Shown: in pieces, positions 1 to 64,000 of the stretch | How positions within the stretch are numbered: the stretch's first letter is position 1 | Layout: each line of letters starts with the position of its first letter | Notes under the pieces: model-generated | What the model was told of the DNA's origin: nothing | The model's input: only the letters and a program-made list of their open reading frames with translations | Databases searched by the model: none | NCBI GenBank assembly: GCA_038109055.1 | Contig: JAYNIM010000002.1 | Coordinates: forward strand, 111,759 to 175,758 | From: a bacterium | GTDB lineage: Bacteria; Margulisbacteria; Marinamargulisbacteria; GCA-2716485; JAYNIM01 | DNA length: 64,000 nucleotides | Reading direction: 5' to 3' | Translations under genes and position numbers: made by a program

Positions 1-843
1 GAAAATAGTAGCTCGTATAAACAAGTAGATCGCCCTATTAAAGATAAAGATCTTGTCGTTGCTGACGTTGTTTGCAAAGAAAACGACACAATTTATGCCG
101 CTTGGACAAAAGAAAATTTTGCCATCCAAATAGGTCAAGAATTTTTTGGAAAAGACCTAGATAAAACGTTAATTGGTAGCAAAAACAAAGAAAACAAAAA
201 AACAACCATTAGCTATCCTAAAGATTATAAAAACAAGGAAATCGCAAACAAAAAATTAGATTTTGACATTACCATCAAAGAAATTAAAGAAAAAGAACTT
301 CCAGAACTAACAGACGAATTTATCCAAAAAAATTCTCAATTCAAAACACTAAAAGAATTGAAAGAAAAAATACAAGAAAATTTAAGCACTCAATACGAAC
401 AAGAATGTGAAAACAAATTAAAAACAGATGTAATTGACAGCATCATCAATCCACTAAAAATCCAAATCCCAGACGCCTTACTAGCAAAGGAAAAACAATA
501 TGAATTGCAACAATATGAATCTATCTTAAAACAATCTGGATTAAGTTTGAAACAATACCTCACGTTAACCAAAAAAAATGAAGAAGAAATTTTAAAAGAA
601 ATGCTTCCAACAATAGAAAAACGCATCAAAACAGAGCTTGCATTAGAAGAAGTCGCAAAACAAGAAAAAATAGAAGCCACCGAAGAAGATCAATTAATTG
701 AAATTAAAAAAGCCAACCCAAAAATACGTACAGACGAAGAAGCTAAAAAATTACTTCCGCGTCTTGATATTTCACGTTTAAATTTTCACATCAAACAAAT
801 AAAAGCTGTTCAGTTCTTGCTTGATCACGCCAAAATATCATAA
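1..843 (+). CDS. tig: Trigger factor, 5'-truncated by the window edge
   Basis: Frame 1 is open from base 1 (VDRPIKDKDLVVAD...SYPKDYKNKEIANKKLDFDITIKEIKEKELPELTDEF); lies upstream of clpP-clpX. Confidence 0.93.
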   Translation, partial: ENSSSYKQVDRPIKDKDLVVADVVCKENDTIYAAWTKENFAIQIGQEFFGKDLDKTLIGSKNKENKKTTISYPKDYKNKEIANKKLDFDITIKEIKEKELPELTDEFIQKNSQFKTLKELKEKIQENLSTQYEQECENKLKTDVIDSIINPLKIQIPDALLAKEKQYELQQYESILKQSGLSLKQYLTLTKKNEEEILKEMLPTIEKRIKTELALEEVAKQEKIEATEEDQLIEIKKANPKIRTDEEAKKLLPRLDISRLNFHIKQIKAVQFLLDHAKIS

Positions 844-878
844 GCTAAAGGAATATCACTTATAATAAGGAGTTATTT

Positions 879-1466
879 ATGCCATTAGTCCCTATGGTTA
901 TTGAACAAACTGGTAAAGGAGAAAGATCATATGACATCTATTCCCGATTACTAAAAGAACGGATTATCTTTCTACACGAGGCCATCGATGATAACGTAGC
1001 AAATCTAGTCATTTCTCAATTACTATTTTTAGAAGCAGAAGACCCCAACAGAGAAGCCTACTTATACATCAATAGTCCCGGAGGCGTAGTCACTGCAGGT
1101 CTCGCTATTTATGACACCATGCAATTTATAAAAACAAAAGTATCTACCATCTGTATGGGGCAAGCTGCCTCAATGGGCGCATTTCTACTAGCGTCTGGTG
1201 AAAAAGGAAAACGCTTCGCCTTACCTAATGCACGCATCATGATCCACCAACCCCTAGGCGGTGCTCAAGGACAAGCTACAGATATTGAAATCCAAACAAA
1301 AGAAATTTTAAGAATAAAAAAATTACTAAACAATATTTTATCTGAACAGACGGGTAAAAAATTAACAACCATTGAAAAAGACGCAGAACGCGATTTTTAT
1401 ATGGGCGCAAAAGAAGCAAAAGCATACGGATTAATCGACGAAATTATAACCAAACCCATCAATTAA
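879..1466 (+). CDS. clpP: ATP-dependent Clp protease proteolytic subunit
   Basis: [37 protein letters not shown] motifs; SD AAGGAG upstream. Confidence 0.99.
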
Positions 1467-2738
1467 ATGACACATGCAGAAAATGATCTATTTTGCGGAT
1501 TCTGCAATAAATCACAAAAACAAGTAAGACGTCTCATTGCAGGCCCTAAATTTAATATTTGCGACGAATGCGTCGGGGTCTGCAGTAGTATTATTCAAAA
1601 AGAAACGAATCCAGATTCAGACAAAGAAAAATCTGAAGCTCCCTTATTTGAAAATTTTAATGATCTTCCAAAACCAAAAGACATATTCAACTTTCTTAAC
1701 CAATATATCATTGACCAAAACGACGCAAAAAAAGTAATTTCAGTTGCGGTTTACAACCATTACAAACGGGTATTTTGTCAAACACACACAATCAAAAATC
1801 AAGACATCGAGCTTCAAAAAAGCAACATTTTACTTTTAGGCCCAACAGGTACCGGCAAAACACTCTTTGCACAAACGCTAGCGAAACTACTCAATGTACC
1901 TTTCACTATTGCAGATGCAACCACCTTAACCGAAGCTGGCTACGTCGGTGAAGACGTCGAAAGCATGCTATTTCAACTACTTCAAGTCGCCAATCACGAC
2001 ATTAAAAAAGCAGAACTAGGGATCGTTTATATTGATGAAATTGACAAAATCACCCGAAAATCTGAAAACGTCTCCATCACCCGCGACGTGTCAGGCGAAG
2101 GCGTACAACAAGCCTTACTAAAACTATTAGAAGGCACCAAAGTTAACGTCCCTATTCGTGGAGGTCGAAAAAACCCACAACAAGAGTTTATCACCGTTAA
2201 TACCAAAAATATGCTCTTTATTGCAGGGGGCGCCTTTCATGGCTTAGAAGACCTCATTGAAAAACGCTTAAACACGAAACGCTTTGGTTTTCAAGGAAAA
2301 GAAGGTCAAGAAAAACCAAAAATCAACTGCATTTTTGAACACACTCAACCCGAAGACCTCCAACACTATGGCCTTATTCCCGAAATTATTGGCCGCTTAC
2401 CTGTCATGGTAGGTTTGCATGACTTAGATGAAAAAGCCTTAGTAAGGGTCCTCACGCAACCTAAAAATGCCCTTGTAAAACAATATCAAACCCTCTTCGA
2501 AATAGATGATATTAAATTAACTATGACACCAAAAGCCTTAAAACTCATTGCCAAAATTGCCAAAACTCGAAAATTAGGTGCAAGAGCCCTTAAAAGCATG
2601 TGTGAAGAGCTCTTACTCGAGCCCATGTTTGAAGGCCCATCAAACACGCTCAAAACCTTTGAATTAACTGAAGAAATAGTCAAGGCTCATGCCCTAAAAA
2701 AATTACCAAAGCATCTACTAGAAACCCTAAATTTATAA
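1467..2738 (+). CDS. clpX: Clp protease ATP-binding subunit ClpX
   Basis: N-terminal C4 zinc finger, Walker [29 protein letters not shown]. Confidence 0.99.
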
Positions 2739-2872
2739 ATAAACAAAAACAAACCTCCCACTTACAAGCATAATTAAAAACAATTTAACGTCTATATTTC
2801 AAAAATAACTATAAAAATACTGGCTTTATATAGGTTTAAACACCCACAAGTAAGGGAAACTCTTAATTATCA

Positions 2873-4618
2873 ATGCTAAAAAACAACGTCATCTATTGGA
2901 AACTTATATTACTCTGCGCAATAATCACTGTTACAACATTATGTTTTATAGCCATTAAAACCCACACATTCATCAGCATAGACACAAAAGTTTACATCAC
3001 AGAAAACCCCTATATCACCTCTTTCTCATTTAAGAATATATCTACCCTAATCAAACCGTATATTTATTGGATGCCTCTCACATGGTTATCATATATGCTT
3101 GATTATCACTTCTTTAAGTTAAATCCAGCCGCTTATCACCTGCATAATTTGCTATTACATCTAATAAACACCGTCCTTGTATTCTTTATAATTAAAAAAT
3201 GTATGTCGCTACATTGGCAAAAAAAAATACCCTCATGGCCCTTATGGACAATTGTAACACTAAGCACCTTATTTTGGGCGATACATCCAATGAGAGTCGA
3301 AGCTGTCGCGTGGGCCATAAACAGAAAAGGCTTACTATCCAGCCTTTTTTTCCTATCAAGCATACTATGTTATTTACACATCACCAAAAAAAATACCCTA
3401 AAGATACTAGGATACACCACACTATTAGGCATAATGGCACTAGCATCCCACCCAAATACCCTAATATTACCCCTCCTATTAATACTACTAGACATTTACC
3501 CCTTAAAAAGAACGAATACCTCTCAACTAGGCCCCCCACTCACTAAAATAACTAATGTAATAAAAACATTTGGCTTACGAATAATAGAAAAAGTTCCCTT
3601 AATAATATGCGCCACTAGCATTAGTATCCTAACCATGATAAGTCAAAGAAACATAGCCGCTATTGCAAACACCAATATACTGACAACAATAAACAATGCC
3701 AGCTATCAATTATGGTTTTATATCAAAGAAACACTCATTAATTTAAATCAAGCACCCATTTACAGTCCCATAAATTTCAACAAACCAACCCCCTTAATCA
3801 TAAGTATTTTTCTTGGATTAACACTCTTAACCTATTACTGCTACAAAAATGTTTCAAACAAACCCTATCTAAGTATCTTAGGCCTATGTTATATAATATG
3901 TTTACTCCCTACCTTAGGCATCATTCAAGCAGGATGGATTACCCATGCAGACAGGTGGTCATATTTAGCCAGTATCCCCGTAATCATCTTCATAACTGGT
4001 CTATTACTAAGATATAGAAAAAGTAACTTAATATTATTAGCCTTTATAGGCTTACTCCTGACTCAAACATACTTTCAACAACAAAAACTTAAATTATGGA
4101 AAGATAATTTAAGCATGTTCACCTATCTATACACACACAATCCACAAAATAATCTTTTCTTCAAAATTAAATACGCACAAGCTTTAATCGAACAAAATAA
4201 GTTATCAAAAGCAAAACAAATCTTAATAAAGGAACGTACAACAAAAAACAAACATCTTAAAGAAGCCATCTACCACTTTCTATATAAAATATCTGAAAAA
4301 GAACATAATACAGCTAATATTATTTTCTATCTTCAAAAATGTATAACCCTCAACCCCCTCTCACACCTAAACATAGAACGATTAGAAAAACTCACGATCT
4401 ACTATAAACAACAAAACAACCCCCAACAAGCCACTGAAAGTCAACAAAAGCTACACATACTTCTTCCAAGAATAAAAGAGCGATATAAAAATAATCCAAC
4501 AATACATATTACCCCCCAATCAAATCGAAAAAATTCAATGTTTAAACATCCTTATACAGGGAATATCTATAGTACACAGGTAAAAAGTGAAAACAAACAG
4601 GTGGTGGAAAAAATGTGA
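2873..4618 (+). CDS. TMTC-like GT-C membrane glycosyltransferase with C-terminal TPR-like region
   Basis: Many TM segments; YHLHNLLLHLINT, HPMRVEAVAW..RKGLLS and ADRWSYL motifs typical of bacterial TMTC homologues. Confidence 0.75.
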   Translation: MLKNNVIYWKLILLCAIITVTTLCFIAIKTHTFISIDTKVYITENPYITSFSFKNISTLIKPYIYWMPLTWLSYMLDYHFFKLNPAAYHLHNLLLHLINTVLVFFIIKKCMSLHWQKKIPSWPLWTIVTLSTLFWAIHPMRVEAVAWAINRKGLLSSLFFLSSILCYLHITKKNTLKILGYTTLLGIMALASHPNTLILPLLLILLDIYPLKRTNTSQLGPPLTKITNVIKTFGLRIIEKVPLIICATSISILTMISQRNIAAIANTNILTTINNASYQLWFYIKETLINLNQAPIYSPINFNKPTPLIISIFLGLTLLTYYCYKNVSNKPYLSILGLCYIICLLPTLGIIQAGWITHADRWSYLASIPVIIFITGLLLRYRKSNLILLAFIGLLLTQTYFQQQKLKLWKDNLSMFTYLYTHNPQNNLFFKIKYAQALIEQNKLSKAKQILIKERTTKNKHLKEAIYHFLYKISEKEHNTANIIFYLQKCITLNPLSHLNIERLEKLTIYYKQQNNPQQATESQQKLHILLPRIKERYKNNPTIHITPQSNRKNSMFKHPYTGNIYSTQVKSENKQVVEKM

Positions 4619-4670
4619 TAAAAAAAATAACAATAAAAAAAAACCTTAAAAAATTTATAAGGGGGAAAAA

Positions 4671-5471
4671 ATGATAAAAACCATACAAAAATATATTATA
4701 TTCTTATTAACACTAACTCTAACAACAAGCATAGCTTTTGCAGGCTGGGATACTTCTAGCTGGATTTATAATAATGGAACCCCAGGAGCTGGAACAGTAG
4801 CCAATGATTCAGAAGTAATTGAAGTAACAGCCTACATAGAAGAAGTAAGTACCCTAGAGTTAAAACCATCTACGGCATTTCATGGCGATGATAGCGGTAA
4901 CACATTCACACCATCAGTAGCATTAGGCGTCTTGGCTCTAGACTCTGAAACAAATCATCCCTACGCAATGATTGAGATACATAACAACAACCCAGTAGGA
5001 TATTCAATAAAAGTAGAATCAGCAGGAAATTGTAAACTTAAAAGAAAGTATTTTGATGGTAGCGCGTGGCAAGAATGGGCAACAAATTCTGACACAGATG
5101 CTAATTTTGCAGCAGGTAACGAAATAGCCTATACTATCTCAACTGAGATACTCGTAACAGGGGCTAATACGGGTGGCTCTCACACTGCCGCATCAGGATC
5201 TTATGATGGATCTAATGCGACTGCGCATGATTCAACAATGTCCGCGATTCATAAAGAAGGTGGAGCAAATAAACATAATCTAGAAGATATGTCTGCAGGA
5301 TCTGCCGGATCACATACCTTTAGCTATGTAGATGGAACTGGAACAGTCAACATCAAACATGGAACATACGGCAAAAGGATCACATTTTTTATGCACGCAA
5401 CTCCAACTAAAGCTAATTTAAGAGGTTTATATAGCGATACCATCACATTTACATTAATAGACGGAGCATAA
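4671..5471 (+). CDS. Exported Csu/SCPU-like pilin, probable major subunit
   Basis: Signal peptide ending AFA; NNPVGYSIKVES strand; C-terminal GLYSDTITFTL pilin motif; upstream of chaperone and usher. Confidence 0.65.
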   Translation: MIKTIQKYIIFLLTLTLTTSIAFAGWDTSSWIYNNGTPGAGTVANDSEVIEVTAYIEEVSTLELKPSTAFHGDDSGNTFTPSVALGVLALDSETNHPYAMIEIHNNNPVGYSIKVESAGNCKLKRKYFDGSAWQEWATNSDTDANFAAGNEIAYTISTEILVTGANTGGSHTAASGSYDGSNATAHDSTMSAIHKEGGANKHNLEDMSAGSAGSHTFSYVDGTGTVNIKHGTYGKRITFFMHATPTKANLRGLYSDTITFTLIDGA

Positions 5472-5476
5472 AAAAA

Positions 5477-5505
5477 AGGTCTTATCCCCTTTGGGGATAA
5501 GACCT
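5477..5505 (-). terminator. Rho-independent terminator between the convergent pilin genes
   Basis: Perfect 13-bp stem AGGTCTTATCCCC-TTT-GGGGATAAGACCT; the A-run at 5470-5477 gives a U-tract on the minus strand. Confidence 0.8.
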
Positions 5506-5509
5506 AAAA

Positions 5510-6163
5510 CTAATCTGAAAGAGTAATAACAAGTCTATCCTTATAATACCCTCTAAGTAATGCAGAATCTAAAACTGGGACATACGCCCAGAAATTTATT
5601 TTTTTATCCACTGTTGCTTCCTTAACCGTCCCCATTAAAGTACCATCATCCGTAAAAAGCATTACAAGGTCCGAAGTCAATTGCTTGCTCGGATAACTAC
5701 CTACAGCATATAAATAATGAGTCTCAATAGTGGTAGGCAAAACCTCATTTAAACCGGCATCTTGCAACCCCAATCGACCCTCGTTTGTTAATTCAAAAGA
5801 GACATAATACGGTACCTCGGCCCCCTTTCCATAGACCCAATCAGTCGTAGAATGATGGGCGTATTCTTTCCACTGACTCCCATCCCAATACTGCCTCAGC
5901 AAACGGCCAGAATTTTCACTATGGATAGTCACAGAAAACCCCCATGGGAAATTACATGAAACAATAAAAGCAAACAATTTTTGATAAACATCACTGTGAT
6001 TAATCTGACCTATATCCAATCCCCCTTGACTAGAATCTATAGATAAAGAATAGTCTGCTCGTACAGACCCCTTTAAAAGGGCTTCCTTTTCAAGGGTAAT
6101 CGAAAAACTAGTCGAAAAAAAAAGAAAATTTAGCAGAAAAACAAAAAATAAGGAATTTTTCAC
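5510..6163 (-). CDS. Exported pilin paralogue in inverted orientation
   Basis: Signal peptide; NFPWGFSVTIHSENSGRLLRQYWDGSQWKEYA aligns to NNPVGYSIKVESAGNCKLKRKYFDGSAWQEWA of 4671; C-terminal GYYKDRLVITLSD. Confidence 0.65.
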   Translation of the reverse strand: MKNSLFFVFLLNFLFFSTSFSITLEKEALLKGSVRADYSLSIDSSQGGLDIGQINHSDVYQKLFAFIVSCNFPWGFSVTIHSENSGRLLRQYWDGSQWKEYAHHSTTDWVYGKGAEVPYYVSFELTNEGRLGLQDAGLNEVLPTTIETHYLYAVGSYPSKQLTSDLVMLFTDDGTLMGTVKEATVDKKINFWAYVPVLDSALLRGYYKDRLVITLSD

Positions 6164-6203
6164 CCATCATTTATAGCATATTTTAAAAAAAAGAGATAGA
6201 ATA

Positions 6204-6947
6204 GTGATTATGAAAAATATATTAGGTATTACTATATGTCTTTTACTATTAAGTGTACAAATCCTCGCGACAAATGCATCTCTTAGCAGAAAGGAAATCA
6301 ATATAGATTATAACAATTCAACAAAACTAATCTTAACAAACAAAGCAGACGAAATAAAAGCCTTTGAAATATCTCTATATGAACGTAATATAGATGAAAA
6401 AGGTCAAGACATAAAAGTCGACAGCGATATAGAAAATAATTTTTTAATCATTCCCTCTCAAGTAATCCTCTCTCCATTTGGTGAAGAAACCATCTCAATA
6501 ACCTATATAGGGGATAAAAATATTACAAAAGAAAAAGCCTATCATATACTTATAAAACAAATTGAAATTAATTTCGATGAAAACAATACTGAACTCATAC
6601 AAAGATCTAAAGATTCTTTATATGCAAAACTCACAGTCCTAACAAATTTAATAAAAAACATGTACCTTACTCAAAGTAATTTTGAACCCAAGCTAGAGAT
6701 TATCAATAAAAAAATAAATGACCGAACAATGGAAATTGAAATAAAGAATAGTGGCCAAAAACGCTTAATAATGGGGGGAGACAAGCCAAAACTGTTTTTT
6801 CTACTTAAAGATACAGATAATAACATTTTAAAATTCAGAGCCAAAACAGCCATATTATTACCAAACCAAACCTTTAAAAATATTATTGAAATACCAAAAT
6901 CTGTAAATTTAAAAGATCAAGACATTTCATGGGAATTTTCCCGTTAA
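6204..6947 (+). CDS. Periplasmic pilus chaperone (PapD/CsuC-like); likely start ATG 6210
   Basis: Signal peptide; PSQVILSP..EETISITY, EKAYHILIKQI and IEIKNSG motifs. Confidence 0.75.
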   Translation: MIMKNILGITICLLLLSVQILATNASLSRKEINIDYNNSTKLILTNKADEIKAFEISLYERNIDEKGQDIKVDSDIENNFLIIPSQVILSPFGEETISITYIGDKNITKEKAYHILIKQIEINFDENNTELIQRSKDSLYAKLTVLTNLIKNMYLTQSNFEPKLEIINKKINDRTMEIEIKNSGQKRLIMGGDKPKLFFLLKDTDNNILKFRAKTAILLPNQTFKNIIEIPKSVNLKDQDISWEFSR

Positions 6948-9737
6948 ATTCACATTAAGATTTCTACAACCTTTTTTATCCTACTAATACCAATCTTCAC
7001 ATTTACCTTTCAAACAAAAACATACGCCCAAAACCAAACTCCTCCTCTTACAAATACCCCCCTTACCCCTGTAAATTCAGAAATAAATCAAGCAACAAAT
7101 CAACTCCCCCCCATCCAAACTCAAGAAAAAAATCCCCCTCAAACAAAGACTCAACCAGAAACAACTCAAACCTCCAATCCAGAAACACCTCAAACTTCGA
7201 ATACAGAAACAACTCAAACAAAACCTCCTTCTAAAAACACCGCTCGTCCCTTAACCAAAGAGGATTATTTAAAGATATTTAAAAAAGCATTTGGCAGTAC
7301 CCCAACTATACGTCAAACAAAAGAAATGGCTCACATTTATATCAACAACAGCAAACAAACTCCTCCCGTAAGAATCCTAACTGAAACATTAAACCCAAAC
7401 ATAAAAATTAAACACGAAGACATCATGAAAATTTTAATTAGGGTATTAAAAAAAGACGTTTTTAATCAACTAAACAAAAATTTACCTATAGATGAAGATA
7501 ACATGATAAACACAGAGGATTTAATCGCCTTAGGATTTAAAATAATTGAATCAAAAAAGCTAAACAAAATTAATCTACTAATACCTGAAAACAATTTGAA
7601 AAAAAAAGAAATAGAAATTAAGACCTCCTCTGCTACCTCCGAAACTGCATTAAGAAAAAAAATAGTCACAAAAGGAAAATACAGTAATTATACAAACATA
7701 ACAATCAAGACAAACTCAAACACCCTTGACAATACTGTCTCAAAAAACAATACGATTGCCTTTCAAGGCCTCTGTAATATTGATAATCTAAAATTACGAT
7801 ACTCAATCAAAAACACAGAAGAAAATACTAAATTACAAGGTGAAACACTGGCATTAATATGGGAAGAATTTAACTCATTCAACATTGAAATCGGTTATAT
7901 AAAAAAAAACCTGTCCTTTGCAAATAATATTAATAATACAATAGCTACAGGCATAGAAATTCGTTCAAAAAAACAACCCCAAAACAACCTGATAGATAAA
8001 ACCATCTCTGTTGACCAAGACAGTAACCTGAAACTCTTCATTAACAAAAAACAAATCGCAAACCTTTATGTAACAAAGGGAAGCACTCGCTTAACAAATA
8101 TTCCATTAACGTCGGGATTAAATAAACTAATTATCAAAAGTTTTGATAAAGATGGTAATTTATTATGGGAAAAAAAAAGTTATGAATTTAAGAATAAAAA
8201 TTCTCACTTTAAATGGATAGGCATAGAAAATTACAGCTTTTTTTTAAATTCAACAAATCAAACGAATACATCCCTTATAGGGTTAACTAGTATGTTTAAC
8301 CTAAATACCCCCTACACGCCTATTATGATATACAACAAAATCTATGAAGATAAAACAAATGAATTAAACTATAAATTTAATTTATATGAAAATACGACAT
8401 TTAAAAGTATCCATATAAACAAAAAAAACCTAAAAGTAAACTCAATTAGTTTATCAAGTAATTACCTCTTTGATAAAAAAACACCCTTCGTTAACAGCAT
8501 ATCTATAGGATCTAGCTTTAATAATAGCAACAATCTTGACACAGCTTCAAATACCAAAACATCCGCATTAACATCAACCCTATCCTTAAAAAAATATAAA
8601 GAGTTTAATCAATCCATATCATATAGCCAAAGCATTCGAAACGAAACAACAAACAAAAAATCAATGTCCCTATTTTATACCATTAATAAAGCAGGAAAAA
8701 AAAGAGAAACATTCTCGTACTCGAATAACCTAGGAATTGCTCTAAATAAAGAACCCTCCGAAGCTTTAAGTCTAAGCCTAACCTTACTAAATGAAGTCAA
8801 AATTAAGCAAAAAAATATCACCTATAGTTTATCCTTAAATAATAATAAATTAAAAGCCAACATTAATTTATTTTGGTATTTCTCAAAAGAAACAAAGTTA
8901 GAAACAACTATTTCAACCAAAGAAATACATAATAACTTTATACATAAAGACACTAAAAATAATTTTAGATTTAATGCAAATGCACAAATAGCATCCTTAA
9001 TTAATCTTAATGCAGGCTTTAGACATAATGATAAGAATATCAATACATCTGGAACATTTCGACAAACCCTTGGAAATTCTGATAGACAAGACACCTTATC
9101 ATTATTCACCCCTGTGGGGTCAATATTTTATGATTTTAATAATACAGAAGACAACCACAACTCTTCCTTAACGTTAACAACAGCCATTGGATTTGCAGAT
9201 GGACACTTCGCAGTAACAGACAAGATCAACAATAGTTTCTTAATCGTCAAACAAGATAAAAAAATAAAAAACACCTCTTTAATTGTAAACAATCAAGCAT
9301 TTAGCCTATTTAATACACACATCATTACCAATCTACAAAAAGAAAAAATAAATAACATATCCATTGAACTAAAAACCCCAGAAAGCTTACTCTTTTTAGA
9401 AAAAACAAATTACGATATCCCTATTAAAGAAAACAAAGGTGAAGTCCTTATCATTAATACGCAAGGAACAAATCTTGCAATCATTACTCTAAAAGACACA
9501 AATAAGCAACCATTAAGATACAAATATATCACTTACTATGAAAAAAATAAGCCCGAAAACAAAATTGACATACTATCGTCTAAAACAGGTAAAATACAAC
9601 TCGTTGGTATTAAAAAAAATACAACCTACATCATCGATTCAAACATACAGAAATTAAAACCAATAGAACTATTTATACCTAGAAATGTGAAAGGAATCTA
9701 CAAAGTACCTGAATTAATATTTAAGGAAAAGAAATGA
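6948..9737 (+). CDS. Divergent outer-membrane usher; frame extends 126 codons upstream of the called ATG 7326
   Basis: Frame open from 6948 with a signal-peptide-like stretch ending TYA; NIPLTSGLNKLII plug-like motif; TAIGFADGHFAVTDKINNSFLIV usher C-terminal motif; beta-rich; follows the chaperone. Confidence 0.65.
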   Translation: MHIKISTTFFILLIPIFTFTFQTKTYAQNQTPPLTNTPLTPVNSEINQATNQLPPIQTQEKNPPQTKTQPETTQTSNPETPQTSNTETTQTKPPSKNTARPLTKEDYLKIFKKAFGSTPTIRQTKEMAHIYINNSKQTPPVRILTETLNPNIKIKHEDIMKILIRVLKKDVFNQLNKNLPIDEDNMINTEDLIALGFKIIESKKLNKINLLIPENNLKKKEIEIKTSSATSETALRKKIVTKGKYSNYTNITIKTNSNTLDNTVSKNNTIAFQGLCNIDNLKLRYSIKNTEENTKLQGETLALIWEEFNSFNIEIGYIKKNLSFANNINNTIATGIEIRSKKQPQNNLIDKTISVDQDSNLKLFINKKQIANLYVTKGSTRLTNIPLTSGLNKLIIKSFDKDGNLLWEKKSYEFKNKNSHFKWIGIENYSFFLNSTNQTNTSLIGLTSMFNLNTPYTPIMIYNKIYEDKTNELNYKFNLYENTTFKSIHINKKNLKVNSISLSSNYLFDKKTPFVNSISIGSSFNNSNNLDTASNTKTSALTSTLSLKKYKEFNQSISYSQSIRNETTNKKSMSLFYTINKAGKKRETFSYSNNLGIALNKEPSEALSLSLTLLNEVKIKQKNITYSLSLNNNKLKANINLFWYFSKETKLETTISTKEIHNNFIHKDTKNNFRFNANAQIASLINLNAGFRHNDKNINTSGTFRQTLGNSDRQDTLSLFTPVGSIFYDFNNTEDNHNSSLTLTTAIGFADGHFAVTDKINNSFLIVKQDKKIKNTSLIVNNQAFSLFNTHIITNLQKEKINNISIELKTPESLLFLEKTNYDIPIKENKGEVLIINTQGTNLAIITLKDTNKQPLRYKYITYYEKNKPENKIDILSSKTGKIQLVGIKKNTTYIIDSNIQKLKPIELFIPRNVKGIYKVPELIFKEKK
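7155..7219 (+). repeat. 24-bp tandem repeat, about 2.7 copies, encoding PETTQTSN-like units
   Basis: ccagaaacaactcaaacctccaat / ccagaaacacctcaaacttcgaat / acagaaacaactcaaac. Confidence 0.85.
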
Positions 9738-10540
9738 AATATCTAATACTTATCTCCTGGTTAATTGGAAGTCTCAGCTATGGAACTCTACATCTACACA
9801 TTAAAGATACATTTACAATCGATATCCCGCCAATTAACACCTCTATCACAAAACAAGTGCCTTTATTAATCACGTTTTCTAATATAGAAGAAACCGAAAT
9901 TTTTATCTGTCTCTCTCAAGACAAAAAAAATGATCTCTATTTTCATGATATAAATTCAAATGAATTTAAAGAAAATAAAACAATCAATGAAAAATTAAAC
10001 TTAACCTCCTCATACTCAGCAACCCATATCAATAATACTCACTCATTCCAATACAAGTTACTCAATAATCAAGACACGCCGTTTACATTAAAATCTTTTT
10101 TATTAGCCATAAATAAAGACGATGTCATATCAGGCATCATCACAAAAGATGATATATCTCCAATAAACAGTCATTTCTATGTGAGTATCGATAATATCAA
10201 ACATATTCCCTCCGGAACATACACAGATATTTTCCGAGTGGACTTGTATAAAGGGAGCCTAACAAATAAACTTGACGCAGAACTAATAGAAAGTAAAAGC
10301 ATCAAACTCATATTCAACATCCCAAGCTATACAGAATCAATCATTGAAAAAATCAAAACAACAAAAAACAATCAAACGATATTTATACGCACTAACAGCA
10401 ATGAAAAAATAATAGCTGAATTCAGCTACACTTACAAAAACTCACAAAAATCTATTTTTTTAAATACAGCAAAAGAATCCCATATCATCCAAATACCCCT
10501 CAAAAGTACAGACCCAACTCTCACAATAAAAACACAATAA
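9734..10540 (+). CDS. Exported minor pilin or tip adhesin-like protein
   Basis: Signal peptide; PSGTYTDIFRVDLY pilin motif; ATGA overlap with the usher. Confidence 0.55.
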   Translation: MKYLILISWLIGSLSYGTLHLHIKDTFTIDIPPINTSITKQVPLLITFSNIEETEIFICLSQDKKNDLYFHDINSNEFKENKTINEKLNLTSSYSATHINNTHSFQYKLLNNQDTPFTLKSFLLAINKDDVISGIITKDDISPINSHFYVSIDNIKHIPSGTYTDIFRVDLYKGSLTNKLDAELIESKSIKLIFNIPSYTESIIEKIKTTKNNQTIFIRTNSNEKIIAEFSYTYKNSQKSIFLNTAKESHIIQIPLKSTDPTLTIKTQ

Positions 10541-10620
10541 ACTTTAAACATGTTTAACCCCTAACCACAAAGGGGTATACCATTCCATGTACACCTAAAA
10601 AAAGAAAATCAAGGAATAAC

Positions 10621-11391
10621 ATGGATCCAACAGTCATTTTTGGTATTATCAGTGGTACCGCTCTATTAATATACGCAATTGGACTAGAAAACGTGATGAC
10701 CATGTTTGTAGATACAAACTCCTTATTAATTGTATTAGGCGGTACATTAGCTGCGACATGTATTCATTTCCCTATGTCACAACTTTCCAAAACAGTTCCT
10801 TGGCTAATGATAACCTTTGCAATGAAAAGAAAAGGCAATAAACATGTTATAGACGAATTTATTGAAGTTGCGACACAATACAAACGCGAAGGCCGAGTTG
10901 GGATGGGGAAGAATATCGACAAAATAAAGGATGGGTTCTTAAGAGATTCCGTTCAATTAATTATAGATAATGTCACCAAAGAAGAAATGCAAGAAATTTT
11001 AGATGCCAACATCAGCTACATGAAACGCCGCCATCAATTAGGCATCGATTTTTTTATGATGGTAGCCACATATTGCCCCAGCTTTGGCTTAGTTGGAACA
11101 TTAATCGGATTAATTGTCATGCTAGCAAAACTAGACGATCCTTCAGCAATTGGCCCCGCAATGGCAGTCGCCTTAATCACCACATTCTACGGTGCCTTAT
11201 TCGCAAACTTTTTATTTATGCCCTTTGCTGGAAGATTAGAAATCTCAAACGAAGAGGAACTATTACAAAAAAACATGCTCAAAGAAGGATTGGTCTGTCT
11301 ACTTGAAGGTCAATCAATTTTCATTATCCGAGAAAAAATGTCCATGGTCCTCTCACAAAAAGATAGAAAAAAAATGAATAAAAAAACATAA
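10621..11391 (+). CDS. motA: Stator A subunit (MotA/PomA family), module 1
   Basis: SLLIVLGGTLAA, PSFGLVGTLIGL, DPSAIGPAMAVALITTFYG motifs. Confidence 0.95.
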   Translation: MDPTVIFGIISGTALLIYAIGLENVMTMFVDTNSLLIVLGGTLAATCIHFPMSQLSKTVPWLMITFAMKRKGNKHVIDEFIEVATQYKREGRVGMGKNIDKIKDGFLRDSVQLIIDNVTKEEMQEILDANISYMKRRHQLGIDFFMMVATYCPSFGLVGTLIGLIVMLAKLDDPSAIGPAMAVALITTFYGALFANFLFMPFAGRLEISNEEELLQKNMLKEGLVCLLEGQSIFIIREKMSMVLSQKDRKKMNKKT

Positions 11392-11392
11392 C

Positions 11393-12202
11393 ATGGCTGA
11401 AGGACCTAATTTTTTTGTATCTTGGAGTGATTTAGTAACATTACTATTAGTATTTTTTATCTATTTATTCTCAATTTCATCCATAGACGTCGTAAAATTT
11501 TTAGAAATAAAAAAAAGTATTTGGGGAAGGTACATGGAATACAAACCTGATCAACGCCGCATAAAAGAATCACAAAAAAACAGTGAATTTAAATTAAATG
11601 AACAAAGAAAACGTGCATTATCAGGACCAACAGAAAGATTCACCGTACTAAAGGACTGGAAAAAAACACGAGAGCACATCGAAACATCCACCAGTATACG
11701 AATTGAAACCTTGAAAAAAATAAAGGAACAACAAGAACAACTCATGCTACTAAAAAAAGACTTAGAGAATATGATTGAAAAACAAAAATTAAAATCTCTA
11801 TTTACAGTCGAATATTCTGATATGGAATTAACATTAAGCTTTGGAGACGCTCTATTCTTCAATACAGGTTCTGCATCCATAAAACAAACTGGCGAATCTA
11901 TCAATATCATACTCGCAAACTTATTTAAACGAAACAACAGCGATATCTTTATTGAAGGACATACCGACAATATCCCAATCTACAACAAAAAATACCCCTC
12001 TAACTGGGAACTTTCAAGCGCAAGAGCCTCAGCAGTAGTACGGTCATTAATAGATAAAGGAATAGACCCAGAACGTTTCGCTGCCATAGGCTTTGGCGAA
12101 TTTCAACCGATTGTATCGAACGACAATGAACTTAATCGATCCAAAAATCGTCGAGTAAAAATAATACTAAAACCAAAAAACATACTACCTGAAAAAAAAT
12201 GA
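11393..12202 (+). CDS. motB: Stator B subunit (MotB/PomB family), module 1
   Basis: TM segment WSDLVTLLLVFF with the conserved Asp; OmpA-like domain IEGHTDN, NWELSSARA, NRRV. Confidence 0.95.
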   Translation: MAEGPNFFVSWSDLVTLLLVFFIYLFSISSIDVVKFLEIKKSIWGRYMEYKPDQRRIKESQKNSEFKLNEQRKRALSGPTERFTVLKDWKKTREHIETSTSIRIETLKKIKEQQEQLMLLKKDLENMIEKQKLKSLFTVEYSDMELTLSFGDALFFNTGSASIKQTGESINIILANLFKRNNSDIFIEGHTDNIPIYNKKYPSNWELSSARASAVVRSLIDKGIDPERFAAIGFGEFQPIVSNDNELNRSKNRRVKIILKPKNILPEKK

Positions 12203-12260
12203 TTAAAACCAAATAATGATGGGAATAACAAAGAATACAAAGTAAATATCAAAAACAAAC

Positions 12261-13712
12261 ATGGAAATATTAGACGATAATAATAATATAAACAAAGAAC
12301 CAACCAACACCACGCCTAACAATAGTGGCGATAAAGAAACTATACCTCCTTCTCAAACAAACAAAATAGTCAAAGATCTTAGCATACAACAATCTAAATT
12401 AAAGAAAATAAAAAATCTTCTAAAAACTTGGAGCGCACATCAAAGAAAGAATATTATATGGGGATTTATTATCGTAAGTGCTCTTAGCGTACTCATAGTA
12501 AACATCCTTCAAGACAAAAAAATTACATTATCAAATTTGGAGAGGGCTGATGAAAGACTCTTAATACAGCGACAACGTCTATTAGAAACACAAATCAAAA
12601 ACGAAATGTCTCATAGCCTAGAAAAAATGTTCGGTCCAAACAATTTCCATGTTGGGGTTATTGCCTTCTTCAGTCTTGTAAATGAAAAAAACAAAGATAT
12701 CTCATACAACCCAAATATAGTCACTATTAACCATGAAATGTACGACAGCTCCCATGAAACAGCTCACCCAGGTCATGAAAAATTATTAGCAATAGCAAGT
12801 CAAAACAACAGACAAAAAATTGAAGAAAATACAATAAATGAACTTCCTGGCATATTTCAAAATATTAACAGATTACCTCAACAAAGTAACCTACCCCAAC
12901 GAATAAATACAACAGAACCTAACACAGAAAACACAAGCTTATTAGATCAAGCAACTGACATAGAACTACCTGGCTTTGAAAATATAAATTTCCAATCTCT
13001 AACAACCCCGTACACATCAGAAACAACCCAAGCCCCCCAATTAATGGAAGAAGGAATAGAAGAAACACATGACGAAAAACAATCCATTCATAAGTTATTC
13101 CAAAATCCAAAAAAAATAGTTAAAACAGAAAAAAAGAAAAATAAAATTATTATGAATCAGACTATATCTATCTCAGAACAACCAAAAGTAAAATTTGAAA
13201 ATTTATATATCTCAGTAGTCATCAATAAAACCATCACAGACAAATTTAACATAAAAGAAAAAGATTTAAGTCGATTTTTAGAAGTCATGGGAGGTATTAA
13301 TCAAACACGTGGAGATAGGTTTAATCTCTCAATTATTCCTTTCAGGGAACAAGTCATAGATATGAGAAGTGCAGGAATTAAAACAAGAAAATTTTTCAAT
13401 AACATTCCTATTTGGGTCTATATCCCTTTATTTGTAATGATCCCATTAGGAATTTTCTTAAAACCCCCCCTATTAAGTCTACTAAAAAATAAAAAGGCAA
13501 AAAAAGAAGAACAAGAAAAAGTAATCCTCTTAGAAAAACAACTTCAAGAAGAAAAACAAATACAAGAGGAAAAAGAATGGAATGAAAAAAGAACCGAAAT
13601 ATTAGAGATGGCACAAAAAAACCCCGAAACCATGGCAAATATTTTATTAGACTGGACTGAACAAGAACTTTCTAATAAAGAAGAAACCCCAGAAACTGAA
13701 AAAGGAGACTAA
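12261..13712 (+). CDS. FliF-like M-ring protein with RBM3/beta-collar region only
   Basis: TM1; LEKMFGPNNFHVGV; LYISVVIN; GGINQTRGDRFNLSIIPF; TM2; C-terminal AQKNPETMANILLDW FliG-binding helix. Confidence 0.8.
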   Translation: MEILDDNNNINKEPTNTTPNNSGDKETIPPSQTNKIVKDLSIQQSKLKKIKNLLKTWSAHQRKNIIWGFIIVSALSVLIVNILQDKKITLSNLERADERLLIQRQRLLETQIKNEMSHSLEKMFGPNNFHVGVIAFFSLVNEKNKDISYNPNIVTINHEMYDSSHETAHPGHEKLLAIASQNNRQKIEENTINELPGIFQNINRLPQQSNLPQRINTTEPNTENTSLLDQATDIELPGFENINFQSLTTPYTSETTQAPQLMEEGIEETHDEKQSIHKLFQNPKKIVKTEKKKNKIIMNQTISISEQPKVKFENLYISVVINKTITDKFNIKEKDLSRFLEVMGGINQTRGDRFNLSIIPFREQVIDMRSAGIKTRKFFNNIPIWVYIPLFVMIPLGIFLKPPLLSLLKNKKAKKEEQEKVILLEKQLQEEKQIQEEKEWNEKRTEILEMAQKNPETMANILLDWTEQELSNKEETPETEKGD

Positions 13713-13713
13713 A

Positions 13714-14805
13714 GTGGCAAAGAAAAAAGAAATAGTTAAAGAGAAAGAGCAAGAAACAGAAACACAAAGCCAACAATCAAGCTTAGAAAAAGTAGCCATG
13801 TTACTCCTCTATCTTGAAGCAATTTCGCCACAAACAACCAAAGCAATCTACGAACATATAGGAGAAGAAGTCTCCCAAAAAATATTAAACACTATCGCAA
13901 GTTTAGGGAACATAAATAAAACTAAACTAAAACCCATTATAAACGAAGCTCACAATATTTTAGTGGCACAAAACAATATTATTGGAGGACGAAACCTGTC
14001 AGGTAAAATAATTAAAACAATTTTTGGTGATCAAATAAAGGATAACGTAGAAGAAAATAAAAAAAGTAAAGGAAAAGCCTTCGCTTTTTTACAAGACTTT
14101 TCTAATGAAAAATTAATATTATTTTTCGAAGATAATTCCGAAGCAATGGCTGCATTTCTGTTTTCGTTACTATCACAAGACAAAGCCGCAAGTCTCATCC
14201 CATTATTAAAGCAAGAAAAAGCACAACGTATCATGGAAAAGGCCCTTCATTTAAAAATAAATAACATCCCTATTTTATATGAATTAGAAGAAGAATTAAA
14301 AAAAGAATTTTCAAAAACTGAAACAGGTATTCAATTAAAACCAAAAAAACAAATTCAACATTTAACCCAAGTGTTAGAAATGCTAGAAGAAAATCAACGC
14401 ACGGCAATTTTAGAAGAAATGAAAAAAACAAACAAAGAAATTGCAGAACAAATTGAACAAAACATTTTTACATTCCCAGATTTAATAAACTGCAGCGAAG
14501 AAGACATAGCGCAAATTGTAGCAGACATAAAAAATGTAAAAGCATTGGCCTTTGCCACCCATACCTGTGACGAAAAATTAAAAGAAAAATTACTAAATAA
14601 TATCTCTGCACGACAAAAAGAAATTTTAGATGACGAACTAAAAACAATGCCTGAAAACGTAAAAGAAAAAGATATTACAAGCTCACAAAAAGAAATTTTA
14701 AGCATCGCAAGAAAATTAGAAAAAGAAGAAAAAATAGAACCTTTAAGCAAAGGATCAGAAGGAAAAGATAGCAAAGAAAAAAAGGACAAAAGTAAAAAAG
14801 GATAA
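13714..14805 (+). CDS. fliG: FliG-like rotor protein
   Basis: LEKVAMLLLYL, IGGRNLS, IFTFPDL (MFxF), NISARQKEILDDE torque helix. Confidence 0.85.
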   Translation: MAKKKEIVKEKEQETETQSQQSSLEKVAMLLLYLEAISPQTTKAIYEHIGEEVSQKILNTIASLGNINKTKLKPIINEAHNILVAQNNIIGGRNLSGKIIKTIFGDQIKDNVEENKKSKGKAFAFLQDFSNEKLILFFEDNSEAMAAFLFSLLSQDKAASLIPLLKQEKAQRIMEKALHLKINNIPILYELEEELKKEFSKTETGIQLKPKKQIQHLTQVLEMLEENQRTAILEEMKKTNKEIAEQIEQNIFTFPDLINCSEEDIAQIVADIKNVKALAFATHTCDEKLKEKLLNNISARQKEILDDELKTMPENVKEKDITSSQKEILSIARKLEKEEKIEPLSKGSEGKDSKEKKDKSKKG

Positions 14806-14826
14806 AAAAATAAAAGGAACAGATCT

Positions 14827-15501
14827 ATGAAAGACACTAAAGAAGAACAATTAACTGCAACTGAAATATATCGGAATTTAGCATTATACACAGCTGACTT
14901 CATATCCATTAATTTTGCGATACCTTTTGATTTAACCAATATTGAAGAAAAAAAAGTAACCTATGAAGAATTTGTCAAACAAGCAGGTTCACTCAGCTAC
15001 ACTAGCCTATTTAATATTTGTGGCCTCCCTTTTTTAGGGTGCATCAATCAAAAAATAATAATCAATCTAAATAACATAATGCTAGGAACCCCAGAAGAAA
15101 TGAAAGAAAGCAAAAAAGAAAACGAAGACGAAGAAGAAAATCTATTAACAGTTGGCCAAAAATTTGTAGGTAAAACACTAAGTACCTGTATAACCAACAA
15201 CATGAAACAACACTATCCATGCAATTTTTTAAAGTCACAAGAAAAATTATCATTATTCAAAATATTTTTTAACAACGATAAAGTCTTAACATTTAACATG
15301 ACAGCAAAAATAAACGACGAAGATATGGGAACATTATCATTTTGCCACATAGAAAATTTTTTCGATTTACTCCCGAATAAATTAGAACAAGAACGGTCTA
15401 GAGAAACAAACACTGAATCCAATGAAAATACAAAAGATGAAGATGAAACAAATACTGAATCCAATATCAATATAAAAGATGAAGATGAAACAAAAAAATA
15501 A
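14827..15501 (+). CDS. FliM-like middle (CheC-like) domain protein
   Basis: VTYEEFV, IINLNNIMLG and LLTVGQK resemble the FliM middle domain; follows fliG. Confidence 0.6.
   Translation: MKDTKEEQLTATEIYRNLALYTADFISINFAIPFDLTNIEEKKVTYEEFVKQAGSLSYTSLFNICGLPFLGCINQKIIINLNNIMLGTPEEMKESKKENEDEEENLLTVGQKFVGKTLSTCITNNMKQHYPCNFLKSQEKLSLFKIFFNNDKVLTFNMTAKINDEDMGTLSFCHIENFFDLLPNKLEQERSRETNTESNENTKDEDETNTESNINIKDEDETKK
15403..15494 (+). repeat. 42-bp tandem duplication, about 2.2 copies
   Basis: Encodes ETNTESNENTKDED / ETNTESNINIKDED / ETK. Confidence 0.9.
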
Positions 15502-16510
15502 ATTCTATTTAATAATAGCACTACTAACTATACATATATATCTTGTCAGCCCCTTTAGCTGGGCCTCCTCAAATTCAACAAGTATGATTAGCCTACCTAA
15601 TTCAATCAACAAATACAACAGCCCTTTAGAATATGGGATGGGTCTAATTTTTGGCAATGAAAACGATAAAATCACCTACGAACCAGAATGCTTTGCTCGA
15701 ATAATCCTCTTAGAAAAAATAATTTTAAATACCAACATCAGTGATAATAATTTAAAACAAAGCATCCACATAAGCCTCCTATCATACAAAGATATCTCCA
15801 AACCATATACACACAATTTTGGGTTCGGCATCAACAACAGCGGTTGGTACCCTGAACTAGATAACCTTTATAACAGCGTTATAGGCGCATACATAAACTA
15901 CAACCTTGAATACGAATCAATGATTTTTCACCTAGGTCTAGCAAAAAATAAAAACACCCATCAAGAAAAAAACCTCCTCTTATTTGGGATCGAACATTTA
16001 ACAGAGTTTGGAAATGTCGTGCTTGAATGGGACGGAACTCGAGCAAATTTCGGATTCTCCGTAGATCTTATCAAAAACAAAGCCTATATTGGTATTACCC
16101 CCAATCAAAACAAAACCTCACTAAAAAACCAACTATTAACCATAGGATATTCCTGGAAATCTGACCATCTATTTGAAATAGACAAAAAATCTAACAAATA
16201 CAAATCGCAAAAACGAAACTCAAGAAAAAGTTTGAGCATAGGTGCTGCAAGTATTCAAAAAACATTAGAACGCATGGAACGTGGGATGGATCTATACACC
16301 AGAGGATACTACCCATTAGCAAAACTCGAATTAGAAAAAGTAATAGAAATATTTCCAACACCCACAGCTTACAGTCGTCTAGGCTCCATACATTACAAGC
16401 TTAAAGAGTATGACAAAGCATTAGAAAATTGGAATAAAGCATTACAATTAAACCCATCAGACAACAAAGTAAAAGAAATGATAGATTTTGTAAACAAACT
16501 AAAAAAATAA
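15479..16510 (+). CDS. Exported YjbH-like beta-strand protein with C-terminal TPRs
   Basis: Signal peptide; amphipathic strands, LEWDGTRANFG; TPR AYSRLGSIHYKLKEYDKALENWNKALQLNP. Confidence 0.6.
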   Translation: MKMKQKNKFYLIIALLTIHIYLVSPFSWASSNSTSMISLPNSINKYNSPLEYGMGLIFGNENDKITYEPECFARIILLEKIILNTNISDNNLKQSIHISLLSYKDISKPYTHNFGFGINNSGWYPELDNLYNSVIGAYINYNLEYESMIFHLGLAKNKNTHQEKNLLLFGIEHLTEFGNVVLEWDGTRANFGFSVDLIKNKAYIGITPNQNKTSLKNQLLTIGYSWKSDHLFEIDKKSNKYKSQKRNSRKSLSIGAASIQKTLERMERGMDLYTRGYYPLAKLELEKVIEIFPTPTAYSRLGSIHYKLKEYDKALENWNKALQLNPSDNKVKEMIDFVNKLKK

Positions 16511-16511
16511 A

Positions 16512-17732
16512 ATGAAAAAAATAATCGTCATCTGTTTGATCATATTACAAATAACCATTAACAAAGAACTATTAGCTGCAGCCTTTGGGCCAGCAAAGTC
16601 TCTAATCAATGTCCCTATCGCAGAATACTTCATACCCGGAGATCTAGAGTTCTCTACCAATGCTGGGTTTGGATCCATGCAAAATTTAGAATTCGATTTC
16701 AAGTTTCAATATAGCCTCACAAAAAAAATTAATATAGGGGCAACAATCATCAATTATCATCAAATGGTATTCAATGCACAAACAACCTTTGTAACATTAA
16801 GTGACCCCTTTCCTATCACAATTTCTGCCGGCATACTAAACTTATCGTCTAAACTAGATTTGAGTGATTGGGATAATGAAACAGCACAAAAAATACATAA
16901 TTTAGGTCACTTTATTGTATGCAGCTTACCTAAAAAAGCCTATACCTTACACATCGGCTTAGGCAAAAAAAAATATCGAACAGAATCAATCAACTCAACA
17001 CTAGAAGAAGCCTCAAGTGCATTTATAGGCACCTTATTTTTTGGAATAGAAAAATCAATCAAGAATGGATCATTAATGGCAGAATTCGATGGTAGTTATA
17101 TGAACGTTGGCTATAGAAAAAAGTTAACAAAAAAAACCACAGGAAGTGCAGCATTAACAGAGTTTGGAAATACTGGCAAAGATGCCCCTGTACGATTTCT
17201 ATCCTTCAATATCAAAACAGCTAAAAACATCTTTGAGGCTTACAAAGAAGAAGTAGAGTATGTACAGAAAAACCTAACAATCATCGAAGACATCTCATTA
17301 AACTTAAAAGAAACCGAAAAAAAACTAAAAAAAGAATTAATTAACACACAAAAAATTAAAGAAGCCTTATTAAAAAAAGTAAATGAAAATCCTTCAGAAA
17401 AAAAAATAAATAGAAAAGACCCTCTTCAAATGTACTCAAACAACTACATTCAAGCCTACAAACATTACGAAGACTCATTTAATAGTTTTAATCAACAAAA
17501 TTACTTAAGTGTTTTAGAATCACTGACTAAAGCAATACAAGCAGCCCCTGATGTTCCCATATTTTACAGACAGCGTGGCACAGTGTATTACATAATAAAA
17601 CAAGAAGAAAATGCTCTCCTTGACTGGACAACTGCCTATGAACTAAACCCCAGAGACCCAGAACTATTAAAGTTACCAAAATCAGTGTTAACTGAAATCA
17701 TTTCACGCGTAAAAACCTATCCACTAGAGTGA
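16512..17732 (+). CDS. Exported YjbH-like beta-barrel with coiled coil and TPRs
   Basis: Signal peptide; SLINVPIAE and AEFDGSYMNVGYR motifs; TPR FYRQRGTVYY...AYELNP. Confidence 0.6.
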   Translation: MKKIIVICLIILQITINKELLAAAFGPAKSLINVPIAEYFIPGDLEFSTNAGFGSMQNLEFDFKFQYSLTKKINIGATIINYHQMVFNAQTTFVTLSDPFPITISAGILNLSSKLDLSDWDNETAQKIHNLGHFIVCSLPKKAYTLHIGLGKKKYRTESINSTLEEASSAFIGTLFFGIEKSIKNGSLMAEFDGSYMNVGYRKKLTKKTTGSAALTEFGNTGKDAPVRFLSFNIKTAKNIFEAYKEEVEYVQKNLTIIEDISLNLKETEKKLKKELINTQKIKEALLKKVNENPSEKKINRKDPLQMYSNNYIQAYKHYEDSFNSFNQQNYLSVLESLTKAIQAAPDVPIFYRQRGTVYYIIKQEENALLDWTTAYELNPRDPELLKLPKSVLTEIISRVKTYPLE

Positions 17733-19571
17733 CAAACACGACGTATGCGGCGTCAAAAACGAATATTTAGAAACAAACTCCTGTAAATGACACCGTAAGT
17801 TATCTAAATCACGTTTCATAAACTGTTGATACTTCTTTCCCTCTTGAATAAAGTTTGGTATCAATTTCATATAATAATCAATTCCATCAAATAAATTTGC
17901 CTGAAAAGAATCTAAATACGAAATATCTGGCGTCTGATCCGACAACACTCGCGTAACTTCACGTTGAAAATAATGAATATACAATTTTAATTCATTTATA
18001 AACAAGTTAGAACGATACTGTTGATTTCGTAAATTAAGCCGGCCATAAATATGCCCTACCATTTCTGAAAAAGTAGAAAGTTTAGAAAAATATGCCAAGT
18101 TAGGTCCTGGACAAACCGCCGTTTTCAAAGGTCTCTTAAAATCAATATTCTTTACCAACTGAAAAGAAGATGCCAAATCTTCGCATAAACACACTTTTTC
18201 AACAACCTTCTTAATCGCAACTTGCAATTTATCAGCATCAAAAATTCTAGCCTTTAAGGCTTTAATTTTATTCATTTGATAAAAGCGTGATGCTTTACAA
18301 ACAGGCTTAGGGTTTTCCTGTGATTCAGTCCCTTCAAAGGTCGATACCAAATATCCTTTCGGACAAGGACTACCAGGCTTCCCGGAATCAATACGCTGCA
18401 ACTTTTGTTTTTCTGACTCGGTTCCTTTAACGGTATTAAAAGGAACGCCTAAAGGAGAAATCTCACTTAAATAACAATCCTCTTCTCCCGCCTTAGCTAA
18501 CAACCTTCTGGTACTAGAATCAAGATTTGTCACTTCCTCAACCAGCAAAAAAGGAGTGCCCCATCCATTTCTGGTCGTTTTATAATATTCCAATAAAAAC
18601 TGATGTTCACAATGAGTTCCAATCCCTCCTTGAACAGTAAAATCTATAGAAGGACATTCTTTAAGCAAAACTTTACCCATATGCTTTATACGTTCAGAAT
18701 AAATAGCATAAAGATCCTTAGCTAAAGTACCTAACTTAGTTTTAAATTCTTCTAAAATAGGCCCTAATAAATATCCAGCAGTAGCAAAGGCATGCCCCCC
18801 ACAATTTAAACCAGATTCAACACGATACTCCGATACCCACAGACCTTTCTTAGCCAAAAATTTACCCTGTGTGTATGCTGATCGATAATCAGACACCTTA
18901 ATCACAATTTTTTTCTTTAGCAACCCAAATCGATCAAAAAAGAAATCAGAAAACTCATTAATATAAGCATACAATCGGCGATTAAAACCAGCTGAAAAAA
19001 CAATATTTCCTTCTACATTACTTTGAGCAAACCCACGCAAAGCTGCTAATGCATCCGAATAAATAACCTCCATTTTATGCCCTTTTTTATCATAGGCATC
19101 TCGATCCAATTTTGTCATAATATTAACTTCTATCAAACCCGGTTTAATCTCAGCTTTTAAATCACGCTGCATAAGCTTTTTTTCATCTGCTACGTTACAT
19201 TCTTGCATTGTACGATAGCGTTGTTTTAAGGAGGAATCCTGTGGTAATAATTCAAAATATTTAGATAAATCATTAAGCTCACCGAAGGGTAATGCTTTAA
19301 TTTCGTCAATTTGCTGTTTCAACAACACATTCACTAAATCCAAATATGCCGTAATTCTCTTCGCACGATAATCATCCGAATATTTTTCGATCGGACGATA
19401 AGTCAATTTATATTTTTCAGAATAAAAAGCTCGAACTTGCTCACAAAGCTCGTCATCACACAGTGATATAACAGAAGTCACCCCAAATTTACCCACTTTT
19501 AAAGGGGTATCAATACTAAAAGCTGTTCCCATGACAGGAATATGAAAACTATGTTCGTTCAAACAGCTCAT
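17724..19571 (-). CDS. Conserved hypothetical protein, possible FMN-dependent TIM-barrel oxidoreductase
   Basis: 615-aa ORF; HSFHIPVMG, ESGLNCGGHAF, VQGGIGT, WGTPFL, CLCE, VCPGPN motifs. Confidence 0.55.
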   Translation of the reverse strand: MSCLNEHSFHIPVMGTAFSIDTPLKVGKFGVTSVISLCDDELCEQVRAFYSEKYKLTYRPIEKYSDDYRAKRITAYLDLVNVLLKQQIDEIKALPFGELNDLSKYFELLPQDSSLKQRYRTMQECNVADEKKLMQRDLKAEIKPGLIEVNIMTKLDRDAYDKKGHKMEVIYSDALAALRGFAQSNVEGNIVFSAGFNRRLYAYINEFSDFFFDRFGLLKKKIVIKVSDYRSAYTQGKFLAKKGLWVSEYRVESGLNCGGHAFATAGYLLGPILEEFKTKLGTLAKDLYAIYSERIKHMGKVLLKECPSIDFTVQGGIGTHCEHQFLLEYYKTTRNGWGTPFLLVEEVTNLDSSTRRLLAKAGEEDCYLSEISPLGVPFNTVKGTESEKQKLQRIDSGKPGSPCPKGYLVSTFEGTESQENPKPVCKASRFYQMNKIKALKARIFDADKLQVAIKKVVEKVCLCEDLASSFQLVKNIDFKRPLKTAVCPGPNLAYFSKLSTFSEMVGHIYGRLNLRNQQYRSNLFINELKLYIHYFQREVTRVLSDQTPDISYLDSFQANLFDGIDYYMKLIPNFIQEGKKYQQFMKRDLDNLRCHLQEFVSKYSFLTPHTSCLSL

Positions 19572-19596
19572 ATACGAATCCTATGACAATAAAAAC

Positions 19597-20208
19597 CTAC
19601 ATTAAAGCAGATTGATAATACCCCTCAACAACAGCCCAGTCTAAAACACTCCAAAAAGCTTCTATATATTCAGGACGTCTATTTTGATACTTAAGATAAT
19701 AAGCATGCTCCCACACATCCAAACCTAATAATGGTTTTTGGCCAAGCATCAACGGGCTATCTTGATTGGCTGTAGAAAAAACAGACAATTCATTTTTAGC
19801 ATCGATAGCCAACCAGGCCCATCCACTGCCAAAACGTGTTGCAGCGGCTTGCGAAAAAAGATCTTTAAACTCAGCTAAAGACCCAAACTTACGTTCAATC
19901 GCAGCACTTAATGGCCCCTCTGGTGTCAATTTTGGATCTGATGACAGCAACGTCCAAAACAAAGAATGATTAGCATGCCCACCGCCATTATTTTGAACAG
20001 CTGCTCGCTTATCTTCAGAAACAGCATCCAAATTCATCAATAACTTTTCAATATCATCAGATTCAAGTGTAGTATCTTTAATAGCATCATTAAGCTTAGC
20101 AACATACGCAGCATGATGCTTACTATGATGAATCTTCATTGTTTCTGCATCTATGTAAGGTGCCAAAGCAACATAATCATAATCCAATTCAGGTAATTTA
20201 TACGCCAT
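19597..20208 (-). CDS. sodA: Mn/Fe superoxide dismutase
   Basis: HHSKHH, NNGGGHANH, FGSGWAWL, DVWEHAYY. Confidence 0.95.
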   Translation of the reverse strand: MAYKLPELDYDYVALAPYIDAETMKIHHSKHHAAYVAKLNDAIKDTTLESDDIEKLLMNLDAVSEDKRAAVQNNGGGHANHSLFWTLLSSDPKLTPEGPLSAAIERKFGSLAEFKDLFSQAAATRFGSGWAWLAIDAKNELSVFSTANQDSPLMLGQKPLLGLDVWEHAYYLKYQNRRPEYIEAFWSVLDWAVVEGYYQSALM

Positions 20209-20235
20209 TTAAATACTCCCTTTTAAAAACTTTAT

Positions 20236-20826
20236 TTAACTTCCGGCAAAATAAGTGCGTAACCCTTCTTGATCAGCTGTCATAGCCTTCTGTCCTTTCT
20301 GCCAATTGACAGGACACACTTCGCCATTTTCTTCAAAAAACTGCAAAGCATCCACCATTCGTAACACTTCGTCAATACTACGCCCCAAAGGCAAATCATT
20401 CACAACTTGGTGTCGTACAATCCCTTGCTTATCAATTAAAAACAACCCACGATAAGATGCTCCTAAGTCATCACACAATACATCATAAGCTTTAGAAATC
20501 TCTTTATTAAAATCAGAAAGAATCGGATATTGAATCCCTTCAATCCCTCCTTGGTTTTTAGGTGTTTTCAACCAAGCAACATGCGAAAACCAAGAATCTA
20601 CAGAACAGCCAATAACTTGTGTATTTCTCGCATCAAATTCAGCTTTTTTATCCTGAAAAGCATGTAATTCTGTAGGACAAACATAAGTAAAATCCAAGGG
20701 GTAAAAAAACAACACAACATACTTACCACGATAATCCGTTAACGTCACAGAATCTTTAACTTGCCCACCCTCAACAACAGCCTTAACTGTAAAATCAGGG
20801 GCTTTTTTTCCAACTAAAACACTCAT
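20236..20826 (-). CDS. ahpC: 2-Cys peroxiredoxin
   Basis: FYPLDFTYVCPTE and GEVCP; SD AAGGAG. Confidence 0.97.
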   Translation of the reverse strand: MSVLVGKKAPDFTVKAVVEGGQVKDSVTLTDYRGKYVVLFFYPLDFTYVCPTELHAFQDKKAEFDARNTQVIGCSVDSWFSHVAWLKTPKNQGGIEGIQYPILSDFNKEISKAYDVLCDDLGASYRGLFLIDKQGIVRHQVVNDLPLGRSIDEVLRMVDALQFFEENGEVCPVNWQKGQKAMTADQEGLRTYFAGS

Positions 20827-20859
20827 ACAAAACTCCTTTTTTTTAATTTAACAATAAAA

Positions 20860-20888
20860 AAGTTACAATTTTAAATAAAAAAAGTCAA
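20860..20888 (-). promoter_or_regulatory. Candidate sigma70 promoter for the ahpC-sod operon
   Basis: TTGACT-N17-TAACTT on the minus strand. Confidence 0.45.
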
Positions 20889-21068
20889 GTTTACATAAAT
20901 TTAACTAACAATAGAAAACTTAACCAAGATAAAGTATAAATGAACTTCATTAAAAAAGAAAGAAATGCCCCCTCAAAACTCTAGATAACGCTACGACTCA
21001 TAACGCCACTTAAATAAATCTATAACCAATTGGTTCAAATATCACACATTCTCTCGTATAATCTAAAA

Positions 21069-21455
21069 ATGAAAAATAAAGAAAACATCCACTATCACTT
21101 ACAAATAGAAAACGGTAAAATCATCAAGGAAGAAGGTCATTTTTTCAGAGCGACTCCCTTCACTATCATCAAAGATACCTGCCATATCCACTGTGAGTTT
21201 ACGCACAAAGACCATGAGGTCGTCTACAAACTAAGTGAAAACAACAACCACCTCATCAATCTTGAACATCCTGATTACCTGCCAGATGTAGCACCAGAAG
21301 AACTAAATACCATCCTCAAATGCAGCAAAGACTCCCTATTTATTATAGAGGCACTGTTTCAATTAAAAATTGCCAAAAGCAGTATCTACAGCACTTATCT
21401 AAAGAAACAAAAACCAACTAGCTATAGCGTCATACAAGAAATAGCGGCCTTTTAA
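21069..21455 (+). CDS. Hypothetical protein; ATG 21069 preferred over 21030
   Basis: ORF directly upstream of rmuC; TATAAT 6 nt before the ATG. Confidence 0.6.
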   Translation: MKNKENIHYHLQIENGKIIKEEGHFFRATPFTIIKDTCHIHCEFTHKDHEVVYKLSENNNHLINLEHPDYLPDVAPEELNTILKCSKDSLFIIEALFQLKIAKSSIYSTYLKKQKPTSYSVIQEIAAF

Positions 21456-21459
21456 CTCA

Positions 21460-22821
21460 TTGAAAAACCTTCTCATAATAAACCAACTTATCTTCATCTT
21501 AGGTGCGATATCAGGCATACTCTTAACATGGTTTTTTTCAAAAAATAAAAATAAAGCCCACCTTCACATACTTAAAAAACAACTCTCCAGCCTAGAAACA
21601 GAACACAAAAATAACCAACACAAAAACACCCTCCTCCAAGAAAAAAATACCCAACTCGAAACAAAGCTCGCCACCTTAAGCGCCAATTACCAACATCTAC
21701 AAGAAAAACTACACACCCAAAAACAAGACGTTGCAGACCTACAAAAAACTTTTCAAACCCAATTTGAAAATTTAACCAATAAAATTTTTGATGAAAAAAG
21801 CAGCCGTTTTGTACAACAAAACAAAGAAAGTTTAAACAATATCATGAAACCTTTTCAAAACGACGTTCAATCTTTAAGAAAAAAAGTAGAAGATAGTTAC
21901 CAATACGAAGCGAAAGAACGAAATATATTACAAGGTGAGATCAAAAAATTGCATGAACTCAATCAACATATGAGCCAAGAAACACAAAATCTAACCAATG
22001 CTTTAAAGGGAAGTAACAAACTTCAAGGCAATTTTGGTGAAATCATGCTTGAAACCCTTTTAGAAAAATCAGGCCTTATTAAAGGTGAAGCCTATACAAC
22101 ACAAACAACTTTTACCGACCAAGAAGGCAAACGACAACAACCAGATGTAATTTTACACCTTCCAGAAAACAAACATATGGTGATTGACGCCAAAGTCACC
22201 TTAACTGCCTACAGCAAATACACAGAAGCAACCACAAAACACGATCAAGCCCTTGCGCTAAAAGAACATTTATTGTCCATCAAAGCGCATATTAAGGGAC
22301 TATCTAAAAAAAATTACCAACAAATTCATCATATCAACAGCCCAGACTTTGTATTTATGTTTTTACCTGTGGAACCTGCCTATACCCTGGCCTGTCAAGC
22401 TGACTCTTCATTATTTACCGAAGCCTTTTCTCAAAACATTGTTATTGTGACCCCATCAAATTTATTGGCAACCCTTCAAATTATTGCCAGTATTTGGAAA
22501 CAAGAAAAACAAAATAAATACGCACTTGAAATCGCCCAACAAGGGGGTGCTTTATACGACAAATTTGCAGCCTTTCTTGAAGATTTTGAAAAAATTGGCA
22601 AACAACTGAGCACTACAAATAATAGCTACAATACAGCACTAAACAAACTATCTACAGGTAAAGGAAGCCTTGTAACACGTGCCGAAAAAATCAAAGCCCT
22701 AGGCGCTAAAACAACAAAACATCTTCCCCCTCAATTTACAGCTGATACTACCCTACTTTCTTCCAACGAATCCCCGATATCACACCCTAACACCCCCTTA
22801 GAACAAACACTTATAACTTAA
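21460..22821 (+). CDS. rmuC: DNA recombination protein RmuC
   Basis: TM plus coiled coil; QGNFGEIMLE, QPDVILHLP, IDAKV, SPDFVFMFLP. Confidence 0.95.
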   Translation: MKNLLIINQLIFILGAISGILLTWFFSKNKNKAHLHILKKQLSSLETEHKNNQHKNTLLQEKNTQLETKLATLSANYQHLQEKLHTQKQDVADLQKTFQTQFENLTNKIFDEKSSRFVQQNKESLNNIMKPFQNDVQSLRKKVEDSYQYEAKERNILQGEIKKLHELNQHMSQETQNLTNALKGSNKLQGNFGEIMLETLLEKSGLIKGEAYTTQTTFTDQEGKRQQPDVILHLPENKHMVIDAKVTLTAYSKYTEATTKHDQALALKEHLLSIKAHIKGLSKKNYQQIHHINSPDFVFMFLPVEPAYTLACQADSSLFTEAFSQNIVIVTPSNLLATLQIIASIWKQEKQNKYALEIAQQGGALYDKFAAFLEDFEKIGKQLSTTNNSYNTALNKLSTGKGSLVTRAEKIKALGAKTTKHLPPQFTADTTLLSSNESPISHPNTPLEQTLIT

Positions 22822-22899
22822 ATCATTTATTTCCCAAGAAAATATTGCACCTAAAAAAATCTAAACAGCAAATACCTATCGTTCAATAACACCTCCTTA

Positions 22900-23493
22900 C
22901 TAATAAGGAAGAGCCTTTGCCATTTCTTTAATCAAACCCTGATTCGCCGCCAATAAAGCAGCGGCATCCCAAGAACCATCTAAAAAGGCCTCTTTATAAG
23001 ATTGATTCATTTTGAATGTGTACTGTTTATCTGACACAAACAAACTGTTCTTTTCAATCGAAATACGTATTTTTAAGTCAGTTTGTTGTTTTATCATTTG
23101 ACTAATTTCTTCAAGCTCTACACGCGTTAACATTAACAATGGAACACCAATCGCTTTACAATTTCCTGCAAATATTTCAGCAAAAGACTCCCCTATTACG
23201 ACCTGAAACCCAAAACGGGCAATGGCCTGAGGGGCATGTTCACGAGAAGACCCACAGCCAAAGTTCTTACCTGCAATCAATATCGTCGATGTTTTAGCAG
23301 CAGCTAAATTTAAAGGATGATCTTTTACCTGCCCCTTTTCATCAAAACGCGCATCATAAAACAAATATTCTCCCATTTTATCAAAGGTAATTTCTTTTAA
23401 AAAACGAGCAGGTACAATTTGGTCTGTATCAACATCATCTTCCAAACAAACAACGGCTGTCCCTTCAAATTTCTCCCGTTTAGCAACCATCAC
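22900..23493 (-). CDS. leuD: 3-isopropylmalate dehydratase small subunit
   Basis: [25 protein letters not shown]. Confidence 0.98.
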
Positions 23494-24893
23494 ATATACT
23501 CCCTTACATCCACAATACGCCCCTCTACAGCTGCCATCACAGCCATTGCCGGACTCATCAATAATGTACGTCCACTAGGACTCCCCTGACGACCAATAAA
23601 ATTGCGATTACTCGTAGATGCACACAACTGATTACCCACTAACTTATCCGTATTCATCCCTAAACACATCGAACAACCTGCATGACGCCACTCTACCCCT
23701 GCCTGAATAAACACCTGATCAAGGCCTTCATCTTCAGCCTGTTTTTTCACTTGCTGCGACCCAGGTACAACAAAAACCTGAACCTGCTTAGAAACCTGTT
23801 TACCCTTCAATAAACGAGCCGCTTCTCTCAAATCAGATAATCGGGAATTGGTACACGACCCAATAAACACAACATCTACAGGCTGACCAATCAAAGACAT
23901 ACCCGGTTTAAAATTCATATGATCATAGGCTTTTTTCAGCAAAGGTTGTTCTTGTTCATCCACAGAATCAATAGCAGGCAAAGAATCCTGAATCCCCACT
24001 GACTGACCTGGTGTAATCCCCCAGGTCACCATAGGCGTCATATCTGCAGCATTCAAACATAAAACATCATCATATTTAGCATCAGACGCAGAGACAATCG
24101 ATTTCCAATACGCCAATTGCCTATCCCAGTCATCTCCAGTAGGCGCAAACTCACGTCCCTTTATATAATCATAGGTTGTTTGATCAGGGTTAACATACCC
24201 AATACGTGCACCTCCCTCGATACTCATATTACACATGGTCATACGCTCATCCATGCTCATAGCCTGAATCGTAGATCCTCCATATTCATAGGCATATCCC
24301 AAACCACCCTTAACCCCTAATTCATGTATAATACGCAAAATAACATCTTTTGCATAAATACCCACACCCAACTCCCCATCCATCTGGATTTTTCGAACTT
24401 TTAAGCGATTTAAAGCCAATGTTTGAGTTTGCAGCACATAACTCACTTCTGTACTTCCAATACCAAAGGCTAACGAACCAAAAGCCCCATGTGTAGACGT
24501 ATGACTATCCCCACAAGCAATCGTCATACCCGGTCGAGTCAGTCCCAATTCTGGGCCTACCACATGCACAATACCTTGTTTATGGGTACTAGGATCAAAA
24601 AACCGTATCCCAAAATCTCGCACATTTTGTTCCAAAGTTGAAACCATCAGTTCAGCCTGAGCATCTTCATAGGGTCGTGAGACATGTTTGGTAGGCACAA
24701 TATGATCCACCGTCCCCACGGTACGATCTGGAAACGCAACTGGCAATCCTTGTTCACGCAACTTCGCAAAGGCCTGAGGGGTCGTAACTTCATGAATCAA
24801 ATGCAACCCAATAAACAACTGATCTTGGCCATTAGACAAGGTATCGACCCGATGCTTCTCCCAAACATGATCATATAATGTACGTTCAGACAT
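23490..24893 (-). CDS. leuC: 3-isopropylmalate dehydratase large subunit
   Basis: [44 protein letters not shown]. Confidence 0.98.
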
Positions 24894-25022
24894 AGCCCAA
24901 ACAGCATAAATTCATCCACCCAGATCGTCAAGCTAAAAAAACAGCAACATCATAGCATCTAAAGAAAAAATAAGCTTGACAAGCACGCTATACTATAGAC
25001 AGTACTATTGTACAAGTTCTTT

Positions 25023-25421
25023 GGGGGTGTTCAGGCTTCGACGAGGTTGAACGAATGATTAAGGCGCGTGTCGAGGAGCTGCCCGGCCTCGTAAAAAGGC
25101 AGAAAACAATAACTGCTAAATCAAACGTTAGTTATTTTAACGCACCAGCTGCGGCTGCTGCTTAAGCGTTACGCGTTAATTTACACGTAACCCATCTGCA
25201 AGGTATGATGGCCGCTTTGCAAGATGTACTCTGTCATCTGCCCTATCTTGGGTTATAACAAGTTTAGGAAAGCCTTTATAACTCGTGTTACAGTTGCGTG
25301 TTTCTTCGCAATTGTAGCATTAAAGGATTTATGCAAATAAATTCACAAAAGAAACTACACACGTAGTTGACTTAATTAATCGCAATTTCGGACACCGGTT
25401 CAATTCCGGTCACCTCCACCA
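25023..25421 (+). ncRNA. ssrA: tmRNA; tag peptide (A)AKSNVSYFNAPAAAAA at 25115-25165
   Basis: 5' GGGGGTG pairs with 3' CACCTCC-ACCA including the G3:U wobble; T-arm ACCGGTTCAATTCCGGT; TTCGAC after the 5' stem; Ala-ending tag ORF. Confidence 0.95.
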
Positions 25422-25835
25422 GATTTCACTTTCGCTATATACTTCACCTAATTTCGTGCATAAATCACCCTCATTTAGAGGTTCTAACCTGTCATGAATA
25501 TCTTTAATACTTGGCGCTAGCTTTTTCATTTGTTCAATTGGATAAGTCGCTGTTATAGATAGCTTTCTATCTTTGAGAATGAGGTTCGAGCCAAGTGTTT
25601 GTAATATTTGCCTTTTGGTTTTCAAATCCCCATTTTCAAAGCTTTCTTAAGCTGAGTTTGCAAATGACAAAGTGTTCTCGGCTTTTTCTATCCAAGATTC
25701 AAAACGTCCGTGAGAATCATCCGACAATTCTTGCAAGCGACATTTTTTCTTCAAATACGTTTCTTTTTTCTGAGCATATTCATCAGAAGAAAGCTCTTCT
25801 TACATACGCATATCCAATAATCGAGTCAATTTTCG
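25410..25835 (-). pseudogene. C-terminal remnant of a large serine recombinase
   Basis: One frame reads KLTRLLDMRM*EELSSDEYAQKK...WIEKAENTLSFANSA*ESFENGDLKTKRQILQTLGSNLILKDRKL...WWR; in-frame TAA at 25800-25802 and 25647-25649. Confidence 0.65.
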
Positions 25836-26212
25836 ATCACAAAGGTCGATGCCATATCGGTTGTGATACAGCTTTTTGAATTTAGAAACGGCTTGCTGAG
25901 TCAAAATTGTTTATCCCATTTCGCTATACAATCAGCTTTTGATATATTTCAGACTGTCAGGCGAAGCTCTTGTTTCCAATATACTGTTACAGTATTTTAG
26001 AGCGAATCACTATTTTGAAATCTAAATTGTGACTGGCCTCCGGGTTCTTTTTTGATCTCATCTAATGTATATCCCATCGCAACCATCAAAGTGCTCAGAT
26101 TGAGGTCATAGGTTTTAACGTATATATTTTGATTCAAGTGTATCGTTCTCCTTAATTATCATTTTTTTCTTGTGCGACTGATTGGCAAAAGCAATGATTT
26201 CAGAGTAATTAT

Positions 26213-26256
26213 ACTGAACCATGAACAGTAGTAGACTAAACCATGAACTAAAGTAG
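26213..26256. repeat. 22-bp tandem direct repeat, 18/22 identical
   Basis: actgaaccatgaacagtagtag / actaaaccatgaactaaagtag. Confidence 0.6.
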
Positions 26257-26339
26257 GGCTTGGCTTATTTTGTGCTGATTAAGATGTAAAATGATCTAGC
26301 AAGATCGGATATCTTAGACCAAAATGACCTGTTCTGCTT

Positions 26340-26932
26340 CCTTTGATCAATGAATAAAAGAGGAGGTGAATATGCTTTTTTCTTTCCCTTCGAGCCATAA
26401 AAACCTCTTTGATTGTATAAACCAGATTTAAGGCTTCCATTATATCTTCTTGGGATACAAGAGTGTAGCCTTTCTGAGTTTGTTAATAAAGATCGCGCAA
26501 TACAGCTGCTTGATCGTCTGTAAAAGTATCTTCTTGCACCATCGTGATAGATTTAAAATTTTTAGAAATACCAAGTACACCTGTAATGAATGTGGGTGAT
26601 TTTGATTTTGTAGGTGTAATATTTTCTGGAGCGTCTATACTTCGTTTCAACTTTAATAGGGTTTTTCGGTTGGCTTTGTCATATTTTATATATACCAAGG
26701 TAGGAACGTTTGTTTCCTTTTCACAAGACACATTCTCAAAAACACCCCATCATTCAATAACTGGACAGGGTATCTCTGTGTTTCCATATTGACTGGTTGT
26801 AATAGAAAACGATACCCTTGGGTCACCCAGATTAAGATCAACATGATCAATATACTGATCAACAATCAGTTTAATCATATCTTTAGTTCCCGTACTCAGA
26901 TCCTGTATTTCACGAACAAAATCGCTTGTCAT
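26340..26932 (-). pseudogene. Interrupted gene with a putative C-terminal winged-HTH; 3' end approximate
   Basis: ORFs 26932-26750 and 26731-26483 share one frame, split by a TGA; the frame continues after the TAA as QTQKGYTLVSQEDIMEALNLVYTIKEVF. Confidence 0.55.
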
Positions 26933-27029
26933 GACACCCTTTCATATTCATTTATGTGCAGTGTTCTTTTATATGATAAATTTCAAAACTATGCTAGAAT
27001 TTCGAACATGTTATTAAGCTTAAAATCAA

Positions 27030-28460
27030 TTGAGATCTCTGAAGGTAAAAGTCTATATGTATTCAGAAAGTAAAATATCAGAATCAAGAAACAATCGTAA
27101 ACATCCCCCAGTTTTAAAATGGGTAAATCATGCTTCTTATATTATAAGTTGCAGATCCATTCACCTTATGACAGATCCATGGTTATTTGGTTCGGCATTT
27201 GATAACGGATGGGATTTATTGAGTAAATCAGAGTTTGATATCAAAGACTTTAACTCAATTACACATATTTGGTTCTCACATGAACACCCTGATCATTTTG
27301 CACCTCAAGTATTAGTTAAAATTCCAGAAGAAGTTAGAAGGAAAATAACCGTTTTATTCCAAGTCACCAAAGATAAGCGTGTTTATAAGTTTTTAAAAAA
27401 ACTAAACTTTAATATTGTTGAATTAGACAACAGAAAGTCATACAAATTAGATGAAGGAAATGTTGTTACCTGTGGCAAAATGAGAGGAATTGATTCCTGG
27501 CTGCTTCAAGAAATCAACGGCAAGAAAATCTTAAATATTAATGATTGTGTAATTGATACTACTGAAAAGGCAAAATCAATACTAAACACTACAGGTGAGA
27601 TTGATATTCTTCTCACCCAGTTTTCATACGCAAACTGGGTAGGTAATCCAGAAGATAAAAGTCTTCGAGAAATAGAGGCAAAGAAAAAGTTAGAGTGCAT
27701 TCGTATGCAATGTGAGATTTTTAAACCCAAGAAAGTTATTCCATTTGCAAGCTTTGTTTATTTTTCTCATAAGGAAAATAATTATCATAATGATCTAATA
27801 AACAAGATAAGCACTGTTGAAGACTACCTGAAAAGGAATTGTAAACCAGTTCCCATTATCTTGTATCCTGGGGATACTTGGGATTTACAATCCAAAATTA
27901 TTAATGATCAAGCATTAATGCGTTATGAAAAAGATTATGATTTAACAAATGCTCAATTTCATCAATCTGATCCATCCATAGAAATATCAAGTTTGATTTC
28001 GATGAGCAAAAAATATATAGAAAATATAAAGAAAAAGAATAATGGACTATTTTTATTAATGCTATTACCAAAAAAATATGGGATGAAAGAATTGAGTATA
28101 TATATTTGTGATATTGATAAATATTGTATTTTTACTCTCAAAAATGGCTTAAAAATAGTTGATAAATTAGAGTGTAGTGATATTACAATATGGAGTAGTA
28201 GTTTAGCCTATATATTTAAACATGAATGGGGTATTGGCTCTGTTTTAGTTAATGGAAGGTTTAGAGCAAGTAAATTTGGTCGACTAGCTTTTGATAGAAT
28301 GTTCATGGCAAGTATATTTAATAGCACAGATATTTATATTACATTTGGGTTTTTAATCAATAGGTTTTTAATAAAACTATTCAGAGTCAAAGATTTAACA
28401 ACTGAAGAAGAAGTTAGTTATCATAAGGCTTGGAAGAGACTGATAAAAAAAAGCGTTTGA
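27030..28460 (+). CDS. Metallo-beta-lactamase-fold protein, UlaG/CMAH-like; start may be ATG 27057
   Basis: NHAS, TDPWLFGSAFDNGW, SHEHPDH, LNINDC, PFASFVYF. Confidence 0.8.
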   Translation: MRSLKVKVYMYSESKISESRNNRKHPPVLKWVNHASYIISCRSIHLMTDPWLFGSAFDNGWDLLSKSEFDIKDFNSITHIWFSHEHPDHFAPQVLVKIPEEVRRKITVLFQVTKDKRVYKFLKKLNFNIVELDNRKSYKLDEGNVVTCGKMRGIDSWLLQEINGKKILNINDCVIDTTEKAKSILNTTGEIDILLTQFSYANWVGNPEDKSLREIEAKKKLECIRMQCEIFKPKKVIPFASFVYFSHKENNYHNDLINKISTVEDYLKRNCKPVPIILYPGDTWDLQSKIINDQALMRYEKDYDLTNAQFHQSDPSIEISSLISMSKKYIENIKKKNNGLFLLMLLPKKYGMKELSIYICDIDKYCIFTLKNGLKIVDKLECSDITIWSSSLAYIFKHEWGIGSVLVNGRFRASKFGRLAFDRMFMASIFNSTDIYITFGFLINRFLIKLFRVKDLTTEEEVSYHKAWKRLIKKSV

Positions 28461-28576
28461 TTGTTAAGTGCTTATGTTACAAGTATTTTTAAAATCAATG
28501 AACTGATTTGAGTTATGCATAAAATAGGTTCAAACATCGTCCGCCCAACTCCACCAATAACAATTCGAGCCTACTA

Positions 28577-30091
28577 TTAAAAACTTTTCACAGTAAACGA
28601 TATATTGCGTCGTATATCATCCCAAATAATCCCAAGCTTCACACAATGAAAAACCCGCAAAACAGCTATTTCCAAACGACGAAGCGTCTCCGACTCAAGC
28701 TGATAATCCACATCAAAGGAAACAATATAACGCTTAAGAACTGTCTCCAAACTCATCCCTGCTTCATGTTCAGTAACCGCATAAACATCCTCAAATTGAA
28801 AAGCACTTTGCCCCCGATTCAACAACATATAAGAAAAACGAAAAACTGGAGACATAACAAAAGAATCCAATTTAATACTCACACCCCCTCTAACACGTTC
28901 CCAAGGGGCTTTATCTGAATAATGGTAATAATCATGTTTTAAAAAAGGCGTATAAAAAACACCCCCACGCTGAAATTTTCGTGAAACATAATGCCGTAAA
29001 CGAAAAGTATCTAAAGAAAGATCCCCCTCTTCTCTACTCTCCAAAATTGATCCATAAGAAACGATACTTTCAAGCGAAATCTGTGAATAAAGAAAATGTT
29101 TAAATTGATTTTTCACCTTAAAAAAAGGCTGATAACTTACCCATGAATCATGTAGTAAGATCCGTTCCTTATACATACTACTCAAGGTTTGAGTCGACAC
29201 CGCTACACCTTGCAAGGTTAACGAAAGAACATGTAAGGGATTTAACACACGTAAAGGCTTCAAATTATAGACATGCTCAATACCATACCCACTGCGATGT
29301 TTGTGATAAAACTGCGAAACAAGGTTAAAAGATTGACGCTGAGATAACACAACACGATGATCAAAACCAAACAAAAATCCAAGTCGATTGGTATACCCCA
29401 ACGACATAAAACCCGAATTTTGCTTATTCAAAAAATAAGGAACTTCTTGTCTAACATATCCCCCCTCTTGAACCGAACGTCCAACAACTGGAAATAAAGA
29501 CCGATGTCCCAAACTTTGAGTTAGCGCACTAAAAAAAACAGGAAATGGCAAAGGAAAAGGAAGAAAAGAAAAATGAACACTATTACCCAAAGCAACCCCA
29601 ATATTAAAACGAGGGTAAATATAAATTCGCTTAGACGATACCCAATAATGCTCATATCGAGAACATGAGCTAAAACGACCATCAAACATTGTTAAACTTT
29701 TTGAATCAACAAACACTTTTTTGCCCAACAAATGTAAGCGATCAGAACGAACGACCAAGGCATCTCCCCTCGCTTCATTACGAAAAGCATTATAAGAAAA
29801 ACGTTTAAAATAAAGAGACACATTTTTGGTGGTATAAGACAGATATTCTAAAAAATCGACTTGCCGTGCCTTTAGATCACATGAAATAGCCTCCGAAGAA
29901 ACATCAAAGGGTACCCCGTTAGACTCAAAAGAAAGTAATGCCTTATCCCTAATATGCACAACCCCCATCTGCGAATCAATACTAATATAATTAGACGAAA
30001 CGCTAAACTGCCAAATATCCTCAGCAAAAAGCTGAAAACCAGAAAAAAAGAAAACTAGAAAAAAGAAACAATTACGGAACAGGCTGAGCAT
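28577..30091 (-). CDS. LptD-like outer-membrane protein
   Basis: Signal peptide; OstA-like N-terminus; FSSC..HYWVSSKRIYIYP; beta-rich; terminal Phe. Confidence 0.6.
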   Translation of the reverse strand: MLSLFRNCFFFLVFFFSGFQLFAEDIWQFSVSSNYISIDSQMGVVHIRDKALLSFESNGVPFDVSSEAISCDLKARQVDFLEYLSYTTKNVSLYFKRFSYNAFRNEARGDALVVRSDRLHLLGKKVFVDSKSLTMFDGRFSSCSRYEHYWVSSKRIYIYPRFNIGVALGNSVHFSFLPFPLPFPVFFSALTQSLGHRSLFPVVGRSVQEGGYVRQEVPYFLNKQNSGFMSLGYTNRLGFLFGFDHRVVLSQRQSFNLVSQFYHKHRSGYGIEHVYNLKPLRVLNPLHVLSLTLQGVAVSTQTLSSMYKERILLHDSWVSYQPFFKVKNQFKHFLYSQISLESIVSYGSILESREEGDLSLDTFRLRHYVSRKFQRGGVFYTPFLKHDYYHYSDKAPWERVRGGVSIKLDSFVMSPVFRFSYMLLNRGQSAFQFEDVYAVTEHEAGMSLETVLKRYIVSFDVDYQLESETLRRLEIAVLRVFHCVKLGIIWDDIRRNISFTVKSF

Positions 30092-31415
30092 GCGGCGCTA
30101 ACTGTTCAAAACGTGATGTGTCTTTTTTAAAAAACAAGCCTACCTTACCCACAGGCCCATTTCGTTGCTTTGCAATAATCAATTGTACATTCGATTGCCC
30201 TGGCGTTAACTGCATTTCTTGTGGCGTTTCTTCACGATGGATAAAGGCCACCAAATCTGCTGTTTGCTCAATTTCACCCGATTCCCTCAAATCACTTAAC
30301 AAAGGAAATTTATCTGGCCGTTTCTCAACATCACGACTCAACTGTGACAGTGCAATCACAGGCACTTGAGATTCTTTAGCAAAAGCCTTCACTTCACGAA
30401 CAATGTCTGAAACCTCCTGATAACGACTTTCAACCCGCTTTTTCGAAGATCTCATCAATTGTAAATAATCAATTAAGACAAGCTTAATATCCGTCTCTTG
30501 CTGTAAGCGACGAAACTTGGCCTTCATTTCCAATGGCGATATACCTGGCTTATCATCAATATAAATTGGGGCATCTGCCAAGGTACCCATGGCAATCACT
30601 AAATTTTTATACTCATGTTCCTTTAATTCAGCCGTACGTAACCTCGCAGAATCTAAACGTGACTCAGAACAAAGCATACGCAACGCTAACTGCTCCTTGG
30701 GCATTTCCAAACTAAAAATAGCCACAGGCATCTTATGCTGAATCGCGGCATATCGAGCAAAATGCAATGCTAAACTTGTTTTTCCCATCGATGGTCGCGC
30801 AGCTAAAATAATTAAATCTCCCTTATTAAATCCCGAGGTCATTTTATCAAAATCCGAAAACCCTGTCGGAACCCCCAACATACCATCTTCCAAATCATAG
30901 GTACTTTGAATATCTTCAAAGACCGTATTTAAAACAGATTTAATAGGCACAAAATCATCTTGAACCATCTCCCTAGACATATCCGTAACAACCTGTTGGG
31001 CACGATCTAAAACTTCTGTACTCTCCGCCATCTCATCAAACGCCATCCCCACGATCGTAGATCCCAAGGTAATAAGTTCACGTAAAAGATAGCGTTGAAA
31101 AACAATATCTGAATATTTTTCAGCATGCGCCGCAGTCGGAACAGCATCCGCCAATTCAACCAAGTAAGAACGCCCCCCTACTTCATCTAACTTTTGTCGT
31201 TTTTTAAGTTCGTCAGCAACGGTCACCAAATCAATAGGATCATTATGTTTAAATAAATGCAACATCACCTCAAAAATAACGGCATGATTGGCATGATAAA
31301 AGAAGGCTGGTTTTACTTTAGCCGACAACAAGGCAAAGCTATCTTTAGAAAGAAAAAACGAGCCCAACAAACTTTGTTCAGAATCTGTCGAATGTGGAGG
31401 AATACGTTCTGCCAT
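30072..31415 (-). CDS. dnaB: Replicative DNA helicase
   Basis: RIPPHS, AARPSMGKT, IDYLQLM, LSQLSR, DLRESGEIEQTAD, KQRNGP. Confidence 0.99.
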   Translation of the reverse strand: MAERIPPHSTDSEQSLLGSFFLSKDSFALLSAKVKPAFFYHANHAVIFEVMLHLFKHNDPIDLVTVADELKKRQKLDEVGGRSYLVELADAVPTAAHAEKYSDIVFQRYLLRELITLGSTIVGMAFDEMAESTEVLDRAQQVVTDMSREMVQDDFVPIKSVLNTVFEDIQSTYDLEDGMLGVPTGFSDFDKMTSGFNKGDLIILAARPSMGKTSLALHFARYAAIQHKMPVAIFSLEMPKEQLALRMLCSESRLDSARLRTAELKEHEYKNLVIAMGTLADAPIYIDDKPGISPLEMKAKFRRLQQETDIKLVLIDYLQLMRSSKKRVESRYQEVSDIVREVKAFAKESQVPVIALSQLSRDVEKRPDKFPLLSDLRESGEIEQTADLVAFIHREETPQEMQLTPGQSNVQLIIAKQRNGPVGKVGLFFKKDTSRFEQLAPHAQPVP

Positions 31416-31498
31416 AATGAATAAATATCATAACAAAGTTAAGCTCGATAAAAAAGAAAAAATTATCAAATAATAAATACCCTGATACAATCCTACAG

Positions 31499-32521
31499 AT
31501 GAACATCGCATACGTAGGCTGTAGCTTTCAGCATTTTGCAGTGAAAGATCTAGAAAAACTCTATATATCTAAGCAAGATACCTCCCATTTTTATCACCAC
31601 ATCAAACAAACAACAAGCATCAAAAGCATCTGTCTACTGATGACCTGTAATCGTGTTGAATTTTATTTTGAATCAGATCATTTAACTCACGCCAAAAAAG
31701 AGTTATTAACACTTATTTCAACATTTAAAAACATCCCAGAAAAAACAATCAACGATATGATCACATACAAAGAAAAATACACCGCTCTTGAACATCTATT
31801 CAAGGTTAGCTGTGGCATTAAATCTATGGTCTTTGGCGAAAACGAAATTTTAAGCCAGGTCAAAAGCGCCTACGAACTATACAGGGCACAAAACCAAAAT
31901 ACTGCTCTTTTAAACAAAGTCTTTCAAAGTGCCATTGCCACTGGTAAACGTACCCGTACAGAGACTCAAATCAGCCAAGGGTCCTACTCCATAAGCTCCA
32001 TTGCTATTGAAGCTGTACGTGAACGTTGCCTCGATTACTTCGCCCATAACATCCTCATCATCGGCGCTGGTATTATTGCCGAACGCCTCATCAAAAAATG
32101 GACCGCACTTGGGCATCCCAGTATCACAATCTGCAACAGAACAGCGACTAAAGCACTCAAATTAGCCCAAGCCTACCAACTCAAACACCTCCCTCCGGAC
32201 GAGTTGAAAGAAAAAGTCAAAAACTATAGCATTATCTTTACCGCCACATCATCCAAGGATTTTATACTAAATGAAAAAAATTTCACCGACACGATCTCAA
32301 GCAAATACTTCTTAATAGATTTAGGTGTCCCCAGAAATATCAACCCAAACGTTGATCATAATCCACTCCTATCTCGCCTGACCATTACCAATCTACAAGA
32401 AGTGGCAGATAAAAACATTCATCGGAGAAAAAAAGAACTTGAAAAATGTGAAACCATTATTAATGAAGAATTAGAAAAAGTAAAAAATTGGCTCAATTAC
32501 AAACAGCAACACCCCGCGTAA
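31499..32521 (+). CDS. hemA: Glutamyl-tRNA reductase with a short C-terminus
   Basis: TCNRVEFY, GENEILSQVK, IGAG, IDLGVPRNI. Confidence 0.95.
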   Translation: MNIAYVGCSFQHFAVKDLEKLYISKQDTSHFYHHIKQTTSIKSICLLMTCNRVEFYFESDHLTHAKKELLTLISTFKNIPEKTINDMITYKEKYTALEHLFKVSCGIKSMVFGENEILSQVKSAYELYRAQNQNTALLNKVFQSAIATGKRTRTETQISQGSYSISSIAIEAVRERCLDYFAHNILIIGAGIIAERLIKKWTALGHPSITICNRTATKALKLAQAYQLKHLPPDELKEKVKNYSIIFTATSSKDFILNEKNFTDTISSKYFLIDLGVPRNINPNVDHNPLLSRLTITNLQEVADKNIHRRKKELEKCETIINEELEKVKNWLNYKQQHPA

Positions 32522-32524
32522 ATC

Positions 32525-33457
32525 ATGCCTAAAAACTGTCAAACAATTAAGATTGGCTGTCGCCCCTCTAAATTGGCCATCGCCCAAACAAAACAGGTTG
32601 AAGCTACAATCAATCAGCACTTTCCCTCAATTCAAACAAGCCTTCATACCTTCAAGACAGAGGGTGATCTAAACCAACATCAGCCTCTGTATGAACTAGG
32701 AGGCAAAAATATTTTTATCAAAACACTCGAAACACAACTGCTCAACAAAAAAGTTGATTTAGTCGTTCACAGCCTCAAAGATATCACCACCAAACTAGCC
32801 CCCTCCTTAGTACTTGCAGGCATAATCAAAGGTCCGTCGATACGAGATTGCATTATTTTAAACCAAGTTCACAGATCCACAATCAAAACACTGTCCCAAC
32901 TACCCAAAACAGCCAAAATAGGCACCTCCAGCTTACGCCGCATCGCCCAATTAAAACAAATAAATCCCCAATTCACTATCATCCCCATGCGTGGCAACAT
33001 CGATACTCGCATCAAAAAGCTTCACGACCAAAACCTAGACGCTATTTTACTAGCAGAAGCAGGTCTAATACGCCTGGACATTGAAGATAACCATTATATC
33101 CCTTTAGATGAAAAAGTATTTATCCCTGCACCCAATCAAGGTCTACTAGGTTTAGAAATAAGAGAAACAGATCCCCACCTTGCGCAAATATGCCAAAGCT
33201 TAAGTGATACAACACAGAGCTTATTTGCAAACGCACAAATAGCCCTCATTTCATCCCTCAATTTGAACTGTAATCACCCCTTTGGCAGTTATATTGATGA
33301 CAGCGAAGAACAACTTTTTTTCAATTATTTTCTAAGCAATACAACGTTCACGCATCACAGCAAAGCACGCATCCCTGTCACCAAAAAATCCCTTGCAACT
33401 GACATGGATGACATCCAAAACACCCTCCAAAAAAAAAGGAATTCATGGCCAAAATAA
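32525..33457 (+). CDS. hemC: Hydroxymethylbilane synthase
   Basis: RPSKLAIAQ, VHSLKD, GTSSLRR, RGNIDTRI. Confidence 0.96.
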   Translation: MPKNCQTIKIGCRPSKLAIAQTKQVEATINQHFPSIQTSLHTFKTEGDLNQHQPLYELGGKNIFIKTLETQLLNKKVDLVVHSLKDITTKLAPSLVLAGIIKGPSIRDCIILNQVHRSTIKTLSQLPKTAKIGTSSLRRIAQLKQINPQFTIIPMRGNIDTRIKKLHDQNLDAILLAEAGLIRLDIEDNHYIPLDEKVFIPAPNQGLLGLEIRETDPHLAQICQSLSDTTQSLFANAQIALISSLNLNCNHPFGSYIDDSEEQLFFNYFLSNTTFTHHSKARIPVTKKSLATDMDDIQNTLQKKRNSWPK

Positions 33458-34926
33458 GAAAGGCAAAAGTTTATTTAATCGGAGCTGGTCCAGGTGACCC
33501 CTTGCTCATTTCACAAAAAGCACTCCTCATCTTACAACAGGCAGACGTAGTCCTTTACGACTCATTATGCAATGAAAATTTACTCTTCCACTGTCCTCCC
33601 CATTGCAAAAAAATATCAGTTGGAAAAAAAAGGGGCAGTCATAGCACAACCCAACAGGAAATACACACATTTATTCTAAACCATAGTAAAAAAGGCCAAA
33701 CGATTATCAGGCTCAAAGGAGGCACCCCCAGTATATTTGGACGCTTAGGGGAAGAACTCTTGTTTTTATATGAAAACAATATCGATTATGAAATTATTCC
33801 TGGCATCTCTTCGGGAACTTCTGCAGCAGAGTTATTTGGTATTCCTATAACACATCGTGACACCGCACATTCTGTTGCCTTTCTAACTGGAAGTTTAAAA
33901 ACAGGTCAATCTATTACAACACAGCAAATACCAAAAGCAGATACATTAATCATCTTCATGGGCATACAACACTTTAAGGAACTTATACAAAAAATTATAA
34001 ACAGCAACTATTTTAGCCATAATACCCCCATTTCTGTCATTTCTCATGCAAGCACTGCAGCCCAAAAAATTCACTTAAGTACCTTAGAAACCATCCTGAT
34101 TGAACAAAAAAATCTCCCTCTTGATCATCCAAGCATTATCATCATAGGAAAAAGCATTCACAACGCAAAAAAATGGATCAATCAACATTCTTTACCTCTA
34201 CAAGGTAAACGTATTCATTTATTACGTCGCTATGAACAATCCAAAGAATTATATGAACAATTAACCCTTGCAGGAGCAGAAATCATCTTAAACCCAAGTA
34301 TTACACTACAAAAAAAGTTAAAAAATTTAAAAAAAATAACCCCTACCTATCTTAACAAAATCACATTAATCATTTTTACCAGCCCCAATGCTGTGAGATT
34401 CTTTTTTAACGCCTTACAAAACAACGGCTATGATGCCAGAGTACTCGCTCACATAAAAATTGTAAGTATCGGGAATGCAACCACCTCCGAACTAAAAAAA
34501 CACAGCATTAGTCCAGATGCCGAAGCCAGTACCCCCACCTCTGAAGGACTCGTAACCTTATTAAAAAATACAATAAAAAATGAATATATATTACTTCCTA
34601 CTGCAGAAAAAACCAGAAATATTCTCAAAGAAAAATTATCAAACATCTGCCTCAAATTCACACAAATCTCTCTTTATAAAACATCAGAAATCCCAATCAA
34701 CACCCAAAAAATTCACTCCAATGACTGGATATTTTTCACATCATCTCAAATAGTTAAAAACACTGCCAAAAGAATCCAAAAAGGAAGACAAATCAATGCA
34801 TTATGCCTTGGTCCAATCACAGAAAAAACAGCTAAACAATATTTTAAAAAAAGCGTATTATTGCAAAAAACATCGAATCATGAAAATTTAGTAAGTACAA
34901 TCATTAAAACAATACGCAGTGAATAA
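33445..34926 (+). CDS. cobA: Uroporphyrinogen-III methyltransferase / uroporphyrinogen-III synthase fusion (CobA-HemD)
   Basis: GAGPGDP, RLKGG.P.IFGR, IPGISS; C-terminal IFTSPNAV HemD domain. Confidence 0.9.
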   Translation: MAKIRKAKVYLIGAGPGDPLLISQKALLILQQADVVLYDSLCNENLLFHCPPHCKKISVGKKRGSHSTTQQEIHTFILNHSKKGQTIIRLKGGTPSIFGRLGEELLFLYENNIDYEIIPGISSGTSAAELFGIPITHRDTAHSVAFLTGSLKTGQSITTQQIPKADTLIIFMGIQHFKELIQKIINSNYFSHNTPISVISHASTAAQKIHLSTLETILIEQKNLPLDHPSIIIIGKSIHNAKKWINQHSLPLQGKRIHLLRRYEQSKELYEQLTLAGAEIILNPSITLQKKLKNLKKITPTYLNKITLIIFTSPNAVRFFFNALQNNGYDARVLAHIKIVSIGNATTSELKKHSISPDAEASTPTSEGLVTLLKNTIKNEYILLPTAEKTRNILKEKLSNICLKFTQISLYKTSEIPINTQKIHSNDWIFFTSSQIVKNTAKRIQKGRQINALCLGPITEKTAKQYFKKSVLLQKTSNHENLVSTIIKTIRSE

Positions 34927-36199
34927 AAAATCTAAAAAATATTTCTCAGAAGCAAAACAAATATTAGTAGGGGGTGTCAACAGTCCCGTTCGGGCGTTTA
35001 CAGCAGTAGGCAAAAATCCATTATTCATTAAAAAAGCAGAAGGGGCCTATATCTTTACTGAAGATGATCAACGCTTACTCGATTATGTTCTTTCTTGGGG
35101 ACCTTGTATCCTAGGTCATGCGCATCCAAACGTGATACAAAGTATCGAAAAAACCATCAAAAATGGCTTATCCTTTGGGGCCCCCTCTGTGTTAGAAACA
35201 CAACTCGCTAAATTAATTCAAGAATTTATGCCCCATATAGAAAAAATACGCTTCGTAAATTCAGGAACAGAAGCAGCAATGTCCGCATTACGGCTAGCCC
35301 GAGGCTATACGAAAAAAAAATTCATCGTCAAATTTAATGGTTGCTATCATGGCCATGCAGATCCTTTTTTAGTAGCAGCTGGATCAGGGAATCTAACCTT
35401 ATCAAAACCAGATAGTGAAGGCGTATTAGAAAGCACGAGTCAATATACATTAGTATGCGACTATAATAATAGCGAACAGTTAACCCATTTATTTAATGAA
35501 AATGGAAGAGATATTGCGGGAATCATACTAGAACCCATTACCGGAAACATGGGCGTTATACCGCCTACAGAAACATTCCTATCCACGCTAAACAAACTAT
35601 GTAAAACATATGATAGTCTTCTTATTTTTGACGAAGTAATGAGTGGATTTCGTTGTCATAAAAACGGAGCCCAAGCTTTACTCAATACAACCCCTGACAT
35701 CACAATATTAGGCAAAGTAATTGGAGGAGGCCTTCCCTGTGGAGCTTACGGCGGGAAAGCAGAAATAATGGAGAAAATAGCGCCTGAAGGCCCTATTTAC
35801 CAAGCAGGGACATTATCCGGTAATCCAATCGTCATGGCCAGCGGCATCGCAACATTAACCGAACTTAAAAATACAAAGGCATTTGAAACAGCAGAACAAA
35901 GCTGTACGTTCTTATGCGAAGAACTGAGAAAACAACTAAACAAAGATCATTATTGCATACAAAATCAGGGAACAATGTTTAGCCTATTTTTTAAAAAAGG
36001 CCCCATACAAAATTTAACTGATGTACAAAATTGCAACCTGAAACAATTTCCAAAATTTTTCCACGCGTTACTAGAAAATAACATCTATTGGCCCCCTTCG
36101 GCATACGAAGCATGTTTTATATCATGTCAACATAAAGCACAAGAAATCCAACATACCGTAAAAACAGTAAAAAAGAGTTTAAGCACAATTCAAAATTAA
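34919..36199 (+). CDS. hemL: Glutamate-1-semialdehyde 2,1-aminomutase
   Basis: GGVNSPVRAF, SGTEA, FDEVMSGFR, GKVIGGGLP. Confidence 0.98.
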   Translation: MNKKSKKYFSEAKQILVGGVNSPVRAFTAVGKNPLFIKKAEGAYIFTEDDQRLLDYVLSWGPCILGHAHPNVIQSIEKTIKNGLSFGAPSVLETQLAKLIQEFMPHIEKIRFVNSGTEAAMSALRLARGYTKKKFIVKFNGCYHGHADPFLVAAGSGNLTLSKPDSEGVLESTSQYTLVCDYNNSEQLTHLFNENGRDIAGIILEPITGNMGVIPPTETFLSTLNKLCKTYDSLLIFDEVMSGFRCHKNGAQALLNTTPDITILGKVIGGGLPCGAYGGKAEIMEKIAPEGPIYQAGTLSGNPIVMASGIATLTELKNTKAFETAEQSCTFLCEELRKQLNKDHYCIQNQGTMFSLFFKKGPIQNLTDVQNCNLKQFPKFFHALLENNIYWPPSAYEACFISCQHKAQEIQHTVKTVKKSLSTIQN

Positions 36200-36252
36200 G
36201 CTATTAAAAAATAAGAAAAATAGACTATAATAGTACTATTAATATCAAACAC

Positions 36253-37434
36253 ATGCTTAATAAAAAATATTTATTTCTAATAATATGCTTTCTTTATTGC
36301 CAAAATACTTTATTTAGTATGGGCGAGCCGCCTCAAAGAATAGAAAATAAGTTCAAAAAAAAAGATACCGTAAAAAATAAACAGTTATTCAAAAAGAAAG
36401 ACAAAGACACCTCAACAGAAAAAAAAATATCATCCAAACAACCTATATCTTCAAATACAATTAGCCAAAACAATTCCTCATCGACGGTAAAAGACAGCAA
36501 AATATTATTACCTCCAAACATCAAACAAACCAGTTACAATGTCACCTCAGAAGAATCCATCGAAAGTATACGAAAAAAATTAAACCTAAGCATACAAAGA
36601 AGACAATTTGAACGAATAAAAAAATTACTAGAAAAAATGCCTAAATCAATATGGAACAATAAAGAAAAAAATATAGAAAAAGAGCTCCTATTATTTGAAG
36701 AAATAGAAAATGAAGAAAAAAGATTCAATAATCAATTTAAAAAAGACACCAATACTAATCAGAAATTAACGAACAAAATCAATTTTTTATACACAGAAGC
36801 GAAAGGAAAAATATTAGAAGGAAATAATAACATCAGTAAAGATCTATTGATACATATTTTATTTCTAGACAAGAGTCATTTCAAAGCAAGAAAATTATTA
36901 AACAAAGGGTTAAAATTACAAGCAAACGATTATATAGTCGAAAACATAGAGCTAAAATATTGGCGAGAGTCCGAAATAAATTACTACAGCGGTAATTACA
37001 AAAAAGCCATAGAAAATTTAAACGCATTAACAATCTTTGAAAGCAACAACGCCACCATTTATGAACGCTTAGGATCAAATTACTACAATATATCGTTAAT
37101 TAATGAAGCAATAAATTCCTGGACAATTGCAATGGGTCTAGACCCATCAAAAAATCATTTAAAAAAGGTCATTGAAAAAGCTAAAAATTATCAAAAAGAA
37201 CAAGAAAAGGAACTTAAAAACTTTCAACAAACAAATGAGGAAAGCAACAAAAAAGAGAGTCTTCCAGACATAGAAGAAACACAATTATTAAGTGTGTTTT
37301 ACAATCGTGCAGACGCATTCAAATATAAAAATAAACTACAAAAAGAAAATCCAAAAAGAACTCTTTATCTGTATAACAAAAACGATGGATCTATAGAAGT
37401 AAGAATAAAAAAAATTAAAAACAGGAGCAACTAA
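36253..37434 (+). CDS. Exported TPR protein with a SPOR-like C-terminal domain, module 2
   Basis: Signal peptide; TPR IYERLGSNYY...AMGLDP; LLSVFYNRADAFKYKNKL...GSIEVRI resembles SPOR. Confidence 0.6.
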   Translation: MLNKKYLFLIICFLYCQNTLFSMGEPPQRIENKFKKKDTVKNKQLFKKKDKDTSTEKKISSKQPISSNTISQNNSSSTVKDSKILLPPNIKQTSYNVTSEESIESIRKKLNLSIQRRQFERIKKLLEKMPKSIWNNKEKNIEKELLLFEEIENEEKRFNNQFKKDTNTNQKLTNKINFLYTEAKGKILEGNNNISKDLLIHILFLDKSHFKARKLLNKGLKLQANDYIVENIELKYWRESEINYYSGNYKKAIENLNALTIFESNNATIYERLGSNYYNISLINEAINSWTIAMGLDPSKNHLKKVIEKAKNYQKEQEKELKNFQQTNEESNKKESLPDIEETQLLSVFYNRADAFKYKNKLQKENPKRTLYLYNKNDGSIEVRIKKIKNRSN

Positions 37435-38861
37435 TGCTAAAAAAAACCTCCTACGCCATAGGCATATACGCACTAGTACTAGTCACAAACCTATGCGCTA
37501 TAAACCAATATCAAATTGAACAATTTTATACAGAAATATCTCAAAAGACACTTGACACTCTATTTGGAAAAAATACATTTATCGTCAAAGCAAACATAGA
37601 ATTAACAAAATCAAAGTACCAAGTAACCTATACAAAACAATCTCAAATCAAAGAAGCAAAACAAACATCATCTCAAACAGAAAAAGTATTACTAATGCCA
37701 GGATACCCTGCATTAAAAAATATAAGTCCAGACAATTTAAACACACTTCCATATGATTCTGTCACAACTTTAATAGAGCCAAAAATAAAACGAACCATCT
37801 TAACAATATTTGCCAGCAAAGAAATGACTCGCCTACAAGTAAAAAAAATTAACCCTATCCTTCAAGAACTTCTAAATTTAGACTTAACTACAGATAAAAT
37901 AAACATAAAATACAAAAGCTTTTTCGATCTAAAAAAAGCAAAGCCCCAGCCAATCACCATTAAAAACTCAAGGGAAACATTCACATCTCCAGATATAGTA
38001 ATCAATTTTCTATTACTATGTACCGCAATCGCGTTTCTATTATCCTACTTATTTAAAAACAAAAAAGAAAGCTCAACTACTCATCAAAATCAGCAACCTA
38101 GTATACATGTAAACCCAAGTTTAGAATTACCCGAAGGATTAAAAACCAGAGATGCAATCACTGAATCACAACAAACATCCAAAGAAAAGAAAAATTATTT
38201 TGATTTCATCAATACAGAAAATATCTCGCTTTTAATATCCCTACTTAAAAAAGAAAGAGTATCCTTCGACTACGTTGTCATGATTTTGTCGTTTATTCCT
38301 ACTCCCCTAATTAATCAAATATTAGACAGCTACTCGCTAAAAGAACAAAGTATCATCATTGAAAAACTAAAAGAAGAAAAACAAGTAAAAGCTGAATTGC
38401 TTAAAAAACTAGAGACCAAAATACAAACATACATAGAAACAAGCATCGGGGGCCCTCATTTATTAGAAAAAATATTTAAACTAAACAAAATATCAAGTAA
38501 CAAAAATATTCTGGATTATTTAGAAAAAAACAATCCAAGTTTATACAAAGACACGCGACCTTACATACGTCTCATAAAAGATTTAGATCTATTAGAAGAA
38601 GAAAATTTAAAAGAAATTTTATCATCAATAAATCTAGAAACATTATCCAAGGGACTAACACAAAGTTCTGAAGAACTAATTGAGAAAATCAAAGGTTATT
38701 TACCAGAAAATGGCCAACAAATGCTGATTGAGTATATTGCAAGCAATCAAGCTAATCCAAATACAGAAGAAATAGACTTAGCTCAAAAAGCCATTATAAA
38801 AACAATAAGAAAATTAGAAAAAACTAAAAAATTAGACCTAGCAAATAGAACACAAAAATAG
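37434..38861 (+). CDS. FliF(RBM3)-FliG(middle and C domains) fusion protein
   Basis: Signal peptide; LDTLFGKNTFIVKANIEL, MPGYP, IKRTILTIF, DKINIKYKSF; TM; then YFDFI, IGGPHLL, LKEILSSINLETLSKGL, EEIDLAQKAIIKTIRKLE. Confidence 0.75.
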   Translation: MLKKTSYAIGIYALVLVTNLCAINQYQIEQFYTEISQKTLDTLFGKNTFIVKANIELTKSKYQVTYTKQSQIKEAKQTSSQTEKVLLMPGYPALKNISPDNLNTLPYDSVTTLIEPKIKRTILTIFASKEMTRLQVKKINPILQELLNLDLTTDKINIKYKSFFDLKKAKPQPITIKNSRETFTSPDIVINFLLLCTAIAFLLSYLFKNKKESSTTHQNQQPSIHVNPSLELPEGLKTRDAITESQQTSKEKKNYFDFINTENISLLISLLKKERVSFDYVVMILSFIPTPLINQILDSYSLKEQSIIIEKLKEEKQVKAELLKKLETKIQTYIETSIGGPHLLEKIFKLNKISSNKNILDYLEKNNPSLYKDTRPYIRLIKDLDLLEEENLKEILSSINLETLSKGLTQSSEELIEKIKGYLPENGQQMLIEYIASNQANPNTEEIDLAQKAIIKTIRKLEKTKKLDLANRTQK

Positions 38862-38870
38862 GAGGATAAA

Positions 38871-39635
38871 ATGGACATAATATCAATTATAGGGTTCATA
38901 GTAGCACTAAGCGCAATATATTTTGGAGCACCAGATATTAGACATGATTTAGCTGTTTATCTTGATTCAGATAGTTTCATATTTGTATTTTTCGGCTCAA
39001 TAGGTTCAATGATCATCGCATCAAGTAAAAGTGAGCTAAAACATTTAGGAACTCTGTTATCACATACCTTTCGTAGAAAAAAAACAATACTTCCCAAAAA
39101 AGCTGTTGAAATCATGGTAAAGCTATCAAAAGATTCACAACAAATGAGTAAACAAGATTTACCAAATGAATCAAAAATCTACAACAACCCATTTTTAAAC
39201 AATGGAATTGCTATGATCGCATCAGGCCTTGATGAGAACTTTATTAATACCACTCTAAATAACGACTTGCAAGAATCAGAAAAAAGACACGATATCTTAA
39301 TCAATAAAGTACGATCATTAGGAGCCTACGCCACAATGTTCGGGATGGCGGGAACAGTCATTGGAGTCATTCAAGTTCTTAGAGACGTAAAAGACATAAA
39401 TAACATCATAAGCGGTCTATCATTAGCTCTATTGACCACGCTCTACGGATTATTTCTTTCCTCTATATTTTATCTTCCTCTATCCAAAAAACTTAAAAAT
39501 AATAGTGAAAAAGAAGTATTAACAAAATTAATTATAAAAGAAGGAATATTAGGAATTGCCAGAAAGGAGATCCCTGTAAAAATAAACTTTTACCTAAAAT
39601 CATTTTTAGATCAACACGACAAGAAAAATGCGTAA
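38871..39635 (+). CDS. motA: Stator A subunit (MotA family), module 2
   Basis: SFIFVFFGS, NPFLNNGI, FGMAGTVIGV, LALLTTLYG; SD AGGAGG. Confidence 0.9.
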   Translation: MDIISIIGFIVALSAIYFGAPDIRHDLAVYLDSDSFIFVFFGSIGSMIIASSKSELKHLGTLLSHTFRRKKTILPKKAVEIMVKLSKDSQQMSKQDLPNESKIYNNPFLNNGIAMIASGLDENFINTTLNNDLQESEKRHDILINKVRSLGAYATMFGMAGTVIGVIQVLRDVKDINNIISGLSLALLTTLYGLFLSSIFYLPLSKKLKNNSEKEVLTKLIIKEGILGIARKEIPVKINFYLKSFLDQHDKKNA

Positions 39636-40293
39636 CAAAGAACAAGAAGAACAAGAAGACGACACAGCAATAGCCCAAACAGTTTACGGAGACCTTGTAA
39701 CATTTTTAATGGTCTTATTCTTATTACTATTCATATTCTCACAACAGATAAAAAATGAAGGCTTTTTTATTGTAAACAAAAAGGACAAACGGGGAGGAAG
39801 TACAGAACAAAAAACTCAAAGTAACCTAGCAATAAAAAATCCCTTAAATACAGCCGTACAAAACTTCATTAAAAAAGAACAGCTAGAAAAGGTATTGCAC
39901 ATTGTCGAAAATGAAGAGAGTATAAAATTGATTCTAGAAACCCCTTTATTATTCAATAGTGGAAAATCCGAATTAACAAACAACGCAATTAAAGTTCTCA
40001 ACAAGCTTGCAAAAATTTTAAAAAATGTAGAAAACGACATCATTATAGAAGGACATACCGACAACGTACCCATACACAATGAAGCCTATAATTCCAATTG
40101 GGAACTATCCTTTTTTAGAGCCTTTTCAGTCACACAATACTTAATAAATAAACACCAGTTTAAACCAACACAATTATCATGCCTTGGCTATGGTGAGTAC
40201 CGCCCTTTGGTACCAAACACAAACAAAGAAAACAAAGCCAAAAATAGAAGAATAGAAATTAATATAATCAGAATAAAACCAACAAACACCTAA
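39628..40293 (+). CDS. motB: Stator B subunit (MotB family), module 2
   Basis: YGDLVTFLMVLF; EGHTDNVPI, SNWELS..RA, GYGEYRP, KNRRIEI. Confidence 0.93.
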   Translation: MRNKEQEEQEDDTAIAQTVYGDLVTFLMVLFLLLFIFSQQIKNEGFFIVNKKDKRGGSTEQKTQSNLAIKNPLNTAVQNFIKKEQLEKVLHIVENEESIKLILETPLLFNSGKSELTNNAIKVLNKLAKILKNVENDIIIEGHTDNVPIHNEAYNSNWELSFFRAFSVTQYLINKHQFKPTQLSCLGYGEYRPLVPNTNKENKAKNRRIEINIIRIKPTNT

Positions 40294-40322
40294 CTAATAA
40301 TAAATACAAACGGAACAGATCT

Positions 40323-40547
40323 GTGAAATTTTTTAAGAAGATTGCAGAACATTTCAAAAGAAGCAATATTAACCATTATTCATATACAATTTACTTATTA
40401 AAACTGGCATCAGATATGTATGATCCGCACACAAAAAATACATCTGCATATATAGTCACAAAGGAACTTAAGGAACAAGAAAGGAATAATAATGGAAGCG
40501 GTATGGAACTTGTACGGAATCATCATGGAATAAAATCAGCACCATAA
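40323..40547 (+). CDS. Small hypothetical protein
   Basis: 74-aa ORF filling the gap after motB; no motif recognised. Confidence 0.3.
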   Translation: MKFFKKIAEHFKRSNINHYSYTIYLLKLASDMYDPHTKNTSAYIVTKELKEQERNNNGSGMELVRNHHGIKSAP

Positions 40548-40569
40548 CATTGCAACCTAATAGATAGGT

Positions 40570-41694
40570 TTACATCTGTGAAGAAAATAAAGGAATAAAC
40601 CTTAAATTAGTTACGAATTGTTCATCTAAAAAATAGTTATTTTGCTCATCAAAACATATTAACTTCTTATATATTGGCGACGTTCTATTCAAAGAAATAC
40701 GAAATAAATCACGTACTGAATTTGAAGAAATATTACTTTGTTTAAAAAATCTTATAACCTCATTATACGTAACTTTATCCAAACCAGTTTCAACAATTTT
40801 ACTATAGAGAAATTGGGTAAATCGTGCTTGATTTTGGGTAAGTGTATAGGTTTTTCCCATATATTTAATCATCGAGAAATCAGAGCGTGCAACATGCATA
40901 GATTTCTTGACCAAAGGATCTAAATAAACAAACCATTTTTCCAATAAACAGATATTTGCTTTTATACGATATGAAACAATTTTATACATATCCTTTTCAT
41001 AATCCATCTTATATTGAGGCGTGTAAAAAAAATGATGAAATTTAATAAAACCAAGATATTCTAACGACAATACGGTATCCAACACTCGACAATATTTTGC
41101 ATCTTCGTCTTCAAGCATCTCTTGCGTAAAATCATAAAAATCAAATAGAAAGTTTTTCCCAAAACGATCATACATTTTCTCAAATTGTTTAATCACAAAC
41201 GATTCTTGTCGCTTGTATTTAAAGAAAAGCTGATCTTTAGAAAATAAATCATCATTAATAAAACGCTCTAAATAAGAGACATACTGTTTTTTAACAACTT
41301 GTTGATCTGCTACCCTCAAAAGAATATATTTTTCAAAACGACCTGACTCTGTATGCGACTTCTCTATTTCACCTAATGAAATAATCTTAGTTGCCGCAAT
41401 ACGCTTTACATCAGTAAATGAAAGTACATTATCAGAATATAATTTATCTAAAAAGGGGACAGTTTCGCCATAATGCTCAACATGTGCTCGAACAAAAGTA
41501 TCTAAAAATAATTGAGGATCGTGCACATGACTACGATAATCCCATTTGAAATGATAGCGGATACCAAAGGACTCCAAAAGTGATAAAAAACCATCCTTTT
41601 CAAAAACATCATCAGAATAGGCATAATAATCAATACACCCATTTAAACTAAGTGCAGCCAAACGAAATAAATTTCGTTGCTCGATATACGTCAT
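40570..41694 (-). CDS. Hypothetical protein with a putative C-terminal winged-HTH
   Basis: 374-aa ORF; SDFSMIKYMGKTYTLTQNQARF...SVRDLFR. Confidence 0.55.
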   Translation of the reverse strand: MTYIEQRNLFRLAALSLNGCIDYYAYSDDVFEKDGFLSLLESFGIRYHFKWDYRSHVHDPQLFLDTFVRAHVEHYGETVPFLDKLYSDNVLSFTDVKRIAATKIISLGEIEKSHTESGRFEKYILLRVADQQVVKKQYVSYLERFINDDLFSKDQLFFKYKRQESFVIKQFEKMYDRFGKNFLFDFYDFTQEMLEDEDAKYCRVLDTVLSLEYLGFIKFHHFFYTPQYKMDYEKDMYKIVSYRIKANICLLEKWFVYLDPLVKKSMHVARSDFSMIKYMGKTYTLTQNQARFTQFLYSKIVETGLDKVTYNEVIRFFKQSNISSNSVRDLFRISLNRTSPIYKKLICFDEQNNYFLDEQFVTNLRFIPLFSSQM

Positions 41695-42195
41695 CTATTC
41701 AAGTGTTAATTTACTTAAGGCTTCCAATTCTTCGTCCAATTTTTTATCTGTATTGATTCTAAACTCAGCAGCCTGTTCCTTCTGAAAGTGCCTCATCATC
41801 ACATGCAAATGTTTAATTTGTTCATCTTTTCGACGAAGTTGATCACCGAGTTCTGAAAATTGCTGATTCTTTGCACGAAGTTCTTCATCTTTACAGTGTA
41901 ATTGAGTCTTCAAAAAAGAAATGTTCTCCATCAAAAGCTCGACATCATAAGACACCTTATTCACACCAGAACCATGCTGATCTAACCTCGTAGCCAACTG
42001 ATCAACAGATTTATAATATTTCAGCAAATCCACTCTAGAAAGGACCAAAACACGGCGACCATTACGGACATCATCATGATATCTTATGGGCCTTGTTTTA
42101 ACAGCCTTTCTTAAGGTATGAATAGACTTTCCAGTCAAACATGAGCCCTCCTCTAATGTAATAAATTCAGACTCTCGTATATCTTTATGTTCCAT
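41695..42195 (-). CDS. HTH plus coiled-coil DNA-binding protein (DUF536-like)
   Basis: ITLEEGSCLTGKSIHTLRKAVK HTH; FLKTQL..KDEQIKHL coiled coil; SD GAGGA. Confidence 0.6.
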   Translation of the reverse strand: MEHKDIRESEFITLEEGSCLTGKSIHTLRKAVKTRPIRYHDDVRNGRRVLVLSRVDLLKYYKSVDQLATRLDQHGSGVNKVSYDVELLMENISFLKTQLHCKDEELRAKNQQFSELGDQLRRKDEQIKHLHVMMRHFQKEQAAEFRINTDKKLDEELEALSKLTLE

Positions 42196-42292
42196 AAGGG
42201 TGTATTCCTCAAAATATTAGTTGAAATTTAAAAAAATTCTAACACATTAATATGAATAAAATCAAAAAAAACCTCCCCTCGACACACACTTA

Positions 42293-45112
42293 TCACTCCA
42301 ACAACGGTTTTAAAAAATGCCCCGTATGAGAATTTAACATCAACGAAATTTCTTTAGGAGACCCTTCTGCAACTATTTCTCCTCCTTGATCGCCCCCTTC
42401 CGGCCCTAAATCAATCACATAATCTGAAACTTTCACAACATGCAAATTATGTTCAACCACAATAACGGTATTGCCTGAATGAACCAACCTCTGTAACACC
42501 ATTAGAAGATTCTTGATATCTAAAAAATGTAGCCCCGTCGTAGGTTCATCTAACAAGTACAAAGTTCTACCTGTACTTCGACGAGCCAATTCTTTAGCCA
42601 ACTTAACACGCTGTGCTTCCCCACCACTCAAGGTCGTAGCACGCTGTCCCAAATGTATATATCCTAAACCAACTTCTTGCAACACAGTCAAATTTCTATA
42701 AATTGATGGAATAGATGAAAAAAATTCTAAGGCTTGGTTCACAGTCATTAACAAAACATCGGAAATAGTTTTACCCTTATATAACACCTCCAACGTCTCT
42801 CTATTATAGCGTGCCCCTTGGCACACATCACAGGTAATATAAACATCAGAAAGAAAATGCATCTCAATTTTTTTAACCCCATCTCCCGAGCAGGCCTCAC
42901 AACGTCCCCCTTTAACATTAAAAGAAAAACGTCCCGATTTATAGCCTCTAACACGCGCTTCCTTCGTTCTAGCAAACAAGTCACGAATATCAGAAAAAAC
43001 ACCTGTATAAGTAACTGGATTTGATCGAGGCGTACGGCCAATAGGGCTCTGATCAATAGTAATAACCTTATCTATATACTGCATCCCCTTAATCGACCGA
43101 AAATGGCCAGGTCGTTGCTTACTCCCATAAAAATGTCGCATTAACACCCGATATAAAATCGTATATATCAAGGTACTTTTCCCTGAACCTGAAACTCCTG
43201 TAACAGAAATAAAACACCCCAAAGGAAAAGAAACAGAAATATTTTTCAAATTATTTTCTGTACACCCCTCAATAGTTAAACATCGTTCCTTATTAATAGG
43301 TCGATATGCCTTAGGAAGATCAATTTTATCAAGGCCTCTAACAAAACGTGCTGTAAGTGATTTATTATCTTTCAAAAACATTGTTTTAGTTCCTGAAAAT
43401 ACAATTTCTCCGCCTTGACATCCTGCAAAAGGGCCAATATCTACGACATAATCCGCTTCCTGTATCGTATCTTCATCATGTTCCACCACAATTAACGTGT
43501 TACCAAGGTCTTTTAAACGCCTCAAAACCTTTAATAATTTTTGATTATCTCGTTGATGCAAGCCAATACTCGGTTCATCCAACACATACAATACCCCACT
43601 TAAACCAGATCCAATCTGTGTTGCCAATCGAATCCGTTGAAACTCACCACCAGATAACGTTGAAGAACGACGCGACAAAGACAAGTATCCCAAACCCACT
43701 TGATCCAAAAACGTCAATCGATCACGAATTTCTTTCAACACTTGTACCGCTATCTTTAATTCATCTTTATTAAACTCACCATTTTCAAAAAAGCATAATA
43801 AATCTTTAATCGTCAACGCACATAATTCAAAAATATTTTTATCCTTTACCCGCACTGATAATGCAGATGGATTCAAACGTTGTCCCGAACATGCAGCACA
43901 GGATTTTGAAGACATGAAAGACCTAAAAAAGAAGCGCATTCCTTCTGATCGTGTCTGAAATAAACGACGCCTCAAAATGTTAATAACACCTTCCCATTCA
44001 TACACATCCACATCTTCACACTGCTGTTTTGATTGATATGGATTATCTAACAAAGCATCTTCCTGGCCATAAAATAATATATTTTGCTGTATCTCTGTTA
44101 AATCCTCGAAAATAGTATCCAAATCAAAATCATAAGAAGCAGCTGCCCTTTCTAACTGACGTCCATATTGAGAACGATCCAAATTAATCACTTTTGACGT
44201 AGAAAAACGTAAAGGTTTATCAACAAACGGAAAAACCAACGCTGAATCAAAATCCAAATGAGACCCCAACCCATTACAAGAAGAGCACGCCCCCAAGGGA
44301 GAATTAAATGAAAACAAACGCGGACTCAACTCAGAAAAACTCAATTCACAAGCAGAACACGAAAATTGTTCTGAGAATAAAAAAACGGCGTTAGTCGTCA
44401 CATTTTCAAAACGCACAGATCCTTTCGACTGACGTAACGCAACTTCAACAGACTGAAACAGTCGCGACATATTCTCTTGAATCAACGAAATACGATCAAC
44501 AATCAAATAAATATCGTGTTTACACTGCTGATCTAAAACAATATCATCATCCAAACGAAAAAGCTCTCCGTCTACACGCACCCTCACAAACCCCGACTTA
44601 CGCAATCGTTCAAAAAGATCCTTAAATGCCCCTTTACGTGAAATAACCAAAGGAGCCAAAACCATTACCTGACTATCCACTGGCCAAGAAAAAACACGAT
44701 CAACCATAGCTTGAACATCCATTTTTTCAATCGGTTGTCCACACCCATAACAATACAAACGGCCGATACTAGAAAATAAAAGACGAAAATAATCATATAT
44801 TTCCGTCACCGTCCCCACCGTAGAACGAGGATTATGTGTTGCAGATTTTTGATCAATCGAAATAGCAGGTGACAGCCCATCAATAGAATCAACATCCGGC
44901 TTATCTAATTGGTTTAAGAATTGCCTCGCAAAAGCAGACAAAGATTCAATATACCTTCGTTGCCCTTCAGCAAAAATAGTATCAAAAGCCAAAGACGATT
45001 TTCCAGAACCTGATAGGCCAGTAAAAACAATCAATTTATGCTTAGGTAATGTAAGATTAACATTTTTTAAATTATGAACACGGGCCCCCTTAACAATTAA
45101 ATAATCACTCAT
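42293..45112 (-). CDS. uvrA: Excinuclease ABC subunit A
   Basis: Two Walker A motifs (GLSGSGKSS, GVSGSGKST), two LSGGE signatures, zinc fingers. Confidence 0.99.
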   Translation of the reverse strand: MSDYLIVKGARVHNLKNVNLTLPKHKLIVFTGLSGSGKSSLAFDTIFAEGQRRYIESLSAFARQFLNQLDKPDVDSIDGLSPAISIDQKSATHNPRSTVGTVTEIYDYFRLLFSSIGRLYCYGCGQPIEKMDVQAMVDRVFSWPVDSQVMVLAPLVISRKGAFKDLFERLRKSGFVRVRVDGELFRLDDDIVLDQQCKHDIYLIVDRISLIQENMSRLFQSVEVALRQSKGSVRFENVTTNAVFLFSEQFSCSACELSFSELSPRLFSFNSPLGACSSCNGLGSHLDFDSALVFPFVDKPLRFSTSKVINLDRSQYGRQLERAAASYDFDLDTIFEDLTEIQQNILFYGQEDALLDNPYQSKQQCEDVDVYEWEGVINILRRRLFQTRSEGMRFFFRSFMSSKSCAACSGQRLNPSALSVRVKDKNIFELCALTIKDLLCFFENGEFNKDELKIAVQVLKEIRDRLTFLDQVGLGYLSLSRRSSTLSGGEFQRIRLATQIGSGLSGVLYVLDEPSIGLHQRDNQKLLKVLRRLKDLGNTLIVVEHDEDTIQEADYVVDIGPFAGCQGGEIVFSGTKTMFLKDNKSLTARFVRGLDKIDLPKAYRPINKERCLTIEGCTENNLKNISVSFPLGCFISVTGVSGSGKSTLIYTILYRVLMRHFYGSKQRPGHFRSIKGMQYIDKVITIDQSPIGRTPRSNPVTYTGVFSDIRDLFARTKEARVRGYKSGRFSFNVKGGRCEACSGDGVKKIEMHFLSDVYITCDVCQGARYNRETLEVLYKGKTISDVLLMTVNQALEFFSSIPSIYRNLTVLQEVGLGYIHLGQRATTLSGGEAQRVKLAKELARRSTGRTLYLLDEPTTGLHFLDIKNLLMVLQRLVHSGNTVIVVEHNLHVVKVSDYVIDLGPEGGDQGGEIVAEGSPKEISLMLNSHTGHFLKPLLE

Positions 45113-45120
45113 AAAAACAC

Positions 45121-45741
45121 CTAAAAAACCTGTGCAAAAAAATTAGACAATAATGCCAAACCAACTTCACCACTATTCTCAGGATGAAACTGTGTAGCCA
45201 ATAAACGCTCTGTCTTAATAGCAGAAACAAAGTCTACCCCATAGTCACTTTTAGCCGCAATCAACGAAGTATCCGTATCAGGCAAAAAATAAGAATGTAC
45301 AAAATAAACATATGATCGATGTTGATAGGGCGCCAATAAAGTCATTGCTATATCACTCAGCTGTAATACATTCCAACCCATATGTGGCACCGAAAGTTGA
45401 TCATCAGGAAAACGACAAAAATGCCCTGGGAAAACATTCAACCCCTTACACCCGCCATGTTCATCGGAAGAAGTAAACAAAATCTGAAACCCCAAACAAA
45501 CTCCCAAAAATGGCTTCTCCTTAAGAATATGATCTCGAATTACATCTTCCAATTCATGTGTCCTCAAATACTGCATAACCTCCACAAAAGCGCCTTGTCC
45601 TGGAACAACCAAACACAGCGATTTCTCAACTTGCTCAGGCGTCGATACAAGCTGATATGGCAACGAAAGATACGATAAAACATGACAAATACTATGTAGA
45701 TTCCCCCCACCATAATTTAAAACTGATATCATATGAGACAT
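45121..45741 (-). CDS. hisH: Imidazole glycerol phosphate synthase glutaminase subunit; start may be 45732
   Basis: YGGGNL, PGQGAF, GVCLG, PHMGWN, YFVHSY, QFHPE. Confidence 0.96.
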   Translation of the reverse strand: MSHMISVLNYGGGNLHSICHVLSYLSLPYQLVSTPEQVEKSLCLVVPGQGAFVEVMQYLRTHELEDVIRDHILKEKPFLGVCLGFQILFTSSDEHGGCKGLNVFPGHFCRFPDDQLSVPHMGWNVLQLSDIAMTLLAPYQHRSYVYFVHSYFLPDTDTSLIAAKSDYGVDFVSAIKTERLLATQFHPENSGEVGLALLSNFFAQVF

Positions 45742-46425
45742 AAAAAACTCGACAAAAAGCTAAAAGAACTTTTAAATACATTCATGCAAGTAAAAATAGT
45801 ATCAGACCCTCAAGATTCTGCCCAGAAAAACATGGCCATAGACAAGAAACTTCTAAACGAAACAACTAACATCCCTATTATCCGACTATACTACTGGAAA
45901 ACCCTAAGTCTCACCCAAGCCTTTAACAAAAAAATCCCCCCAAATTTACAACACCTTGATTACAGCCTCCGTCCAACAGGTGGCGGCATGGTCATTCATG
46001 CGCCAACCGACATTTTAATTACCTTTATATTACCCACAAACACTCCCTACCTACCTAAAAAAACAAAACACACATTAATCCATATCAAAAACATCTTTAA
46101 AGAATTTTTAGACAAACGTTCATTACCCACCACCCCCCCTGCTCATTCCACACAAACAACGATTCACCTTTGCCAAAACTATCCTAGTCCATTCGAACTA
46201 TATCAAAAACAAAAAAAATGTCTTGCCTTAGCCGCCCGACTATTTAGAAAAAATATACTTATCCAAAGTATTCTCCACTGTAGCAACCAACTAAAATACA
46301 AAGATCAACTCCCCAATGAATATCACCCCCTCCTTTCACCTGGTCTACCTCAGGCCACGTGTATTCAGCAACTAAAGTATCATTTAAAAAAACATCTTCC
46401 GATCACAGACACCCCACATGTTTAG
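45733..46425 (+). CDS. Lipoate-protein ligase A / octanoyltransferase family protein
   Basis: NMAIDKKLL, IRLYYW, RPTGGGMVIH. Confidence 0.8.
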   Translation: MRHKKLDKKLKELLNTFMQVKIVSDPQDSAQKNMAIDKKLLNETTNIPIIRLYYWKTLSLTQAFNKKIPPNLQHLDYSLRPTGGGMVIHAPTDILITFILPTNTPYLPKKTKHTLIHIKNIFKEFLDKRSLPTTPPAHSTQTTIHLCQNYPSPFELYQKQKKCLALAARLFRKNILIQSILHCSNQLKYKDQLPNEYHPLLSPGLPQATCIQQLKYHLKKHLPITDTPHV

Positions 46426-46493
46426 CTCCCACCCTCCTTTTACAACAAAGAACTCTTAAGCCTAAAGCTAGTATCTGCTACACTTTGATACAA

Positions 46494-47516
46494 ATGAAAA
46501 CTAAAGAACTAAGTGCGGAGCAATTATTTGAAAAGTTAAAACACATTACACTAGGGTCTAAAACCTGTTTATACACACTAGAAAAATGCGCAAAACTAAG
46601 CCCACTTATCAACAAAATCAACCAATTAAAATCAGAAAAAAATGCCCTTATTCTCGCACATTCCTACCTATCCCCAGAAATCATTTATGGAGTCGCTGAT
46701 TTCAGTGGAGATTCTTTCGAACTCAGTAAAAAAGCCAAAGAAACCGATGCCGACATCATTATCTTTGCTGCAGTCAAGTTTATGGCTGAAACTGCCAAAT
46801 TATTAAATCCAAACAAACACGTATTTATTCCTAGCCAACACAACGGCTGCTCTCTCGCTGATTCTATCAATGCAGAACAAGTCAAGCATCTCAAAAATCA
46901 ATTCCCAGACCATACCTTTGTTTGCTATATCAACACCACAGCAGAAGTCAAAGCGTATTGCGATGTATGCGTAACATCAAGCAATGCATTACCAATCATC
47001 AAAGCCATTCCAAATAAAAACATTTATTTCTTGCCAGACAAACTTATGGCACAAAACATCATTTTACAATGTGAAAACCAAAATATCGACAAAAATATTC
47101 GCTACTGGGATGGTACATGCTACGTACACCAAGAGTATGATCCCGAGCTAAGCAAATATATCAAGCTAAAATACCCTGAATCAAAGTTAGTCGCACATCC
47201 AGAATGTGAGCCCAATGTCGCACAACAAGCTGACTTTGTTGGGAGTACATCCCAGATGATTAACTACGTCAAACAAAGTAACGCCAACCAATATTTTCTG
47301 TTAACCGAATGCGGCTTAAGTAGTCGCCTTCAATTAGAAGTCCCCAATAAAGAATTTATTGGAAGCTGCACCTTATGTCAGTACATGAAAGCAAATACCT
47401 TAGAAAATATTTTAGCAACCTTAGAATCCCCTACATCCGCACAACGCATTTTATTACCAAAGGCCATTCAAAAAAAAGCGTTATCTTGCATCAATGCAAT
47501 GTTTAAATATAGCTAA
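46494..47516 (+). CDS. nadA: Quinolinate synthase; ATG 46494 preferred over 46359
   Basis: ILAHSY, GDSFELS, FMAETAK, GCSLA, YINT, CYVH, HPEC, CQYMK. Confidence 0.96.
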   Translation: MKTKELSAEQLFEKLKHITLGSKTCLYTLEKCAKLSPLINKINQLKSEKNALILAHSYLSPEIIYGVADFSGDSFELSKKAKETDADIIIFAAVKFMAETAKLLNPNKHVFIPSQHNGCSLADSINAEQVKHLKNQFPDHTFVCYINTTAEVKAYCDVCVTSSNALPIIKAIPNKNIYFLPDKLMAQNIILQCENQNIDKNIRYWDGTCYVHQEYDPELSKYIKLKYPESKLVAHPECEPNVAQQADFVGSTSQMINYVKQSNANQYFLLTECGLSSRLQLEVPNKEFIGSCTLCQYMKANTLENILATLESPTSAQRILLPKAIQKKALSCINAMFKYS

Positions 47517-47540
47517 AATTACGTACCACAAGAAAGCCCA

Positions 47541-47613
47541 AGCTCCCGAGCGGGTTTGAACCGCTGACCTCATCCTTACCATGGATGCGCTCTACCGACT
47601 GAGCTACAGGAGC
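47541..47613 (-). tRNA. tRNA-Thr(GGT); CCA not encoded
   Basis: GCTCCTGTAGCTCAGTCGGTAGAGCGCATCCATGGTAAGGATGAGGTCAGCGGTTCAAACCCGCTCGGGAGCT folds as a cloverleaf. Confidence 0.97.
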
Positions 47614-47726
47614 ATACTGAAAAAATTTAACACAGCCCTGGCAAAAAAAAAAGTAAAATATTCAAAGAGATCCCAATCTTATATCATCTATAGTGATGCC
47701 GATATGATAAAAATACGTTAACAAAA

Positions 47727-48497
47727 TCAATTCAATAAATACTGTTCCAGCGCCACCAATTGAAACTGAGAAACAAACTCATTCAATAAAAAATCATCAT
47801 CTCTCCAATCATAAACAACATTAACCAAAACATCCGGATTAAGTACAATATTTCGCTCAATAAATTGATGTTCATCCGAAACAGACTCTAAACACATATA
47901 TCGATCTTGAATCTTAATCACTCGCACACCTTCAATATCAGCAACGGCACTCTTCTCTTGTATGATAGAAATGTATTCTTGGATAGAAGGATCATTAAAA
48001 ACCACATTAACATCCAAAAATCGACCATCCTGAGTCTGATATTGTTTAGAAAAAATAATTCCATATCCGTCACTATACATTACTCCCTGATCAACTTGCT
48101 TTTGCTGAACAACAAAAAAATTTTCCGTATCTGAAGGAAAAAAACCATCTATGTTTGCCGCATGAACTTGCCTAACCTTCAATAATAAAGCTTGTAACAA
48201 TGACAGACTCTTATTTAAATTAGATAGTGTTAAAGCCTCTTGAACACGAGTCAAATCACTCAAAAAAGGGTTCGACATACCTTCTCCGGAATGTTCCTTC
48301 TTATTCAAAGAAATATTTTCGCTAACCCCTGATGTCTCTTCATACCGAACGGTATCTTCTTGAACTAAAGAAAACGCCGATAAATTAAAGTATAAGATCC
48401 AAAAAAGAAAAAAAATAAACGGTCTATAAAAAAAGCTACGCATACATCTAAAATGTAACACCCCCCTTTTAAAAAAACAATAATATAGGATTGACAA
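47727..48497 (-). CDS. Hypothetical exported protein; true start probably ATG 48443
   Basis: Signal-peptide-like MRSFFYRPFIFFLFWILYFNLSAFS. Confidence 0.6.
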   Translation of the reverse strand: MSILYYCFFKRGVLHFRCMRSFFYRPFIFFLFWILYFNLSAFSLVQEDTVRYEETSGVSENISLNKKEHSGEGMSNPFLSDLTRVQEALTLSNLNKSLSLLQALLLKVRQVHAANIDGFFPSDTENFFVVQQKQVDQGVMYSDGYGIIFSKQYQTQDGRFLDVNVVFNDPSIQEYISIIQEKSAVADIEGVRVIKIQDRYMCLESVSDEHQFIERNIVLNPDVLVNVVYDWRDDDFLLNEFVSQFQLVALEQYLLN

Positions 48498-48519
48498 ACA
48501 AAACGATAAACAATAAAGT
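48491..48519 (+). promoter_or_regulatory. Candidate sigma70 promoter for rho
   Basis: TTGACA-N17-TAAAGT, 33 nt upstream of the ATG. Confidence 0.6.
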
Positions 48520-48552
48520 ATCTGACCATAAATAAGGGTAAAAAATTTAACT

Positions 48553-49833
48553 ATGGCCTCAAATAAAGAGAATTTAACAATAAAACCTGATGATTCATAT
48601 CAAATTACAGAATTAACAAATAAAACACAATCTGAATTACTAGAAGAAGCCTCAAATTTTAATATAGAAAACACCAATCAATTCAAAAAAAAAGACTTAA
48701 TTTTTGAACTTTTAAAAAAAAAAACATCCTCAAAAGAAAGCACACTAGAAAAAGGAATCATTGACATTCTGCCTGAAGGGTATGGTTTTCTTAGAACAAA
48801 AAATTATTTACCTTCATCTGAAGACATCTATATTTCACAAACCCAAATAAAACGTTTTAAATTATGTGCTGGAGATACCATTTACGGTCTAATTCGGCCC
48901 CCAAAAGAAAGTGAAAGATACTATTCTTTGTTAAAAGTAGAAGCCATAAATTATGCTGCCCCTCAAAACATCGAAAAACGAATATTATTCAATAAACTAA
49001 CCCCTGTCTATCCTCAAGAAAAATTAAGACTGGAAATCGATCAAAACATACTTTCTCCACGGATCATAGATCTTTTAGCACCTATAGGCAAAGGGCAACG
49101 CTCCATGATCGTATCACCTCCTAAAGCAGGCAAGACGACATTGCTTAAAGAACTAGCGAACAGCATCAGCAAAAATCACCCAGAAATACACATTAAAGTA
49201 TTATTAATTGATGAACGCCCTGAAGAAGTCACGGATATGGAACGTTCGGTACAAGGAGAAGTCGTTTATTCAACCTTTGATGAACCTCCAGAACAACATA
49301 TTCGCATTTCCGAACTCTTATTAGAAAGCGCAAAACGATTAGTTGAAAGCAAGCAAGACGTTGTCATACTACTAGACAGTATAACGCGCTTAGCAAGAGC
49401 CTATAATCTAGTTGTGCCACCATCTGGAAGAACCTTAACAGGTGGGCTAGATCCAAGCTCCTTACATAAACCTAAACGATTTTTCGGAGGTGCAAGAAAC
49501 ATCGAAAATGGTGGAAGCCTAACCATTATCGCTACAGCTCTAGTAGATACAGGCTCAAGAATGGATGATATCATCTATGAAGAGTTCAAGGGCACTGGAA
49601 ATATGGAGCTACATTTATTAAGAAAATTAGCCAATAAACGAGTTTTTCCTGCCATTGACATTTTAAACTCAGGAACAAGAAAAGAAGAACTTCTTATCAA
49701 CGAAACTGCGTTAAAAAAGATATATTTACTCAGAAAAAATATTGATAACGAAAACGCAATTGAAGAATTATTAAAACTAATGCAGCAAACAAAATCCAAC
49801 GAAGATTTCTTAAATTCAGAGATATTTTCATAA
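48553..49833 (+). CDS. rho: Transcription termination factor Rho
   Basis: [39 protein letters not shown]. Confidence 0.99.
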
Positions 49834-49905
49834 CAAAATGTATGAAATGTATTGTTTATTTCCACTAATTAATTTACTATATAAATTAAGGAAAAATATA
49901 AATGA

Positions 49906-50634
49906 ATGGAGAAAATTATGAATAACCTAGAAATATTCGAAATATATGAATCATTAGCAGGAACATTAACCAAAATGCTGTACCCCATCGTAGAATGTAG
50001 TATATTAGATTATTCAGACCCAAATAACACACTATGTCATAATATCTTCAAAAACAAAAAAACAACGTTAAAAGGCAAAGAAAATATCCCCGAAATTTAT
50101 CAAAAAAACAAAATTCAGGAAAAATTAAAAAGTAATCTTGTAAATTTTTGTTATGAAAACAAAAAAGGTAAAAAGTTAAAAACATCTGCTATTGGTATTT
50201 ATAACAACAATTCATTAATCGGATGTTTTACGATACATATAGAAATTAGTTTCTTTGAAAATTTTGTTAAATATATAAACCACTTCATCAATACTGAAGA
50301 AAATAGCTTTATTATAGAAAATCAACGCTTTGATGCAAGTAAAATAGAAAATGACATGTCCTCTGTCATAGAAAACTATATGTTAGAAAATAACTTAATA
50401 AACGAAAAAATCAAAAAAACCCACAAAAAAGAAATTATCCAACTTCTACTACAAAAAGAATTCCTTTCAAGAAAAGGCGCTATCACTAACATAGCCAATC
50501 ATCTTTCATTATCTAGACCAACCGTATATAGATATATCAAAGAAATTTTAAAATCAAACATCCACAAAGAACAAAAATCTAAACTATCTGAAACAATTGT
50601 ATCTGCATTAGAGCTAGAAAAAATTAATTCCTAA
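49906..50634 (+). CDS. YheO-like PAS plus HTH transcriptional regulator
   Basis: GKKLKTSAIGIY; KGAITNIANHLSLSRPTVYRY. Confidence 0.85.
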   Translation: MEKIMNNLEIFEIYESLAGTLTKMLYPIVECSILDYSDPNNTLCHNIFKNKKTTLKGKENIPEIYQKNKIQEKLKSNLVNFCYENKKGKKLKTSAIGIYNNNSLIGCFTIHIEISFFENFVKYINHFINTEENSFIIENQRFDASKIENDMSSVIENYMLENNLINEKIKKTHKKEIIQLLLQKEFLSRKGAITNIANHLSLSRPTVYRYIKEILKSNIHKEQKSKLSETIVSALELEKINS

Positions 50635-51551
50635 GTAATCTCTATATATTCATAAAATTCATCTAAGGGCCTAAAGCCTAAAGATTCATAAAGAGAAATA
50701 GCAACCGTATTTGTTTTTGTAACAGCTAAACCAGAAAATTTAAGCTTCTCCTTAACCATGGTATTTAATGCATGCTGCATCAACATTCGTCCTATCCCTT
50801 TACCCAGAAATTCAGGTCGAACAGAAATATCAAAAATCCAAGGTACGCGCTTTTGTCCCCAACACGCAACATCAACAACAATACAATATCCTAAAATCTC
50901 ATCCTCTTTACAAATAAAAAAACTAGCTGCTCGATTACAGGGCCCATAATGTCCATTAAAGGCTAATTTTTCCAATGCATAGCGATTGTTTTTATTATTC
51001 ATGCCAGGATACATGTAATAATCACGACTAATCTGATGTGATAAATAGCTCAAATAACTTGATGTTTTCAAATCATTTTCCGTCAAAGGTTTCACAAAAT
51101 AAGGGAGACTCAAGTCAGAAAAATATTCATCTTTAAACAATTCTAACGACATACGTTGCCGATGGTTCTGAACCAATCCAAACTGTCGAAACAAAAGTCG
51201 ATATAAGGGATCATGATCATAACAAATCAATTCTAATAAATAGTCTTTAAAATACCCTTGCTGATAAACAAATGTCGCCAACTTACGACAATAAACTTTC
51301 CTAGAAGAATATAATGAAATCGACCCATAAAAATCAGAAAATTCCTCATAAAAAGCAAATGCTACAGGTCTAGAGGCATCATACATCAATACACACACTG
51401 TTTTTTTACTTGAATCCAAAATTTTTTTCTGAAACGAATCTAAAAAATCAAATGTTTCCTTATACCGTTTCTCATATTGCTTTTGAAACAATAATGCTAA
51501 ATAACGAAAGTCATCTGTAAACTCGGAAACAATATCATAAGAAATTTGCAT
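50631..51551 (-). CDS. GNAT family N-acetyltransferase
   Basis: ISVRPEFLGKGIGR, NTVAISLYESLGF. Confidence 0.85.
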   Translation of the reverse strand: MQISYDIVSEFTDDFRYLALLFQKQYEKRYKETFDFLDSFQKKILDSSKKTVCVLMYDASRPVAFAFYEEFSDFYGSISLYSSRKVYCRKLATFVYQQGYFKDYLLELICYDHDPLYRLLFRQFGLVQNHRQRMSLELFKDEYFSDLSLPYFVKPLTENDLKTSSYLSYLSHQISRDYYMYPGMNNKNNRYALEKLAFNGHYGPCNRAASFFICKEDEILGYCIVVDVACWGQKRVPWIFDISVRPEFLGKGIGRMLMQHALNTMVKEKLKFSGLAVTKTNTVAISLYESLGFRPLDEFYEYIEIT

Positions 51552-51594
51552 ACTTAACCTCTGTATTAATATATATACCTATTTTAAAAAAAAG

Positions 51595-52665
51595 TTAAAC
51601 AAGTCTTTGATGTATCTTAGGAATAACAAAAGGATCAAAAATTAACGCTGTTGCAATACCAAATAATACCGCTCCCTCATCTCGCAAACGACTAACATGA
51701 TCACAACTAGAAATACCCCCTGTAGCCATAATAGGAATACCAAAGGGATTCAACAAGCCTGTCATCTCTAAAGTTCTATTAAAAAGAAGCGCTCCACTAA
51801 GCCCTCCATGACCAACTGACATAGAATCAGGCTCAAGATGCAAAGAGTCAAGCGTTTTAAAGCGTGTATTTCCACAATTAATAAAAACCTTATCAAAAGT
51901 ACGAAGGACGTCCATTAACTGACAAAGATAATCATTATCAAAATCTGGCGAAACTTTAACTCCTACAACAGCCTGGGTTTTTGAACGAATATACCTTAAT
52001 AAATGTTGAATATGATCCAACTTATGAACAACCGTTATCCCAGACGCCATATTAGGACAACTTAAATTCAACTCATAGTAATAAGGGAAATCCACTTTAG
52101 ACAAAGCGATAAAAAAACGATCAAACAATTGCTGATAAGTACGTACATCATGCCCCCATAAACTAAAGCCTAATGGACGCCTGTAACGATGAATGGATAA
52201 CTGAGGCAATTCTTCCAAAAATTGGTCAACCCCCTTACCAGGTAACCCCATAGCATTCAAAAAACAACCGCGTCTCGCTCCAGTCAATTCTACTATACGT
52301 GGTCGTTTATTACCTTCTGAGGAATCTAACAAAATAGTTTTAAAGCATCCCCCACCTGCTCCCAATGCCATCCAGATATCCAAGGTATCTACATGAGACT
52401 TAAAGGACGAAAATGTTAAGGGCGAGGGAAAATACAAGTCATACAAACAGACCCCTAAAGTATCAGGAATATCAAAAGAAAACACAGTATCACAAAGCAT
52501 AGAACGCCTACACACTTCTGTTATCTTATCTCCACAATCAATCGCTAACTCCAAATCTTTAAGCCGCCCTCTACACTGCTGAAAAAAATAACAACTATAA
52601 ACAACAATCAATCGAATAAACTTATATAAGAATGAAAAAACCACAATTCTCAAATAATTTTTCAC
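51595..52665 (-). CDS. pyrD: Dihydroorotate dehydrogenase
   Basis: GNKRPRI, NAMGL, ELNLSCPN, KVSPD, GGLSG, GGI. Confidence 0.85.
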   Translation of the reverse strand: MKNYLRIVVFSFLYKFIRLIVVYSCYFFQQCRGRLKDLELAIDCGDKITEVCRRSMLCDTVFSFDIPDTLGVCLYDLYFPSPLTFSSFKSHVDTLDIWMALGAGGGCFKTILLDSSEGNKRPRIVELTGARRGCFLNAMGLPGKGVDQFLEELPQLSIHRYRRPLGFSLWGHDVRTYQQLFDRFFIALSKVDFPYYYELNLSCPNMASGITVVHKLDHIQHLLRYIRSKTQAVVGVKVSPDFDNDYLCQLMDVLRTFDKVFINCGNTRFKTLDSLHLEPDSMSVGHGGLSGALLFNRTLEMTGLLNPFGIPIMATGGISSCDHVSRLRDEGAVLFGIATALIFDPFVIPKIHQRLV

Positions 52666-52741
52666 AACAAATTAAGTGTAAAGAAAAATAATCACTTTGC
52701 ACAGAGTCCACAAACAAGTAAAATAATAAATATTATATCCA

Positions 52742-52769
52742 TTGCAAAAAAATAATCCTTTGCTAGACT
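52742..52769 (+). promoter_or_regulatory. Candidate extended -10 promoter for the STAS/anti-sigma genes
   Basis: TTGCAA-N16-TAGACT with TGn extension. Confidence 0.4.
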
Positions 52770-52842
52770 AAAATTATACATATAACATATTGTTAATATG
52801 GCATTAATAGACTAAACTTAATAAAATAATCGAGGTGTATAA

Positions 52843-53178
52843 ATGATTGGATTTTCTTTAGAAATAGAAGAAAAAGAAAAAGAAACAACAGTAAATCTTA
52901 AAGGTGAAATAGATTTATATAGCTGCGAACAATTAGACAAAACCTTAACAAAATTAGTCAAAGAAAATAAAAATAAAATCATCCTAAACATGCAAGACAT
53001 TCAATACATAGATAGCACAGGTCTAGGCACTATTGCCAAAAACGCAAAAGAACTTGAAACAAAACAAGAAAAACTATACCTTTACAGCTGTCAACCTCGG
53101 GTCCAAAAAATGTTCGAAATTTCAGGCTTAAATAAAAAAAATATTACTCTAATATCATCAGAAAATGAAATCGAATAA
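52843..53178 (+). CDS. STAS anti-sigma factor antagonist (RsbV/SpoIIAA-like)
   Basis: GEIDLY, YIDSTGLG phospho-Ser motif. Confidence 0.92.
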   Translation: MIGFSLEIEEKEKETTVNLKGEIDLYSCEQLDKTLTKLVKENKNKIILNMQDIQYIDSTGLGTIAKNAKELETKQEKLYLYSCQPRVQKMFEISGLNKKNITLISSENEIE

Positions 53179-53644
53179 CACATCCATTAAAGAAGATATT
53201 ATGCAAAACGCAAGCAACACATTACTATGCACAAGTATAGATATTCCAAGCACAGCCGAATACGTTGCTGTCATTCGACTAACAGTAGCGGGGATTGCCA
53301 GTAAACTAAACTTTGATATAGAAAGTATCGAAGATATAAAAATAGCCGTTTCTGAAGCTTGCAATAATGTGATTCAACACGCTTATACACAAAAAAACAT
53401 TAATACATCCCGAATAAAATTAGAAATAGAAACGGAAAATAACGAATTTCGCATACAAATCAAAGACAAGGGAATAGGCTTTAATCCCAATAAAATTAAA
53501 TCCTCCAACGCTGAAAATGATGAAAAACTTGGCTTAGGTCTAGGTATTGCATTTATGAAAAGCTTAATGGACGAGGCATCTATAGAATCAAGTCCTGGCA
53601 ATGGAACAACCATAACATTACTTAAAAAAGTACCTCAACAATAA
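53165..53644 (+). CDS. Anti-sigma factor Ser kinase (RsbW-like); start may be 53201
   Basis: IKIAVSEACNNVIQHAY, DKGIGF, GLGIAFMKSLMDE. Confidence 0.92.
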   Translation: MKSNNTSIKEDIMQNASNTLLCTSIDIPSTAEYVAVIRLTVAGIASKLNFDIESIEDIKIAVSEACNNVIQHAYTQKNINTSRIKLEIETENNEFRIQIKDKGIGFNPNKIKSSNAENDEKLGLGLGIAFMKSLMDEASIESSPGNGTTITLLKKVPQQ

Positions 53645-53647
53645 GAT

Positions 53648-54781
53648 ATTAATCTGATAGCCCCCAAAATAGCTTTATCTCTCTATATACACATTCCATT
53701 TTGTCATAAAAAATGTCCATATTGTGCATTTTATAAAGAACATCACTCCCCACAGCTTGATGCTTCTTTTTCCTCTGCATTATGTAAAGAAATAAACAGT
53801 TATCGTCCCTACAATATCCATCTCAAAAGTATCTTTTTTGGTGGGGGAACTCCCTCTAAGCTATCCCCGCAATCTTTATCAAAAATAATGACCCACATCA
53901 ACCAAACATTTAAACAAAACAAAAACATTGAACGTACCCTCGAATGTAATCCAGAAGACATCACAAAACAATCCCTGTCTTTTTTCAAATCCATCGGCAT
54001 AAATCGCTTAAGCCTAGGTATTCAAAGCTTTAATCAAAAAGAACTATCTTTTCTAGGAAGAACTCATTCCCCCAAACAACTTCATCACGCCTTACAGCTA
54101 ATAAAAGAGGGTCCTATCAAAAATATAAACCTCGACCTCATATACGGACTACCTTTATCAACATTAGAAGAATTAACCTATTCTCTAGAACAAGCATTAA
54201 AATATAATCCCTCTCATCTCTCTACATATTCACTGTCAATAGAAAACGGCACACCTTTCGAAAAGCAAAAAATCATGCCCTTACAAGGAGATCTTGAGGC
54301 CTCTCACTACCAATACATCATCCAAACATTAGAATCAAAAAATTATCAACATTACGAAATATCTGCATTTGCTAAAGAAAAAAGACAATGTCTACATAAC
54401 CTAAGCTATTGGCGCTTCGAACCCTATATAGGACTAGGTCCTTCGGCACACTCATTTATATTTCCTTATCGATTCAGCAATCCCAGCAATATAGAAACGT
54501 ATCTTAAAAAACCCACTCCCCGTTGGCAACAAAAACCCCTTAACCCAAGTACCAAAAAAGAACTTACCTTAGAATTTTTTTGTAGCACATTACGTCTAAA
54601 AGAAGGCATTGATTTAAATACCTACAAACACATATTCAACACAACTATCCCAACGTTTCAACAAAAACAAATAAATAAATTAATAGAACAAAAGCTATTA
54701 AGAACACAAAATGAACATATTTACTGTACAAAAAAAGGGAGAATGCTACTTAACGAAATTTTATTAACTCTCACACAATAA
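53648..54781 (+). CDS. hemW: Radical SAM heme chaperone HemW (HemN-like); start upstream of the called ATG 53888, exact codon uncertain
   Basis: In-frame upstream LYIHIPFCHKKCPYCAF and FGGGTPS; RLSLGIQSF, HYEISAF, HNLSYW. Confidence 0.9.
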   Translation: MNLIAPKIALSLYIHIPFCHKKCPYCAFYKEHHSPQLDASFSSALCKEINSYRPYNIHLKSIFFGGGTPSKLSPQSLSKIMTHINQTFKQNKNIERTLECNPEDITKQSLSFFKSIGINRLSLGIQSFNQKELSFLGRTHSPKQLHHALQLIKEGPIKNINLDLIYGLPLSTLEELTYSLEQALKYNPSHLSTYSLSIENGTPFEKQKIMPLQGDLEASHYQYIIQTLESKNYQHYEISAFAKEKRQCLHNLSYWRFEPYIGLGPSAHSFIFPYRFSNPSNIETYLKKPTPRWQQKPLNPSTKKELTLEFFCSTLRLKEGIDLNTYKHIFNTTIPTFQQKQINKLIEQKLLRTQNEHIYCTKKGRMLLNEILLTLTQ

Positions 54782-54786
54782 TAAAA

Positions 54787-56769
54787 TTATATCAACGTAG
54801 AACTATCCAACCCTTTAGCGCCATACTCAACCCGAATATCAGCACCTTTCTCATTTAAATTAAGTACTTTTTTCAACTTAGATCCCGGTTTTTCGCCCAC
54901 AATAAGCATCGTTAATTGTTTAGAAACTTGCGTCACCACTCTACCCCCAAGTAATTCAATTTTTTGTTTTACATCTTCTCGACTCATCCCTTCTAAAACA
55001 CCTGTCACTAGTACCACCTGCCCTGTCAATGGGCCAGAAACACACTCTTTTTTATAAGGTATCGGCATACCCAACGAATCAAAAACAGCAATCATTTCAA
55101 TAAACGCAGGTTGGCAAAATAAATGTCTCATCGCCTCTACCATTTTATCTCCTATCCCAGGCACAGCTAATAAAGCCTCTCTATCAGCCACCATTAAAGA
55201 CTGCATAGACCCAAATGCTTCTGCCAATAACAAAGCTGATTGCTGCCCCACAAAAGGTATCCCTAGCCCAAACAAAAATGCCGAAAAAGGTCGCATTTTA
55301 CTCGCGTCAATCGCCTCAAGCAACGCATGAGCAGATTTTTCAGCAATCCCATCCAACTCCATCAAATCGTCCAATGTTAAAAAATAACAATCCACAAGGC
55401 GCCGCACTTTCTTAGCATCAACCAATTGCGACACTATCTGCTCCCCTAACCCATCAATATTCATCGCCTTTCTCATCACAAAATGCTTCAACTGAGCCTT
55501 AATCTTGTCTGTACACGCCTGATTGGTACAACGAAACGCAACCAAAACAGTATCTTTAACAATAGGTACTCCACAACATGGACACACTTTTGGCATCACA
55601 AAACACCGTCCATCTCTCCCTTTCTCAAGTACCCCCAAAATCTTAGGAATTACTTCTCCAGCACGTTGAATCAAGACCTTATCACCAATAGCAATCCCTA
55701 ATCGTTCAATCTCTGCAAAATTATGCAAGGTTGCTCGCTGTACCGTAACCCCAGACAACATAACAGCCTTCAAACATGCAACCGGCGTTAAAACACCGGT
55801 ACGTCCGACTTGTACAACAATGTCTTCAACAACCGTCATCGCCTGCTCATCTGCAAATTTATAAGCCACAGCCCAGCGCGGTGATTTCGCTGTATGGCCC
55901 AACTGTGTTTGAACAGTTACGTCATTCACCTTAACAACAGCCCCATCAATATCAAAGTCAAAATGAGTTTTATTGTCAGACAACTGTAAGCAACACTGAA
56001 AAATATCTTCCACAGTTCTAGCACAAAAACATGGCGAAATCACAGAAAATCCCAACCGTTTCAACAATGTCAAACAATCTGTTTCAAAACCTAAACTGGA
56101 CGAAACAATAGAGTAAACAAATACATCTAAGCCTCTTTTTGCAGCCACCGCCGGATCCATCTGACGTACTGCACCAGCTGCAGCATGACGTGGAGTCGCA
56201 AATTGCCCTTCAAAGGATCGAAAAACCGATTTCTTCACATACACTTCCCCCCGAACTTCAATATCAACCGCCTCTGACAAAATCAACGGCAATGAACGAA
56301 TAGTTTTAATAGTATGAGTAACATCCTCACCAATACGCCCATCACCGCGAGTAGCCGCTTTAACAAAGACCCCTTTTTCATACACAATCGTCACTGCCAA
56401 CCCATCAATTTTAGGCTGAACAACACAGTCAATCTCAGCCAAATTACACGCTTTATAAACACGCCCCAAAAAATCAGAAAGTTGCTCATAAGAAAAAACA
56501 TTTGATAACGAAAGCATCACAACAGAGTGTCTTACTTTAGAAAAATCAGATGAAACCTCATTGCCAACACGCTGAGTAGGAGAAACAGACGAGACCATCA
56601 ACGGATGTTTAATTTCAAACGCCAACAAACGCTGATAATGATAATCATATATCTCATCCGAAACCAAGGGATCATCTAACACATAATAAGCATGTGCATA
56701 ACGAGTCACTAATCGTAGCAACTCTAAATATGACGCTTCTGAAACTATTTCAGCACTGTCGTCAGCCAT
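54787..56769 (-). CDS. ligA: NAD-dependent DNA ligase
   Basis: KIDGLA, TRGDG, PRWAVAYKF, C4 zinc finger, BRCT domain. Confidence 0.98.
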   Translation of the reverse strand: MADDSAEIVSEASYLELLRLVTRYAHAYYVLDDPLVSDEIYDYHYQRLLAFEIKHPLMVSSVSPTQRVGNEVSSDFSKVRHSVVMLSLSNVFSYEQLSDFLGRVYKACNLAEIDCVVQPKIDGLAVTIVYEKGVFVKAATRGDGRIGEDVTHTIKTIRSLPLILSEAVDIEVRGEVYVKKSVFRSFEGQFATPRHAAAGAVRQMDPAVAAKRGLDVFVYSIVSSSLGFETDCLTLLKRLGFSVISPCFCARTVEDIFQCCLQLSDNKTHFDFDIDGAVVKVNDVTVQTQLGHTAKSPRWAVAYKFADEQAMTVVEDIVVQVGRTGVLTPVACLKAVMLSGVTVQRATLHNFAEIERLGIAIGDKVLIQRAGEVIPKILGVLEKGRDGRCFVMPKVCPCCGVPIVKDTVLVAFRCTNQACTDKIKAQLKHFVMRKAMNIDGLGEQIVSQLVDAKKVRRLVDCYFLTLDDLMELDGIAEKSAHALLEAIDASKMRPFSAFLFGLGIPFVGQQSALLLAEAFGSMQSLMVADREALLAVPGIGDKMVEAMRHLFCQPAFIEMIAVFDSLGMPIPYKKECVSGPLTGQVVLVTGVLEGMSREDVKQKIELLGGRVVTQVSKQLTMLIVGEKPGSKLKKVLNLNEKGADIRVEYGAKGLDSSTLI

Positions 56770-57575
56770 AGCGTAAAAAACTTAATATAGGTCATAAAAG
56801 GTAATAAAAAAAGTTGTGCCAAAATCAAGGTCCCAACAAGTTTTCCCATCTGTAGAAAAAAAACGACCGATCGAACATCATCAATAGATCTCTGTCCTCG
56901 AGAAGCTTGATCCGTGACACGAGCACCTGCTGGATCTACAAAAATAGTAAATAATATTGTCGCCATGCCGTTCACTATGCCAGACAACTGCAAGGCTGTA
57001 GATCGAAATTCTGGCAAATACGCCCCTGCCAACAAGGCACATAAAACACCAATACAATATATTGATGTCACAAAACAATTAATCAACAAAAACTGTTTAG
57101 GGATTCTACTCCAAGACAGTCCTTTACACATAGAAAAAGAAGGCAATTTAAACATAGTCACTATCATCAAAATACGTGACGGATGCATGGCATAAAAAAA
57201 AACTTTAGGTACAGACCCCAAAACAGAAAAATGATTTATCGCCTTCACAAACAATTGCACCACCGTAGGCGTCATAAACGCTCCCATTACAACCCCCAGA
57301 AAAGCCGAAAAAATAACCAACCTAAACGACCATTCCAACTGCAGCAAAGCAGGTTGACTTCCATCTATAATAGCAAAATCAACCATGGCTCCTAATAAAG
57401 GGGCCTGAAACATATTCGATAAACGAGACACTAACAGCGTACTCGTTACAAACGACAAAGCAATGGCAATAAATCCCGTACGGACACCCGCCAATCTTAA
57501 TGAATAAGCTAACGACTCAGTCATATGAATCACAAATGTAAATAAACAAACTAAGAATAATGACGATTGGATCAC
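56745..57575 (-). CDS. amj: Amj-family lipid II flippase (DUF2837)
   Basis: IHMTESLAYSLRLAGVRT, SRLSNMFQAP, LSGIVNGMATILFTIFVDP. Confidence 0.85.
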   Translation of the reverse strand: MIQSSLFLVCLFTFVIHMTESLAYSLRLAGVRTGFIAIALSFVTSTLLVSRLSNMFQAPLLGAMVDFAIIDGSQPALLQLEWSFRLVIFSAFLGVVMGAFMTPTVVQLFVKAINHFSVLGSVPKVFFYAMHPSRILMIVTMFKLPSFSMCKGLSWSRIPKQFLLINCFVTSIYCIGVLCALLAGAYLPEFRSTALQLSGIVNGMATILFTIFVDPAGARVTDQASRGQRSIDDVRSVVFFLQMGKLVGTLILAQLFLLPFMTYIKFFTLWLTTVLK

Positions 57576-57779
57576 AAAAATAGAATACCCAAGTCAATCA
57601 ATATTTGTCTATAAAGAAACTCTAATGCAAATCAAATAAAATCACCCCCATTTAAAGACACTTCAACAAAACCACTCCCATCTAACAGACTAAACAAGAA
57701 AAGAATGAATTTAAGAAATCCTAATACCCCACCAGAAGGTGGCATTCAAACAAACAATAGCGTATAATAGTAGACTACT

Positions 57780-57998
57780 ATGACAATACTGTTATTAATA
57801 ATAGAATTAATTACTGCCATAGGGGCCATCATTACAATCTTACTTCACAGCGCAAAAGGAGAAGGGTTGGGCGGCATTGGCGGTCAAGCAAGATTATTTC
57901 ATACCCAAAAAGATTTAGAAAAAAACCTAACAAAATTAACCAGCTTTTTTACCATAACATTCATTCTATCTGCCATTATTTTAAGTATGCGATTATAA
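57780..57998 (+). CDS. secG: Preprotein translocase subunit SecG
   Basis: ILLHSAKGEGLGGIGGQARLF, EKNLTKLT. Confidence 0.92.
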   Translation: MTILLLIIELITAIGAIITILLHSAKGEGLGGIGGQARLFHTQKDLEKNLTKLTSFFTITFILSAIILSMRL

Positions 57999-57999
57999 A

Positions 58000-59796
58000 A
58001 TGCTCAAAAAGCTATTACTAATCATTGCAAGCATATTAGTTATCCAACTAAGCATCCAAGCAAATGAGCGTAAACTTCTCAACTTAAATACGCTAATAGA
58101 AAATGTACAAATTACGTCAAAAGAAAGGCCCACAAAAAACGTTACTTCACAAAAATGGGAAACAATAGATGAAATTATTATTTCTGGAAATTTAAGTACC
58201 AACAAAACAAAAATAAAAAATGCCCTATTAATCAGGCAAAATGATCTTATTAACCCAATTAAAATCACTCGTTCAATAAAAAATTTACGTTCTAACGGAG
58301 AATTCAAAGACGTCAGTTACCACATTAAAAAAACAGAAAAAGGAAATACCCTAATCATTACAATTGAAGAAAACCCAGTAGTAACGAACGTACAATTCAT
58401 AGGAAATACTGTCTATTCAAAAGAAAAATTACACCGTTTATGCCCCATACAAATAAACAAAATAAAAAATCAAAAGGATATACGAACCGCTATCCAAAAT
58501 ATTGTCAATGAATATAAAAAAGACGGCTATATCAAAGCTAAAATATATAATATAAAAACACCTACAGACAAAAAAGGGCCTGTCATTTTTTACTTATCCG
58601 AAGGAATCATAGAAAGCGTCACAATCTCAGGAAACACTCGAACCAGAGATTATGTGATTTTAAGAGAATTAAACCTAACTCCAGGCACGCCATTAAAAAG
58701 TGATATTTTAGAAAAAAATCTATCTCAAATTTACAATTTAAATTATTTTGAAGAAATACTTCCCGATATTCAACCAGGAAAAAAACAAAATGAGTATAAA
58801 CTACTAATAAAATTAAAAGAAAAAGAATCTCAAGGATCTATAAGCGCAGGAGCAGGCTATGGAGAGGATAGTGGCTTTAATTTATTCTCTGATTTATTTT
58901 GGGAAAATATTTTAGGCACAGGTCAGCAAGTCATGTTAAAAGGAACGCTTGCATTCGGAAAAGGGTCAAGCAACAGTGGCTATAACAGCTTTCAATTCAA
59001 ATATCACAATCCTTGGGCCTGGAATAAACGCAAATCATTCACATTTAGAACTTGGTTAAAACGGGGTGATTTAAATTTAGGCCCCTTTGGTAATAACAGC
59101 CAAATATCCTATAGAAATGAAACAAGAAAAGGCTATGATATCACCATTGGTTGGCCACAAAAATATGATTTTTACTCAAACCATCGTATAAAATATGAAA
59201 ATATATACGTCACTGATTTAGCAAAACAATATGAGCTATTTAGCTATACCTACATATTAAATTTAAATAGAAGAAATCAAAATATAAACACAACAAAAGG
59301 GTATTATCACACATTATCCATAGAAAAATCTTTACCTTTAAATCCAGCATTAATTCAATACACAAAAACAGAAGCAACCTTTAGAAATTTTTATCCTGTA
59401 TTTAAAAAACAAGTAATCGCAACAAAGCTAAATTTTGGCATCATCAACAGCCCAGACATAAGAAATGAAGAAATTTACGGATCAGAGTGGTACTACATTG
59501 GAGGCAGTAACACGGTTAGAGGATATGATGAATTAAGCCCTTTCGCAAAAGGAAACAAAAAAGTCATTGCAAACATGGAGTATCGGATAATTTTTACACC
59601 AAAATTTCAATTTATACTTTTTGTTGACATTGGCTACGCAACATTAGACAATATATATGAATATAATAGATATAAAATAGGTAAAGGCGCTGGCATAAGA
59701 TTAAATATCCCCCCTTTGGGGCCCATACGTTTAGACCTTGGGTTTGACGAAAATAATAAATCCCACTTTCATTTCAACGTGGGACACACTTTTTAG
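58000..59796 (+). CDS. Omp85/BamA-family outer-membrane protein
   Basis: POTRA repeats (GNTRTRDYVILREL), GGSNTVRGY, LGPIRLD, terminal Phe. Confidence 0.92.
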   Translation: MLKKLLLIIASILVIQLSIQANERKLLNLNTLIENVQITSKERPTKNVTSQKWETIDEIIISGNLSTNKTKIKNALLIRQNDLINPIKITRSIKNLRSNGEFKDVSYHIKKTEKGNTLIITIEENPVVTNVQFIGNTVYSKEKLHRLCPIQINKIKNQKDIRTAIQNIVNEYKKDGYIKAKIYNIKTPTDKKGPVIFYLSEGIIESVTISGNTRTRDYVILRELNLTPGTPLKSDILEKNLSQIYNLNYFEEILPDIQPGKKQNEYKLLIKLKEKESQGSISAGAGYGEDSGFNLFSDLFWENILGTGQQVMLKGTLAFGKGSSNSGYNSFQFKYHNPWAWNKRKSFTFRTWLKRGDLNLGPFGNNSQISYRNETRKGYDITIGWPQKYDFYSNHRIKYENIYVTDLAKQYELFSYTYILNLNRRNQNINTTKGYYHTLSIEKSLPLNPALIQYTKTEATFRNFYPVFKKQVIATKLNFGIINSPDIRNEEIYGSEWYYIGGSNTVRGYDELSPFAKGNKKVIANMEYRIIFTPKFQFILFVDIGYATLDNIYEYNRYKIGKGAGIRLNIPPLGPIRLDLGFDENNKSHFHFNVGHTF

Positions 59797-59805
59797 AGGT
59801 AAAAA

Positions 59806-60255
59806 ATGAAAAAAAAATTATTAATAACATTATTTATATACACACTTTGCTTTGGAAATATATTTGCAGAATCAATTGGCTACATAAATATGGAAGTAAT
59901 CCTTAGAGAATACAAAGAAGTAACAAAGTTTCAAGAAAGTTTGAAGAAAAAAGCCCAAGCCTATCAAAAGAATTTTGAGGAAAAACAAAAAAAATTAGAA
60001 AAAGCAAAAAACAAAGGGAAGAGTGACGAAGAGATTCAAAAGTTAATCAGCAAGATTGAAGAAGAACTTTACCCTCAAAAGCAAGAGATAATAACATTAG
60101 AAGCAGCCTTTAAAAATAGACTCATTGGAGAAGTAACAAGCACAGCTAAAATAATTGCCAAAAATTACGGTGTTGACGTTGTTCTAGATAAAAACGCAGT
60201 TTTATCTGGTGGCTTTGATTTAACACAATTTACATTAAACAAATTAAATGAATAA
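59806..60255 (+). CDS. OmpH/Skp chaperone
   Basis: IGYINME, coiled coil, VVLDK..V..GGFDLT. Confidence 0.88.
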   Translation: MKKKLLITLFIYTLCFGNIFAESIGYINMEVILREYKEVTKFQESLKKKAQAYQKNFEEKQKKLEKAKNKGKSDEEIQKLISKIEEELYPQKQEIITLEAAFKNRLIGEVTSTAKIIAKNYGVDVVLDKNAVLSGGFDLTQFTLNKLNE

Positions 60256-60919
60256 ACAATCAATTCCAAAAGTATTTATATATTCATTTATCTCCCTCAT
60301 ACTTACTATTCAACCATTACTATCAACAACCAATTTCAACGGGGCAACAGGCCTAATTTTTATCCCCACAGCTGAAGCTTTAAATTACAAGGAATGCAAT
60401 TATGGTTTGGATTATTCATTAGCTAAAGATAAAGATAACCTCAACTATAAATACAAAGTAAATATGGGTATTTATGAAAATATAGAACTAGGGTTTTCTG
60501 GAGGAAAATACCCATCTGAAGGTGTTTATGTAAATACAAAATATTATCTAATGTCTACGGAAGAACGCTTTCCTTTAAAGATTGCCATAGGCGTTGAGAA
60601 CTTAACCGCAAAAGACCATACAAGCGTATATACTGTGTTTTCAAAGCGATTAAATCCAGAAACATCCGGACATTTTGGTTTTAATGCAAAATTTGACGAT
60701 GAAATCACACCAGGCATTCTGGCCGGCTTAACCTTCTATTTAACAGAGATAGTGGAAATTCTCGCTGATATTAGCGGTGAAGGGCAAACTTATACCGCAA
60801 ATGTGGGTGCACGATTATATTACAGCGACTATGGAACCTTTCAAATTGCATTATCAAATATTTTCAATTTAACAGAACCTAGTCTCATATTAGGAATTAC
60901 CCAAAGAAATTTCTTATAA
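60248..60919 (+). CDS. YjbH-like outer-membrane beta-barrel protein
   Basis: Signal peptide; GATGLIFIPTAE motif; amphipathic strands. Confidence 0.6.
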   Translation: MNKQSIPKVFIYSFISLILTIQPLLSTTNFNGATGLIFIPTAEALNYKECNYGLDYSLAKDKDNLNYKYKVNMGIYENIELGFSGGKYPSEGVYVNTKYYLMSTEERFPLKIAIGVENLTAKDHTSVYTVFSKRLNPETSGHFGFNAKFDDEITPGILAGLTFYLTEIVEILADISGEGQTYTANVGARLYYSDYGTFQIALSNIFNLTEPSLILGITQRNFL

Positions 60920-60925
60920 AACAAC

Positions 60926-61399
60926 ATGAACCTTAAACTAGAAATAATTATAAAATTAGAAAATGATGTATACACAATTACTACTCCATCATTTCCAAAT
61001 TGTTCAGGGGAACATGAAACAATTGATGGCGCCTTAAAAAAATTGAACACATCCATAACAAAACAAATAAGCAATAACTTCTCAGAAATATTGAAAGATG
61101 CACTAGATAAAAAAAACTATACAGAGATAATTACGAGCACTAAAAAAAGAACAAATTTTGAGCATAGAGTATATGATTTATTACAGAAAAAGTCGCCTTT
61201 CAATAAGGAAATAATATATAAACATGAAACATCTGAAAGTACCTTAGGACAAATAGATTTTTTCAATATACTACACAACGAGCCACGTCCCATATCAGAC
61301 GCAAATACGGTCTATACAAACGAAGAAAATAGCGATACAACTGAAAAAGATACATTTATAGAAAAAAAAGTATTTCTATACCCACTTTCACTTAATTAA
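60926..61399 (+). CDS. Hypothetical protein with a HicB-like N-terminal domain
   Basis: YTITTPSFPNCSGEHETIDGALKKL. Confidence 0.5.
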   Translation: MNLKLEIIIKLENDVYTITTPSFPNCSGEHETIDGALKKLNTSITKQISNNFSEILKDALDKKNYTEIITSTKKRTNFEHRVYDLLQKKSPFNKEIIYKHETSESTLGQIDFFNILHNEPRPISDANTVYTNEENSDTTEKDTFIEKKVFLYPLSLN

Positions 61400-61404
61400 T
61401 CAAG

Positions 61405-63126
61405 ATGACAAGCCACTTAGAAAAAATTAGACACAGTGCAGCTCATGTTTTAGCCCAAGCTGTTTTAAAACTGTACCCAGATGCAAAATTAGGAATAGGC
61501 CCAACCATTGAAATGGGATTTTATTATGACTTCGATATAGATATAAAAATTACAGAAAAAGACTTACCCAAGATAGAAGAAGAAATGCATAGAATATGCA
61601 AAGAAGCTCAAGAGTTCAATCACTACACAAAAACAAAAGAACAGGCTTTAGCATTAACAAAACATCTAAATCAACCCTACAAACAACTATTAATAGAAGA
61701 ATTAAACCTAAAAGAATATTCATTTTATGAAAATGGACCATTTGTTGATTTATGTAAAGGACCTCATATACACAACACAAAAGAAATAAAACATCTAAAA
61801 TTATTAAAAGTTGCAGGTGCATACTGGCGTGGCTCTGAAAAAAACACGATGCTTCAAAGAATATATGGCACTGCCTTCGAAAACAAAGAAGAATTAAAAA
61901 AACATTTAGTAAATATAGAAGAAGCCAAAAAAAGAGACCATCGACATTTAGGAAAACAATTAGACTTATTTAGCTTTAATGAATCCATAGGAAGCGGACT
62001 TGTACTATGGCACCCAAAAGGGACGCAATTATGCGAAACTATTGAACAAAAATGGAAAGAAGATCACAAAAACGAAGACTATGAGTTTATAAAAACACCC
62101 CATGTAGGAAAAGCATGTTTATGGGAAACAAGTGGACATTTAGATTTTTACAAAGAAAGTATGTATGGCAGCAGTATAATTGAAGAACAAGAACACTACA
62201 TAAAACCAATGAACTGTCCATTTCATATTATGATATACAAAAACAAAAATCATTCCTACAAAGAATTACCAGTGAAGTATGCTGAACTTGGTACAGTCTA
62301 TAGAAATGAACGATCTGGGGTACTTCATGGCTTATTAAGAGCACGCGGATTTACGCAAGATGATGCCCATATTATTTGTAGAAAAACTCAAATAGACATT
62401 GAAATAAAAAAAGTTTTAAAGCTATGTTTAACGACACTAAATCGTTACAACTTCAAAAACATAGAAGCATTTTTATCTACAAAACCAAGTGAAAAGTTTG
62501 TAGGTAAAAATAATGAATGGAAAGAAGCCGAAAACGCCCTAAAAAAAGCCCTAGAAAGTGAAAAAGTGCCATATAAAGTCGACAAAGGCGGAGGTGCTTT
62601 TTATGGACCAAAGATAGATTTAAAAATAAAAGACGCAATAGGAAGAACATGGCAATGTTCAACAATACAATTCGATTTTAATTTACCTACCCGTTTTGAA
62701 TTAACCTACATAAATGAAAAAGGGATTAAGGAAACTCCTTACATGATCCATAGGGCAATCTTTGGCTCTGTAGAACGTTTTATAGGTATATTAATCGAAC
62801 ATTACAACGGAGAATTCCCCTTTTGGCTAGCCCCAATTCAAGTACAAATATTAAATATAAGCACTGACTGTATACCCTATTGTAAAAAAATAGAATCTAT
62901 CTTAAAACAACACAATATTAGGGTTAAAACTGATCTTAGAGAAGAAAAAATATCAAAGAAAATAAAAAAAGCGATAGAAGAAAAAACCCCATATATGTTT
63001 ATTATCGGCCAAAATGAGGTAATAAATGAGAAAGTAACTATAAGAACAAAGAAAGAAATATCAGAAATTACCTCGCTAAAAGAGTTCATCAAAGAAAGTA
63101 AAAACTTTGACAAAGAAAAGAATTAA
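61405..63126 (+). CDS. thrS: Threonine-tRNA ligase lacking the N-terminal TGS domain
   Basis: RHSAAH, DLCKGPH, RDHR, KPMNCP, FYGPKID, HRAIFGS. Confidence 0.99.
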   Translation: MTSHLEKIRHSAAHVLAQAVLKLYPDAKLGIGPTIEMGFYYDFDIDIKITEKDLPKIEEEMHRICKEAQEFNHYTKTKEQALALTKHLNQPYKQLLIEELNLKEYSFYENGPFVDLCKGPHIHNTKEIKHLKLLKVAGAYWRGSEKNTMLQRIYGTAFENKEELKKHLVNIEEAKKRDHRHLGKQLDLFSFNESIGSGLVLWHPKGTQLCETIEQKWKEDHKNEDYEFIKTPHVGKACLWETSGHLDFYKESMYGSSIIEEQEHYIKPMNCPFHIMIYKNKNHSYKELPVKYAELGTVYRNERSGVLHGLLRARGFTQDDAHIICRKTQIDIEIKKVLKLCLTTLNRYNFKNIEAFLSTKPSEKFVGKNNEWKEAENALKKALESEKVPYKVDKGGGAFYGPKIDLKIKDAIGRTWQCSTIQFDFNLPTRFELTYINEKGIKETPYMIHRAIFGSVERFIGILIEHYNGEFPFWLAPIQVQILNISTDCIPYCKKIESILKQHNIRVKTDLREEKISKKIKKAIEEKTPYMFIIGQNEVINEKVTIRTKKEISEITSLKEFIKESKNFDKEKN

Positions 63127-63166
63127 TGATAATTTCAAATTTCATTATTTTTAAGGAGTCAATTTT

Positions 63167-63661
63167 ATAAAAAATTTTATTTTAAATAATCGTATAAAGG
63201 CAAAAGAAGTTCGTCTTATAGATGAAAAAGGAAAACAACTAGGAATTGTGCCAATAAGCGAAGCAAGAGAACTAGCAAACGAAAGAGAATTAGATTTATT
63301 ACTAGTAACAGAAAATACAACACCTCCTGTATGCAAAATTATAAATATAGGCGAATACAAATATCATCAAAAGAAAAAGGAAAAAAATAATAAAACAACA
63401 AACATAATAAAAGAACTTAAAATGCGGCCCAGCATTTCGACAAATGACTTCAAAGTCCGTGTGGAAAAAGCAAAGGGTTTTCTTAAAAAAAAATTTAAGG
63501 TAAAATTAACTGTCTTTTTTAAAGGAAGAGAAATTGTTCATCAAGACCTAGGTCACAAAATACTAGAAAAATTTATAGAAGAAACAAAAGAATACGGAGT
63601 AAAAATAGATAATACAAATAAAAAAGGTAGATTTTTAATAACAATAATAAACCCAAAATGA
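63167..63661 (+). CDS. infC: Translation initiation factor IF-3 with an ATA start
   Basis: AAGGAG at 63153-63158, 8 nt before in-frame [28 protein letters not shown]. Confidence 0.93.
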
Positions 63662-63870
63662 AAAACAAAATTAAAACAAAAAAATCAGCTCTAAAAAGAA
63701 TCAAAATTTCAGGGAAAGGCAAACTAACTCGCTATAAAGCTGGAATGCGCCATTTACTGGAACATAAAAATAGTAACAAAAAGAGAAAACAGCGTTTAAA
63801 ACAAAATGATGTTTCAATATCAAAAGCAGATGAACCAAGAATAAAAAAAATGTTAGGACAAATTAAATAA
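63658..63870 (+). CDS. rpmI: 50S ribosomal protein L35
   Basis: [18 protein letters not shown]; follows infC. Confidence 0.95.
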
Positions 63871-63871
63871 A

Positions 63872-64000
63872 ATGACCAGAGTAAAGAGAGGCAATGTAGC
63901 CAGAAAAAGAAGAAAGAAAATATTAAAACGTTGCTCAGGATTCAGAGCAGCATTATCCAAGCTATATAGACCCGCACATCAAGCATACATTCATGCAATG
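63872..64000 (+). CDS. rplT: 50S ribosomal protein L20, 3'-truncated by the window edge
   Basis: [25 protein letters not shown]. Confidence 0.95.

Follow-up and report, generated by a model that had tools for sequence, protein, structure and literature searches.

The window, the 64-kb stretch of Margulisbacteria DNA analyzed here, comes from an uncultured aquatic bacterium, most probably a member of Ca. Marinamargulisbacteria, and contains seven co-directional open reading frames (ORFs) spanning positions 10621 to 17732 in the order motA-motB-fliF'-fliG-fliM'-barA-barB, with intergenic distances of 1, 58, 1, 21, -23, and 1 nt. The tight co-directional packing that the original prediction described is therefore borne out, and the labels it gave (MotA, MotB, a minimal FliF, FliG, a FliM middle domain, and two barrel-TPR proteins) are upheld by Pfam, profiles, and structure matches. 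A promoter scan stayed at chance level (45 observed versus 52 expected), and no RNA sequencing runs carrying the operon were listed. The features are as follows.

5510..6163, minus strand: pilin-like gene, divergently oriented, belonging to the chaperone-usher cluster of the next entry; alignable with the pilin-like genes of locus G032, no Pfam match
6204..10540, plus strand: chaperone, usher (open frame from near 6950), and SCPU-type pilin; possible accessory genes, membership uncertain; relatives match PapD_N and Usher
10621..11391, plus strand: MotA stator subunit, PomA/MotP-like (PF01618, E 1e-26; PDB MotA/PomA, E 1e-40)
11393..12202, plus strand: MotB, with Asp13 as the ion-binding residue, a plug, and a wall-binding domain of OmpA-like type (PF13677, PF00691)
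12261..13712, plus strand: FliF' (483 aa), with TM1, RBM3 with β-collar and LPG loop, TM2, and FliG-binding tail (profile, model, Foldseek)
13714..14805, plus strand: FliG, full length with torque helix (PF14842, PF14841, PF01706)
14827..15501, plus strand: FliM' (224 aa), stand-alone FliM middle domain (relatives' Pfam matches, profile)
15479..16510, plus strand: BarA (343 aa), with signal peptide, predicted β-barrel, and C-terminal TPR (TPR Pfam matches, hydrophobic N terminus)
16512..17732, plus strand: BarB (406 aa), with signal peptide, predicted YjbH-like barrel of ~12 strands, long helix at 240-292, and TPR (AlphaFold model)
36253..37434, plus strand: module 3, exported TPR protein with a small C-terminal domain (weakly SPOR-like)
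37434..38861, plus strand: module 3, natural fusion of FliF' with FliG(M,C) (PF01706)
38871..40293, plus strand: module 3, MotA and MotB (PF01618; PF13677 and PF00691)

MotA, MotB, and the N, M, and C domains of FliG exceed the Pfam cutoffs, and the best NCBIfam model for MotA is MotP/PomA, below its cutoffs. MotA is colinear with solved MotA/PomA structures and, mapped on PomA by this colinearity, carries T160, T187, and T188 at the positions of T158, T185, and T186, three PomA threonines that have been linked to Na+ use (PMC10374538). All three Na+-stator threonines are thus present, but T187 is kept in only 6 of the 13 type 1 rows; judged from these residues, the stator is probably Na+ driven in the source organism. 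The acidic residue at the torque interface is Gly in this MotA and Glu in only 6 of the 13 type 1 rows. MotB has the plug, OmpA-like domain, and ion-binding Asp of a flagellar-type (FIT) stator, a class treated as specialized for flagellar rotation (PMC12505986), and D13 is invariant in all 18 aligned rows, E. coli MotB included. At three type 3 loci MotB has no OmpA domain or carries LysM.

FliF' on its own matched PF08345 weakly (E 0.0013), and 11 of its 13 aligned relatives match this family at E≤0.1. The FliF' profile aligns only with residues 231 to 558 of Salmonella FliF (E 2e-18) and includes neither RBM1 nor RBM2, the absence of which means that there is no seat for an export gate (PMC11739650). 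Foldseek returned FliF rings for 18/18 of the matches listed at E≤0.001. Transmembrane segments lie at 62-85 and 381-402, and the most conserved motif, L236-P237-G238, is kept in at least 90% of 26 rows and aligns with the collar loop of Salmonella FliF, the loop through which torque passes to the bound rod in flagella (PMC13626733 and PMC11739650). A separate "PG motif" score for collars was set aside since it also matches the strand downstream of the loop. The protein diverges fast (14 to 23% identity), and neither FliF' of the operon nor the 13 stand-alone FliF' rows listed matched an SLH domain.

R300 of FliG, aligned to the torque-helix Arg of E. coli, is present in at least 90% of 18 rows. 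FliM' alone had no Pfam match; 14 of 23 relatives match FliM PF02154 at E≤0.1, profile comparison pairs it with the FliM middle domains of solved structures (E 3e-12), and short proteins of about 160 to 250 aa rank above full-length FliM among its matches. The GGxG motif of FliM is degenerate in this copy. The operon does not encode a chemotaxis-switched C-ring, as FliM' is the middle domain only, with no CheY-binding N terminus and no SpoA domain, and there is no FliN among the seven genes.

The AlphaFold model of BarB (pLDDT 77) consists of a barrel, a 53-residue helix, and a TPR. Its Foldseek matches include the OmpG, invasin, and FapF barrels, and comparison with the ESM Atlas gave YjbH at 0.94, while a direct scan of BarB found no match to Pfam YjbH. 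The N-terminal domain is nearest to clusters of YjbH-like barrels (PF06082), from which BarB differs in its C-terminal long helix and TPR and in its tie to motor genes. BarA is inferred to be a barrel protein as a paralogue of BarB by profile. An RLGS-x-YY motif is shared by the TPR genes of all three module types in the source genome, G000. In one other genome (locus L225) the same TPR is naturally fused to the FliF'-FliG chain, with SLH at the N terminus of the fusion; the TPR and FliF'-FliG genes are separate in four close relatives of that genome.

The window ORFs scanned, which took in few below 150 aa, showed no gene for export, the rod, the hook, flagellin, or chemotaxis, but a second fliF/fliG-motAB module lies at 36253-40293. 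This is one of two further paralogous modules in the genome. Its FliF'-FliG fusion is conserved in 18 aligned rows with an LPGYP collar motif and was found at 31 loci. The idea that the TPR protein of type 3 modules ends in a SPOR domain was rejected, the signal being weak, below cutoff, and present in only one of seven C termini tested.

The predicted conservation of the linkage in relatives was confirmed: at 22 loci chosen by FliG alone, we found FliM' at 21, at least one barrel-TPR gene at 18, FliF' at 16, two barrels at 15, and MotA at 8, counts in which several misses are contig ends and for which the profiles were built from the same loci. In phylogenies, type 1 and type 2 modules share a single FliG clade (100/97) that is distinct from that of flagellar FliG (100/95) and takes in the module copies from flagellated relatives, and type 1/2 MotA is mostly grouped apart from flagellar MotA in the same way. 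Strict coevolution of one stator per rotor was rejected, as three type 3-linked MotAs lie inside the type 1/2 clade and the labels require 14 changes. In six relatives, the genome with the module also encodes a canonical flagellar operon or flagellins. Across the phylum as a whole, the module has been conserved. Word-indexed protein searches, in which matches were few and a blank is weak, gave no linked module outside the lineage; a metagenome scan with FliG returned nothing, and a viral scan returned one partial MotA.

Searches of the whole genome found no filament gene and showed that G000 contains an incomplete flagellar set elsewhere, with its own fliF and fliG, rather than a complete one dependent on the fliF, fliG, and motAB of the operon. 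This set comprises flhA (13 kb beyond the end of the window), flhB, fliP/Q/R, fliH/I/J, fliE, flgC/F/G, and flgH/I, that is, an export apparatus, a rod, and L/P rings. Flagellin (PF00669) was not found in G000, which is 93% complete. Among 41 relatives it occurred once, on a contig of 2 kb, and among the 18 near-complete ones never. As for hook, cap, and junction genes, FlgD was absent from G000, FlgK was above cutoff in 0 of 55, and E. coli FlgE matched only rod-sized ORFs; G000 also had no match to CheW, CheR, or MCP.

This second, filament-less basal body lacks exactly the two parts that the operon keeps. Its FliF has a collar of 11 to 13 aa in 30 of 30 class loci, compared with 77 to 109 aa in 11 canonical FliFs, and its FliG ends before the torque domain, as in all 19 other class members detected. 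The basal-body FliF, with RBM1 and RBM2, retains its own RBM3 and is paired with the truncated FliG; no FliF of this kind was found in the same rotor as a torque FliG. The original reading of a self-contained, flagellum-less motor thus stood for gene identities, linkage, and the missing filament but had not foreseen the export apparatus, rod, and L/P rings. Because their FliF and FliG lack what the operon keeps, we regard the operon only as likely to be a self-contained motor on the evidence of its genes.

We consider it an even proposition that the operon proteins form an ion-driven ring motor, separate from the secretion basal body, that delivers torque to barrels in place of a rod. The parts and domain losses are read directly from the sequence. 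From known FliF structures, one would expect FliF' to assemble into an S-ring and collar that enclose no export gate, and FliG and FliM' to form a short C-ring without CheY input, which would therefore turn in one fixed direction. MotA5B2, held to the wall by MotB, would act on the torque helix of FliG and thereby rotate the ring. The LPG collar loop would bind the periplasmic TPRs of BarA and BarB, so that the barrels would be dragged round in the outer membrane; the load, more speculatively, could be a surface adhesin or pilus. Torque output to the barrel-TPR proteins is proposed from the gene linkage, the conserved motifs (RLGS-x-YY in all three module types), and the one natural fusion. 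The separate clade of FliG, the coexistence with canonical flagella, and the conserved ion-binding Asp, torque-helix Arg, and LPG also favor a separate ring motor, as does a secretion body that keeps its own RBM3 and occurs without any MotA in family f12 (3/3). Against it, the module was never seen in the phylum without the other, collarless basal body (two RBM1/2 FliFs were present in all 10 flagellated genomes checked), each of the two lacks exactly what the other keeps, only one genome has the TPR fusion, the MotA interface residue is Gly, and FliM GGxG is degenerate. MotX and FlcA, the TPR proteins of known motors that are named in PMC13277936, scaffold stators and are not output takers.

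The same complementary losses, together with the retained rod, FlgH, and FlgI, would be expected if the module were the detached engine of the secretion body, with FliF' and full FliG joining the collarless FliF in one ring that turns the rod in the L/P rings and with the TPRs as scaffolds. Type 3 modules inside or adjoining secretion clusters in G091, G025, and G040 fit this. We nevertheless find it unlikely, as the body keeps its own RBM3, FliG, and FliM and is maintained with no MotA in f12 and most of the remaining families (4/69), a mixed ring would probably leave gaps in the torque track, and one body would be served by three modules with different envelope partners. SLH wall-binding domains lie inside the collars of two type 1 fusions (L060 and L062) and, with the one in the TPR fusion L225, argue against free rotation in those rotors. 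They suggest instead a wall-tied ring that pulls or senses load in a Tol-Pal-like manner, tensioning or remodeling the envelope through barrel-TPR tethers, in line with the type 3 MotBs that have LysM or no OmpA domain, the weak SPOR signal, and the altered MotA charges. The FliF' proteins without SLH and the retained torque helix and full stator make this reading, too, rather improbable for the operon.

The chaperone-usher-pilin genes, which are co-directional with the operon and end 80 nt upstream of motA, raise the idea that the motor rotates or helps extrude a pilus as a filament substitute. In G032 and G047 such genes are interspersed among the motor genes, and in G009 and G011 they lie next to them (with the source, five genomes from four families). 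The chaperone, whose profile had no match in the PDB, was found in none of the six f32 genomes, five of which have the module, but in two of the three f12 genomes, which do not, and two other wide loci viewed (G040 and G044) showed no pilus-motor link; we give this idea little credence. That the operon is what remains of a lost flagellum is largely refuted and most improbable. Fast divergence would suit it, as would the patchy distribution of the module, with FliM' detected in 23 of the 46 genomes of the class, and filament genes could be unassembled in a genome of this completeness, but the operon is tight and intact, its catalytic residues are conserved, and flagellin is almost missing from the relatives as well. 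The phylum-wide conservation, the separate FliG clade, and the coexistence with a complete flagellum in some relatives lead us to conclude that the module is not a decayed flagellum.

To our knowledge, a FliF/FliG rotor is known only within machines that assemble around the rod and the gate for type III export. A rotor-stator set conserved without gate-holding domains, in several copies and beside complete flagella, implies that the engine has another job. It is plausible, at somewhat less than even chances, that the Margulisbacteria basal body exists as two machines that work independently: a secretion system that does not rotate, and rod-less rotary motors whose barrel-TPR drive shaft moves surface structures. 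If this is correct, such a motor would be the first flagellar rotor to work in the absence of an axial rod, and it would offer a living model of a motor module able to exist apart from type III export. No prior description of such a module was found in the literature searched, which covered few subscription papers and 12 of the 29 supplements of PMC6349859.

With the flagellar motor core (FliF MS-ring, FliG/FliM/FliN C-ring, and MotAB/PomAB) the operon shares a homologous stator, S-ring and collar, torque-helix FliG, and FliM middle domain; it differs in having no FliN, CheY site, or rod genes, in its barrel-TPR partners, and in its three paralogous copies. GldLM performs ion-driven work on envelope and outer membrane proteins. 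So do ExbBD, TolQR, AglRQS, and ZorAB (PMC12505986). All of these lack a FliF/FliG rotor, which the operon has, and none of their partners (TonB, TolA, Glt, GldK/N, and ZorC-E) is among its seven genes. The filament-less basal body of Buchnera, with rings, rod, and export genes but no flagellin (PMC8109811), resembles the secretion body of G000. Buchnera has lost motA and motB, whereas in G000 separate modules retain the motor parts and it is the basal body that lacks the collar and torque domain.

An RBM3 ring with a collar is also used outside flagella by SpoIIIAG, in the sporulation channel of Firmicutes, which has no FliG and no stator. The FliF' model gave a weak Foldseek match to it (5wc3, E 1.8).

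The seven motor genes originally predicted at 10621..17732 of the window were confirmed at these coordinates, with successive gaps of 1, 58, 1, 21, -23 and 1 nt. MotA, MotB and FliG passed their Pfam cut-offs. The 483-aa protein, FliF', is a partial FliF without RBM1 and RBM2, the latter described as enclosing the export gate in Salmonella (PMC11739650); its profile, from 13 relatives, matches Salmonella FliF only at residues 231-558, and its model (pLDDT 67), for which FliF rings were the best Foldseek matches, comprises a helix, a long β-hairpin collar, RBM3, a second TM helix and a C-terminal helix. The 224-aa protein, FliM', is a FliM middle domain and nothing more. The last gene product, BarB, was modeled as an ∼12-stranded barrel with a 53-residue helix and TPR, its closest clusters being YjbH, and the preceding BarA is its paralogue. 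The composition of this type 1 module is well supported, and the profiles and models bear out the partial-FliF, FliM-middle-domain and barrel/TPR labels first assigned.

Two paralogous sets are present in the source genome, G000:
C1:38152-43247 (L042:5153-10248), type 2 module: fliF', fliG, motA, motB, fliM' and one barrel-TPR gene
Window 36253-40293, type 3 module: TPR protein, natural FliF'-FliG fusion, motA and motB

The type 3 module in the window was overlooked in the first reading, and type 2 FliG is fast-evolving. Type 3 is conserved across the class, FliF'-FliG fusions arose in type 1 too, and one motif is common to the TPR partners of all three types. The motor-TPR linkage proposed for relatives was found to be conserved: among 22 loci chosen by FliG alone, 21 have FliM' within ∼7 kb, 18 a barrel-TPR, 16 FliF', 15 two barrels and 8 MotA, a count that omits 13 loci chosen via other module genes, uses profiles built from the counted loci and includes kin that are not independent. 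FliM' was detected in 33/132 phylum genomes, 4 of these matches being full-length FliM. In three loci (L207, L223 and L153), downstream of the type 3 fusion come another FliG(M,C) gene and an Ig-repeat protein of 1700-2200 aa, and in flagellated relatives (L227, L228 and L222) receiver-domain (CheY-like) genes lie in or beside fusion-type modules or TPR-motAB clusters.

Type 1 also occurs in genomes G052 and G058-G063 (six loci), with motAB within the operon in four. These lineages hold canonical fliF-fliG operons as well, and family f32 has several flagellin-family genes. The FliG tree, one of the phylogenies that the original prediction had called for, comprises 55 rows (LG+G4), with E. coli as the only root and one long branch flagged; it unites types 1 and 2 in one clade (100/97) and keeps canonical FliGs apart (100/95). 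Most MotAs from types 1 and 2 also cluster (100/99), with stators swapped between modules. We rejected a decayed flagellum, given that type 1 coexists with canonical fliF-fliG operons and module FliGs form a separate clade.

The original prediction had noted an absence of other flagellar genes from the window. Across G000 (1.82 Mb, 93% complete), this failed for export, rod and ring genes and held for flagellin, hook-junction and Che genes; searches of this genome for flagellin/FlgL, FlgD, CheW, FlgK, FliD, CheR and MCP found none. The genes of this filament-less secretion body are as follows:
13-21 kb beyond the window end: flhA, flhB, fliP/Q/R, fliN and a FliM-like gene
Contig C3: fliH/I/J
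Contig C1: fliE, fliF, fliG, flgB/C/F/G, flgA/H/I and fliK (flgB by position, without a Pfam match)
Secretion-body loci: C1:510916-521624 (L039), C2:188306-199379 (L038) and C3:112277-114944 (L041)

By eye, the N termini of FlgB, FlgC and FlgF (L039:10806-11674 and 16218-17024) are hydrophobic and signal-peptide-like, which is unusual for rod proteins. Additional FlgF-like genes lie at C1:261928 and C8:72661.

The filament-less gene set is class-wide, with FlhA in 38/41 class genomes, basal-body FliF in 51/55, flagellin in 1/41 and FlgK above the cut-off in 0/55. Basal-body FliG, whose profile matched in 20/30 class loci including that of G000, consists of N and M domains with an acidic tail; the 19 sequences other than that of G000 stop by column 203/345, whereas module FliGs reach 325-344. 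The collar of basal-body FliF is a stub of 11-13 residues in 30/30 class loci, compared to 77-109 residues in 11 canonical FliFs. With its collar stub and truncated FliG, the secretion body has thus retained export and lost both the input and the output of torque, and the seven-gene operon is its complement, keeping the torque parts and losing the gate seat. A second FliF with RBM1/2 was also present in 10/10 flagellated relatives checked.

MotB Asp13 is invariant among the aligned rows and FliG Arg300 nearly so. MotA carries three threonines matching, by colinearity, sites reported to be tied to Na+ use (PMC10374538), one of which varies among relatives. The best-conserved FliF' motif is an LPG loop that aligns with the Salmonella collar loop, and in flagella torque is described as passing through collar loops that bind the rod (PMC13626733). 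Since the module has no rod, its collar loop may instead bind the barrel TPRs, which an even-stranded barrel would leave hanging in the periplasm. We infer rotation with output through the TPRs. In one genome (G063), TPR is fused to the motor; in four close relatives, TPR and FliF'-FliG are separate genes. The fusions are as follows:
L225:2737-5304 (G063): 855-aa chain of SLH, TPR, FliF' and FliG
L060:5794-8271 and L062:7509-9983: FliF'-FliG whose collar carries an inserted SLH wall-binding domain

It is possible, though unlikely, that module and secretion body form one joint machine, given that no module was observed within the phylum in the absence of the collarless body, that type 3 lies in or beside secretion clusters in three genomes (inside one in L195), and that their losses are complementary; the secretion body nevertheless persists without MotA (3/3 in family f12, 4/69 in the remaining families). 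An anchored, pulling device is similarly unlikely; such a device would fit the SLH domains found within two collars and on the TPR fusion, the loss of an acidic residue from MotA, and some MotBs without an OmpA domain (type 3 modules L192, L193 and L195, with LysM in its place in L195).

Judged on filament, hook and RBM1/2, the module is not a flagellum. Nor is it an Exb, Tol, Agl or Zor motor, because its rotor is of the FliF/FliG type and its stator of the flagellar class, features setting it apart from those systems as described in PMC12505986. Buchnera is reported to have kept the basal body and lost motAB (PMC8109811). The annotation table of 'Ruthmannia eludens' (PMC6784892, supplement 3) places fliG-motA-motB together with export genes also present, and its 21 'flagell' rows include no flagellin and one FlgE. 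The phylum goes unmentioned in the main text of PMC13277936, and no earlier description of the module surfaced among the literature matches listed. The module is real and conserved, and apparently undescribed so far.

Adhesin-like genes recur near modules, none universally. Five genomes have chaperone-usher genes, two have PKD-repeat proteins upstream, and in three a type 3 module precedes Ig-repeat proteins. Other window features are as follows:
5510-10540: chaperone-usher pilus cluster of the archaic (SCPU) type, in which the open usher frame starts close to 6950, ∼125 codons ahead of the called ATG
40570-42195, minus strand: two ORFs between motB and uvrA, without an informative Pfam match, possibly a small mobile insert
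60248-60919: stand-alone small barrel akin to the BarB N terminus, downstream of an Omp85 gene
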